Positions 1 through 64,000 of a DNA stretch of 64,000 nt are shown here, in pieces. This DNA comes from a virus (Duplodnaviria > Caudoviricetes). The stretch lies in the IMG/VR virus record IMGVR_UViG_3300021255_000054. The stretch is one strand, 5' to 3'. The notes below the pieces were generated by a model. The model had not been told where the DNA came from, did no database searches, and saw only the letters and a list, made by a program, of their open reading frames with translations. The position numbers and the translations under genes are program-made. Numbering within the stretch: position 1 is the stretch's first letter; each line of letters starts with the position of its first letter.

Positions 1-2
1 CT

Positions 3-836
3 ACATTAATTCGGACCACGCTTCCCTATTATGATAACATAGCTAAATCCATGCTGCCACCGCAAGTATATGATTATATCATTGCCAATAAATTATATAT
101 GGGGAATAAGATGTTTGACGCAAAAAAAATTACTAACGAAATTGTTGAATGGATTCGTAATTGGTTTAATGAAAATGGACCTAATTGTAATGCTGTAATT
201 GGAATTAGCGGTGGAAAAGATAGCACCGTGGTTGCTGGTCTATGCGTTAAGGCACTCGGTCATGATCGAGTATGCGGCATACTTATGCCAGATGGAGTGC
301 AAAATGATATTAACGATAGTATTAGAATTTGCGATTTTCTTAAAATTGATTATTTAAAAGTTGATATTCATCCTGCTGTCAAAGCTATATCTGCTTGTAT
401 GGGCGAAATTAGTACTGAACAAGCTATGATTAATCTTCCTCCCCGTGTTCGTATGACAACTCTTTATTACATTTCTCAGTGTATGAATGGACGAGTTGCA
501 AATACTTGTAACTATAGTGAAGATTATATTGGATATAGTACAAAATACGGCGATACAGCGGGCGATTTTGCGCCGCTTAAAGATTTAACTTCTGAGGAAG
601 TTATTGCGGTTGGCTGCGAACTTGGTCTGCCAGTGGATCTTCTTATCAAGCCGCCATCTGATGGTTTATGCGGAAAGACTGATGAAGATAATATTGGATT
701 TACTTATAAAGAACTAAATGATTATATTAGGTACAATATTCAACCCGCACCTGAAATTAAAAAGAAAATTGACGAACGGCATAAGCAAAATCTATTTAAA
801 CTTATGCCTATGGCACAGTATAAAATGGAGGAATAA
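3..836 (+). CDS. nadE: NadD-NadE fusion (5'-truncated by window): C-terminus of nicotinate-nucleotide adenylyltransferase in frame with NH3-dependent NAD+ synthetase
   Basis: Frame is open from base 3. (S)TLIR...LPPQVYDYIIANKLY resembles the NadD C-terminus and runs with no stop into NadE motifs GISGGKDS, NLPPRVRMTTLY, NTCNYSEDYIGYSTKYGD, PPSDGL..TDEDNIGFTY. Confidence 0.85.
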   Translation, partial: TLIRTTLPYYDNIAKSMLPPQVYDYIIANKLYMGNKMFDAKKITNEIVEWIRNWFNENGPNCNAVIGISGGKDSTVVAGLCVKALGHDRVCGILMPDGVQNDINDSIRICDFLKIDYLKVDIHPAVKAISACMGEISTEQAMINLPPRVRMTTLYYISQCMNGRVANTCNYSEDYIGYSTKYGDTAGDFAPLKDLTSEEVIAVGCELGLPVDLLIKPPSDGLCGKTDEDNIGFTYKELNDYIRYNIQPAPEIKKKIDERHKQNLFKLMPMAQYKMEE

Positions 837-837
837 A

Positions 838-1008
838 ATGGAGAACTTCTATGACAAACTAATTGACGAGTACTTTAATCGTCATCCAGATGCAGGCTTA
901 GCTTGGTGGATGCTACCACTTGAACAGCAACCAGAAGGCTTTAAACAAGAAATGTATGATATTATGTGGAATTTAACGCATAAAGAGCAAAATACGGATG
1001 TGCAGTAA
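838..1008 (+). CDS. hypothetical protein (56 aa)
   Basis: GGAGGA SD before ATG 838; packed after nadE. Confidence 0.6.
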   Translation: MENFYDKLIDEYFNRHPDAGLAWWMLPLEQQPEGFKQEMYDIMWNLTHKEQNTDVQ

Positions 1009-1009
1009 A

Positions 1010-1174
1010 ATGAAAATGATAGTAATAACAACAATTGATACACTCCCGGATTATTGCTATGAATGCCCGTGTTACAACGGTGAGCATTGCTATTGTCAGG
1101 CTGACAAAGAACGAAGATATTCTGAATATAGACCATATTGGTGTCCATTAAAGGAGATAAATAGTAATGACTGA
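1010..1174 (+). CDS. small Cys-rich phage protein (54 aa)
   Basis: Manual translation MKMIVITTIDTLPDYCYECP...RPYWCPLKEI; same pattern as 6934-7155. Confidence 0.55.
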   Translation: MKMIVITTIDTLPDYCYECPCYNGEHCYCQADKERRYSEYRPYWCPLKEINSND

Positions 1175-1607
1175 CAGGGAGAGAGTTATCAAAGGGCTAG
1201 AATGTTGTTGTTCACCAACAATATGTAAAAACAAATGCCCATATACAAGTTTGTACGAACCACGGAACGGATATGGATACTGTATAGAAGGATTATTGCC
1301 AGACGCCCTTGCCTTGCTGAAAGAACAAGAACCTAAAACACCGATACATATTTACGAAAAGTATCCGCAGCACGATTGGGAGACAGATGAAGATGGCAAC
1401 ATAGATGAATGGGCTATGAGTTATGACTTTCACAATGGCCCTGTATGTAAAAGATGTTATCACTCATTTTGCATTCATTGCGAACCCAATGGATTTGATG
1501 ATGGGCCGTGCGTAATAGATGAATATAAATGCCCAAAGTGCGAATGTATTCTTCAGAAAGGAACGAAATTCTGTTCTGAATGCGGACAAGCGATAAAATG
1601 GGATTAA
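1167..1607 (+). CDS. Zn-ribbon phage hypothetical protein
   Basis: Multiple CxxC pairs, C-terminal KFCSECGQAIKWD. Confidence 0.7.
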   Translation: MTDRERVIKGLECCCSPTICKNKCPYTSLYEPRNGYGYCIEGLLPDALALLKEQEPKTPIHIYEKYPQHDWETDEDGNIDEWAMSYDFHNGPVCKRCYHSFCIHCEPNGFDDGPCVIDEYKCPKCECILQKGTKFCSECGQAIKWD

Positions 1608-1627
1608 TATATAATTGGAGTGATAAA

Positions 1628-2176
1628 ATGAAAATTTATTTAGCAGGACCAATTTTTACTTATGGTGATTTACTTAGAAATACTGAATGGGCAGTTAAAA
1701 TACGAGCTGCAATTCCAGGAGTAGATCTATATTCCCCTGTTGAAAACACTGATATCAATGGAGTCGAAGGGAAAAAGAAATTTGCGGGCTCTCAAGAAAT
1801 TGCTAATGGGGATAATATTAGATTAAATAAAACTGATATTCTTGTGGCTTGCATAGATGGAGATGTCCTCCCATCCGGCACGTGTGCGGAAATTGGTAAA
1901 TTTCATGAAAAGATTGAACGTGGAGATCATAAATATATTGTTGGTATTTGTACTGATAATAGACAAATGTTCCTAACTCATAGTGAAGCCAAAGATAAAG
2001 GCGGCGCTGCGGCATTAGGTGAGCAGCAGTATAGTTATCAGAATCTTTATGTTACTGGTCTAATTAAACAGGGTGGCATCCTTGTGAGTAATATTGAAGA
2101 TGCTATTGTCTTTATTAAAGAACATGAAGATGAATTTAAAGAAGAATCAGCTAGCGCTGTATCTGAATGGAGGTAA
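1628..2176 (+). CDS. nucleoside 2-deoxyribosyltransferase-like (NDT/N-glycosidase fold) protein
   Basis: KIYLAGP, YSP, D..LVACIDG..SGTCAEIG motifs typical of the NDT family. Confidence 0.75.
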   Translation: MKIYLAGPIFTYGDLLRNTEWAVKIRAAIPGVDLYSPVENTDINGVEGKKKFAGSQEIANGDNIRLNKTDILVACIDGDVLPSGTCAEIGKFHEKIERGDHKYIVGICTDNRQMFLTHSEAKDKGGAAALGEQQYSYQNLYVTGLIKQGGILVSNIEDAIVFIKEHEDEFKEESASAVSEWR

Positions 2177-2178
2177 TT

Positions 2179-2646
2179 ATGGCTACTACAGATAAAGTTA
2201 CAACCACAACCACAGGCACGGGCACAACCTGTTAGTGTCCATATATCAAACCAAAAGCAGAATAGGGATGGGAGTGTCCTCGCTGCGGCCGCATTAACGC
2301 ACCTTGGGTAAGGCAATGTGATTGTTCTAGAAGTGATAAATGGGATATTACTTGGAACAAAGATGATTGCGCAAAACCGTGGTGGTATGATTATATTGTT
2401 AAATGCAACGAAGCAGATAACGTATTAAATAATCCTAACATTTACAAAGTTGGTGGTAGTGATTATAAAACGGAAAATACATATGTAAATTTTAATAATA
2501 CACAATCCAATAAAATTAATCCAAATTCAGTAACTACTGCTTGGAATTGTACTAATCCCGATTAGTGCCATTATACTACTGAATCAGTGGTAACTGATGG
2601 TATACATAATTTTTATAGTTTAAAAACACCAAAGGAGACTAAATAA
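2179..2646 (+). CDS. Zn-finger hypothetical protein, 155 aa, with 3 in-frame TAG (missed by ORF track)
   Basis: GGAGGT SD; ATG 2179 to TAA 2646 fills the gap exactly; contains (Q)GWECPRCGRINAPWVRQCDC. Confidence 0.7.
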
Positions 2647-2647
2647 T

Positions 2648-4051
2648 ATGTTATATAACATTAATGATAAGCTACCTGCAAAAAGACTCTTTGTCGCGGC
2701 AATGCAGCAAGTTATTGCCTGTTTCGTTGCTACAGTACTAATTCCACAGATTTGTGGAGTGCCTATCGCGCCCGCTATGCTAGGTGCCGCATTAGGCACA
2801 CTGCTTTATCAGCTATTTACTAAGGGTCAAAGTCCTATGTTTATTAGCTCTTCTGGAGCATTCGTAGCAGCAGTATTAGGCGCATTAGCACTTGGAACTG
2901 CCCCAAACTACCTCGCTGTATTTATTGGCGGCCTAATTGTATGCCTTGTATATTTTGCGGTCGGGCTAGCAATTAATCATTTTGGTACAGATTGGATTAA
3001 CAAAGTATTGCCGCCAGTTGTAATTGGCCCAATCGTAGCAGTTATCGGCTTAAATCTTGCTACATTCCTGCCAACATATTTCCAAATTAATGGGCAGTAT
3101 AGTTTAATTGGCTTTGGTCTAGGAATGCTTACACTTCTAATTACCGCACTAATTTCTCATTATGGAAAAGGCTTTATTAAGAATCTTCCATTCCTAATTG
3201 CTATTCTTATTGTGTATGCCTTTGCCGCAATATTAACAGTATGCGGTATTCCAATTATTGACTTTAGCGTATTTAATGGAGTAAGATTATTCCAGATGCC
3301 AGACTTTGCATTCTTACATTTTGGCGCTTTTGATTGGAGTCTATTACCACAGATTCTATTACTTTTCCTGCCTCTATCACTGGTAACACTATGTGAGCAT
3401 ACGTCAGACCATAAGGCCCTAAGCGCTGTTATCGGTACAGATTTAACACAGAAGCCTGGCCTTGGTTATACTCTAATGGGTGATGGTGCTGCCACTGCTC
3501 TTGGTACTCTTATTGGTGCAATGCCTAATACGAGCTATGGCGAAAGTGTAGGAACTACAGGATTTAGTAAAATCTGTTCTAAGTATGTGATTACACTTGC
3601 CGCAATTATTATGGGTATTGCCGCATTTATTGGGCCATTGCAGGCTTTCCTTGTTAGTATTCCCAGTGCTATCTTTGGTGGGTGTGCGGCGATCCTTTAT
3701 GGATATATTACTCTAAGTGGTATCCGTACTATTAAAGATAGTAATATTGATTTAAATAATAATAAGAATGTTACTATTATCGCCGCGGTATTAACTCTTG
3801 GCGTATCTGGCGCAGTATGTAACTTTGGAATAGTAAGTATTGGAACCACAGCATTAGCAATGATTGTTGGTATTGTATTAAATCTTATTCTTAAAGATAA
3901 ACCAAAATTCGGTGTAAATGAACCCGCAACGATTACATTTACTAACACTAAAACTGGTGAATCTTTTGATATAAAAGAAAAACCACAACGCGGATTGCGC
4001 GCGCAACTTAATGTTCTAGATGACGCTGCAATATTGGAAGAAAAACAATGA
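2648..4051 (+). CDS. NCS2/UraA-family nucleobase permease
   Basis: Many TM segments; SSSGAF, LPPVVIGP, PNTSYGESVG, NNNKN motifs. Confidence 0.85.
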   Translation: MLYNINDKLPAKRLFVAAMQQVIACFVATVLIPQICGVPIAPAMLGAALGTLLYQLFTKGQSPMFISSSGAFVAAVLGALALGTAPNYLAVFIGGLIVCLVYFAVGLAINHFGTDWINKVLPPVVIGPIVAVIGLNLATFLPTYFQINGQYSLIGFGLGMLTLLITALISHYGKGFIKNLPFLIAILIVYAFAAILTVCGIPIIDFSVFNGVRLFQMPDFAFLHFGAFDWSLLPQILLLFLPLSLVTLCEHTSDHKALSAVIGTDLTQKPGLGYTLMGDGAATALGTLIGAMPNTSYGESVGTTGFSKICSKYVITLAAIIMGIAAFIGPLQAFLVSIPSAIFGGCAAILYGYITLSGIRTIKDSNIDLNNNKNVTIIAAVLTLGVSGAVCNFGIVSIGTTALAMIVGIVLNLILKDKPKFGVNEPATITFTNTKTGESFDIKEKPQRGLRAQLNVLDDAAILEEKQ

Positions 4052-4064
4052 TAATAATAAAATT

Positions 4065-4094
4065 GGGGAGTTGAAATTTCAACTCTCCTTATTT
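4065..4094 (+). terminator. hairpin/probable intrinsic terminator
   Basis: GGGGAGTTGAAA/TTTCAACTCTCC followed by TTATTT. Confidence 0.5.
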
Positions 4095-4121
4095 GACTTT
4101 CTATAAAAATTAAGATATAAT
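4093..4121 (+). promoter_or_regulatory. sigmaA/sigma70-type promoter
   Basis: TTGACT-N17-TATAAT. Confidence 0.7.
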
Positions 4122-4142
4122 TTATATAGAAAGTGAGGGGCG

Positions 4143-4511
4143 ATGATAATGACTAATTGGAAAGAAATGACTCAGTTCAATGATCAGGACGCCAATGAAT
4201 TGATCAATGCCGCGCACGCACATCTGGTAGATATGGAATTAAAAAATCAGTGGGATTCTACTGTAAATGAATTCAAGTTCCAAGATTTTCTGCAGCAAGC
4301 ATTCGATTATATGCTGCAGCATATTGAGGATCAGTTGCATGATGATGTGGCTAAGTATCAGTGGTATCCTAAGATCAAAGAGTTTTGGGATTATGCTGAG
4401 TTGATCCAAATGGTAGATTGTACTGTTAATGACGCTATTGAAGATTTTCACACAAGTAAAATCTATGAGATGGTTGAAACGTGGTGGGCGGAAACTTTCG
4501 GTTTGGTATAA
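4143..4511 (+). CDS. hypothetical protein
   Basis: ORF with SD downstream of promoter. Confidence 0.65.
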   Translation: MIMTNWKEMTQFNDQDANELINAAHAHLVDMELKNQWDSTVNEFKFQDFLQQAFDYMLQHIEDQLHDDVAKYQWYPKIKEFWDYAELIQMVDCTVNDAIEDFHTSKIYEMVETWWAETFGLV

Positions 4512-4593
4512 AAGCTAATCTCATTTGAAAACTTTTAAAAATAAAAATTATTTTATAATTTTTATAGAAAGAAAGGATAGTGGAATTCTGATA

Positions 4594-4785
4594 ATGACAA
4601 GACAAGAAATAATTGATGCATTTAAAGCAGAACTGAATAAATCTTATACAATATGTACAGTTACTTATAAAAATCTTATTCCTATTAAAATAAAAGAAAC
4701 CGAGTATCCACAGCTTTCATTGACATTTGACCGTTCTATAATTGAAGCAGCATTGGTTTTATTGGAGACTAAAGATGAAATTTAA
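4594..4785 (+). CDS. hypothetical protein
   Basis: MTRQEIIDAF start chosen after AAAGGA. Confidence 0.5.
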   Translation: MTRQEIIDAFKAELNKSYTICTVTYKNLIPIKIKETEYPQLSLTFDRSIIEAALVLLETKDEI

Positions 4786-5290
4786 AGATTGTGTTAAAAA
4801 CTTTCCACTTAATGATACATTAGTTGGATATTATGATACTGAGCAGTCTTTTAGCATATCCGTTGGTAGAAGTGTAGATAATATTGAAAAGTGGCGCGAT
4901 AATCCTTTTTGGGAAGATAATAACAGTTATGCATTCATAACTTATGAGCCATTTGATAATAAATTTACTTGTTGGAGCTTCTTATTTGATAGAGTTAAAG
5001 GATATCTAAATGAAACAGATGATCCTGATAACTTTTATCCAGCTACATACTCCGAAGATTTTGGCTGGACAAAAATTGACCCATCCGATCCTAAAGTAAT
5101 ATTTCCCGATGATAAGCTTGCGATAAAGCTTGGTTGGCCACTTGAAGAGCTTACAACAGATAAATATCGGCGCGAACAGGTAGCTTATTTATTTGACCCT
5201 GAAAGTTATTTGAATGGATATATATTGACAAGTCCGGATGCTATAAAAAAGTTTGTTAAATCGAAAAATTTTAGAATGAATGCAGAATAA
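4775..5290 (+). CDS. hypothetical protein
   Basis: GGAG SD, overlaps upstream ORF. Confidence 0.6.
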   Translation: MKFKDCVKNFPLNDTLVGYYDTEQSFSISVGRSVDNIEKWRDNPFWEDNNSYAFITYEPFDNKFTCWSFLFDRVKGYLNETDDPDNFYPATYSEDFGWTKIDPSDPKVIFPDDKLAIKLGWPLEELTTDKYRREQVAYLFDPESYLNGYILTSPDAIKKFVKSKNFRMNAE

Positions 5291-5364
5291 TTAAATTACC
5301 TATTCTATGTGAGAATAGGTATATTTCTTTTACTTTTAATTATGTCTCTGAGGCAGGTGAGAAT

Positions 5365-5547
5365 ATGACACGAGATATTATAAAACAATATGAGCTATTT
5401 GTATATAATAAAGGATGGACTCAAACTGAAGCGGCAGAATATATTGGATGCAGCCAAGAACACCTAAGCCGTATCTTTAAAGGAACAAAAAATCCTTCAG
5501 TTAAACTATTAGATAAAATGGAAGAGGTTATACAGAATGACAGATAA
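5365..5547 (+). CDS. XRE/Cro-type HTH regulator
   Basis: WTQTEAAEYIGCSQEHLSRIFKGTKNPS. Confidence 0.8.
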   Translation: MTRDIIKQYELFVYNKGWTQTEAAEYIGCSQEHLSRIFKGTKNPSVKLLDKMEEVIQNDR

Positions 5548-5719
5548 ACTTTATATTATTTATATGCCACGAGTAGCAGCCGCATTACGTGAATTAGGCT
5601 TTAAAATTATAAAAGTAACACCCAATATAAAGAAACCTCAATATGATGTATATTGGTTTAATGACACGCCTGAATTACGCGCGGCAATTCCTACAGCTGT
5701 AAAAATGGCTAAGCGGTAA
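5537..5719 (+). CDS. small conserved phage protein
   Basis: 60-aa ORF overlapping the HTH gene. Confidence 0.6.
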   Translation: MTDKLYIIYMPRVAAALRELGFKIIKVTPNIKKPQYDVYWFNDTPELRAAIPTAVKMAKR

Positions 5720-5738
5720 TTCAGGAGGTATTCAGGTT

Positions 5739-6074
5739 ATGGCAGCAGAAAAGAAAGCACTCGCATTATTGAGCGATGTAGATAAATCTACTTATAATGA
5801 AAAGAATTTATTTTATCAAATTGCACCCGAAATGTTTGAAAAGATCAACCAAAAAATTGATAACAAAAGTGGAGCACAAAAGACATTATTACTTTATTTA
5901 ATCTTTCAGCGGCAAAATGGTGATTTTCACCCAGCAGAAGCAACTATTCTTAAAGCGTGTAATTTTGATCATAAACGCTATAATGCTGCACGCGATGCGC
6001 TTATTGAGCGCGGATTTTTAGAATATGAGCCATATAAATATCTTAAAATTATGTACAAAAAAATTATGGAATAA
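5739..6074 (+). CDS. putative winged-helix DNA-binding protein (possible origin-binding protein)
   Basis: LLLYL..FHPAEATILKAC..YNAARDALIERGFL wHTH-like pattern; abuts a repeat array. Confidence 0.5.
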   Translation: MAAEKKALALLSDVDKSTYNEKNLFYQIAPEMFEKINQKIDNKSGAQKTLLLYLIFQRQNGDFHPAEATILKACNFDHKRYNAARDALIERGFLEYEPYKYLKIMYKKIME

Positions 6075-6230
6075 TGTATGTTTTGAGAACACACCTGTGT
6101 CTTCACGACACACTTCATCAATGTATGTTTTGAGAACACAGGTATGTCGTGAAGACACACCTGATGTGTGTCTTCAAATCCAGAAGGTGTGTCGTGAAAA
6201 CACTCTTCATCTATGTTGTGAGAACACACA
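6074..6230 (+). repeat. array of ~7 imperfect ~19-bp pseudo-palindromic repeats (iteron-like), followed by AT-rich tract and GC hairpin
   Basis: ATGTATGTTTTGAGAACACA twice (6074, 6121); GTATGTCGTGAAGACACAC, GTGTGTCGTGAAAACAC, inverted GTGTCTTCACGACACAC, TATGTTGTGAGAACACAC. Confidence 0.8.
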
Positions 6231-6326
6231 TAATATAATAAAACATAATAAAATTAACATAATAAAAATAAAATAAATGCGGCGCAAGTTTGCGCTGGCG
6301 CGCAAACCGCCGCGAAAGGAGTAAAT

Positions 6327-6557
6327 ATGAGTAATTTAACAGATGAAAATTTCTTAAAACATCAAACAAAAAAACAACTTATAATCTATCTTCATAATAC
6401 AGAATTAGAACTTGAGAATTTACGTAATCGAATGTATAAAATAACAGGATGCCGTAATTTCGGTAATCCTGATGGAACGGATGGTGTTTGTGTTGAGTGT
6501 TATTATAATAAAAAAGAATTATTTGATAAATGTTGGGACTTTAAATTTAATAATTGA
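6327..6557 (+). CDS. hypothetical protein
   Basis: AAGGAG SD; Cys-containing C-terminus. Confidence 0.6.
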   Translation: MSNLTDENFLKHQTKKQLIIYLHNTELELENLRNRMYKITGCRNFGNPDGTDGVCVECYYNKKELFDKCWDFKFNN

Positions 6558-6582
6558 CATATAATCAAATTTATATTATAAT
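6554..6582 (+). promoter_or_regulatory. sigmaA-type promoter
   Basis: TTGACA-N17-TATAAT perfect consensus. Confidence 0.8.
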
Positions 6583-6603
6583 AAAGAAAAAAGAGGTAAT
6601 AAT

Positions 6604-6837
6604 ATGAAAGAATGTAGTTTTTGCCGCAAAATTACACAATCTGCTTATGATTTAAATGAAGGTCAAGAAGTCAATCAAGGCTTTGAAGGCGAAGCATTCA
6701 TTGATTTACTAGGAGATCTAATTGTTCATATAAATGATTTGCAAGGAAGTAGAGACGTTGAGGCCGCACTTCATATTAATTACTGTCCTTGGTGCGGCCA
6801 AAAGATTGAGAGGTTATCTAAATGGAACCTAAAGTAA
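6604..6837 (+). CDS. small Zn-ribbon protein
   Basis: CSFC ... INYCPWCGQKI. Confidence 0.65.
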   Translation: MKECSFCRKITQSAYDLNEGQEVNQGFEGEAFIDLLGDLIVHINDLQGSRDVEAALHINYCPWCGQKIERLSKWNLK

Positions 6838-6933
6838 TAGATTTTATTGATGTAGTACATGCTGAATATGGAACGATAGTTTGGCTAGGCAAACCTAGTA
6901 AAGAACAACGTGAAGCAAGAAGGTGGTAAAGTT

Positions 6934-7155
6934 ATGATTGCTATTGATATGAATATGCCGCGTGGTTGTGATGGTTGTTTATTCTTATTTCAAGGTAGAA
7001 CTGATGATCTTTCAATTCGTAAGCTTAATGGCCCTGAATTTTATTATCGTTGCTCTATAGAATGGCGCTTGGATATTACAGATAATGATAAACCATTACA
7101 AAAACGGCATAAAAATTGCCCACTAATTGAAATTAAAGAGGAGAATAAAAAATGA
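6934..7155 (+). CDS. small Cys-rich protein
   Basis: MPRGCDGC ... RHKNCPLIEI. Confidence 0.6.
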   Translation: MIAIDMNMPRGCDGCLFLFQGRTDDLSIRKLNGPEFYYRCSIEWRLDITDNDKPLQKRHKNCPLIEIKEENKK

Positions 7156-7391
7156 AATGTAAATTATGTGAAGAAGGGGTATCCGCAGTAAAATATTATG
7201 CAAATTCTCAACAAGGAATAGATGATCCTAGAATTAAATATGAAACTGAAATTTCACTAGACTCTAGAGAATTAACAGTATATACAAATATGCTAAACTC
7301 AATGGGTTATCCAAAATCAGAAATTTTAACTCAGATTCCTATTTACTATTGTCCTTGGTGCGGAAGAAAATTAAATGAATATGAGGAATAA
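7152..7391 (+). CDS. small Zn-ribbon protein (paralog-like of 6604-6837)
   Basis: CKLC ... IYYCPWCGRKL. Confidence 0.65.
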   Translation: MKCKLCEEGVSAVKYYANSQQGIDDPRIKYETEISLDSRELTVYTNMLNSMGYPKSEILTQIPIYYCPWCGRKLNEYEE

Positions 7392-7396
7392 ATAAA

Positions 7397-7720
7397 ATGG
7401 AAATTCTTGAAACAATTCCAATATATGGTACTCCTGTTTGGGTTACTATTTTAATAGTATGCGGTTTTGGAGCATTAATCCTTTCTATTGGTATTGCAGA
7501 AACTAAATATGCATGTTATATTGCCTTATTTATAGGCGCGTTAGCTGTATTAACTGGACTAGTAGGTCTTATTGTACTAGGCGATACAGAATTTAAACGT
7601 AATGAATATATAGTACGCATTACTGATATGCCAGCTCAGGAATTCGTGGAAAAATACGAAGTAACAAAGCACTTTGAATATTCTGATGTAATTCAAGTAA
7701 AGGAGATTGAAAAGAAATGA
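7397..7720 (+). CDS. two-TM membrane protein
   Basis: Two hydrophobic stretches in the N-half. Confidence 0.65.
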   Translation: MEILETIPIYGTPVWVTILIVCGFGALILSIGIAETKYACYIALFIGALAVLTGLVGLIVLGDTEFKRNEYIVRITDMPAQEFVEKYEVTKHFEYSDVIQVKEIEKK

Positions 7721-8007
7721 AAGTAATTGCTCGCCCGATTGGTACTGGTAAAACTCGTGAGCTATTAGAAACGGCATTAGAAAATGATGGAATTGTCCTA
7801 ACAACTAATAAGCGCGCACTGATTGAAAAGGCAAAAGCATATGGATTTGATGATATCTGTATTGTTGATTGGAATGATCTTCTTTATAATGATTATGATC
7901 ACGAGAAACCATTATATGTAAATAAACTTGATGATGCTATGGAAGAATATTTTAGACTAGATTTTGGTTTAAAGCTCGCGGGCTATAGTGTTGCTATGGA
8001 GGTATAA
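7717..8007 (+). CDS. small P-loop-containing protein
   Basis: ARPIGTGKT Walker A-like motif at the N-terminus of a 96-aa ORF. Confidence 0.55.
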   Translation: MKVIARPIGTGKTRELLETALENDGIVLTTNKRALIEKAKAYGFDDICIVDWNDLLYNDYDHEKPLYVNKLDDAMEEYFRLDFGLKLAGYSVAMEV

Positions 8008-8008
8008 T

Positions 8009-8173
8009 ATGGGAGCACCGCAAATAATTTGGTTTATAATCGCTATAATTGATATTGTTTATACAGGTATTCACAATGGAGAACGAAAGGAAGGTGAATA
8101 TAATTTTTGGACTAATTTACTGGCTATCATTATTGAATACTTTTTCTTTAAGTGGGGAGGATTTTTTAAGTAA
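8009..8173 (+). CDS. small membrane protein
   Basis: GGAGGT SD; two hydrophobic segments ending WGGFFK. Confidence 0.6.
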   Translation: MGAPQIIWFIIAIIDIVYTGIHNGERKEGEYNFWTNLLAIIIEYFFFKWGGFFK

Positions 8174-8592
8174 TGTTTACTAGTTATGATACTGAAACCC
8201 AGCAGGTATCACATGTTTATAGTAAAGATGAACTTGTTAAATCTATAGATGATACTATTAGTTATTATGAGCGCTCACTTAAACGCTTACATGATGAAAA
8301 TAAGAAAATGCGCGAAAATGCTAAAGCAGAAGTCAGTAAAGAATTTGAACATGAAATTAATTATTTGCGCGAAAAGCTAAGACTTTCATATGGAAGTTTT
8401 GCTTCTCAAAAAGAACTTGATGCATATAATGATTTTGAACAGCGGCATATGCATGACCGTGAAACTTCAAGATATAATGGTGGCCGCGCGCCTTACTTAA
8501 TTCCAACGGGAACTGGACTTGGAGTTATTTTACATGTTAAATGCCCCATTTGCGGTGAAGAAGAAAATATTACTGATGATAGCGTGTGGTGA
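8173..8592 (+). CDS. hypothetical protein with C-terminal CPIC
   Basis: TGLGVILHVKCPICG..DITD pattern. Confidence 0.65.
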   Translation: MFTSYDTETQQVSHVYSKDELVKSIDDTISYYERSLKRLHDENKKMRENAKAEVSKEFEHEINYLREKLRLSYGSFASQKELDAYNDFEQRHMHDRETSRYNGGRAPYLIPTGTGLGVILHVKCPICGEEENITDDSVW

Positions 8593-8596
8593 AATT

Positions 8597-8803
8597 ATGA
8601 AATTACATATTAAAATCTCTTATGAATGGGAAGAAGATGTAACTGAAATGCTATAGGAATGGTTAGAAGATGGCTATACTATAGAAGAATTTAAACAACA
8701 AGAAGTTTCTTTACATCATGCTATTGATAGGTTAGATACCGCTGCAGATAATCACATATTATCTAATTATAAACGTGAATTAGAATAGGAGTGGATTGAA
8801 TGA
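8597..8803 (+). CDS. hypothetical protein, 68 aa, with 2 in-frame TAG
   Basis: Fills the gap; its TGA overlaps the next ATG (ATGA). Confidence 0.6.
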
Positions 8804-9252
8804 AAATTTATCTTGCTGGCCCATGTGATACTGATCATCGTACAATGATGATGTCAATTGCAAAGTACTTTCGTGATAATGGACAAGAAGTGTATTGTCC
8901 TTTTGAACTTAAAATTGAAAATGCTTGGGATTATTCGCAAGAAGATTGGGCGCGATTGGTCTTTACAGAAGATATTAAAGCTATGAATGATTGTGATCTA
9001 ATGGTTGCTATTAGCCCAGGACGCATTGGAAGTGGCGGCACCAACTGGGAGATTGGGTATGCCTATGGCCGCGGAATTCCAGTTCATGTAATTCAAGTTG
9101 AAAACAATCCAACTTCTCTAATGATCTATTGTGGTTGTACTAACTTTATTAATTATGATCCAGCATATAATCCACTCGCCAATGAACTACAGTGGATTTG
9201 CGACCATGGAGCAACTGAATATCATGGAAAATGTAAAACAGTATTGACTTGA
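8800..9252 (+). CDS. nucleoside 2-deoxyribosyltransferase-like protein (second copy)
   Basis: KIYLAGP, VYCP, EDIKAMNDCD, GTNWEIGYAYGRGIPV. Confidence 0.8.
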   Translation: MKIYLAGPCDTDHRTMMMSIAKYFRDNGQEVYCPFELKIENAWDYSQEDWARLVFTEDIKAMNDCDLMVAISPGRIGSGGTNWEIGYAYGRGIPVHVIQVENNPTSLMIYCGCTNFINYDPAYNPLANELQWICDHGATEYHGKCKTVLT

Positions 9253-9259
9253 GGTAATT

Positions 9260-9529
9260 ATGGCAGTAAATAATATAATTCCAGGAAATGCCACATATAA
9301 TTTAACTTTTCTTAAGTGTTGGCGATGTGGCACGTTATACTCTACAGACCTTCCCATGCAAAGACATTTTCCAAAAGATGGACTTTTTAACTCCTGGTCT
9401 AGTTATGAAAGTTGTCCAATATGTGGCTGCGATACTAATGCAAATGAATGTAAAATATCTCCTGCTAAATTTAAATGGATTCGTTATTGGCGCGGAGTAA
9501 AACAGAGAATGAGAGGTAAAGAAGATTAA
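9260..9529 (+). CDS. Zn-ribbon hypothetical protein
   Basis: CWRCG ... CPICG. Confidence 0.6.
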   Translation: MAVNNIIPGNATYNLTFLKCWRCGTLYSTDLPMQRHFPKDGLFNSWSSYESCPICGCDTNANECKISPAKFKWIRYWRGVKQRMRGKED

Positions 9530-9544
9530 AGGAAGTGAATATAT

Positions 9545-9859
9545 ATGCAAAAATATAATGTAATTACTTTATGTGGTAGCACACGTTTTAAGGAAGATTT
9601 TGAACGTGTTAACAGGGAACTTACTTTGGCGGGTAATATCGTCATTAGTGTTGGTTGCTTTGGCCACGCTGGCGATGTTTTTACTGAAGAAGAAAAAATA
9701 ATGCTTGATGATATCCATAAAAGAAAGATTGATATGGCTGATGCTATTTATGTAATTAATAAAAACGGATATATTGGTGAAAGTACGAAGAGCGAAATTA
9801 AGTATGCACTTGAACATGGAAAACAAGTGATGTTAATGGAGAATCAATATGAAGTATGA
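9545..9859 (+). CDS. NDT/TIR-like fold small protein
   Basis: ITLCGSTRF..KIDMADAIYVIN..YIGESTKSEIKYA; conserved Glu helix like the NDT superfamily. Confidence 0.6.
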   Translation: MQKYNVITLCGSTRFKEDFERVNRELTLAGNIVISVGCFGHAGDVFTEEEKIMLDDIHKRKIDMADAIYVINKNGYIGESTKSEIKYALEHGKQVMLMENQYEV

Positions 9860-10247
9860 TTATAGAGATGCTATGGCTAATGATATTATAAATTATATAT
9901 TATATAATTGTCCTGAATATTTATCTGAAATAAATCAATCTGATGAATTGCGCGAAAAGTTATGGGAAGAATTATGGGCAGAAGATAGTATCACTGGTAA
10001 TGGTGGTAATTATTATGATACAGAAGAAAAATGTTTTGAATATATTTCAGGAAATACTGATCTAGTATATGAAGCCGCGCGTGAATTTTGTATTAATGAT
10101 AATATATATAAGATAATTGAACGTTATACAAATAAAACACTTGGACGTTATTTAGATTGTACTACACGTTGCTATATTTTAAGTAGTGCTATTGATTTAG
10201 CTTTGGAGAGGATAAAAGAAAATGTACATAAATGGAAAAACTTGTAA
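9849..10247 (+). CDS. hypothetical protein
   Basis: ORF with DSITGNG motif. Confidence 0.6.
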   Translation: MKYDYRDAMANDIINYILYNCPEYLSEINQSDELREKLWEELWAEDSITGNGGNYYDTEEKCFEYISGNTDLVYEAAREFCINDNIYKIIERYTNKTLGRYLDCTTRCYILSSAIDLALERIKENVHKWKNL

Positions 10248-10401
10248 TAATTGCTCACATAAAAATGTATGCAAATATATGAAAGATGTACAAGAAACTA
10301 TTGAAAGTATACATATGAATAGAGAGTTACCAGAAGATATAAAAATAGTATTTCAAGTTGAATGCAAGCATTGGGGAGAGCCAATTATCAATACAAGATA
10401 A
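10222..10401 (+). CDS. small Cys-containing protein (59 aa)
   Basis: Manual translation MYINGKTCNNCSHKNVCKY... Confidence 0.5.
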   Translation: MYINGKTCNNCSHKNVCKYMKDVQETIESIHMNRELPEDIKIVFQVECKHWGEPIINTR

Positions 10402-10430
10402 TTGACTCTTTTTTAAATTTATGTTATAAT
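10402..10430 (+). promoter_or_regulatory. sigmaA-type promoter
   Basis: TTGACT-N17-TATAAT with TG extension. Confidence 0.75.
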
Positions 10431-10464
10431 TATTTGTAAAGAGAAAGAGAATGGATGTGATTTA

Positions 10465-12327
10465 ATGCCTGATAATTATGGTATAGACTCAATTCAAAGT
10501 TTGGACTTCAGAGAAGGTGTCCGTACGCGAATTCAGATGTATTTAGGTTCGGATGATAATGAAGGAACTTACCAGGCTTTAAAAGAAATTATAAATAATA
10601 GTACTGATGAAGCACTTGCAGGATATGGAAAGCAAATCCGAATAATGCTAGACGAGCGGAATAATTCAGTTACGGTACGCGATTATGGTCGCGGAGTACC
10701 TTTTGGTATTCGTGAAAACGGCGAAAATGTTTTAGTATCTATATTTACTAAAAGTCATACTGGTGGTAAGTTTTCGCATGATGCCTATAAGAATGCCTCT
10801 GGTTTAAACGGAATCGGTGGTTCTTGTGTATGCCTTTCATCTAAAAATTTTACTGTTCAAAGTTTTCGAGATGGTAAACGAGCCGCGGCTATATTTGAAA
10901 AAGGAATTTTAAAGAATTATATTGAAGAGCCATGTAATAATCCTAACGGTACTAGAATAGATTTTAGTCCTGATCCTGAAGTATTTTCAAATGGCCCGAT
11001 TGGTTATGATTTTAATCGAATTTGTCAGGACATTCAAGATATTTCGTATCTTTATCCTGGAATTGAATTTATAGTTTCAAATGAAAATGATGTAAAAACT
11101 TATTGCGCGAAAAATGGTATTATTGATTTTGTAACAGTCAATGTAAAAAAGCCGCTACAAAAGCACATTATTACAGCATCTGCAGATGATGGAACTGATT
11201 CTATTGAAATTGCGTTTCAATGGGGCACTAAACGTGAAACTGCATATGTATTTGTAAATGGTCTTAGAGTTCCAGAAGGTGGTTCTCCTATTACCGGAGC
11301 TCGTGCTGCTATTACAAAAACATTTAATAATTTAGCTGATGCTTCATTTGATGGCGAATATATTCGTAAAAATCTATTTTATGTAATTAATTGTAAAGTA
11401 GAAAATCCATCATTTGCTAATCAGACTAAATCAAAAATTAATAATGCTTCACTTCGTACATTGGCTTCTACAGCTTTTACTAATGCACTTAAAGATATGA
11501 GTACTCAATATCCAAGTGAATTTAGTACAATTGTAGAAATGCTTCGTAAGATTGAAAAAGCAGAAGCAGCCGCCACAAAAGCCCGCGATGCAATTCTTAA
11601 TATGGAGAAAAAGGAAACTGAACAGCGTAAGCGCAAAGTTACTTCTTCTGATAAATATAAGGATTGCGAAAAACATGGTCAAGACTCAATGCTAATTATC
11701 TGCGAAGGTAATTCTGCGTTAGGTGGTCTGATGCCCGCGCGTGATGTTAAGACAGAAGCATTATATGCAGTGCGTGGAAAGGTCAAAAACCTAATGAAGC
11801 ATCCACTTGATGAATGCTTAGAAAATCAGGAAGTTTCTGATATTATCATGGCGCTTGGATGTGGTATTCAAGAAAAGTATAATAGTAAGAAGCTTAATTA
11901 TGGTAAAGTAGCTATTGCGGTAGATGCTGATGTAGATGGATATAATATTATGTGTCTTATTACTACACTCTTTTATGTCCTAATGCCTAAGTTTATTGAA
12001 GAAGGCAGACTCGGATGGCTGCGCGCGCCTCTTTATCGTTTAAGCAAAGGAAAACAGAGTGTGTACGCCTATGATGAAGATGAGCTTGCTGAGCTAAGAA
12101 AAACTAGACCTGGATGGGAACAGAGCCGCTTTAAGGGCCTCGGAGAATGCACTTCTGAGGATATGGAAGGTTCTATGCTACATCCAACAAATCGGCGTTT
12201 GGAGATTCTTACTATAAATGATGCTGAAGCAGCATATGAAAGTTTAAAAATGTTGATGGGTACGGAAGTTGAGGAGCGCCGGGACTTCCTGTTTGAGAAT
12301 GTGGATTTTAGTATTTTGAATAATTGA
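10465..12327 (+). CDS. gyrB: type IIA topoisomerase subunit B (GyrB/ParE-like)
   Basis: GHKL motifs EIINNSTDE, DYGRGVP, HTGGKF, SGLNGIG; TOPRIM EGNSA, DADVDG; RFKGLGE. Confidence 0.92.
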   Translation: MPDNYGIDSIQSLDFREGVRTRIQMYLGSDDNEGTYQALKEIINNSTDEALAGYGKQIRIMLDERNNSVTVRDYGRGVPFGIRENGENVLVSIFTKSHTGGKFSHDAYKNASGLNGIGGSCVCLSSKNFTVQSFRDGKRAAAIFEKGILKNYIEEPCNNPNGTRIDFSPDPEVFSNGPIGYDFNRICQDIQDISYLYPGIEFIVSNENDVKTYCAKNGIIDFVTVNVKKPLQKHIITASADDGTDSIEIAFQWGTKRETAYVFVNGLRVPEGGSPITGARAAITKTFNNLADASFDGEYIRKNLFYVINCKVENPSFANQTKSKINNASLRTLASTAFTNALKDMSTQYPSEFSTIVEMLRKIEKAEAAATKARDAILNMEKKETEQRKRKVTSSDKYKDCEKHGQDSMLIICEGNSALGGLMPARDVKTEALYAVRGKVKNLMKHPLDECLENQEVSDIIMALGCGIQEKYNSKKLNYGKVAIAVDADVDGYNIMCLITTLFYVLMPKFIEEGRLGWLRAPLYRLSKGKQSVYAYDEDELAELRKTRPGWEQSRFKGLGECTSEDMEGSMLHPTNRRLEILTINDAEAAYESLKMLMGTEVEERRDFLFENVDFSILNN

Positions 12328-12352
12328 CATTTACTTAAATTTATATTATAAT
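12324..12352 (+). promoter_or_regulatory. sigmaA-type promoter
   Basis: TTGACA-N17-TATAAT. Confidence 0.8.
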
Positions 12353-12380
12353 AATCAAAAAGAAAGGAAATAATAATAAA

Positions 12381-12800
12381 ATGACACATGCATCTAGAGA
12401 TACAACAACCGGTTTAAAATTTGAAGAGCAGATTAAAACTAATACTTCCGGAATTGAACTTACTAAGCATAAACTATATAAATATCTAAATACTCTCGGA
12501 ATTAAATGGGATGATATTATTAGTAAAAAAATTTTGCCTGATGAAGCTTATTTTAATCCTATTACTAAAGAGTTAAAAATTTATGAAAAAAAATATCAAC
12601 AAGTTGCTGGTTCAGCTGATGAAAAACCTCAAACTTGTGGATTTAAGATTCATCAGTTTAAGAAAATTGGTAATGCAATTGGAGCGAAAAAAGTTACTTA
12701 TACATATTTACTTAGTTCTTGGTTTGCTAAACCAGAATATAAAGATATGCTTGATTATATTAAAAGTATCGAAGGATGCGATTATCAAATTATGGAGTGA
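12381..12800 (+). CDS. putative PD-(D/E)XK restriction endonuclease-like protein
   Basis: GLKFE ... LPDEA ... IYEKKYQ..GSADEK; adjacent to an MTase. Confidence 0.6.
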   Translation: MTHASRDTTTGLKFEEQIKTNTSGIELTKHKLYKYLNTLGIKWDDIISKKILPDEAYFNPITKELKIYEKKYQQVAGSADEKPQTCGFKIHQFKKIGNAIGAKKVTYTYLLSSWFAKPEYKDMLDYIKSIEGCDYQIME

Positions 12801-12806
12801 TTTATT

Positions 12807-13340
12807 ATGGCTTTAAATAAAGGATATTTGACCGCAAAAACTGATAAAGCTTCTGATGAGGTATATACTCCAGCTTATGCGGTAAAACCAATTATAAAAT
12901 ATATAAAACCTACAGATATTATATGGTGTCCATTTGATATGGAAGATAGTGAGTATGTAAAATTAATTCGTGAGAATGAAAACAAAGTAATTGCGACTCA
13001 TATTGATACGGGTCATAATTTTTTTGAATATGAACCAGAAGAACATTATGATATAATTATTTCAAATCCACCATTTTCAATTAAAGATGATATTATTAAG
13101 CGGTTATATGAACTAAACAAACCTTATGCAGTGCTCCTCCCAATTCCTTCACTACAAGGGCAAAAGCGTTTTCCTTATATGAAAGATTGTCAAGCATTAA
13201 TTTTTGATAAACGTATTAATTATTATACTAATCCAATCAAAAAAGAAATTCAAAAAGGAGTGAGTTTTGGTTCATTTTATTTATGTCGCAACTTACTACC
13301 AAAAGATTTAATTTTTGAAGAGTTAAATATAAAGGATTAA
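12807..13340 (+). CDS. small N6-adenine DNA methyltransferase
   Basis: DEVYTP, IWCPFD, SNPPFS catalytic motif. Confidence 0.8.
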   Translation: MALNKGYLTAKTDKASDEVYTPAYAVKPIIKYIKPTDIIWCPFDMEDSEYVKLIRENENKVIATHIDTGHNFFEYEPEEHYDIIISNPPFSIKDDIIKRLYELNKPYAVLLPIPSLQGQKRFPYMKDCQALIFDKRINYYTNPIKKEIQKGVSFGSFYLCRNLLPKDLIFEELNIKD

Positions 13341-13369
13341 TTGACAATCTATAAAATTTATGTTATAAT
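13341..13369 (+). promoter_or_regulatory. sigmaA-type promoter
   Basis: TTGACA-N17-TATAAT with TG extension. Confidence 0.8.
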
Positions 13370-13393
13370 AAATAAAAAGAAAGGAGTGAGATA

Positions 13394-15472
13394 ATGATTA
13401 AGAATGTAGACTTTCAGCACACCATTGAGGATGCATTTCTAAAGTACGGAGCTTCTATAGCTCAAGAGCGGTCATTGCCTGATGTAAGGGATATGCTCAA
13501 AATTGGTTTGCGGCAAGGTCTATATGCACAGTTTACTAATAAACTCACTCATAAAGATAAGTTCCAGAAGGCGCAAAAGAGTGTTGCCGCAGCTATGTCT
13601 CAGTCATATGTTCATGGTGATGTAGCAATGTATGATGCTCTTATTCGCGCCGCTCGGCCTTGGTCTAGCCGTTACCCACTTGAAGATGTACAAGGAAGTT
13701 ATGGTAATCCTTCATCTCCCGATAGTCATGCGGCCGCCCGTTATGTAGAAATGAAAGCGGGCGAAGTCGCAGACTTTATGTTTGACGGCCTTAAGAAAAA
13801 TGCTATTACAGAATGGTATGATAATTATGATAGTACAGAGAAAATCCCATCTGTATTTCCTTCTATTGGATATTGGAATATTGTGAATGGATGCCAAGGT
13901 ATTGCCGTAGCAATGGCAACTTCGGTGCCGCAATTTAATTTAAAAGAAGTAAACGCAGCATTAATCAAATTAATTAAGAATCCTAATGCTACTTATGATG
14001 AAATTTATTGTGCTCCTGATTTTGCAACTGGCGGATTAATTACGAATGCGAATGAAGTAAAAGAAAGCTTACGAATTGGTAAAGGGAAATCAATTCGTAT
14101 TCGCGCGAATATCAAGTATAATCCAAAAGAAAATATGCTTCAAGCCACAGAGCTTCCTTATGGCGTATTTACTAATACAGTAATGGATCAGCTTGCGGCA
14201 TTAGTAAATGATAATCCCGAATATGGAGTAGATAAAGTTATTGACCATACAAAGAAAGAAGCAGATATTCGTATTTATCTTTCTAAAGGTCAAAACCCTG
14301 ATAAGATGATTGCTAAGCTTTATCATGATACTTCATTAGAAAATCATTATTCTATTAATATGATTCTTCTGGATAAAGGACGCTTTCCAAAAGTATTTGG
14401 ATGGCGCGAAGCGTGTGAAGCTTATATTGCTCATATTAGGCAATGTAAACGCAATATCATTCAATTTGATCTTGATAAAGCACTCGCGCGCGAGAATGTA
14501 ATTAATGGATTATTAGTTGCTATAGCAAATATTGATGAAGTAGTTGCTATTATACGAGGTTCTGAAAATCCAAGCGTCGCGGCTGAAGCATTGATTGAAC
14601 GTTTCCAATTTAATAAACCGCAAGTAGATGCGATTCTATCCATGAAACTATCTTCCTTGTGCCGACTTGACGGGATAAAATTAAATAAAGAACTGGAAGA
14701 AACTAGACGTTTTATTGGCGACTGTAATTACCTATTAAATGAACCTACCGCTTTAGATGAAAAATTAATTGAAACACTAAATCTAGTATCTGAAAAATTC
14801 GGTGACTCAAGGCGCACAAAAGTTGAAAATATTTTGGGCGATGAAGAAGAACCTGAGGTAATTGAAGAAAAAGATATTTGTATTGTATATGATACAAAGA
14901 CCATTAAAGTTGTTGAGAAATCTAGCGTGAAAAAGTCAATTAAGAATCAGGAAATCTTCTATAGTACTAATTTAAGTAATTTGGTACTCTTTACTTCAAA
15001 TGGTAAATTCTATAGTGCTCCAATTTCTAAGTTGAAGTACAATAAAGACTATAAAGTAAATGAAGTATTTGAGAGCAGTACTGAGAAACCAGTATTAGTA
15101 CTTGATAGTAAAACCTTTAATGCTTTTGATTCAGTTACTATCGTAACTAAAAATGGGTTAGTTAAGAAAAGTCATATTGCAGAATATATCGTGCGTTCTA
15201 AAAAAGGAACTGCCGCGATTAAGCTAGACGAAAATGATATGGTAATTGCAGTTATTCTTAGTAGTGATGAAGATGATAGAATTGTTATAATTAGTAATAA
15301 TAATTATTATAATTGCTATCCATTATCTGAACTTACATATACTGGAAGAGTTACTAAGGGTGTTAAAGCGATTAAATTAAATCAAGATGAATATGTAAAA
15401 GAAGCTAAATGGGTAGGCGATTCTAGTTATAAAAATACCGGTCGTGCGGTAAGAGGAGTAAAGAATGAATAA
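13394..15472 (+). CDS. gyrA: type IIA topoisomerase subunit A (GyrA/ParC-like)
   Basis: RSLPDVRD, HGD, AAARY active-site Tyr, GIAVAMAT, PDFATGG; degenerate beta-pinwheel CTD. Confidence 0.92.
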   Translation: MIKNVDFQHTIEDAFLKYGASIAQERSLPDVRDMLKIGLRQGLYAQFTNKLTHKDKFQKAQKSVAAAMSQSYVHGDVAMYDALIRAARPWSSRYPLEDVQGSYGNPSSPDSHAAARYVEMKAGEVADFMFDGLKKNAITEWYDNYDSTEKIPSVFPSIGYWNIVNGCQGIAVAMATSVPQFNLKEVNAALIKLIKNPNATYDEIYCAPDFATGGLITNANEVKESLRIGKGKSIRIRANIKYNPKENMLQATELPYGVFTNTVMDQLAALVNDNPEYGVDKVIDHTKKEADIRIYLSKGQNPDKMIAKLYHDTSLENHYSINMILLDKGRFPKVFGWREACEAYIAHIRQCKRNIIQFDLDKALARENVINGLLVAIANIDEVVAIIRGSENPSVAAEALIERFQFNKPQVDAILSMKLSSLCRLDGIKLNKELEETRRFIGDCNYLLNEPTALDEKLIETLNLVSEKFGDSRRTKVENILGDEEEPEVIEEKDICIVYDTKTIKVVEKSSVKKSIKNQEIFYSTNLSNLVLFTSNGKFYSAPISKLKYNKDYKVNEVFESSTEKPVLVLDSKTFNAFDSVTIVTKNGLVKKSHIAEYIVRSKKGTAAIKLDENDMVIAVILSSDEDDRIVIISNNNYYNCYPLSELTYTGRVTKGVKAIKLNQDEYVKEAKWVGDSSYKNTGRAVRGVKNE

Positions 15473-15851
15473 AAAGTATATTGAACTATTTTAGGAAATG
15501 TCTAAAGCTATGGCAGTATCTGCTGAAACTGTCGCTGAATATGATAGGTAGCATAATGATAAGAAAGGTGAGAAAGCCGCGCTTCAAATGCGTGATGATT
15601 ATCAAGCGCTTCTTGATAAAATTAAAGAATTTGGTGAGGATTATGTCCCTACTAAAAACGATTGTGCTAAATTCACAGTTGCCGCAATGGTGCTGGTAAA
15701 TCAGTTGCAAGATAGAATGAATGCACTTAAAAAATCCATTGTTGGATATCAAACAGACTTAATTCCTAAATTACAGGAAATTGTAGATAAAGCCACTGAT
15801 GAAAATATCGTGGAAATGATTGAAGAAAAGTTTAATATTAAAGACAACTAA
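15465..15851 (+). CDS. hypothetical protein, 128 aa, 2 in-frame TAG
   Basis: GAGGAG SD before ATG 15465, in frame with track ORF 15588. Confidence 0.65.
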
Positions 15852-15855
15852 ATAT

Positions 15856-15884
15856 TTGATTTTTAATGAAATTTAAAGTATAAT
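15856..15884 (+). promoter_or_regulatory. sigmaA-type promoter
   Basis: TTGATT-N17-TATAAT. Confidence 0.65.
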
Positions 15885-15938
15885 TAATATGTAAAAAAAG
15901 AAGAGGGCAAAAGCCCCAAAGAAAAGGAGAAATTATAT

Positions 15939-16304
15939 ATGACTATTAATTCTGAAAAGGTACTAAATTTTCTAAAGGAACATTATGGACAGGAATATAG
16001 TAAGCAGGAGATTGCTGATGCACTAGGGATTTCTCTCAGTGCAGTAATTGGCTCTATTAATCCACTAGAAACGAAGGGATATTCTCGTATCGCGCGTGAG
16101 GAAACGGTTGAACTGGAGCCCGCTACTGAAACTCGTAAGGCTAAGACCAAGGTAGTTAAGTATCATACTCTAACTGAAGAAGGTCTAGCTTATGATCCAG
16201 TTGCTGAAGAAGCCGCTAAGGCTGCTGCTAAGCAGGCGGATAAGGAACGTAGGGCCGCAGAAAGAGCTGCTAAGAAGGCTGCTAAGGAAGCCGCGGCTGA
16301 ATAA
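15939..16304 (+). CDS. winged-helix DNA-binding protein with Ala/Lys/Glu-rich tail
   Basis: SKQEIADALGISLSAVIGSINPLETKGY..LTEEG. Confidence 0.7.
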   Translation: MTINSEKVLNFLKEHYGQEYSKQEIADALGISLSAVIGSINPLETKGYSRIAREETVELEPATETRKAKTKVVKYHTLTEEGLAYDPVAEEAAKAAAKQADKERRAAERAAKKAAKEAAAE

Positions 16305-16333
16305 TTGACAATATTTAAAAAATAAAGTATAAT
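16305..16333 (+). promoter_or_regulatory. sigmaA-type promoter
   Basis: TTGACA-N17-TATAAT. Confidence 0.8.
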
Positions 16334-16367
16334 AAATAAAAAGAATAAATAAAAGGGGAAAAGAAAA

Positions 16368-17261
16368 ATGAAGAGTATTAAAGTATAGGCAGAAAACAAA
16401 ATCAATCTAGTTGGTAAATTACTTGATGCAACTTTTGGTGATGGTAAGCTATCCGATGGACGTCATTATGAGCGGGCTACTGTAACAGTTCGTGTAACTC
16501 AGACTTATGGTGGTAAGACTGAAACAAGTGAAATTCCGGTTGGAATGTTCGCAACTGATTTCACTTCTACTGGTAAGCCTAATCCCGCGATGAAGAGTAT
16601 TCACGATCTAAAGTTAATGAATACTGCTCAGAATGTTGGCATTGATGCTGCCGCAAATGTACGGTTTAGTGGTATTTCTCTTCAGGAGAATAATTTCGTA
16701 TCTCGTACTGGTCAGCTTATTAATGGCTGGCAGCTACGCGGTAGCTTCGTAAGTGAAGCGAAGGTTTCTGATGTTGGGTCTTTTGCTGTAGAAATATTCA
16801 TTATGGATATGCATGATGAAGTAGATAACAATGGTGATCCTACAGGACGTTTAGTTCTTCGTGGCGGTATTGTACAGTACGATGGACGTCTTGATGTTGT
16901 AAACTTTATTGTTGAAGCTCCCGATGCAGTAGAATATATTTCTCAGCATTGGAATACTCAGGATACAGTAGTTGTAAAAGGACGTATTCGTGTGACCTCT
17001 GAGGAACAGGAAGTTGCTTCTAGTGGTTGGGGTGAAGAAGTTCCTGAGACCACAACTCGTTATGTGCGCGAACTAATTGTTACAACTGGTCTAGATCCTA
17101 AAGAAGAAGATTTTGCTTATGATCCTACAGAGATCAAGAAGGCATTTAATGAACGTAAGGCCGCAATTGAGCAGATGCAGGAAAATGCTCGTGCTCATGC
17201 TACAAAAGGAACAACAGCAAATGCTCCTTCTACCGCGGCAAATAAGTACAGTTGGGAGTAA
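16368..17261 (+). CDS. putative ssDNA-binding protein (tandem OB-like), 297 aa, TAG at codon 7
   Basis: MKSIKV(TAG)AENKINLVGKLLD in frame with track ORF 16545; flexible C-tail ending in aromatic residue; first gene of the replication module. Confidence 0.55.
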
Positions 17262-17284
17262 GGCATAAGCCTTACTTTCCTTTT
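17257..17284 (+). terminator. probable intrinsic terminator
   Basis: AGTAAGGC-ATAA-GCCTTACT then TTCCTTTT. Confidence 0.5.
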
Positions 17285-17304
17285 CTGTATGAGAGGTGAT
17301 TTAA

Positions 17305-18303
17305 ATGGCGGATATTGATATTTTTTCTCTGGAGCCTTCCAAGATTTCAAGAGATCTTAAGGGAAAATTCTTGCTAATCTACGGTCAGCCAAAGACAGGT
17401 AAATCTACTTTTGGTAGCCAGCTTCCACGCGCTTTGTTTATGAACTTTGAACAAGGTACTAACGCGCTTGCTGGTATTCGTAGCGCTCCTATTCTACGTT
17501 GGACTGATGCTAAGAAAGTCTTAACTCAGCTACGTAAGCCACAGGCAAAAGAGATGTATGATAGTATTGTTGTTGATACTGCTTCAATCGCTTGGCAACT
17601 ATGTGAAAAGTATATTTGCCAGCGTGAAAATGTAGATAGTATTCGAGATGTGCCTTGGGGCCAAGGTTGGAATATGCTAAAGACTGAGTTCTCAGAATTC
17701 TGGCGTGAAATTACACTACTTGGTTTTGGTATTCTTTTTATTGCGCATAGTAAGGATAAGCCAACAGAAATGCGCGATGAGGATGGGAATGCAATTACTG
17801 CTGTATGTCCTGATCTTCCAAATCAAGCTTATACTATCATTAACTCAATTGTTGATATTATTGGATATTTACAGGTTCAGATGAATCCCGACGGAACTTC
17901 TGAACGTTATCTATATACTCGTTCTACTCCGACAGTATTTGCAGGTAGTCGTTATCAGTATCTTGCTCCAAAGATTAAATTTGGATATCAAGAATTGGTA
18001 GATGCTATTGGAGATGCTATTGATAAGGCAGTAGAACTTGATGGTGCACAAGTTACTGATCATACTGAAATCGCGCAGATTAAGGACAGACCTTTCCCAG
18101 AGGTAATGACTGAAGCGCGTAATGTATGGAGTAGCTATCTTGATAGCGCTAAGAATGATGAAGAGAAAGATCAGCATTTAATGATTATGAAGGATATTAT
18201 TAAAAAGGTCTTTGGATCTGAGGAATTTAAACTCAGCCAAGCAGTGCCTTCTCAATCTTCACTTGTTGAATACTTTATTGATGAAGTAAAGCAGTTAATG
18301 TAA
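17305..18303 (+). CDS. AAA-family ATPase (Sak4/AAA_24-like recombination protein)
   Basis: GQPKTGKST, IVVDT, GQGW, FIAHSK. Confidence 0.8.
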   Translation: MADIDIFSLEPSKISRDLKGKFLLIYGQPKTGKSTFGSQLPRALFMNFEQGTNALAGIRSAPILRWTDAKKVLTQLRKPQAKEMYDSIVVDTASIAWQLCEKYICQRENVDSIRDVPWGQGWNMLKTEFSEFWREITLLGFGILFIAHSKDKPTEMRDEDGNAITAVCPDLPNQAYTIINSIVDIIGYLQVQMNPDGTSERYLYTRSTPTVFAGSRYQYLAPKIKFGYQELVDAIGDAIDKAVELDGAQVTDHTEIAQIKDRPFPEVMTEARNVWSSYLDSAKNDEEKDQHLMIMKDIIKKVFGSEEFKLSQAVPSQSSLVEYFIDEVKQLM

Positions 18304-18307
18304 TATA

Positions 18308-18441
18308 AATATAGTGGCGGAATAGGTAGACGCTACACAATGGTGTGAGAGTATGGCGACCTATGTGCAAAGTAGAACGTGCCAGAGCGATTCGAAGAGA
18401 TATAGCCGAAACCATGTAAGGTGCAAATCCTTACCTATATT
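18308..18441 (+). ncRNA. tRNA-like RNA with oversized central domain
   Basis: Acceptor AATATAG/CTATATT; D-arm TGGCGGAATAGGTAGACGC (Leu/Ser type); T-arm GTAAGG-TGCAAAT-CCTTAC; ~80 nt between D and T arms, with no canonical anticodon loop recognised. Confidence 0.7.
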
Positions 18442-18443
18442 TT

Positions 18444-18468
18444 AGAGCCGTAAGGCTCTTTTTTATTT
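18444..18468 (+). terminator. intrinsic terminator
   Basis: AGAGCC-GTAA-GGCTCT followed by TTTTTATTT. Confidence 0.75.
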
Positions 18469-18494
18469 GACAAATTTTAGAATTATGGTATAAT
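18467..18494 (+). promoter_or_regulatory. sigmaA-type promoter
   Basis: TTGACA-N16-TATAAT with TGn extension. Confidence 0.65.
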
Positions 18495-18527
18495 ATATAT
18501 AGAATGAAATGTAAAGGAGAGTGGAAT

Positions 18528-19016
18528 ATGAAAATCACTCGAAAGTGTTTTGGATGTAAGGAAGACTTCCGTAAAGAAGAATTAGTAGAATATTCTTCAC
18601 CGTCAGGAAAAACTTCAAATTGGTATTGTCCAAAATGTTTAGCAGAAAAGCAGTCGCGCGAAAAGTTTATGAATAAGATATGTATGATATTTGGCATTAA
18701 AGCTCCCGGGCCACTTATCTGGACGCAGAGAAAGCGGTTAAAGGCTGAATATGGGTATACTGATGAATCTATTGTTGATTGTCTTGAATATCTATACAAA
18801 GTAGAACATTATAAAATTTTAAAAGATTCATTAGGATTGGTGGCACCCTGGTCAATGGAAAAAATGCGTGAATGGAAAAAGAATGAAGAAGCTCGCGCGA
18901 GTAGTATTGCCGCCGCGATTGCAAATACTCCAATGAAAGAATATGTTGTACCAATTAAAGAAAATGTATCTAAGAAAAAGGAAATAAATCTAGATGACGG
19001 TTTGTTTGATGATTAA
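18528..19016 (+). CDS. Zn-finger replication protein (possible helicase loader)
   Basis: CFGC..YCPKC; lies directly before the helicase, as in SPbeta-like modules. Confidence 0.55.
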   Translation: MKITRKCFGCKEDFRKEELVEYSSPSGKTSNWYCPKCLAEKQSREKFMNKICMIFGIKAPGPLIWTQRKRLKAEYGYTDESIVDCLEYLYKVEHYKILKDSLGLVAPWSMEKMREWKKNEEARASSIAAAIANTPMKEYVVPIKENVSKKKEINLDDGLFDD

Positions 19017-19028
19017 GGAGGATTGGAA

Positions 19029-20603
19029 ATGACTCTATCCGATATGTCTGCTTATAAGCAAATTATCGGTTGCTTAATATACAAACCTCTTTTATTTTTG
19101 GAATATCCTGAACTACAAGTTACAGATTTTGATTATAGACCTGCAAAGGTTATATTTAATACAATTTATAAATTATATCTTGCTGGCGCGAAAGAATTAT
19201 CTCCGGTTGAAATAGACCAAGAAATTGAACAAAATGGCGGTTTAGCCTTACAGGAGTATCGCAATGGTGGTTTGGATTTTCTTAAAACTTCATATGAGAT
19301 TGCTCAATTAAGCAACTTTGATATGTATTATAATAGAATAAAGAAATGTGCATTATTAAGAAAATTACAGCAAGCAAAATATGATATTAGTGAATTTTAT
19401 TTAGAAGATACCGATCCAGCAAATGAAGCAAAGTTAAAACAGAAATTAGAAAATGCAACATTAGAAGATATCTTAAATGCGGTTGAAAAGAATTATTCTG
19501 AGATTAGAAATGCTTTTCTTAATGGCGGCAGAACGAAAGGTGATCCAGCAGAAGGAATTTTTCAGTTAATTGATGACTTATAGAAGTCGCCAAGTATTGG
19601 GCCAAGCTTAGAAGGAAAAATATTTAGTACAGTATGCAGAGGGGCAAGAGATGGATGTTTCTTCTTAAAAAGTGCTAGTACTTCATGTGGTAAAACACGT
19701 ACCAGTGTATTTGATGCTTGCCATTTAGCTTATCCAATTAGATGGTCCGCGACGAAGCACGCATTTATTGAAGAACTTCAACCTGATGAAGAGCCACGTA
19801 TTCCGCGTAAAGTATTATTTATTGTAACTGAAATGGATAAAGAAGAACTTCAAACTATGATGCTTGCATATTTGTCTGGAGTAGACGAAGACCATATCTT
19901 AACTGGATTATATGAAAGGGATGAATTAAAAAGAGTAAAAACCGCCGCAAAAATTATTGAAAAATATAGTGGTTATTTTATTATTGAAGAGATTAGTGAG
20001 CCGAATTTACAGAATGTTGAAGCAACTATACGTAAGTATGCTACAGTAGATAATGTAAAATATATCTTTTTTGATTATATTCATACAACTGCGAGTCTAG
20101 TGGCACAATTCAGTAAGAACGGACTTAGAGAAGATGTTGTACTTATGCTTCTTGCGAATCAGTTAAAAGAGCTTGCAAAAACATATAATGTATTTATCTT
20201 CTCTGCCACACAAGTAAATTCATTTGCAATGGGTGATGAAGAAATGGGATTTAAAGATGAAAAAAGTATTCGTGGTTCAAAAGCTGTTGCAGATAAATGT
20301 GATATGGGTTATGTAATGACTCGCATATCTGAAAAAGGATGGAATAGTGTTTTACCAGTGTTAAAGATTGCAGCAAGAGAAGGAATTATTGACCCATCTT
20401 TCTTAGAAAATAAACCAACTCATATTTTAGATATTTATAAAATGCGGCGTGGCCGCTATAAAATGATTCGTATTTGGACTCGTATTCATTTAGGAACAGG
20501 AGAGCGAGAAGATTTATTTATTACAAGTGCAGATAATCAACCATTAAATGAGCCATTAGATTTATTTTCAAGTGCCTCAGAAAGAGTGATTGAAATAGAA
20601 TGA
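19029..20603 (+). CDS. dnaB: DnaB-like replicative helicase, one in-frame TAG (19581-19583)
   Basis: Track ORFs 19023 and 19833 share a frame. The linker after TAG carries Walker A SASTSCGKT, then IVTEM, FFDYIH, SATQVN, IRGSKAVADK. Confidence 0.88.
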
Positions 20604-21721
20604 TTGATACTTTACAAGGATTAGATCCAGAATTAGAATTTTATAATATATCATTACAAGATATTGTAAATTCAATAACACTTAAAGATGTAGAAACATT
20701 TTTACGAAGTCTTGGTGTAGAACAAATTGCTGTATATGAAGATAAAGGGTATTTGGTATGTCCAACAATTTGTCATAATCCATTAGATGAAGCCGAATCA
20801 ATGAAGTTATATTGGTATCAAAATAATAAGATATTTAGATGTTACACTGAATGTAATGAAGCAATGTCTATTTTTACTCTTTATCAAAGAGTAATGGATA
20901 TTAATTATCATGAAGTAAGCTTTGAAGAAGCAGTTGATTATGTTAAGAAATGTATCGCGCATTTAGAAATTAATACAGAAGAACGTAAGAAATCAGAACT
21001 TGACTTAGAGAAATATCAATTTGATTCTTCCGTACCGATTTTAACTGAATATAAAAGTAATATTTTATCATACTTTACAAAAAAGTATCATCCATTATGG
21101 TTAAAAGATGGTATTACACGAAAGTCAATGGATAAATTTCATATAGGCTTTTCACTTGCACAAAATAAAATATCAATACCACACTTTGATATAAATGGTA
21201 GGCTGGTAGGCATTCGCGGGCGAGCTATTAATGAAGATGAAGCCGCATTATTTGGAAAGTATAGACCAATACAAGTTGGCGATACTTTATATGCACATCC
21301 ACTACATTTTAACTTATATGGAATATATGAGCATCAGAATGGGATCCGCGCGCGAGGAAGCGCAATAATCGCTGAGGGTGAAAAATCAGTATTGCTTGAC
21401 GATGGGTATTATGGTGATTTAAGTAATACTGTAGCTTGCTGCGGTTCAAATATAAATAAGTATCAAATTAACTTATTAACAAATGTATTAGGAATTAATG
21501 AAATTACTATTGCATTTGATAAAGAATATACAGATTGGCGCACAGAGCAAGCGCGAAAATATAGAGAAAAAATTGAAAGTATTTGTAGAAAATATAGCAG
21601 TCAAGCTATTTTCTATTATATATGGGATATAAATAATTTATTAAATGAAAAAGATTCACCTTTTGATAAGGGAAAAGAAGTATTTGAAGAATTATATAAA
21701 CATAGAATTCGGGTGAGATAA
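20600..21721 (+). CDS. DNA primase
   Basis: CHN..CYTEC Zn finger, IPHFDINGRLVGIRGR, TOPRIM EGEKS..AFD. Confidence 0.85.
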   Translation: MIDTLQGLDPELEFYNISLQDIVNSITLKDVETFLRSLGVEQIAVYEDKGYLVCPTICHNPLDEAESMKLYWYQNNKIFRCYTECNEAMSIFTLYQRVMDINYHEVSFEEAVDYVKKCIAHLEINTEERKKSELDLEKYQFDSSVPILTEYKSNILSYFTKKYHPLWLKDGITRKSMDKFHIGFSLAQNKISIPHFDINGRLVGIRGRAINEDEAALFGKYRPIQVGDTLYAHPLHFNLYGIYEHQNGIRARGSAIIAEGEKSVLLDDGYYGDLSNTVACCGSNINKYQINLLTNVLGINEITIAFDKEYTDWRTEQARKYREKIESICRKYSSQAIFYYIWDINNLLNEKDSPFDKGKEVFEELYKHRIRVR

Positions 21722-21909
21722 TGGAATTTGATTTAAAATTAGAAGAAAATAAAACATGCTGGTTATATAAATATAATTGTCCATGCAGAACTGGAGGATG
21801 TTATGGCTTACCAGATGATGGATGTCCAGTATATAGATGGTTTAAAGAAGTAATTAATTATCAAGAACGGGGAGCAATGGTGTGTAATGAAGTATCGATT
21901 AAGGTGTAA
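21721..21909 (+). CDS. small Cys-rich protein
   Basis: 62-aa ORF coupled to primase. Confidence 0.5.
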   Translation: MEFDLKLEENKTCWLYKYNCPCRTGGCYGLPDDGCPVYRWFKEVINYQERGAMVCNEVSIKV

Positions 21910-23659
21910 TTATACGACAGACGCAGAAGAAGCATTAATAGATATTCTAAAAGATCGTGGAGTTAAAAATGTTCATGAGTTTATGAATCCATCAAAGTCA
22001 TGTGAATTAAATCCATATGACTTAGATAATATTGATAAAGCCGCGGAACAATACCTATATCATCTGCGCAAAGATAGTAATATTTTATTTATTGTAGATT
22101 GCGATTGTGATGGATTTACAAGTTCTAGTATTCTATGGCTATATACAAAGCATATATTTCCAGAAGCTAAGCTTGAATTTACTGTCCATACTCATAAACA
22201 GCACGGCTTAGATGATAAGATAGATTGGATTGAAGATGAATCTAAATGGGATTTAGTTATGGTACCTGATGCCGGAAGTTATGATGTAAATGAACATTTT
22301 AAACTTGGACAGCTAGGTATGGATTGTATTGTACTAGATCATCATATGTAGGAATATGATAAAAATGGAAATCCAATTACTTCAACAGCACCTAATACAA
22401 TCGTTGTAAATAATCAGTTATCACCTAATTATGATAATAAATCATTATGTGGCGCCGGTATTGTTTATAAATTTTGTGAAGTATTAGATGATAAATTAGG
22501 TATTAGTCAAGCACATAATTATATTGACTTAGCTGCTTTAGGTGAAATCGCTGATGTTATGGATAGAACTGATTCTGAAACTAATTATATTATGATGGAA
22601 GGACTAAAAAATATCCATAATGAGGGCTTTAAGACTTTGCTCGCAGCGCAAGCTTTTTCCTTAAAAGAAAAGTGCGTACCTCCATATACAGGGCTAACTC
22701 CTATTGATATCGCATTCTATATCGCGCCTTTAATTAATGCAATTACACGTGTAGGGTCTATAGCAGAAAAAGAAGCAATGTTTTATTGTTTTATTGAACC
22801 TATGAAGCCTCTACAAAGCACCAAGCGTGGCGCAAAAGCCGGAGAAACTGAGTATGCCGCCGAACAAACTGCGCGCGTAGGAAAGAATGCTAAGTCCCGT
22901 CAAGATAGATTAAAGGAACAAGCTTTAGGAATTATTGATTTCAAAATTCAAAAAGATGGTTTAGCGGATAATAACATTATTCTAGTTGAATTAGATGCTA
23001 TGGATAATGTACCACAAGAATTAACTGGTTTAGTTGCGATGAATATTGTATCTAAATATCATAAGCCAGTTATGATTGGTCGCCGAAATGATAATGATGA
23101 GATTCAGGGAAGCATTCGTTCTGATGGGAATTTCGCCGGGCTACCAAGCTTTAAGAAATTTTTAGAGGACAGCGGTTTAACTACTTATACTGCTGGGCAC
23201 GATAATGCCGCTGGTTGGGGATTAAGTGGTAATAAAGTAGAATCTTTAATTAAGTACGCTAATACTCATCTTAAAGCAGAAGATTTTGAAAATTGTTATC
23301 TTGTAGATTATATCTTAAAAGGTGAAGGACATAATGATGCCCTATTGCGCGAACTAGCTTCGCATCCAGAATATTTCGGGAATCATATTGACGAAATTAA
23401 ATTAGTAATTGAAGATATTCCACTAATGAATATTATGCCTATGGGCGCAAATAAAGATAGTATGAAAATTTCATATAATGGAATTGATTATGTGCGCTTT
23501 AAAGATGAAGATTTCGTAGAAGAAGTAATGCAGAATCGTACTAAAAAACTTACTGTTTATGGGCGTGTAAATTTAAATACATTTAATGGTAAAACTAGTA
23601 TTCAAGTATTTATTGATGATTATGAATTAAAAGCAGATGAGCATAAATATGACTTTTAA
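21887..23659 (+). CDS. recJ: RecJ-like DHH ssDNA exonuclease, one in-frame TAG (22349-22351)
   Basis: DCDCDG, HG, DHH then M(TAG)EY..NNQLS..LCGAG..LGEIADVMD; DHHA1 GSIRS, AGHDNAAG. Confidence 0.88.
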
Positions 23660-23669
23660 AAAAAATTGA

Positions 23670-23698
23670 TTGACAAAAAATGAAATTTGTAGTATAAT
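23670..23698 (+). promoter_or_regulatory. sigmaA-type promoter for dnaE
   Basis: TTGACA-N17-TATAAT. Confidence 0.8.
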
Positions 23699-23726
23699 TG
23701 ATATAGATAAAGAAGGAGCAGTGAAT

Positions 23727-23777
23727 ATGATAAAAAATGTGCGTAATGAAGCGCGAAAGGAGGTGGTGCCTGTATGA
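23727..23777 (+). CDS. putative 16-aa leader ORF coupled to dnaE start
   Basis: AAGGAG SD; MIKNVRNEARKEVVPV with TGA overlapping dnaE ATG (ATGA). Confidence 0.35.
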   Translation: MIKNVRNEARKEVVPV

Positions 23778-26700
23778 AGATGACTTACCCTGGAAGTCTT
23801 CATAATTAGGAGCCATACACATTATAGTAATGAAACCCTTCGTGACTGTATCAATCGAGTAGAAGATTTGATTGATCTGGCAATTAACTTAGGTCATGAA
23901 TGTGTTGCAATCACTGACCATGAAACGATATCAAGTTATATTAAGGCAGAAAAGTATTATAAGAAGATTAAAGAAACGCATCCAGACTTTAAATTAATTC
24001 GTGGTAATGAGATTTATCTTACTCGTAATGGTTTAACGGCGAAGAATTTTGATAGGACAAAAGATAGGTATTTTCACTTTATTCTTCTTGCAAAAGACAA
24101 GATTGGATATAAGCAAATTTGTCAATTATCAACAAGAGCATGGCACCGTTCATATATGAGTCGGCGCCAGCGTAGACGTCCAACTTATTATCAAGATTTA
24201 AAAGATATTGTAAAGCCAGATAAAGGGCACTTGATTGCGTCAAGTGCCTGTTTGGGTTCTCAGTTGGATAGATTCTTACTTCAATATATGGATACTGGTG
24301 ATGAAGAATTTTATGAAACGGCAAAACGTTGGTGTTTATATATTGAAGATATTTTTGGTAAAGGAAATTTCTATTTGGAGATGCAACCTTCAAATGGAAA
24401 AGAACAAATCTTTGTTAATAAACAATTATTAAGAATTAGTAAAGAACTTGGTATTAAATATATTATAACAACCGATAGTCATTATGGGCGGCCGGAAGAA
24501 GCTAAAATTCATGAAGCATTTCTTAATTCACAAGATGGTGATAGAGAAGTTAAATCATTCTATGCGACAACGTATATGATGAGTGATGAAGAGATTCATA
24601 GTTTCTTTCCATATCTATCTGAAGAAGAAATTGAAGCTGCATATAGCGCGATTAGAGAGATTAAAGATAAGTGTGAAGATTTTAGTGTATTGAAACCATT
24701 GAAGATTCCAAGTTTACCTTGGCGTGATTTTCCAATTTGTCAGCTCGATGAATTTAAATATTATTATAAACAAATGCCAGCTATCAAAGAATTTGCACAT
24801 TCATCATATTATGCTGATAATCAATTAGTATGGGCACTACTTGATGGCATTAAGCGGCATCCAGATCTTCAAAATGAAAAAGCGTATAAAGCATTAAATG
24901 AATGTCTTGAAATGACTTGGGAATCTTCACAGGTTAATAAAGCGCAGTGGTCAGCATACTTCTTAAATCTACAAAAGATTATAGATGAATGTTGGAATGC
25001 GGGAACAATTGTTTTACCAGCGCGCGGATCAGGTATGGGATTCGTGCTTCTATATGCGCTTGATATTATTCAAATTAATTGTCTACGTGAAAAGACGAAG
25101 ACGTATCCTTGGAGGTTTCTTAATCCTGCTCGTGTATCAGTACTTGATATTGATGTAGATATTGAAGGCGTCCGTAGAGCACAAGTATTAGAGCATTTAA
25201 GAAGAACTTATGGTGAAAATCGAGTATCTAATGTTGCAACATTCAAAACAGAAAAGTCAAAGTCGGCAATTCAAACTGCATGTAGAGGATTGGGTATAGA
25301 TGTAGATGAAGCATCTTATATTTCAAATTTAATTCAAGCAGAACGTGGCCAAGTATATACATTAAAGCAAACTTATTATGGCGATGAAGATAATGGTATC
25401 GCACCGAATCAAGCATTTATTACAGAAGTAAATAAGTATCCAGGCTTATGGGAAGTCGCTCAGAGAATTGAAGGACTTATCTGTGGGCAAGGTATTCACG
25501 CTGGCGGCGTAGTATTTACAGATGAAGATTTTACGGAATCAAGTGCTTTAATGCGTGCGCCCGATGGCACGATTATTACACAATTTGAATTACATGACCT
25601 TGAAGATGTTTCAATGATTAAGATGGACTTATTGAGCGTTGAAGCTGCGGATAAGATTCATACTTGCCTTGATTTACTAGTTGAACAAGGCTATATTAAA
25701 GAGGGAAAAAATCTTAGAGAAACATATGAAGATGCACTTGGTGTATATAAAATAAATCGTGATGATAAGAAAATGTGGGATATGGTACAAAATCATGAAA
25801 TTGTGTCATTATTCTAGATGGAACAACAGAGCGGTATTCGTGGTATCTCATTAACACATCCACGAAGTGTCGATGAATTAGCAGTTCTTAATTCGGTTAT
25901 TCGTCTAATGGCAACTGAAAAAGGTGCGGAAAGTCCATTGGATAAGTATGCGCGCTTTAGGGAACGGCCGCAGGATTGGGATAGAGAAATGATTCAGATG
26001 GGTTTGACTGATGAAGAACGTCAGATTATGCATCGTGAATTAGATATTTCTGATGGTATGTCCATTACGCAAGAGCAATTTATGCAACTTGTACAATTAC
26101 CAGAATGCGGCGGCTGGGATCTACAGTTTGCAGATAAGTTAAGAAAGTCAATAGCAAAGAAGAATCCTAAAGAGTATGATGCCTTAACAAAACAATTCTT
26201 TGATAATGTAAAAGAAAAAGGATTAAGTGAAAAGTTCTGTAATTATGTATGGAATATTGAGATTGCGTTAAGCCGTGGATATGGATTTAACGCAGCACAT
26301 ACGTATTCATATTCCATTGTAGCATTACAAGAAATGAACCTTGCACGATTCTTCCCAATTATCTTCTGGAATACAGCAAACCTTATTGTAGATAGTGGCG
26401 GTATTCAAACAGTTGAATACGACGAAGATGGAATAGCTTCGATAGTAGTTGAAGCCGAACCTGATGAGGATGCAGAAGAAGAAGAGGAAGAACAAGAAGA
26501 ATGGGAAGAAGAAAATGAAATAACTGAAGACGAGAAGGAAGAGAAGAAAAAAGAAAAAACCAAAAATATTGATTATGGTAAGATTGCATCTGCGATTGGA
26601 AGATTCAGTACTTATGGAATTACAGTATCGCCGCCGAATGTAAATGATTCATCTTATACTTTTACTCCGGTAGTAGATAAGAATGAAATTTTATATGGAT

Positions 26701-27755
26701 TACGTGGTATTACAAGATTATCTACTTCAATTATTAAAGACATTATTGAGAAGCGTCCATTCACTTCTATTGATGACTTTTTAAATCGTGTTAAATTAAA
26801 TAAGGTTCAAATGACAAATCTAATTAAGTGTGGCGCCTTTGATGAATTAGTAGGTTTGCCGCGCGAAAAAATAATGTCAGATTATATTGGACGTATCGCA
26901 GATAAGAAGCAGAGATTAACATTACAGAATATGCAAATGCTTATCAATTATGATTTAATTCCAGATGAAATGACATATTATGGTAAGTTATTTATGTTTA
27001 ATAAGTTCTTAAAGACTTGTAAACAAGATGATGATTATATGTTAAATGATGCAGCAATTAACTTTATTGCTGAACATTTTAGTGCAGATTATATTAGTAA
27101 TGGTATGTCTATTAAACAAAATGTTTGGGATAATCTATATAAAAAAGGTATGGAACCAATGCGAGTATATTTAAAAGCGCATCAAGTAGAAATGTTAAAA
27201 GTATTAAATGATACTTTATATAATGAGATGGCAAATAAATATGCGTCTGGCAGTGTATCGCACTGGGAAATGGAATCAGTATCATTTTATAGTCATCCGC
27301 ATGAACTTGCCGAAGCTCAATATTTATATGATGATTTCTTTACATTACCAGAAGCGCCAGAAATTGATTATACTTTTACTGGTAGAGATGGTAATGAGAT
27401 AAGAGTATATAAGTTAAGAAAAATTATTGGAACTGTAATTGATAAAAATAAGATGAAAAATACAGTAACATTATTAACTCCGACAGGGGTAGTAAATGTT
27501 AAAGTATATAAAAATCAATTTGCAATGTTCGATAAACGATTATCTCAAAAAGGTGCAGATGGCCGCAAGCATGTGTTAGAAAATAGTTGGTTTTCACGTG
27601 GAACATTGTTAATGATTCAGGGAATTAGGCGTGAAAATGACTTCATTCCCAAGAAGCGGAAAGATAGTTTTTATCCTGTAATTTCTAAGATTACGGCAAT
27701 GCATGAAGATGGTACATTAGAATTTCAGACAGAAAGATTGGAGGTGGTAGAATGA
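23774..27755 (+). CDS. dnaE: DNA polymerase III alpha (DnaE-type); frame break at 23807-23813 and in-frame TAG at 25815-25817
   Basis: PHP LHN/HTHYS, AITDH, GNEIY, TTDSHY; ARGSG, LDIDVD, GIHAGGV, KMDLL, SLF(TAG)MEQ, GYGFNAAH; OB C-terminus. Confidence 0.9.
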
Positions 27756-28846
27756 TAGGTTTAGTTGACCTTCAGCTATAGCAATGGAATAAGTAGTTGC
27801 TATGTCCTCCTAATCTTGAAATAATGAAAATTGCTAATTATTATCGTACAGAAGAGAATAAGTTTTGCCGCCTTATAAACTTAGATGAAACTGAACTTGA
27901 ATCATATGATAAGATTTATATATTCAGTGAATCTACAGCATATACTGAAGTACCTGAACATTTTAAGCGTGCTTCGAATGTCTTATATGGCGGTACTGCT
28001 TTTACTAATGATGTGTATGTACCTTTTGAAAATTCAATTATAGATTATACATTGCCGCATACTTTTATTTATAAAGAGTTTTTAAAAGAAAAGAATTTTG
28101 CAGGATTACCTATTAATGAGACATTAAATTTATTAGATAGTACATATTATAGATATCATGCGGGAGATAATATTCTCCCACTTCCGGTAATTCATAAAAG
28201 AAAGAAAGTGTATATCTATGATAATGACTTATTTCAACAAGATTGGCATCCTATTATTGATAAGATTCTTGCGCGCCAACCTTCATCAATTAATTTAATA
28301 CATCCTGCACGATATAACAAGATATCGGATTTTTTAGAAATACGAGAAAATAAAATAATTAGTCGTACTACTGATACTTACTTAGATTTGAATATTCCAC
28401 TTAATGAAACTTCAGTTTTAATGAAACATTATAAGACCAGATTATTGGCTACAATAACTAAAACTTCATAGGTATTTTTAACATTAGGTGGATCATTTTA
28501 TTATAGTACGGAATATTTTAAAGATTTAATTTATAAGTTAAAATTATTATATGCATTTTGGAGTAATAATATTCCAATTAAAATTAAGTATGAAATACCA
28601 AAAATTGGATGTTATAACCCATACAAAGATATATCTCAATTAATTGCTTCTTGGACGCAAGGAGAAACTAAAAATACAAAAACAATTTTGGAGCGCATTC
28701 CAAAAGATAAAAGTTTATCTAATCGGCGTCCTGAGCGCGAATAGGTAGAAGCAATTATTAAAAGACTTCCATCCGCAGAAACATTATTCCGTTAGACAGC
28801 AGAAACGGTTAAAAAAGGAGGAAACTGGTGTTATGGAAATAGATAA
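27752..28846 (+). CDS. hypothetical protein, 364 aa, 5 in-frame TAG; N-terminus resembles phage radical-SAM-associated proteins
   Basis: MIGLVD..PPNLEIMKIANYY..YDKIYIF..GGT; ATGA overlap with dnaE; ends TAA 28846. Confidence 0.6.
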
Positions 28847-29039
28847 TATTAAAACAAAATATAGTGAGTTAAGCTCACAATTAAAACAAGCTTTAGCCAC
28901 TATGCAACGTAGTGATAGAGTATTTGTTATTAGAGATGAAATTAAGAGCTTACAAAATATGTGTCCGCATAGCAATGGTAATTATGATTTTTCTGATGCA
29001 GATTCTTGTCCATATTGCGGAAAAAAATTTAGGAAGTGA
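28833..29039 (+). CDS. small Zn-binding protein
   Basis: CPH ... CPYCGK. Confidence 0.6.
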   Translation: MEIDNIKTKYSELSSQLKQALATMQRSDRVFVIRDEIKSLQNMCPHSNGNYDFSDADSCPYCGKKFRK

Positions 29040-29044
29040 CATTA

Positions 29045-31324
29045 ATGGAATTGCTAATTAGAAAACGTACTGGCGAATTAGTACCATTTGATAAAGAAAA
29101 AATTCAAACAGCTATATGTAAAGCTTGGCATGATGTTTATCCTACTGAAACAGGAATGCCATCTTATTGTATAGAAATTGCTAATCTGATTGAATCAGTC
29201 GCAATTGAATTATCTGAACCTATGGATGTTGAAGATATTCAAGAGTTAGTTGAGGATTATTTAACAGATTATGATTTAAAGGTCGGAAAAGCATATATCA
29301 AGTATCGTTATAAGCACGGCGTGATGCGCGCAAATTCAACTGAATTTATTCGTGCTATTAGCGAAAAGCTTCGTGCTTCTAATGTACAAAATCAAAATGC
29401 AAATATAGATGAACATTCATTTGGCGGCAGAGTAGGAGAAGCTTCAGATGAAATGATGAAGCAATATGCATTAGATTATTGTATGTCTGATATGTCTAAG
29501 CAGAATCATTTAAATAATGAAATCTATATTCACGATTTAAGTGCATATGCAGTAGGAATGCATAATTGTTTAAGTATTCCATTTGATGATTTATTAGCTA
29601 AAGGATTTAATACAAGACAAACAGATGTACGTCCTGCTAATTCAATTAATACCGCGTTCCAGCTTGTAGCAGTTATATTTTAGCTTCAATCTTTAATGCA
29701 GTTTGGCGGCGTTAGTGCCACTCACTTAGATTGGACTATGGTGCCTTATGTGAGGAAGAGTTTTTACAAACATTATAAAGATGGATTGAAATACTTAGAA
29801 AATATCAATGAATTAAAAATAGTTGATGAAAATAACAATATAATTGATCTTAATACTATTGATTGGAACAGTAATATTATTGGCATAGAACATGCTAGAT
29901 TTGGCTCAGAAAAGGCATACAATTATGCAATGGAAATGACGGAACGCGAACTTCAGCAAGCGGTCGAGGGAATGTACCACAACCTTAATACACTTCAATC
30001 AAGAAGCGGGAATCAACTACCTTTCACGTCCATTAACTATGGCACCTGTACATTACCGGAAGGTCGTATGGTAATTAAAGCATTGTTAGAAGGTTCTATA
30101 AAGGGCGTAGGGAAGTATCATAAAACTCCTATATTCCCATGTGGTATTTTCCAACTTGGAAAGGGTATTAACCGCGCGCCCGGAGATCCAAACTATGACT
30201 TATATCAGCTTGCACTTGAATCTACTGCTAAACGTATTTATCCCAATTATGCTAATATTGATTGGTCTGGAAATGCAGGATACGATCCAAACGATCCAAC
30301 AACATATTTCAGCACAATGGGATGCCGTACAGCTAACGGCGCAGACATAAATGCAGAACCCGGTGTCAATCCACAACGTAAAGATGGCCGTGGCAATATT
30401 TGTCCAGTTACTATTATTATGCCAACGCTTGCAGCAGAAGTTAAAGAAGCCTATATTAATAAATATGGACTTGAAACCGCGCAAGAAGATGAAGCACATG
30501 TTGTAGATGCTTTTATTGGTTTATTAGATCAAAAAATTCATGAAGCAAAAGATATGCTAATTGAACGTTTCAATTGGATTTGCTCTCAATCTCCCGCATC
30601 CGCGAAGTTTATGTATGAAAATAATACAATGCTCGGCTATCATCCAGAAGAAGGAATCCGCTCAGCATTGAAGCACGGCACTATTGTTATTGGACAACTA
30701 GGACTTGCAGAAACACTTCAAATCTTAATTGGCTGTGACCATACAACTGAAAAGGGAATGGAGCTAGCTAAGAGAATTGAGCAGCTATTTAAAGATAGAT
30801 GTGCAGAGTTTAAAAAAGAATATAAGCTTAATTTCGGCGTCTATTATACTCCTGCTGAAAACCTTTGCTATACAGCAATGAAGAAGTTTAAAGCTAAGTA
30901 CGGTGAGATTGAAAATGTATCTGACCATGAATATTTTACAAATAGTATTCATGTACCAGTATGGCATGACATTTCAGTATTTGATAAAATTGATATTGAA
31001 AGTCAGTTAACTGGATATTCTAGCGCCGGATGTATTACATATGTAGAAGTTCCTTCTGGTGTAAAGAATAATATTCCCGCACTTGAAACCATTGTTAATT
31101 ATGCGATGGATCATGACATACCGTATTTCGCTTTGAACATACCGCTAGATATGTGTAATGATTGCGGCTATCAAGATGAAATTGGTGAAACCTGTCCTGA
31201 ATGTGGTAGTAAAAACATTTCAAGACTTAGACGCGTAACTGGATACCTTACTGGTTCCTATAAAGATGCTTTCAACTGGGGCAAGCAGAAAGAAGTTGAA
31301 GCAAGGGTTAAGCATATACACTAA
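29045..31324 (+). CDS. nrdD: anaerobic (class III) ribonucleoside-triphosphate reductase, one in-frame TAG (29681-29683)
   Basis: ATP cone, IYIHDL, MHNC, AVIF(TAG)LQSLMQFGG, MGCR, TPAE, CxxC..CxxC, RRVTGYL glycyl loop. Confidence 0.93.
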
Positions 31325-31824
31325 TGAGTAAGATTGCAGGAATCTATTGGGATGATACCGCGGCGGCGCCCGGTATCTCCCTCTCAGTGTATTTTTCGGG
31401 TTGCCATTTCCATTGCCCCGGATGCCACAATCCCGAAGCACAAGATTTTAACTATGGGCGCGAATATGATTTAGATATACGCCAAGAGATTATGCAGAAG
31501 CTTAATAAAAATGGAGTAATGCGTACATTAAGTATTCTTGGCGGCGAGCCATTAGCTGATGAAAATTTAGAAGATGTAATGAATTTAATTGGTTGGTGCA
31601 AGTTAGATTATCCAGATTTGAAAATTTACTTATGGACAGGTTATACAATGGAAGAATTAGAGAAGCGCGATAATCGTACTTTAGATCATATTTTACATAA
31701 TATTACCTGTTTAATAGATGGACGCTATGAACAAGATAAACGCGATACTACATTACCACTTCGAGGCTCTTCTAACCAACGAATAATTAATATGGAGAAA
31801 TATTATAATGAATAGTCAAAATGA
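31324..31824 (+). CDS. nrdG: class III RNR activase (radical SAM); extends through TAG 31813 to TGA
   Basis: GCHFHCPGCHNP, LGGEP, WTGY, DGRY, RGSSNQ. Confidence 0.92.
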
Positions 31825-31987
31825 TGCATTATTTAATTTCTTTTTAGATGGTTATAAAACATATTGTTTAAATAATAATATTGAATATAATTAGTCAAAC
31901 GCAATAAAAGAATTTATCCACTTTTGTCAACATGTTGATAAATTAGGAAATGAATATTTTAATTCTTCATATTTTCAAGGAGCATAA
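31808..31987 (+). CDS. small hypothetical protein with one TAG
   Basis: GGAG SD, ATG 31808 to TAA 31987, fills the gap before the FNT gene. Confidence 0.4.
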
Positions 31988-31988
31988 T

Positions 31989-32543
31989 ATGATAAAAAAG
32001 GACATATATAAGTCAATACTTGCCGGAATGGCAATTGCATTAGGCTGCTGGATGTATATGGCGGCGCCGAATCCAATAGTAGGCGCCTTCCTTTTCTCCT
32101 GCGGACTATTATCAGTACGAATTTATAAATTAAATTTATTTACCGGTAAAATCCAATTTATGGTTACTAAGCAATATCCTTGGTATTTTTATTTAATAGT
32201 ATTTCTTGGAAATATTATAGGAGTATCACTAATGGCATTACTTGCGCATAATGATGCTTCCGCAGCAATAGCTGCTACAAAAGTTACTCAACCGATATGG
32301 GAAGCGATGTTTAAAGGTATCGGATGCGGTATGCTAATGTCATTAGCAACTTATGAAAAATCACCATTATGGATGTGTATTTTATGCGTAATGGGTTTTA
32401 TCCTTAGCGGCTTTAATCACTGTATTGCAGATGCATATTATATGATTGCGGCTGGAACAGTTGGAATCTCATTACTTGGAACTATTATTGGAAATTTATT
32501 TGGTGGTATTATTTTTAGTAATCTTGTGGAATCTAATGTTTGA
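31989..32543 (+). CDS. formate/nitrite transporter (FNT) family channel, short type
   Basis: SILAGMAIALG, GAFLFSCGL, LFTGK, GNIIG, FILSGFNHCIAD, GNLFGG. Confidence 0.82.
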   Translation: MIKKDIYKSILAGMAIALGCWMYMAAPNPIVGAFLFSCGLLSVRIYKLNLFTGKIQFMVTKQYPWYFYLIVFLGNIIGVSLMALLAHNDASAAIAATKVTQPIWEAMFKGIGCGMLMSLATYEKSPLWMCILCVMGFILSGFNHCIADAYYMIAAGTVGISLLGTIIGNLFGGIIFSNLVESNV

Positions 32544-32568
32544 CTTTTTCCCAGAAATCTGTTATAAT
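32540..32568 (+). promoter_or_regulatory. sigmaA-type promoter
   Basis: TTGACT-N17-TATAAT with TG extension. Confidence 0.75.
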
Positions 32569-32594
32569 TAATTATCAAAAGAATAGGTGATGAA

Positions 32595-33629
32595 ATGATT
32601 TATCTTATATTGATATGTTTAGTTATAATCGGATTTCTGGGATTTAAACTTTATTAGAAGAAGGTTGTTGATACTCAATTAATGAATGAGTATTAGGCAT
32701 AGATACAAAAGGTTAAAGAACAATTAGATTCTGATCAAAAAGCTTTAAATTAGTATAACAGTCAGCTGGTAGATGTTCGTATCAAAGTTAATACTGAGTA
32801 GCAAAAGCTAACTGATTTATATAATTAGTTAGATAGCGTTGAAACTAGCTTAAAAGATTCTCGTGATGAATATCATCATTTAATAAATAATAAGATGAAA
32901 GAAATAGACGAAACAATTAAGCAATAGCGGTAGACACGTCAGCAAGAATTAGATGCTGAATTTGATACTCGTAGATATGATCTTGAATTACAATTATCTT
33001 AGGCTTTACGTGAATATGATGAACAAGCAGAAGATGCAAAGAGTGTAATGGCAGATATAATTAAGCAATGTCAAGATAAGTGTAATGAGTATTAGAATAA
33101 AGTTATTGATGCAGAACAACGATTCGAAAGTATTGAAAGAGCTTTAGCTTAGTATGAAAAAGATAAACAAGCTAAATTATTCTATACAATACAATTACCT
33201 GAAGAGTTCAGAGATGATATTGAGTTTTTATTAACTACTGTCGCCGCGAAAGTACAGCATCCAGATATTATTAGTAAGTTAGTTTGGGCTGAATATGTAA
33301 AGCCTAACTTAGATAATACATTTAAGAGAATTGAAATTAAGGCTGAACCAGGAATTTACAAATTGACTAATATAGATACTGGTAAGTGCTATATTGGAAA
33401 AAGTACTAATGTAAAAACTCGTATAGCCGATCATTTCAAATCTTCTATAGGAATTAAAAGTATTGCGGATCAAGCCGTACATCATGCAATATTAAAAGAA
33501 GGATTCTGGAACTGGTCAATTGAAGTAATCACATATTGTGATAAAGATAAATTATCTGAATTAGAAAAGTATTATATTGAATTCTTTAAATCATAGGAAT
33601 TTGGTTATAATAAAAATAGTGGAGGCTAA
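32595..33629 (+). CDS. TM anchor + coiled coil + GIY-YIG nuclease, 344 aa, 12 in-frame TAG
   Basis: MIYLILICLVIIGFLGFKLY; Q/E/K-rich coil; GIYKLTN..CYIGKS..R..H..ELEKYYI..GYN. Confidence 0.8.
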
Positions 33630-33630
33630 T

Positions 33631-34047
33631 ATGAGTGAATACCTTGAAGCACGTTCAAATCTAGATTTAAATATAGAGCCAGCAGAAAAATTATCTGTAG
33701 ATGAGCTAATCGAACGTTTTGCCTAGGTGCAAAAAGTTACTATAGAAGAAGCAAAAGAATTAGTTGGCGCAGATACTGAAGAAGAAGTAATGAAAAAAAT
33801 TACTGATTTTACAGTTAATAAAATTCATTCATAGCTGCCTTTAATGAATAGAGCACAGCGCCGTGCTTTGAAGAAGAAGGTTGGCGCGAAAAAGTATGCT
33901 GAAATGGTTGCCAATAGTGGCGATGAGATTAGCATGATAAATGAAACTGCGGAAAAATTAAATTACATAGATTTAATTCAAAAACTAAGAGCACTAAATG
34001 AGAAAAAGGAGAAAGAAAATGGCGAGACAACTACTGAAGACGACTGA
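33631..34047 (+). CDS. hypothetical protein with NRAQRR motif, 2 in-frame TAG
   Basis: GGAGG SD before ATG 33631, in frame with track ORF 33844. Confidence 0.65.
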
Positions 34048-34228
34048 CCTATGGCTAGTAGATACTGAAGAAGAAGCGATGGGAATGATTGAAGAAGCTA
34101 AAGATAAGCAGGCAGATAAGGGATATTCTCTTACAAAGTCTGGATATACGATGAAGACTAAGAAGTCTAAGGGAGAAATTGTAGAAGTAACTTATAGAGT
34201 TTCTCTTGAAAAAACTTTTGATCTATAA
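34019..34228 (+). CDS. small conserved phage protein
   Basis: AAGGAG SD; MARQLLKTTD..KKSKGEIVE. Confidence 0.6.
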   Translation: MARQLLKTTDLWLVDTEEEAMGMIEEAKDKQADKGYSLTKSGYTMKTKKSKGEIVEVTYRVSLEKTFDL

Positions 34229-34233
34229 GGAGA

Positions 34234-35016
34234 ATGAGTATGGATGAAAATATGGAATCCTTTGTTAATGCAATTCAGTCATTAACAGAGATAAAAGAAG
34301 AAAACTTGACTGATGAAGTTATGGTAACAGTCCAAGAAAATTTTAAACAGCAGTTATCACCCCAGATGGTAAAACAGGCTGTAAATGAAATGATTAAGAA
34401 TATGGAAGAACAAGGACTAACTAAAGAAGAAGCCGCTGATGCAGTTAAGGCAATTAAAGACTTAATGAATGAAATGGTATATGGCGAACAACAATATACT
34501 GGTAATAAGAAAAAGCTTATTGATGATATTATTCAATCTACTTATAGCATCTTTGATCAGGCAGTAGATCAGTATCATAGCTATAGTATCGTATTACCTA
34601 TGACGTTAGCTGAAGGAGCTGTTGAGCCAACTTATGCGCACGAAAGCGATGCCGCCGCTGATTTATATGCACTAGAAGATACAGACCTTAACGCTCATAC
34701 TTATGGCAATAAGATTCGTACAGGAGTTAATATTCAACTTCCTGAAGGTTGGTTAGCTATGATTCTTCCTCGTTCCAGCATTGGCGCAAAAACTCCATTC
34801 CGCCTAAGCAATAGTGTTGGACTAATTGATAGTGGTTATCGAGGCGAATTAGGTGTTCTATACGATAATACTTCTGATACTAACTCTTTTATTCATAAAG
34901 GCGATCGTATTGCTCAGCTATTAGTAATGCCATCATATCGTTTTAAAGCAGAGATAGTAGAATCATTGGAAGACTCTGATCGTGGTACCGGAGGATTCGG
35001 GAGCACTGGTGCTTAA
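34234..35016 (+). CDS. dut: trimeric dUTPase with ~120-aa N-terminal extension
   Basis: AAADL, PRSS, GLIDSGYRGE, GDRIAQ, RGTGGFGSTG. Confidence 0.92.
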   Translation: MSMDENMESFVNAIQSLTEIKEENLTDEVMVTVQENFKQQLSPQMVKQAVNEMIKNMEEQGLTKEEAADAVKAIKDLMNEMVYGEQQYTGNKKKLIDDIIQSTYSIFDQAVDQYHSYSIVLPMTLAEGAVEPTYAHESDAAADLYALEDTDLNAHTYGNKIRTGVNIQLPEGWLAMILPRSSIGAKTPFRLSNSVGLIDSGYRGELGVLYDNTSDTNSFIHKGDRIAQLLVMPSYRFKAEIVESLEDSDRGTGGFGSTGA

Positions 35017-35765
35017 TGAGTACCATTAATATATATACAGTATAGAACGCGCTCGAAACTGAAGGTTGGAAATTAGTAAGTGATACTTATAAAAATTTAA
35101 AAACGCCATTAGAAATGATTTGTCCTGAAGGCCATAAGTAGGAATAGACATTTGAACAATGGCGCAAACATAAAATATGTGATATATGTATGGCCGGTGA
35201 TCCTTATAAGGTCAAAAAAAATAAAGTGCCCAAAAAGGGCACTGACGTTTCGCGCATATTGGCGCTTGATGCGGCAACAGGAGTTACTGGTTATTCAATA
35301 TATGATGATAAGGTACTGGTTGGTTATGGTACTTTTAAAACAAGTGCCAACTTACATGCTACCGAAAGAATTAATTAGGTTAAAAATTGGCTTAAAGCCG
35401 CATTAAAGGAATGGGAACCTGATTTCGTAGGTGTAGAGAATATATAGCTACAAAGTTACGGTCCGAATGCGACACAAGTTCAAGTAAAAACATTCTAGAC
35501 TTTAGCTAACCTATAGGGTGTAATATTAGATACATTATTTGAAGCTTGTATTGATAGTGAGTTAGTATATTCAAGCGAATGGCGCTCATATTGCGGTGTT
35601 AATGATGGTGATTCGCATAGAGAGCCTAAAAAGAAATAGGCGCAAGCTAAAGTTAAAATTTGGTATGGTATAGATTGCTCAGAAGATGAATCCGATGCAA
35701 TTTGTATAGGAAAGTATTTTTGCGGCAAAATTAAAACGCAAGTAAAATGGGGAGAAGATATATGA
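35016..35765 (+). CDS. ruvC: RuvC-like Holliday junction resolvase with N-terminal Zn finger, 249 aa, 8 in-frame TAG
   Basis: CPEGH..CDIC; ILALDAATGVTG, GVENI(Q), LANL(Q)GV, EWR, EDESDAICIG. Confidence 0.8.
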
Positions 35766-36145
35766 TTACTGTAAAGATTAGTGATTTACTAAATGCAACT
35801 GAAGTTCTATAGGAACTATCTAAGAAATAGTTAAAGGCGCGCTTAGCCTTTGATGTATCTCGTTTATTAAAGGCAGCAGATACTGAAGTTACTCAGTTCA
35901 ATGAAGCTCGTATGAAGGTTATTAATAAGTTCGGTGAGAAGGATGAGAATGGTGAACTAAGCACTGATGAAAATGGTAATTGCCGCATCGTTCCTGCTAA
36001 TATTCCTGATTTTAATAATGAACTAAATGAACTAATTAACGCAGAAGTTGAACTTAATGCTAACAAGATTAAGATAACTGCGCTAGAAGATCTAGACTTC
36101 ACACCATCTGATATGGTTGTATTAGAACCATTTATTGAAGTATAA
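35762..36145 (+). CDS. conserved phage protein (DUF1617-like), 2 in-frame TAG
   Basis: ATGA overlap with ruvC; in frame with track ORF 35912. Confidence 0.6.
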
Positions 36146-36190
36146 AAAAGAGGCCCGTACTCAGAAATGAGTACGGGCCTATTTTTTATT
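36144..36190. terminator. bidirectional intrinsic terminator between convergent arms
   Basis: AAAAAAG-AGGCCCGTACTCA-GAAA-TGAGTACGGGCCT-ATTTTTT. Confidence 0.88.
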
Positions 36191-39100
36191 GTGGTTCTTC
36201 TCCTGCAGAAAAATAATATATATCGCATAAGGTTCCACCATGTACTTTTAAAGCCTTCTCTGAAATTTTAATTTCTTTAATAAAAGCATAAACAGAATCA
36301 TTACCAGATTTCTCCTGGGGTTTTATCCATACTTTCCTACTAGTTGTGGAAGCATTTGGGCGCATATTATATGCAGAAGCAATATTTTTATAATGAAAAG
36401 TATATTCAATTCGATTACTTTTATTTGCATAGCCCATTACTGATCGAGTTGCCTGATCTTTAACTACAATATATCCTGTATTATTTCCACTAGATCCTTC
36501 AATATACATTTTAAACCTTACAGCAGAAAAAGATTGCTAAGTAAGGTTACTACTAGCGACATTAAATTCTGCTTTAATAGTTATATCATAAATATAAGGA
36601 GCATCTTCACTTCCTGTTCCATCTGTGATATATAATGAAGTATCTCCATCATAATTTATTACGCACTAATGTGCTGCTGTAGAAGAATCAATGTCAGTAC
36701 CCTAATTTACGCTTACATACATTTCGCTGACATAAAAATCTGCACTTACATTCGGATTCGGCCGAATCCAAACCCAGTCTCTATCAGAAGGATAATTACT
36801 AGGTGTAGTAAGAGAATAAAAAATATCATCTCTTGCCCAGACTTCTTGATCGTTTATTTTAATACGGGAACCTTTAATATCAATTCCACTACTATCCATA
36901 TGAATATAATTAGTTGCACTATTATCAAGCTTAATATGGTCTTTAGTAATAGATAAATAAGAATCATCTAATGCACTATTAGCTCCTTTTAGTACATGTA
37001 ATCCATAATTAGCGCCTAATACTAAAGCAGTTGTTGAGGTTAATTCTACAGTATTTGTTGTATCTGAACCAGATGTAGTTATTTTACGTGTACCAGTACT
37101 TAAACCATCTATCGTAAAAGGTTCTGGACTATCACCGTCTTCTCCATCTTTTCCATCTTTACTAATATAACTTATATCATATACAGTTGAAGTAGCACTT
37201 CCTATAGTACTTGTTATCTTAGTATGTAAATATTTTCCTTGCTATCCAGATAAGTTCGGTGCTGTAGTAGACCAACTTAAATCTTTATCAGTAGAACTAG
37301 TATAAGCCGTTGAAGTAGTATTAATTAAATAATATTTAGTTACAGCATAATCATTTTGAGCCAACGTAAAACTAGTAGCCGTAATTTTTCCTGTAATTTC
37401 TAAGCCATTTTTTATAGTATACTTTAAATAAGGATTGGATGATGCTCCTAATCGTAAAATTGCATCAGTGGACTAAGCAGAAGTTTTAGTAGTGTCTAAA
37501 AGAAAATTAGTAGTATCTACTGTTAATTTTTTATTTGATGCAATCACAATTCCATCATTATTTAAAATTATAGCCTCTTGATATTGATTAGAATTATTCA
37601 TTGCTCCAATAGAAATTGATCCTCGTGCCTAAATAGAAATATTTGCTGTAGATTCAATTGTTAATTTATTATTTTCTATTGTAATACCAGTAGTCTTAAT
37701 TTTAGTAAAACTGGTCTCACCAGACATATATTTCCCTAATGAAGTATTTACTTCCGCAGCAGCACCATTAGCATCATATAATTCATTTGTAGTTTTACTG
37801 CCAATATATAAATTATTCCCAGATGTAATTTTAAGATTTCCAGCAGCACTGATTTCTCCACTAGAATTAATTGTTAGAATAGCGTTACCTGAATTGTTAT
37901 AAAAACCAAAATTACTCGCTTCAACTTTCATATACCCATTATTAGATTTAGCAATAAAACTACTTGCGTATATACTACCTGATACAAATAAATTATTATT
38001 AGTAAATACCAATCCAACCCAAGGTTTAGCACTACTTCCTAATACTGGATCACTATTAGCAATTAAACCTGTAACAGTTGAGTCTGCAGTAATATACTAT
38101 AAATTATGACCTACCGCGAATCTTGTACCTAATCCAGTATTTGTCTATAACTTAAAATTATTCATATTAACATATAAATTAGCTAAAGAACCTAATTCAA
38201 TTCCTTCGCCACTAATACGTGTATATGAACCTCTTGAAGCACGTAAGTTGTTATTATTATTGCTAGTAGTAGGCCAAGTAACATTTACTGAACCGCTGCC
38301 TATTGTTATTCCATTTTCATTCATTAGAATAGCATTAATATTATTTCCAGAACCAGTAGCAAATCCAATACTATCTTTAGTAAATTTTGCACCAATAAGG
38401 CCACCATTTACCCCTGTAACATTCTAATTACCAATTGCGGCAGAACCGGAAGCAATTACTACTTTATCTTTATCCAATTCAATAGCATTACCGGCATTAG
38501 TAGAAGTATTCATATATCCTAAAATTAAATGTTGATCATTTAACTCTACTGAAGCACCAGCAGCATTAGCTTTTGTTAATTCATTCGTATCCGCGTTATA
38601 AGAAAAGCCACCGCTAAATATTCTTACTCCCTTTCCGCTACCAATCCATACACCAGTATCTGGACTAATTTCAATTGCAGAAGTACTGTTACTATTTATA
38701 CGAGAAGTAACCATCTAAATCTTATTAGCTCCGCGCATTAATATATCAGCAGATCCCATCTCAATTTTTTTTGGATTAATTAATACTTTAGAAAAATTAG
38801 TATCTCCAGTAGAACTACCTACTGATGTATAAGTAGTAGCTATTAAATTAATACTACTAGGAGTTTCATTAGCAGCTGCCGCACCCAAATTTAAAGTAGG
38901 GCCGCCTATATTAACTGATTGTTCACCTGTAATATTGACGTCATGTCCCACTAACTTTAATAGACCATTGGAACGTAATAATAATTCCTTCTAAGCTTCA
39001 ATCGTAATATTACCATCTTCAGCATCTATATCTAAATGTGCGCCCTTTATCTATGCTAATGTTCCATCACTAGTCTAAACCCAGCCACCAAAACCACTAG

Positions 39101-42100
39101 TCTCATTAGAATTAGCAGTAGCAATATATCGCGCCACTTCTTGGCCATCGCTATTTAACTCAATCCAAATATCACCTATTTTAAAAGTTGTAGGTCTAGT
39201 TTGAGATCTATATATAGAACCAGTTAATTCACTTTGTATATCTGAAGCAAAATTAGCTAATATTCCAGCGTTCGCAGTAGTTAATGAATGTATATTATTT
39301 AAACTACTCTAAGAATCTGCTAATATCTATCCCGCCTCAGTGAATAAACTTGTTAATTTATTTTGTACTACTTCACTACTATCAAAATGCGCATCTAAAT
39401 AAGCATTTAGTATTGAAGTATTACTCGCTAATGTATCAGAAAAACCTTTATCTGATAAACCAACTGAACCAGACAATGCCGCTCCTAATCCACCTTGCGC
39501 GCGCTTCATTTGTTCAGTTTGTGCTACAATTGTAGAAAATAAATCTTCAAATTTAGTTTTATAATTCTTAACTTCAATAGTATCATTCTATGGAGCATCT
39601 AAATCTAATTCCATATGAGATATATAGCCGAATGTATTTTCAAACTTCAATTCAGTATCATTTATCATTAATAATTGCGCCAATCTGCTATATAATGTAT
39701 GGGATACTGCTGGATTTAATAAATTTGTTGTAATATCATAAGAAACTTTAGGATAAGCATTTTCATGTGATACTTCAAGTGCATCTAGATAAATTGTTGT
39801 ATTAGCATTTGAAATTATATAATTTACTTTTACTTTTCGTGCAATACCACCACCACAATATCTTAACATGGATTCTGGTTTTAAAGTAATAAAGTATTCC
39901 ATATAATTAGTATCGCCACGTTTAGTATCACGCGTATTTACATAATAATCTTCAAACATACTTAATAACTAATTATTATACTATACAGTAATATCATCAC
40001 TCTAAGTCTTTAAACTAGTAGAAGAAAATCTAATACGCGGCATTACTATCTTATAATCTGCGGTTTCTAGCCACTTTACATTTTGAGCATTCTTAACAGT
40101 TAATGCATTACCAGTAATAGGTAATGTAAGCTCTCCTATTTTAGCATGACCATAATATTTACTATTATCAGTATTTTTCATATTTTTAATCTAATCATCA
40201 GTTAATGATTTTGCGCCAACTAATACTAATGCAGGAATTATTTTATTGGAACTATTTTTTACAAATACGGGAATAGCTTGTGAACCTACTGCAAAATACT
40301 ATTGATATTTTAATCCATTTGGATTAACCGTATCATTCTTATAATTAGTATTAAAATATATACTATACTTAGTAATATCATCCATTAAAATACCGCCAGG
40401 AATTTCTATCATAGGATAATATTCTTTAATTTTCTTTACACCTTTTTCATAATATAACTTCTATTCACCCATAAATAAATGAGAGTCACTTTCGTCACTA
40501 GAAGTGTCAACATCCCAAATAAATGTAGCTTCTTGTTTTAAATCTGAAGTTAAATCATTATTTTCAGCAGTAACAGTAGTAGGAATAGGATTTATATTAT
40601 ACTCTTTTGTATCTCCATAATTTGTATAATCTTCTGGTTGCCAGTAACCTTCACGCAAAGCAGGCCCCATCATGCGTTCAAAAGCTTTAATGCATTTATT
40701 CTTCTCTGTCATTAAATCTTCAATACTTTCATCAACAGTTTTTAGCTCTGCATAAAGTCCCGTCGCAGCAGTGTCGCCTTCCTATTTCTTACCTAGTTTA
40801 TTTTCAAGTTCCAATGCTTCCTTAGTATCAGCATTTAATTTATCTTGCCAATCTGCAATTACTGAGTCATAATAAGAAGAAGGATTATAATTATATGTTA
40901 AATATACTCTATTTACCTTCTCACTATCATAAGGCAAATTAGTTAATCTAGTAATATCATTGGTCTTTTTATCATATTCAGGAACAAATCCAGTAATTTC
41001 ATTAGCAGTAGTAAATGTCCAAGTCTAATTTGCAGAATTATAAGTCCCTGTTTTATAAACATGAACTGTATCTAATATAATTCCTAAATCATTCCTTAAA
41101 GAAATATAACCCGTGGTATTATCTCCACTATTAAAAATCTATTCCTAAGCAGGTTTTTTATTATCACGAGTCATTAAAGTATTTTTAGAATTACCATATT
41201 TTTCTAATAAAGCAGTCCTTAATGCTCCTGTCGCATCTACTTGTTCCTAGTCTAATTTTTTAGAATTTTCTGCAATAGCTAACTACGCTTTTACTTCAGT
41301 AATTTCATTACTCAAAGTCGCGCTCTTCTATTGTAAAGGAATTAGTTTTTCATTAAATCCCTTCATTTTCTTTTCATACACAGGAATTTCTGCGTACTAC
41401 TCATCAGATATTGTACCTATACTATGTAAATAATCAAAATTTAATATATAATCTTCTTTAGTTTTATTTGCTTCACTATCCATTATAGTATGATAGCCCT
41501 ATAATGTAGTATCATCATCTACATTTAGTACGTATAACTTAGTAGTTAAATCAGTGCTATCCATTCTGCGGCTAATCTCTGTCGCGCTATATGGATAAGT
41601 TAAAGACATATAACCTTCTTCTTCTTTAAAATAATTATTATAAAATACTACAGTACGAGATATAATCTAATTATTCTAATCATGTCCATACTCATATGTG
41701 CAAAATACACCAAAAGTCTCCGCGATAGTCTGTGTAATATTATATATATTACTATTCTTCGCATCAACCATTCTTTGCTTAATAGCAAAACTTTTTGTTT
41801 TTGTGGGCACTAAATCATCATTCCAAGCAGTAGTATATGTTTCTTCATATAACTACATAGATGAACGACCATTCGCGCCCTACTCAAATGAATTCCAATT
41901 CATTTGTAATCTATAATACCAAGTATTTGGATTTAAATTATTTTTATTATCTTCGTAGCTTTCTAAGCCCGCTTTGCGGCACCAATAAGCTATATCGGCG
42001 CGAGGTTCATTACTAACTTCTGAGGGCTTAGCTGGATCAGGATCTTTACCAGTTTCACACCATTTTTTATATCTTTCATAAAATTCCTCAAAAGATAATA

Positions 42101-42563
42101 CTAATTTATAACCTATCTTACCTAATTCATGAAATGCCAATCCTTCGCACTTTACTTCGCAAGTAAGCATATCATTACTATGAGTTTCTTGGATATCTAA
42201 AATAACAAATTCAAATACCTATTTAACAGTTTCATCTTTATTAAAAATAACTTTAATCTTGCGCAAACCTGTCATTAAATTATTATTTAACGTATTGCGC
42301 CAATTAGGATTTTCTATTAATACTCCATCTCTACGATAATACATTGGAATACTAAAGCTAAATTCCTAAGTACCATCAACATCCAAAATCATTTTAGGAT
42401 GTTCTATTCTTCCTTTTTGCTCCACATCGGACCACTTTAGGACAGTAATAAAACTGTCCTAAAGAGTCCATAGGGAGACTTCATAACTACGAATTTCTTT
42501 CTTTTCAATACCATATTGTCTATGCTATTCTATAATTAAGTTTTTTTGTTTATCCGTAATCAT
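36186..42563 (-). CDS. large tail tip/host-specificity protein (~2,125 aa, many TAG)
   Basis: AAGGAGGT SD at start; nine track fragments share one frame with 42563; lies downstream of Dit; beta-rich C-half and KDGKDGEDG collagen-like spot. Internal codons not all checked. Confidence 0.75.
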
Positions 42564-42584
42564 GTGTCTACCTCCTTTTACTCA

Positions 42585-44300
42585 TTATAAGTACATATTT
42601 TTATATGTTATTGTTAAATTAGTTAAAGGTACATCAAAATCATGATAAATACGATGCGATAATGAACGATCAGTTTCTGACCAGTTAATAATGCGGCCAT
42701 CAGCATTTGGATGATTTTTTTCCCTTATAATTATGTAATTAGAGTTAAGCATATCACCTATATCTTCTTCTACTGTTTTAACTTCTCCAAAATCTTTCCA
42801 GTCATCCCATTCAGCAGGATCAGAAGAAACATAAGGATGTCTGTAACTTATATTTCCAATTGCCTCACCATACTAACTATTAAATCTTAACTACATTTTA
42901 AGCAATGAATAAGAATTTTCTTCATTGCTCATTCCATATAAGAAATATGACATTGCAGTAATAATTTTATCAATAGAATCTATATGTGCAGAATCAGCAT
43001 TATCTTGATTTGCTGCTTGAGCTTTAGCAAAATCAATAATTTTAATTGCCCATTCGCGCGCGCCCTAATGTCGCACACTATCTCTAATAGTTGCACGTAC
43101 ATCTTCCCATGTATATTTATATTTTTCATTTTCAGTGATATTAATCATCTTTTTAAAAATTGATATCGCTTTATTATAACTTGTAAGAATATTAGGAGTA
43201 GTTAACTACATAATCTATTTATTTGAACTTTCAACAATAATACTATTATATGGCGTATTTGAATCAGTAAAAGAATTTCTAGGTACACTTACATAACCTT
43301 CACTATTTAGCTATGGTGTAATATCAAATTGAATAATAGTATATGCTGGCGCATTTCCTGCATAATAAAAATATGCATAAGCGCCTCGTGATAAACTAGA
43401 GATACCATTGCCGCTAGCATCAATGATTGCGCCTGCAATTGTACCAGTTAATCCATCCCCAGCATCAATACATGCTGTACCTTTTACTAAATCAGGATCA
43501 TATATACGTGATTTTAAATCATCATCAATACTAGCATATACGCCATTGCCCAATAGCATATTACTACCAACCATACTACCAAGAGGGATACCATCTTCAT
43601 ATAATATTTTTAAAGCATCCTAAGAAGCGAATACACTAACATAATCACTATCATCAGTTGAAGTTGGTGGGCGCCAATAATCAATATATCTAATCGTACC
43701 ATTCTGTTTAACTTTTCGCCCAAGTATATTCTAAATAGCATACCAATGTGGCTCATCCATTACTAATTTTAAGTGAATGTCACCTTTATATAACGTTGTT
43801 TTAGTTTTATATTGCACACTATTTATAGTAATTGTTACATCATCTTCAAAAGGTAATAGGGAGATTTGCGGCGGTTCCGCTACGCGCGCGAGAATCGCTC
43901 TATTGGGATGCTCCGCTAAAATCAATTCTCGTGTTTCACCTGCGTGAAACCAATATAAAAATTCATCTAACTTAGGCTAATCAATACCATCAGTTGATAA
44001 TGTGAAATTTAACTAATTAGTTTTATAATGGGTGCCCCAATAATACTATCCATCTAAATTATCATATGTAGTTGTAGTATCATTAAAAGAAGCATATCCA
44101 TCGCGCTCAATTCTATCATTATTAATTGTAGCAATTAAATTAAAATCTTCAATATGCTTTCCGCCATATGTAAAACTAATAAAAGAGCGATTCATCAGGG
44201 AAAGCCGAAGCTCTCCCCGATGAGTTGCTTGATAGACCTAACCCCTACGAGTTAGGTCTACCTCTATATTTGCATTTGATATATCTCTATATTCTGGCAT
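42585..44300 (-). CDS. distal tail (Dit)-like protein (~571 aa, many TAG)
   Basis: FISFTYGGKHIEDFNLI near the N-terminus, ends YKNMYL-TAA; follows the tape measure; two track fragments in frame. Confidence 0.7.
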
Positions 44301-44306
44301 CTCCTT

Positions 44307-47300
44307 TTACCTCCCTATTCTATTTTGTGCTATTGTCTTACGAGCAATACCCATAATCTTATCTAACGCCTACTCGCCAGCGCGCTGTGCATCATAATCA
44401 TTAGCAATCTGATGTACTTGCATTATTACTTCTGCTTTTTCTATGGTAATACCATTATCATAATTGGTATTAATATTAGAAGTATCAGCGAGACCAATAA
44501 CGCTATCGCGCCAAGCTGATAGTAATGATAAGAGTGAATTTGGTTTATTACTTAGAATTTCATCACGTAAGATATGAGTTTGAGAAGCGTTGAGAACAGC
44601 TTCAGGATCAGTTTTAGTACCATGAAGTATTGATATACCTGTATATTTATTTAAACCGCCTTGTTCATAAGCTTGTGCGTCATGTACAACATAAGAATAA
44701 TTTTTACGCTTAGCAATTTTTTCTTCTCCTAGAGCCTTCGCCGCGCTTTTTGCGGCTTCAGGGGTATCTCCAACGCCATATCCTCCTAATGATGTTGTAT
44801 TTCCAGCAGAATCATATACAGTATATGTTGCTTTATATTTAGTATCAGAACCACTAGAAGTACTTTCAGCTACTCCATCTTTGCCATCCCAAACACCATT
44901 TTCATCAAAATTCCAAGTCTTGCCATCAATACTCTAAGTGCCAGTTACCATAGCGCCATCCGCGCCTAAATAATACCATTTTCCATCAGAGCCTTGTACC
45001 CAGCCAGTTTGCATATAGCCTTTATCATTAAAATAATAATCTTTTCCATCTATATTTTTCCAGCCAGTTGCCCAAGAACCACCATTATATTGATACCACC
45101 AACCAGTATCATCACTCTTCCAAGTACCACCAGTATTACTTACAGTGCCGCTCGCAGTACCTTTAGTTTCACTTCCACTAGAATTATTAGACTTACTACC
45201 GCCATTTATCTCATTAGTAAAAGCTTCAGCTTTTTCAGGATTATCTTCTATACCAGCTTCTGTATCTGTAAAATGATTAACTAATGCCTATAATCCACCT
45301 TCAATTTTCTCGTATTCTTTATAATACTACGTTTTAAATAAATTTTCTCTATCAAGTTTCATCTATTCTGTTGGAGATTTGCCCCACATACTAGAATTAT
45401 TTTCCTTGATATATGCCGCAATACCTTCGGCATTATTACCGTGCATAATATCATATACTTGGCTCCATAACAACCCATTTTCCTTTTCATATGCAAGCAT
45501 TTCTGTTTCAAGATCAATTTGTTGCTATAATTTTTCTAATTCATTATTAGAAGCTTCTTGTATAGCATCAATTTGTCTCTATTGTTCTTCAAAGTAATTA
45601 TCTTGCTATTTCTAAGTAATTTGTGCCTGTAGACTTGCCATTTCAGAAGTACTTGCACCGGATCTCTAAAGAATACTTAACTAGCGTTGTAACTTAATAA
45701 GTTCATCTTTATTGTCCTATGCTTCATACATATCACGCTCATTTTCAAGCTGTTCCTATAAGCCATCAATTAACTTATTAGCGCTATCTTCAATAGCATC
45801 CTTAGTATTCTCTAATTCTTCTATCGCGCGCTCACGGCTATCAACTAAAGCTTCATATACTGCATTTTCAACATCAATCTAATTATCTTCAATATCCTAT
45901 AATATCTCATTAACAGATTCCATGTCAGCAAGGATATTAGTTTTGCCTTCTTCAATGGCATCATATAATGATTGCATTTCTTCATTATCTGAATCAATCT
46001 TATTCCAGAAATTTTCAACAGCAGTAGCATAGTCTTCTTCTTTCCAAGTTCCATCTTCATTTTTTTCCCATTTGATCTTTTCGCCATTCTCATTATAATT
46101 CATCCATTCGGCGAATTTATCATTCATAGCAACAATTTTGTTATACTATTCTTCAGCTGTATAATTAGCTTCACCATATTGATTAGTGCCCATTAAATCA
46201 GATAATGCTTCAAACTAACCTGGTTGATATTTTAATTGCCCTTGTGCATCAAATGTATATAAGGTACTAAATGGACTTTCATTATTTAATTCATTTTTAC
46301 GTTTTTCAAAATATTCCTATTGAGAATTAACTAAGTCTTGACGTACTGCGATGGATTGTTCTAAGTCTTTTAATGTCACCATCTAGCTTTGTGCATAGTC
46401 CTATCCATGCGCCACCATATCAGACTAAATCTTAGACCGTAACTATTCTTGATAAGTGATATCTTTTTCTAACTTAGCAATTTCTTGTAACCAGTTATAC
46501 CATCTTTCTAATTCTTTTAAGAAGGCTTTATTAGCTTCGGAATCACTTCCACCACCACCGCCACCGCCAGAACCACCAGCGCCGGCGAGATCTTTAGCTG
46601 ATAGATTCTATAGCGATTTCCACATTGCACGTATCTTTTTAAGTGTACTAATTGCAGACTGCACGGAAGCTCTTGCTTCACCGCCATTCCAATTACCGGT
46701 TGCAAATGATACGGCATTCTTTTCATTAGTAGTTGGAGTACCACGAGAACTAGTACCAGTAGACATTAATCTTCTAGTCTATAAATGATTAAATACAATC
46801 GCATCATCTGGTAAATTTACAAATTCAGCACCATTACGACCTGCAATATAATAATGGCCGCCAGTAACATAAAGTTCAGGGCCAAGCTCACCCATGAGGG
46901 TACCTTGAGCCAAGGCTACATTACCTTTAGAGCCTGCTACACGGCCAAATTCATCTATTGCATCATCACGATTATTATTAGATAAACTATTAACTACTCT
47001 AGTAGTAATTGTCTAAGTTACTCCGCGATTAGCAATAGCAATATTTTCTAATAATGCTGTTTTTACAGCATTTTCGCCAATATTTATATCCTAAGTAACT
47101 GGATTTTCTTCTCCTAATTGCTTATTTCCGGGAATATCATTATCTGCAACTTCATTTGTCCCAGATTCTACGTCCTGAGTCACCTTATATTCTTTAGCAG
47201 CAGTGATTGTAGCTTCTTTATGAAGCTCCAAATCTTTCATAAGATTCTAAGTATCACCATCTATCTATGCTTCTAATGGCGGAACATAAGTAATTTCTCC

Positions 47301-50300
47301 TGTTTCAGTATTTACAGTAACATCTACAACTGCACTCGCGCCCTATTTAATTCTAAAAGAAATTGTACTATCTGTGTTCTGTTCATTTGAATTTTCTAAA
47401 TCTGTACCTGTAATTAACGCATGAGTCTTAATACCCAATGCTAATCCTGTACGATCCTATGCTGTGATTGTATAATTATCATTTGGAAATGTTGTTATAT
47501 ACTATTGACTATTAATATCATATTCGACCGTAGTATCAATAGCACCATGATAAGTAACCTTGCCAGTGTCATCAATAATATAGTCTTTAGATAAAAGATT
47601 CGTAAAAGAAGCAGCGGCCATTGCACGAACAGCAGATTCTTCTTGACCTTCTCCAAACTATGATTCTTTTCCGTCAATTATATATTTGCCATTTGTATTT
47701 AACTATAATACTTCATTGCAAGAAAATACTAAATGTAAATCGCCTAAATCATAGCTCCCAGTTAAACCCTTACCGGCAAGTTCGGTTCTTATTGAATTAT
47801 ATAAATCATCATTATCCCAAGTATTAGATTCCGCAGCTGCACGATAAGCTTTTAGAATAGCGGCATACGCATCTCCCAGGCCATCTTCTGCATGGCTGCT
47901 TAATTCATTAGGATCCATATTGATCATATCTTCAATAGTAAATACTTCAGATCCTTTTAATTTTATCTTGCCATTTTTAATAGCATTAGCTAAATCCTCA
48001 TTATAATTTTCACTCTTTTCATCAATATGATCTTTGACATATTTAATAAAATTATCATAATTTTCATTAAATTGAGTCCAATCAATTTCCCATGCTTGCG
48101 TATCTGCATTAAATGTTTTTAAAAATAAATCTCCAAAATCTAAGCCATTTTCATCTACATCAATGTCGCCAAGCTATTCCATCGCCGCAATAGTTTCAAG
48201 TAAACCAATCATACTATCAAGCATTTTAATTTGCTCATCAGCAAATTTATCAATGCCAGCATCAACATTTTCGGATAAGCCATCAATGCCTGAAGCAAAA
48301 TTAATACCAAATTCGCTTAATGTTACTCCCATATCGCCAGTCGACATATTGGATAAAGTCCCTGATGCACGTAACAATAAATCCGCCGCATCTTGCATAT
48401 TAGATAATGTTTCCTTACCAAGCTAAATTGGGATATTACTTAATTCAGCAATTTTGCCCATTTCAGTGACTATATTATAAAAATCTTCATATGCCATTAA
48501 GCCTTTATCTGCACCGCTGGTAGTAGCGCGCATTTTTTCAAATGCCGTAGTCCAATTCTTCCAATAATTTAATGGATTATTTTGTCCACTTGGAATTTTA
48601 TTTTCCATAAATTTGAAAGAATCATCTTCAGTAGTAGCACGAGCCATATTGATTCTTTCAGCTAATAATAATTCATGTTCTAATGCTTGAATACGTTCTC
48701 CATTATCTGGGGTTTCTTTTCCTTGACGCACTTTTTCCCAAGCATCACTATTATTATGTAAAGCATCTTCCTCAGCACGTAATTCGGCAACTGTAGTAGT
48801 AGCAGCATCCTTAACATCAATTAGCATATTCTTAATATATTTGCCATTAACTTCTAAGCCTTGCTTATCTAAATCCATTAATGCCTATATACTAATTGGA
48901 TTTTTTGCCATTAAGCTATCAAAATACTAGTTTAATTCATCTTCAGATAGTATTTCTTCTGGTTCTTTAGCCCATTCAGGAACAGGAGTCATTAGAATGT
49001 GTGCCTCAGTCTCACCCAAATTAACATTTTCATAAGCAGTACTTAATAAACTTGAATGAGTTCCATCAGGATTATCAATCCATGGACGAGCATACATATT
49101 AACATTTCCACGTAGCCCTTCAAATGCAGCAATATATGGTTGTTCACCATTTTGTAATTTATCATATTGCTTCTAAGCTTCAACTAATTCTTTTTCATAT
49201 TGTAATTCCTCTTTTAAAGATTTTACATATGCTGAATTACTTGTAGCATCATTAAATTCTTCACGAGTCTCTTTATAATAGTCAGCCAATTCATTAAATA
49301 AAGAATCGCCGGAAAAACTATTAAGTGTAGATATTTTATCAATTAATGCTTCTGCAGATTCGTTAGCTAATCTAAAACCATCGACAGTAGGCTCAAAATC
49401 AAGTTGGCCTACACCATTATCAGTGGCCCATTGCTATAATTTAAATGTATCAGCATTCTTTAAATTACCACTAATACCACCACTAATTAAAGAAGTGATT
49501 TGAGATAACACATCCGCGATTGTGTCAGCTAATTCCGCCATTTGTTCTGGAATTATTGCGCCAGCTTTTGCGGCAGCCTCAGCTACCTTCTAAATTAATC
49601 CAGGGATATCCGCGCCAACATCTAATTGATAAATACCATCCTGAACTCTTTGTCCATAGCCTTCCATCAAAGATTCAAGCGCATCTTTACCAAGTACACT
49701 TTCTAAATAGGATACATTAATAGCCTTACCGGGCTTCGCTTCAGCTAATCCTTTAATCTATTCAACAGTATTATCTATAATAGTATTAGTACTATTATAG
49801 AACTCGGTCATTGCATCAGCATATTCATTACGTAATTGATAATATTCAGAAGACTAAGCATTTAAACCTAATGAAGCAAGAAATGCGTCAATATCAAAAA
49901 TACGGATGCCCCCAAAACCAGTCAGCTATGCTGCTGGTCCCTTACCGCTCCAATCTGTTAATAGACCTTTTAACTAAGTTTCCATGTCTTTACCATAGCT
50001 ATTATATAACTATGCTAAAGTATCAAAAGACATATTTGCGGCATTTTGTAATGCTTCTTGTGCATCAATACGGCCTTGGTCATTTGCAGTTAAAAGTTTA
50101 GCATAAGCATTATTTAAATCTGCCTAAGTACCGCCCGCAGTCTCTTTCATTTGTTGATAAATAGCGGCGTAGACGTCTACCATGCCTTTTACAGAAGTAA
50201 CTACACCATTTTTATCTACCATCTTAAGAGAAGCTAATACTTGTCTTAATTCACCTGTAACTACAGATCCAACTACGACATTCTCAACTTTATCTAAAGC

Positions 50301-53300
50301 ATCATTCCAACGATTAATCGCATTAGAATAAATTTCTGCTAATTCAGATTCTGTTAAATTAGGCTTTAATGCTTTAGCAATATTTACTGCATCCTATCCG
50401 CCACGAAGTAATATTTGAATATTATCTTGAACCGTAGAAATACTTTCTTCAATTGATCCTCCATAACTTTCTAAAAGAATCTATATTGCATGTCCTAATT
50501 TATTAACATCATCTTGCGTTCTATCACTAGATAAGAAGCTACTAATATCAATATTCTCTTGTGCAGCTTTAATAGTATTATCTTTAACCCACTAATCAAT
50601 CTTAGATTTGGGTAAAATACCAATATCTTTTAACTATTGCGCTTGCGCTTCAATATACTCTTTAATATATTCAGGCCGTATAGTAAAGGCGCCAAGAATA
50701 TCATCATAATAACTTACATTTTCAATTTGTAAGTTTTTATTAAGTAACTAATTATAATTTTCAACAAAAGATCCTAAATCTGCTAAATTATTAGTGCCAC
50801 TAGATAATAAGGACACACCAGTAGAAATATTCTATAAATAAGAGTCACCAATCGCAGCAATTTCCTACTAGAATAATTCATTAACATCGTATCCGACTTG
50901 AGCTAATCTTTTATTTAAACCAGCTAAATCTACTCTATTATGACCCCATTCATCAGTATGAATAAATTCTCTAATATTAATGCCCCAATTTGCAAATGCG
51001 GTTTGGAATGCGGCGATAGATTCTTCAGATAAATCTTGATAATTAGAAACTAAATCTTGAACAGCATTATATTGCTTATTCTGAATTGAATAGCGTAAAT
51101 TATTTATCTATGCTATTAAATTGTTATATTCTTCAGGATGAGATTGAATATCTGGAAGAGCATTAACAAATGCCAATAACCTATCGATATCTTGCTAAGA
51201 ATTAATAACAAATTCTTCAGTCCAATTATTATATTCAATACCTAATCCTTGAAGCTACTGTACTGCTGTATAAGGATCTCCACCATAAGCAACTAGCAAG
51301 TTTTCTACGTCAGATAAGCTAAATCTTTCTGTAATAATTTTAGAGGTTGCAGCATATTTATTACGTTTAGATACAATATTTTTATTTATATCATTATATA
51401 CATTAAGTAATGCTTCTTTTCCTTCTTCATCATAAGCTTCGACTGATGACTTTAATAATAATAAAAGATTTTCAGTCCTTGCTGTAGATTCAACAGTGAA
51501 TGTTTCTTGTGTTAAACTAGTAATATAACCATTATCAAGTAATACTTGCTTCATATTATCGGTTAATGAAGAAATATTAACTTCATCCCCGATTTTTGCA
51601 GAAGATAAATTCTATAACTAAGAAGCTATCTACTTACCTTTATTATCTTTTGCACGCTGGGCAATTTGGCTATCAATAGTTTCAGTTGCAAAATCTGTAA
51701 AGTCTTCTAATTTTACACCAAATGCAGCAGCGAGCACAGTTATAATCTATTCCGCACTTGCATTTGCATTTGCTTCAAAAGTATCTGTTTCTGGATTATA
51801 ATGATAAATAGCTGCAAGAGCACTGTTAGTAAAAGTATTTGTTGTTTCATCAAAAAAGTCTGATAATTCTAATTTATATTGATTAGCATATGATTCTAAT
51901 TCACTAACAGTAAATCCGCCCTATACCATATCAATTACTGCTTTTTCTTTCCCCCCTCCAAGATTAGTTGTTATAGAATCAGCAATAATTTTATTATAGT
52001 CCTCAAGAGTAAATAATACTCCATCTATCATACTACCAATATGAGCACGTAAATTATTGATTACTTCATTAAAAATTTCTGGATCTTTTAAATCTGTCTA
52101 AGTATAGCCCTATTCTTCTAATAGCGCAGTAGTAGTTTCACTTAAAGAAGTAATACTGGGATCTAATAATTCTTTTAATGCCGTATGATACTATTCAGCA
52201 TTTGCTTGAATGGACGCTTTCTATGCAGCTAAAGAAACTTGAGCATCAATGCCTGCTTCAGATAACGCTTGATTTAAACTAGAAACATCGCCTTCTAATA
52301 AATCAGCCCAATAATTATTAATATTAAGTCCAATCTATTTTAGCTATGCAGCTAATGTATCCTTTAAATAATTACCTTCGCCGTTAGCAATTTTAGTATA
52401 GTCTAAAGATACGATAGAAATACCAATAGAATTCTTTACAAGAGATTGATACATATCTTCATTAACTTGCATTAATTTTTCATAATTATCTTTTTGTTCT
52501 TGAATATATATATCCCAATCAATAGAGCCATCATATCCTTCATAAATCTCTTGCATCTAAGTTAAATATGCTTCAGCCTCAGATTCAGAAATTCCAAAAG
52601 TTGTCTTAAAAGAACTAACTTGTGATTTACGCCAATCCTCATCTGCAAAATTAGTAACATATTTCTAATTAAAATATGAACTATCTAAGAAGTTATACAT
52701 AGTACTTGCCTATGTTTTAGCATCTTCAATTTCTTTTGCAACATCCGCAGACTACTATGATAACTATAATTCTAGTCCTCTTCTAGTTAATAAATATCCT
52801 CCAACAGCTTCATTATATTGATATATATCATCAAATACTAATTCTTCTGTTCCATCATATTTAGTTAATATATCTGCCGCATTCTTATATGCTTCAGAAT
52901 ACTTAACTCCCTTACCAGCATTCTCTGCCGCCTTCTCAACATTTTCAATAGTTTCCTACAAAGAAGCCTATAAGCGTTGAGTCATCGCGCCAACATTGTA
53001 CATTAAGCGAGTTGCGGCATCATTTAATTCATTAACTAAATCATCAAAACCGCCCATGCTTTGTAATTGTTCAGCAGCTTTTGTTAGGGATTCTGAATTA
53101 GTAAAGTCTAAAGAAGAAATTATTGGAGCAATCTATGTCTATTTAAATGAGTCTAAAGCACCAATTTGATTAAATACCTAATTTAAACTATTTAAATATG
53201 CAGAAGCCGCTGCGTGCTAACCATCCTTAATCAAATCCTAATAATGAGTTAAGCCCGCACGTAAATATGAAATGTTCTAAGTAGTTAACTCACCATCTTT

Positions 53301-56300
53301 TTCTTCTATCTTATCATTAAATAGATTTTTAAATAATTCTGAATTTATACCAAAAATATTATTTAACTATTGAGATAATCCATCAGTTGCTTCTTTGCGT
53401 AATTTTTCAAACTATTCTTTCCATCCAGCATCTACAACTGAACCTTTTACGCCTTCAAAATCTTTATAAAAATCAATCATAGAACGATATGAATTATAAT
53501 CAGCTTGCATTAAACTAGAAGCTAATGATTGATGCTAAGATACCCATGTAGCAATCTCATTGCGATATTTTGTATTATCTCCTGCATTCATGTCTATATA
53601 AGAACCAAACTTAGAATCAAATACAAATGATATAAAAGAACTATAATCTTTAATCTAATTATATAATTGTTGCTCTATAATATCTGGTGAATTTTTTAAT
53701 TGATCTAAATAACTATTTACATCTTTTTTAGTCTTTTCATATTGTAAAGTATTATCTATATTCTCATAGGTTTCTGTAATAGAATTAATATGTTCTGAAG
53801 CATGTTGCTAAATAACCTTAATTAATTCAATTAATTTTTCCCCTTTTAAATCAAATAATAAATTAGTATCAAAATTTTCTATTTCAGTTAATTCATCCAA
53901 TGAAATATTCGTTGCTTTTGCAATTTCATTTAAATAATAAGATAAATTTGTAGCAATAAAATTGTCATAGCCACCAAATTCATCTAATGAAGATGTCATA
54001 GATTGTGCCAATTTCTAATAAATATCAATATAATTAGTAAAAATTGCTTTCTGCCAGAGTTTTGAATCTCCTGAATTTAATACAGAAGTGAAATCTCTAC
54101 CCGTCTATTCTCCATACCATTTTAATAAATTATAGTCATATCCAGCATGGCTCTCTGTAGAATCATATCCTTGATAATGATCTTGTAGCCATCCATGTAT
54201 AACATTCTAACTATTATTATAATCTTCTGAAAAACCTAAATCAAATAATCTATTATAAGCTTCCTTTTGGGTTTCTAATTTTTTTAGTTCTGCTTCTATA
54301 GAACCTATCGTAGCAGTAGAAGTTTTCTATCTCGCTGCGGCCAACTATTCCTCTAAAGTTTTAGTAGTAATAATAGCATTACCAGCCTAATCAATACTTT
54401 CTACTAATGAAGGATAAGAATCTCGTAATTGATTCATCTAATCTTTATAAGCCTATTCAGCTTCAATAGAATCATATCGAGCGGCTTCAAGTTCTTTTAA
54501 CTAATTATAAGCTTGACTTAAAGCTTTTTCTTCTCCTTTTGCACGAATTACTTCTTCCTATGCCTGTGATGCGGCTTTATCTGCTAATTCTATCTATCTA
54601 GATATAGAAACATTCAGCATTTCATGTGCAGAAGTTAAAGTAGCAAAATTTTCTACTAATCCAGAAGTTAATCCAGTAATACCGCCAATAATTGCTGCCG
54701 GAACTGTAAGAATACCGCCACTTACAGCAGCTCCCCCTGCTCCTCCCATAGCAATACCACTGATTGTCTTTCCTACTATTGAAAGTAATGCACCATTACG
54801 TGTAGTAGTCCCGGCGGATCTATCTTCATCTGCATTAGTACTTGAACCATATTTAGATAATCCTTGTAAGGTTATACCACCGCCTATTAAAGATAAACCA
54901 CTACCAATAGTAGATAGAACAGAGCGTATTGAACCAGTTAAAGTATTCTTTAAAGTACTGCCCATAGTTTGAGTAGCATTATTAAACTAAATACTAAACT
55001 ATTTTCCAGCTTGAGCGCCACCATCCTAGGCCACTATAACCATTTTGCTAATCATATTAGCAAAATTATCAGAAACTGAACTTAATCCATTAGAAATATG
55101 ATTAAGAATTATAGTCGCTGCACTTTTAACTATTGAAATTAATGATCCAGCTACAGCAATTGCTAAGCCTGGAATTTTTCCAAATACTTTAGGTAAACTA
55201 TTACCAGCACTCACAACATTAGTAATAGTATCTAATATATTTTTATATAGATCCTAAATTCCAGAGCTAGTATAGAACTCTTGAATTGTAACTTTCATTC
55301 TTTCTATCTTAGCATCAATAGAATCTAGAGTTTTTAATGTCTATAAATCACCAGTTCCAGCTGCATCATTCGCAGTCTATAATGCTTTCCTATACTCATC
55401 AACATTACTAACCAAAGCTAAGAAACGAGATTGCTGTCTATTACCAGCCATTAATGTAGCAATATAGCGTTGAGATAGAGAATCTAGGCTATCCCATTTT
55501 TCCATTAATTCAAGTAAAACATCATCAAAATCTCTAAATTGTCCTGCTGTATCATGAATAGTAATACCAACTGTCTATAACGCTGCGTCAACGCGGTTTA
55601 AGCTCATTTCTTCGCCTTCGCTGTCGCGTAATGCAGTAGGGTCTGCGGTCATTTCACCATAACGAGAAATAACAGACTTTAAAGCAGTACCAATATTGGT
55701 TGCAGATTCACGAGTTGTAGCAATCATTGTAGCCATCATAGCAGTTGTAGCTTCAAAACTTGAACCTACTGCTTCAGCAGACGCAGCAGTTTTACTAATA
55801 GCAACAGCTAATTCCTCAGTACTAGAAGCAGTTGTAGCTGCTAAAGCACTAAATACGTCTGTAACATGACCAGCATCTTGCATTTCTAGCTTGAAACCAC
55901 GAATAGCTGTAGTCATATAGTCTGCAGCGGTAGCGTAATCAAGGCCAGCAATACGTGCCATCTTTAGCGTTTCTGTAGTTAATGTCATTACATCATTAGA
56001 TTGTAAACCCTATTGATAGTAAATCTAAGAAACTTCATAAACACCCTTAATAGCTACGCCATATTGACGTGCAATTTCACTGTATCTACTAATCTATCCC
56101 CATAAATCATCCTGAGACATATTAGTAACTACAGCGATAGATGTCATAACGGTATCCAATTCTTGGATATGTTTTTTCATATCATTAATAGCTGTTTTAG
56201 TTAGATTTAATACTTGCCAAAATCCCATCCAACGATCTACAGCCATCTATATATTACTTAATGATTTCTATTTCCTTTCTAAATTAGTTAAAGAATCGAT

Positions 56301-57878
56301 ATGCCCGCGAATTGCTGCAACAGCCTATTCATGTACTCTTATTGCATCTTCGTTGCTTCCTGCATTTCCAGCAGCTGCAGCTGCCTCTTGCTGATGAGCT
56401 TCTGCTACATCATGAAGTGCTTTCGCCGCGCCAGATGCTGCTTCCTAAGTTTTCTAATAATTTTCCGCGCGTTTATTATTAACTTCATCTGAATTAACTG
56501 TATTATCTGCTTCATTTAGTTCCTTTTTTTTCTCGTTTAAATCATCAAGGGTCTATTTAGTAGTATCAGCTTCAGATTGTACTCTATCACGATACTATTC
56601 CATTACTTTATCAGTATTATCTAATAAAGCAGATAAATCAAATCCCTTAACTATGGCATTCGTAATTGCGCCAATTTCTTGTGAATTTAAGTTTAAACCA
56701 GAATTTTTTAATATATTAGAAACCTAAGATTTAAAAGCACTAGTATTAATATTTGTAGTTAAGTCAGCATTATCAAAAATATGCTAAATTCCAGCAACCA
56801 TATTAGTCTATAACTAATTAATGGTACTTTCATCCATTAGTCCAGTATCAACAAATAATGTCTTAAATCTTGCTTTAATTGCTCCAAAATATTTGGCATA
56901 ATTCTAACTAATATCAATATCTTTAAATAAATCTTCAACATTATATTGCTTTAATACATTTTGAATGGCTTCTTTGCTAGCATTCGCAGAAGGCGCAGTT
57001 TTATATGCATTTAATATTTCTTGCTATAATTTTTGATATTCTGGTATTCTCTGCCGCATTTGCTCGCAGCCTTTAATAATAGCATCGACTTCTGAGTTAA
57101 TAAAATCTTGTACATTGCTGCCAGCTTTAATATTATTTGTTTTCTGTCCAGAATAATTTTCAAAACCACTATAAAAATTCTTTAATAACTCCTAATAATC
57201 TGTAGTATCAGTTTTAAAAGATTTACCAGTGGTTGCAGCATCAAAAGCTTTCTAAATGTCATCACGTATAGTAGAAACTTTATTAGTACTTAAAGTATTT
57301 AATTGTCCCTATAAAGACTGTAATTTTTCTTCAGATTTTTCGATCAACTTGTCTACTTTTGACATTTCTTTTTCAAAGGTAGAAGATAATCCTGAAAAAG
57401 TTAAATTTTCTATTGATAAACCTAATTTTTCCGCTGCATGTTTTACTTTATCAGCATTCTAAACAGTAGAATCATCAAAAAAGTTGCCAATAGTTCCTTT
57501 ACGTAGATTTGTTAAATCTTGTTGTAACTATTTAATTTTATCTCTAAGTTCATCTATCTGTTTCTTTTCGGTATCTGTTAAAATAAAGTCATCTAAATTA
57601 AAAGTGGAAAATTTCTCAGTTGCAGTTTTTAAATTAGTTAATAAATTTTCATAATCCTTTAAATACTTTTTAGAGTCAGAAGAGGTTTTAAATGCGCTCT
57701 CCATTTTTCCTTTTAATTCATCAGCTCTATTTTTTAATTTTTCTAAAAAATCATTAGTAGTCTTAAAAGCAGTAGAATCCATTTGAACTGATTTTAATAA
57801 TGTTTCTCTCAAAGACTAAATTTGTTTCTATGCTTCTTGCAATCCTAATGAAACCTATAATTCTAATGAATTTGCCAT
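44307..57878 (-). CDS. tape measure protein (~4,523 aa, very many TAG)
   Basis: Eleven track fragments share the frame. TP901-type TMP core (TLKMARIAGLD..DYMTTAIRGF..TRESATNIGTALK), long helical body, GELGPEL motif, C-terminal cell-wall-binding repeats. Internal codons not all checked. Confidence 0.85.
44885..45130 (-). repeat. cell-wall/choline-binding-type repeats within the TMP C-terminus
   Basis: GWWYQYNGGSWATGWKNIDGKDYYFNDKGYMQTGWVQGSDGKWYYLGADGAMVTG. Confidence 0.8.
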
Positions 57879-57904
57879 TATCCTTCATCTCCTTTCCCGC
57901 ATTA

Positions 57905-57941
57905 AAATAAAAAAAGAGCCACTTTCCGAAGAAAGTGGCTC
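57905..57941 (-). terminator. intrinsic terminator (cUUCGg loop) just upstream of the TMP gene
   Basis: Minus strand GAGCCACTTTC-TTCG-GAAAGTGGCTC-TTTTTTTATTTT. Confidence 0.8.

Positions 57942-64000: not shown

What the first reader, a model, noticed from the sequence alone, without database searches (positions are those of the whole stretch)
23727..23870. dnaE begins with a 7-nt out-of-frame insert (TAGGAGC) splitting the PHP motif: candidate programmed ribosomal bypass or frameshift keyed to an amber codon
Seen: a strong SD (GGAGGTG) and ATG 23774 give MKMTYPGSLHN, then TAG GAG C, then CAT ACA CAT TAT AGT (HTHYS) in the +1 frame that continues as DnaE. Removing exactly 7 nt gives LHNHTHYS (or LHSHTHYS), the canonical LHxHTxYS metal-binding motif. 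Reading straight on hits TAA at 23828. The +1 frame has a TGA at 23781 and no ATG before the motif. The insert starts with TAG and contains an SD-like AGGAG, and a 16-aa leader ORF is coupled to the start. Known: T4 gene 60 bypassing has UAG right after the take-off codon, and prfB +1 shifting uses a stop codon plus an internal SD. Inference: the polymerase may be made by a short hop or shift whose efficiency senses how TAG is being decoded, linking replication to the code switch. A CAT(23801) to CAT(23814) matched hop is an alternative.
Basis: partly seen in the sequence, partly recalled or inferred. Interest (0 to 1): 0.85.

Follow-up and report, generated by a model that had tools for sequence, protein, structure and literature searches.

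The report
Ribosome-hop gap in phage dnaE
The only DNA polymerase gene of this 190-kb amber-recoded phage is broken after its 11th codon by seven real bases that begin with a stop codon; they are the scar of a selfish nuclease-gene cassette, and 35 related junctions with 4-12-base gaps indicate that ribosomes hop over it, a very rare way of reading a gene that has not yet been tested at the bench.

Summary
ATG 23774 gives MKMTYPGSLHN, then TAG. Seven bases (23807-23813) separate this from HTHYS... and the 1,314-codon DnaE frame.

The 16-codon "leader ORF" is the ghost of a GIY-YIG homing-endonuclease gene with about 667 nt deleted. Relatives carry that gene intact, directly upstream of an equally interrupted dnaE.

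Across 35 distinct junctions I found 22 gap variants with shifts of 4 to 12 nt. Each has a take-off codon, then TAG or TGA (never TAA), then a landing codon read by the same tRNA or differing at one base. Skipping the gap always restores the canonical YPGSLHNH(T/D)xxSN. A cassette-specific RNA hairpin pairs the start region with the take-off site and gap.

The best explanation is a short ribosomal stop-hop, AAT to AGC, a counterpart of the phage T4 gene 60/MobA cassette. It is not homologous to that cassette.

Gaps led by TGA show the device is not keyed to amber. In this TAG-to-Gln phage, suppression must still compete with the hop.

This scan has already noted the same device in at least seven other genomes. 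I found no published description. No protein-level evidence exists.

The parts
21887..23659 (+). Upstream neighbour: a RecJ-like exonuclease gene with one in-frame TAG. Relatives have the same recJ, promoter, endonuclease gene, dnaE order.
   Evidence: Pfam DHH, RecJ_OB and DHHA1. blastn matches L014 992-1317.
23670..23698 (+). Sigma-70-type promoter, TTGACA-17-TATAAT. In relatives it drives the homing-endonuclease gene and dnaE.
   Evidence: 12 of 12 consensus match. The homologous promoter lies upstream of the endonuclease start in L005, L007, L014, L126 and L127.
23727..23777 (+). Ghost of a GIY-YIG homing-endonuclease gene: its first 2 codons fused to its last 14 codons (KNVRNEARKEVVPV), then a stop. 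About 667 nt of the interior are deleted. Its TGA overlaps the dnaE ATG.
   Evidence: Window 23401-23732 aligns to L014 992-1317 and window 23727-23900 aligns to L014 1985-2163. The full genes in relatives end in ...NVRNEARKEVVP(V/I). They hit Pfam GIY-YIG and PHROG homing-endonuclease families. The endonuclease profile finds no match here.
23755..23768 (+). Extended Shine-Dalgarno sequence GAAAGGAGGTGGTG for dnaE. Its 3' part forms the outer 5' arm of the hairpin.
   Evidence: Sequence. A GAAAGGAGGTG(A/G)TG-type element is conserved in interrupted loci, while uninterrupted loci have different 5' regions.
23774..23806 (+). dnaE ORF1, 11 codons: MKMTYPGSLHN. The take-off codon is AAT, 23804-23806.
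   Evidence: Translation. YPGSLHN is kept at the amino-acid level through synonymous changes across gap types.
23807..23813 (+). The 7-nt insert. TAGG (23807-23810) is the untranslated gap, led by the A-site stop TAG. AGC (23811-23813) is the landing codon, which pairs with tRNA-Asn through a G.U pair at the middle position.
   Evidence: Variant table: close relatives have AAT-TAGG-AAC, and AGC also serves as landing codon in the 4-, 8- and 10-nt variants.
23763..23816 (+). Predicted RNA hairpin. 23769-23781, which holds the start codon, pairs with 23796-23804 and with gap bases 23807-23810. 23763-23767 pairs with 23812-23816, the landing and resume codons.
   Evidence: Fold of the window: -30.7 kcal/mol, z -3.2, and none of 200 shuffles folds as well. 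20 interrupted loci have mean z -2.46 against -0.50 for 52 uninterrupted loci, Mann-Whitney p 5e-7. Gap types with a TTG leucine codon carry a matching change in the 5' arm.
23814..27755 (+). dnaE ORF2: 1,313 sense codons from the resume codon CAT 23814, plus the stop. It holds the PHP, Pol III alpha, finger and HhH domains. The one in-frame TAG, at 25815-25817, aligns to a conserved Gln.
   Evidence: Translation and Pfam. Relatives have Gln at the TAG position in 36 matches. It is the only family A, B or C polymerase match in the complete genome.

Best explanation
The 7 nt at 23807-23813 are a short untranslated coding gap at the 3' edge of a mobile homing-endonuclease cassette.

Shown:
- In relatives, a free-standing GIY-YIG endonuclease gene sits between the promoter and dnaE, and the first PHP-motif codons of dnaE carry a 4-12-nt insert.
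- In this phage the endonuclease gene has been deleted down to a 16-codon ghost. The insert and its RNA hairpin remain.

Inferred:
- The insert disrupts the endonuclease's own target site, as in phage T4 MobA/gene 60.
- DnaE is made by a ribosomal stop-hop. The ribosome starts at ATG 23774 and reaches Asn codon AAT 23804 in the P site, with the slowly read stop TAG in the A site.
- Peptidyl-tRNA-Asn then unpairs, the mRNA slides 7 nt, and the tRNA re-pairs with AGC 23811 (A-U, G.U, C-G).
- Decoding resumes at CAT 23814 and gives ...YPGSLHN-HTHYSNE....
- The hairpin most likely rectifies forward sliding, couples initiation to the upstream ORF, or both.
For: 1. Comparative series. 35 distinct junction sequences fall into 22 take-off/gap/landing variants with shifts of 4, 5, 6, 7, 8, 9, 10, 11 and 12 nt. 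In every one the last canonical codon of the upstream frame is followed at once by TAG or TGA, never TAA. The triplet just before the resume codon is read by the same tRNA in 16 variants (AAY to AAY, CAT to CAT, TCT to TCT). In the other 6 it differs at one base (AGC for Asn, TAT or CAA for His).
2. Frame is irrelevant. L386, L419 and L434 share one genetic background but carry 9-, 9- and 8-nt gaps. The L434 frame stays open for 1,313 codons.
3. The hop product fits a profile of 45 uninterrupted N-termini without any indel in all 35 junctions. It scores on average 7.6 bits above the minimal shift or readthrough product and 21 bits above the downstream piece alone.
4. dnaE is under selection. 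The frames are stop-free over all codons read (up to 1,290) in 17 of 19 interrupted loci, and the two exceptions carry internal insertions. The complete 189.6-kb genome has no other family A, B or C polymerase.
5. Cassette linkage. The endonuclease profile hits upstream of most interrupted loci, against 4 of 62 uninterrupted ones. The HNH-linked L066 has its own TCT-TGAGG-TCT gap.
6. Mobility. This window's dnaE body is 86-91% identical to uninterrupted L001, L024, L022 and L038, but its 92-nt 5' cassette is 84-89% identical to endonuclease-bearing loci. The gap label needs at least 12 changes on the DnaE tree (quick tree).
7. The gap outlasts loss of the endonuclease gene: this window, L218, L227, L260, L263, L266, L330 and L434.
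8. The hairpin is specific to the cassette.
9. Literature. Stop-hops between matched codons flanking a stop are shown in synthetic E. coli constructs, and the gene 60 cassette has the same hallmarks and the same endonuclease link.
Against: - There is no protein, ribosome-profiling or reporter evidence for any member. All support is comparative.
- The landing codon in this window is AGC, not AAC, so re-pairing relies on a middle-position G.U pair.
- The phage reads TAG as Gln. It has a tRNA-CUA, one ORF holds 129 TAG codons, and the dnaE body itself needs TAG 25815 read as Gln. The suppressor should therefore compete with the hop at TAG 23807 and send ribosomes to TAA 23828.
- For 3n+1 gaps such as this one, a +1 shift also restores the frame.
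- The nascent chain is only 11 residues long, so a gene 60-type nascent-peptide signal is unlikely, and short peptidyl-tRNAs are prone to drop-off.
- Raw reads could not be examined.
- The many Asn-site variants may descend from a single insertion, so the number of independent origins is about five, not 22.
Confidence: 0.72

Rival explanations
1. A programmed +1 ribosomal frameshift at AAT-TAG-G, of the prfB or Ty type. The ribosome skips T 23807 and reads AGG AGC CAT, which gives LHN-RS-HTHYS.
For: Seven nt is 3n+1, so a +1 shift restores the frame. A stop codon in the A site is the classic +1 stimulator. Variants with 4-, 7- and 10-nt gaps could all be read this way.
Against: - Relatives with 5-, 8- and 11-nt gaps (3n+2) and 6-, 9- and 12-nt gaps (in frame) have the same architecture, and the gap length changes within one background.
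- tRNA-Asn re-pairs poorly with ATT.
- No Shine-Dalgarno-like element lies about 3 nt upstream of the shift codon, as it does in prfB.
- The product would place two residues between the metal-binding histidines. It scores 7.6 bits below the hop product.
- A +1 shift has no need for the landing triplet, yet that triplet is conserved as AAY or AGC.
Confidence: 0.1
2. In this genome dnaE is dead or N-terminally truncated. Either no full-length DnaE is made, or translation starts downstream (for example at TTG 23868) without the first PHP histidines.
For: The endonuclease gene has decayed here. The landing codon is only near-cognate. TTG 23868 opens the longest conventional ORF.
Against: - This is the only polymerase gene in a complete genome with terminal repeats.
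- The frame is open for 1,314 codons, and its single TAG sits at a conserved Gln.
- No Shine-Dalgarno sequence precedes TTG 23868. The aligned codon is TTA, CTA or GCT in 25 of 33 interrupted relatives.
- ORF1 keeps YPGSLHN through synonymous changes.
- AGC landing codons also occur next to intact endonuclease genes (L132-L134).
Confidence: 0.07
3. The hop exists mainly as a sensor of amber decoding. Its purpose would be to tie DnaE output to the phage's switch from TAG=stop to TAG=Gln.
For: - The phage is TAG-recoded and has its own tRNA-CUA.
- Some cassette endonuclease genes contain sense TAGs, six in L040 and four in L228. They can therefore be made only once TAG is readable, whereas the hop needs TAG left unread.
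Against: - Nine of the 22 variants use TGA.
- L330 is probably TAG-recoded (35% more open frame with TAG as sense) yet has a TGA-led gap.
- The gap's presence tracks the endonuclease cassette, not the genetic code.
- Requiring TAG to be unread at 23807 and read at 25815 looks more like a cost than a design.
Confidence: 0.12
4. The 7 nt are removed from the mRNA (a micro-intron or RNA editing), or they are a sequencing or assembly error.
For: The genome has unusual RNA features according to other first-reader notes. The gap lies inside a stable hairpin. Raw reads were not available.
Against: - No known mechanism excises 4-12 nt of variable sequence.
- Splicing would not need a stop codon at the gap start or matched flanking codons.
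- There is no Rfam match.
- Independent assemblies from many metagenomes carry the same or analogous inserts.
Confidence: 0.03

Closest known systems
Phage T4 gene 60 translational bypass within the MobA homing-endonuclease element (Huang 1988 and Bonocora 2011 as cited in PMC5009743; Manning & Atkins, bioRxiv 10.1101/2022.08.31.505936)
   Same: - An untranslated gap lies inside an essential replication-related gene, next to a free-standing homing-endonuclease gene.
- The take-off codon is followed at once by UAG (UGA in some variants).
- The landing codon is read by the same tRNA.
- The gap persists after the endonuclease gene is lost.
- A purine-rich, Shine-Dalgarno-like element lies in many gaps.
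- An mRNA structure lies 5' of the site.
- The insert sits in a metal-binding motif of the target protein.
   Different: - The two are not homologous. The gene here is dnaE, not the topoisomerase gene; the endonuclease is GIY-YIG or a different HNH; and there is no sequence similarity to the 50-nt cassette.
- The gap is 1-9 nt (shift 4-12 nt) rather than 47 nt (shift 50 nt).
- The site lies 11-17 codons from the start, so the nascent peptide is too short for a gene 60-type tunnel signal.
- No take-off stem-loop with a tetraloop is present.
- The host gene is not split in two.
- The hairpin pairs the start codon with the take-off region.
- Nothing has been tested experimentally.
Synthetic 'stop-hops' in E. 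coli (Weiss et al. 1987 and later work, as reviewed in PMC5009743 and cited in PMC6815119)
   Same: Peptidyl-tRNA hops from a codon to a matching codon a few bases downstream, over a stop codon in the A site. The hop is independent of frame. Variant L129 (AAC TGA AAC) has exactly the nine-bases-for-one-amino-acid form.
   Different: Those cases are engineered or incidental low-level events. The review states that no natural occurrence of stop-hopping is known. Here the hop would be obligatory for an essential gene, and it comes with a dedicated hairpin and a very strong Shine-Dalgarno sequence.
Mitochondrial 'byp' elements of Magnusiomyces capitatus (Lang 2014 and Nosek 2015, as cited in PMC5009743)
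   Same: Many short mobile inserts lie inside coding sequence and are tolerated because ribosomes bypass them. Take-off and landing codons match, and the A-site codon is slow to decode.
   Different: Those inserts are 27-55 nt, lie in yeast mitochondria, and have no link to a homing endonuclease. The mitochondrial translation system is also different.
prfB (RF2) +1 programmed frameshift
   Same: A stop codon in the A site is used as the pause, and a Shine-Dalgarno-like sequence lies nearby.
   Different: prfB has an overlapping re-pairing codon (CUU to UUU), a Shine-Dalgarno element 3 nt upstream, a fixed +1 geometry and autoregulation by RF2. None of these fits the series of gap lengths found here.

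Membership tests
Programmed translational bypassing (hopping) | Two ORFs encode one protein and are separated by bases that are not decoded. | tested here: met
   ORF1 plus ORF2 minus 7 nt equals the uninterrupted N-terminus of 62 relatives. The joined product fits the profile in 35 of 35 junctions.
Programmed translational bypassing (hopping) | The landing codon, directly 5' of the resume codon, is readable by the take-off tRNA. | tested here: met
   It is cognate in 16 of 22 variants and differs at one base in 6. In this window AAT goes to AGC through a G.U pair, which makes it near-cognate.
Programmed translational bypassing (hopping) | A slow-to-decode codon (stop or rare sense codon) occupies the A site at take-off. 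| tested here: met
   TAG or TGA follows immediately in all 22 variants, never TAA. The caveat is that TAG is a sense codon late in this phage's cycle.
Programmed translational bypassing (hopping) | Independence from reading frame. | tested here: met
   Shifts of 4 to 12 nt cover all three frame classes, and 8- and 9-nt gaps occur in one background.
Programmed translational bypassing (hopping) | Protein product with the predicted junction. | not testable with these tools
   No proteomic or reporter data exist.
T4 gene 60 / MobA bypass cassette (homologous family) | Homology to the 50-nt cassette, its N-terminal extension and take-off stem-loop, with insertion in the topoisomerase II large-subunit gene. 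| tested here: not met
   The host gene here is dnaE (Pfam). The gap is 4 nt, and the endonuclease is GIY-YIG. This is an analogue, not a member.
Free-standing GIY-YIG homing-endonuclease cassette | GIY-YIG catalytic domain plus DNA-binding repeats, encoded next to the target gene. | tested here: not met
   The feature is not met in this window, which keeps only a 16-codon ghost. It is met in relatives: PF01541 with E 1e-6 to 1e-11, PHROG homing-endonuclease families, and two helix-turn-helix repeats.
Free-standing GIY-YIG homing-endonuclease cassette | Patchy, mosaic distribution that indicates homing. | tested here: met
   The 5' cassette and the gene body have different nearest relatives. 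At least 12 label changes are needed on the DnaE tree.
Free-standing GIY-YIG homing-endonuclease cassette | The enzyme cleaves the cassette-free allele, and the insert protects the cassette-bearing allele. | not testable with these tools
   This is inferred from the link between gap and endonuclease gene and by analogy with MobA.
prfB-type +1 programmed frameshift | Overlapping slippery P-site codon, a Shine-Dalgarno element about 3 nt upstream, and a conserved +1 geometry. | tested here: not met
   AAT to ATT re-pairs poorly, no upstream Shine-Dalgarno element lies at that spacing, and relatives have 3n, 3n+1 and 3n+2 gaps.
DnaE-type (family C) DNA polymerase with PHP domain | PHP, Pol III alpha, finger and HhH domains. 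| tested here: met
   PF02811, PF07733, PF17657 and PF14579 all score above their cut-offs. The nearest cultured-phage homologues are at most 40% identical.

The most novel reading that the evidence does not exclude
In this amber-recoded phage the hop and the code switch together act as a band-pass gate on replication. DnaE needs TAG 23807 left unread, so that the ribosome hops. It also needs TAG 25815 read as Gln. Polymerase output would then peak at intermediate suppressor-tRNA activity and shut off when TAG decoding becomes efficient late in infection. A selfish-element scar would thereby have been co-opted as a timer. More broadly, obligatory short stop-hops with near-cognate landing (Asn tRNA on AGC) would be a natural and widespread decoding mode in phages.
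Probability: 0.15. Interest if true: 0.9.

Novelty: new variant of a known kind. Interest (0 to 1): 0.8.

Why it matters
Natural translational bypassing is known with certainty in bacteria only from the T4 gene 60 family. A major review states that short stop-hops, although shown in synthetic constructs, have no known natural occurrence (PMC5009743).

Here an essential, single-copy polymerase gene appears to depend on such a hop. Nature also supplies a ready-made mutational series: gaps of 1-9 nt, two stop codons, cognate and near-cognate landing codons, and loci with and without the endonuclease gene. That series makes several questions directly testable:
- What is the minimal requirement for take-off and landing?
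- How much P-site mispairing is tolerated?
- Does mRNA refolding behind the ribosome drive forward sliding?

It is also a second, independent case of a homing endonuclease protecting its own target site with an insert that ribosomes ignore. That suggests a general strategy for invading conserved coding motifs.

Practically, gene callers will truncate or split these polymerases. In stop-codon-recoded phages, the gap also raises the question of how a hop over TAG coexists with efficient amber suppression.

Tried and rejected
- Rfam scan of 23500-24000 at E up to 1: no match.
- tRNA scan of the window: none found. The suppressor lies elsewhere in the genome.
- CAT 23801 to CAT 23814 hop: rejected. 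It would delete Asn-His, which every relative keeps, and it has no stop in the A site.
- Start at TTG 23868: rejected. The aligned codon is not a start codon in 25 of 33 interrupted relatives.
- Quadruplet reading of TAGG by the tRNA-CUA: considered and rejected. The anticodon loop is a normal 7 nt, and other gap lengths do not fit.
- Match between the gap's stop codon and the phage's recoded codon: the test is noisy, and L330 is a counter-example.
- 15-mer scans of viral contigs: mostly chance matches, so I filtered them by the downstream SNxxLRD motif.
- Covariation counting with the count of structure pairs: not run. The hairpin arms are nearly invariant apart from the TTG-leucine types, so per-sequence folding against uninterrupted controls was used instead.
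- Careful maximum-likelihood tree: did not finish, so the quick tree is reported.
- A general take-off stem-loop inside the gap: seen only in the 10-nt type, not across the series.
- Literature searches for a published description of short natural hops in dnaE or near GIY-YIG genes: none found in the held library.
Full report
**What is in the window.**
- A 12-of-12 sigma-70 promoter lies at 23670-23698.
- A 16-codon ORF (23727-23777) overlaps ATG 23774 through ATGA.
- The Shine-Dalgarno core AGGAGGTG lies at 23758-23765.
- ATG 23774 opens MKMTYPGSLHN, which ends at TAG 23807. The zero frame closes for good at TAA 23828.
- The DnaE frame reads HTHYSNETLRD... from CAT 23814 to 27755. It has no conventional start codon before TTG 23868.
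- Pfam finds PHP, Pol III alpha, finger and HhH domains.

The phage reads TAG as a sense codon. One ORF holds 129 TAG codons. The dnaE body has a TAG at 25815 where relatives have Gln. The complete 189.6-kb genome, which has terminal repeats, encodes a tRNA with anticodon CUA. dnaE is the only family A, B or C polymerase match in that genome.

**Relatives.**
- A protein-guided scan of viral contigs returned 71 dnaE loci. Most start M-x-x-YPGSLHN-HTxYS without interruption.
- L005, L007, L014 and L046 have the window's arrangement, with AAT-TAGG-AAC-CAY.
- L040 has an 8-nt insert, L031 and L070 a 7-nt insert one codon further on, L042, L047, L057 and L060 a 12-nt in-frame insert one codon earlier, and L066 an 8-nt TGA-led insert after a Ser codon.
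- A metagenome scan seeded with the endonuclease family, and two pattern scans filtered by the downstream motif, added more loci.

In total there are 35 distinct junction sequences and 22 take-off/gap/landing variants, with shifts of 4, 5, 6, 7, 8, 9, 10, 11 and 12 nt.
- In all of them the last canonical codon of the upstream frame is followed directly by TAG or TGA, never TAA.
- The triplet before the resume codon is read by the same tRNA in 16 variants. In 6 it differs at one base: AGC for Asn in the 4-, 7-, 8- and 10-nt gaps, and TAT or CAA for His.
- L386, L419 and L434 share a background but carry 9-, 9- and 8-nt gaps. The L434 frame then stays open for 1,313 codons.
- Skipping the gap gives an alignment without indels to a profile of 45 uninterrupted N-termini in all 35 cases. 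It scores 7.6 bits above the smallest frameshift or readthrough product and 21 bits above the downstream piece alone.

**The "leader ORF" is an endonuclease ghost.**
- In every interrupted relative first examined, the sequence upstream of dnaE is the 3' end of a 234-260-codon gene that is stop-start coupled to dnaE.
- These genes carry a GIY-YIG domain and two helix-turn-helix repeats, match PHROG homing-endonuclease families, and form one family at 33-69% identity. L066 has an HNH gene instead.
- The window aligns to L014 on both sides of an internal deletion of about 667 nt. Codons 1-2 are joined to the last 14 codons.
- A profile of the family finds nothing else upstream here. Elsewhere in the genome it matches only two GIY-YIG genes, and only over the N-terminal part of the profile, not the second DNA-binding repeat.
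- Other lineages show every stage of decay: a full gene; half a gene (L386); a C-terminal remnant (L282 and this window); or nothing within 1.6 kb (L218, L227/L312, L260, L263, L330, L434) or within the 1.1 kb held (L266). The gap is retained in all of them.
- Only 4 of 62 uninterrupted loci have any GIY-YIG match upstream. One of these (L139) has a full gene of this family, and its target motif is altered by substitution.

**Mobility.** The window's dnaE body is 86-91% identical over its first 900 nt to the uninterrupted L001, L024, L022 and L038. Its 92-nt 5' cassette is 84-89% identical to endonuclease-bearing loci and about 42% identical to L001-type loci. On a DnaE tree (quick search; the careful one did not finish) the gap label needs 20 changes, at least 12 of them forced by well-supported branches. 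The window sits in a supported clade of eight in which the other seven lack a gap. This is the pattern expected of homing with short co-conversion tracts.

**RNA structure.**
- The window folds into a hairpin spanning 23763-23816, in a fold of -30.7 kcal/mol (z -3.2; none of 200 shuffles folds as well).
- AUGAAGAU, which holds the start codon, pairs with GUCUUCAU, the Ser-Leu-His codons next to the take-off codon.
- CCUG in the spacer pairs with the gap UAGG, and GUGGU of the extended Shine-Dalgarno sequence pairs with GCCAU, the landing and resume codons.
- The A-to-G difference between AAC and AGC keeps this last helix (A-U becomes G.U).
- Twenty interrupted loci have mean z -2.46 against -0.50 for 52 uninterrupted loci (p 5e-7).
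- The inner helix is predicted in almost all interrupted loci. Types with a TTG leucine codon carry AUGAAAACU in place of AUGAAGAC, which is a compensating change.
- The hairpin survives loss of the endonuclease gene.

Its role is inferred. It could sequester the start codon, so that initiation depends on the upstream ORF or on the very strong Shine-Dalgarno sequence. It could also refold behind the paused ribosome and favour forward sliding, as proposed for the 5' stem-loop of gene 60.

**Mechanism and rivals.** The series fits a single mechanism, a stop-hop.
- Peptidyl-tRNA-Asn on AAT 23804 faces TAG in the A site. It unpairs, the mRNA slides 7 nt, the tRNA re-pairs on AGC 23811, and decoding resumes at CAT 23814.
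- Hops of this kind between matched codons flanking a stop are established for synthetic E. coli constructs, and ribosomes stalled at stops are known to slide to codons that match the P-site tRNA.
- A +1 shift is arithmetically possible here but cannot explain the 3n+2 and 3n gaps, or why the landing triplet is conserved.
- A downstream start at TTG 23868 is not conserved.
- RNA excision has no known mechanism and would not need stops or matched codons.
- Assembly error is excluded by recurrence, although reads could not be checked.

**The amber question.** The device is not amber-specific. Nine variants use TGA, and L330, which is probably TAG-recoded, has a TGA-led gap. In this phage, however, TAG is a Gln codon once the suppressor is active. 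Each of the replication genes DnaB, RecJ and DnaE carries a single TAG, and some cassette endonuclease genes contain sense TAGs. Full-length DnaE therefore needs TAG 23807 left unread and TAG 25815 read. Whether this is a cost or a timing gate is open.

**Comparison with what is known, and novelty.** The closest system is T4 gene 60 within the MobA element. It has the same logic and hallmarks and likewise persists after the endonuclease gene is lost. It is not homologous, and it differs in gap length, position and the signals involved. Reviews state that natural stop-hops are not known, and four literature searches found no description of this dnaE device. Earlier notes of this same scan describe the device in at least seven other genomes and reach the same reading. 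I treated those notes as leads only, and every claim above rests on tests made here. Specific to this window are the 7-nt form with an AGC landing codon, the 16-codon endonuclease ghost, and the amber-recoded setting.

Noticed in passing
window 25815-25817: The single in-frame TAG in the dnaE body lies in the LF-Q-MEQQSG motif, where relatives have Gln. DnaB (19023-20603) and RecJ (21887-23659) also carry one TAG each when read with TAG=Q. NrdD (29006-31324) shows two.
   Followed up: partly
window 44307-57878 (-) and 36186-42563 (-): Giant ORFs of 4,523 and 2,125 codons appear only when TAG is read as sense. They hold 129 and 39 TAG codons, which is strong evidence of amber recoding in late genes.
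   Followed up: no
genome G000:C1:165546-165630 (outside the window): The tRNA with anticodon CUA is 85 nt long, with a long variable arm and a 3-bp D stem as ARAGORN draws it. That is unusual for a Gln-inserting suppressor. It sits in a cluster of 25 tRNA genes that includes tRNA-Asn(GTT) and tRNA-His(GTG), the two take-off tRNAs of the dnaE gaps.
   Followed up: partly
window 33351-33629 (+); genome 173970-174449: Two further GIY-YIG catalytic domains are present, each with an in-frame TAG. The profile match does not reach the second DNA-binding repeat of the dnaE-linked family (profile positions 2-155 and 3-90 of about 240). They are probably other free-standing homing endonucleases.
   Followed up: partly
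L091 (same contig as L055) and L099: GIY-YIG genes are inserted inside dnaE and split it into two ORFs, at the NPxRVSxLDIDVD and GxHAGGxV motifs. This is a different way of tolerating an endonuclease gene in the same polymerase. Related endonuclease genes also sit before nrdG (L079, L080, L090) and gyrA (L086).
   Followed up: no
L043, L047, L049-L051, L065: These dnaE loci are about 1.1 kb longer than the rest, and the frame breaks near codon 754 or 830. This suggests an intein, an intron or another endonuclease insertion in the polymerase body.
   Followed up: no
L139 (metagenome contig OCVV010508949.1): A full endonuclease gene of the dnaE-linked family lies next to an uninterrupted dnaE whose motif reads YPLSLHNH with different codons. 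It may be immune to its own endonuclease through substitution rather than a gap.
   Followed up: no
L256 364-420: This 4-nt-gap variant has ACG where the others have the start codon of AUGAAGAC, and its downstream frame closes after 601 codons. It may be a decaying or split copy.
   Followed up: no
L132-L134, junction region: In the 10-nt type, the gap bases AGGGUG can pair with CACUCU just downstream, leaving the landing codon AGC as a triloop. This local stem-loop at the take-off site is not seen in the other types.
   Followed up: no
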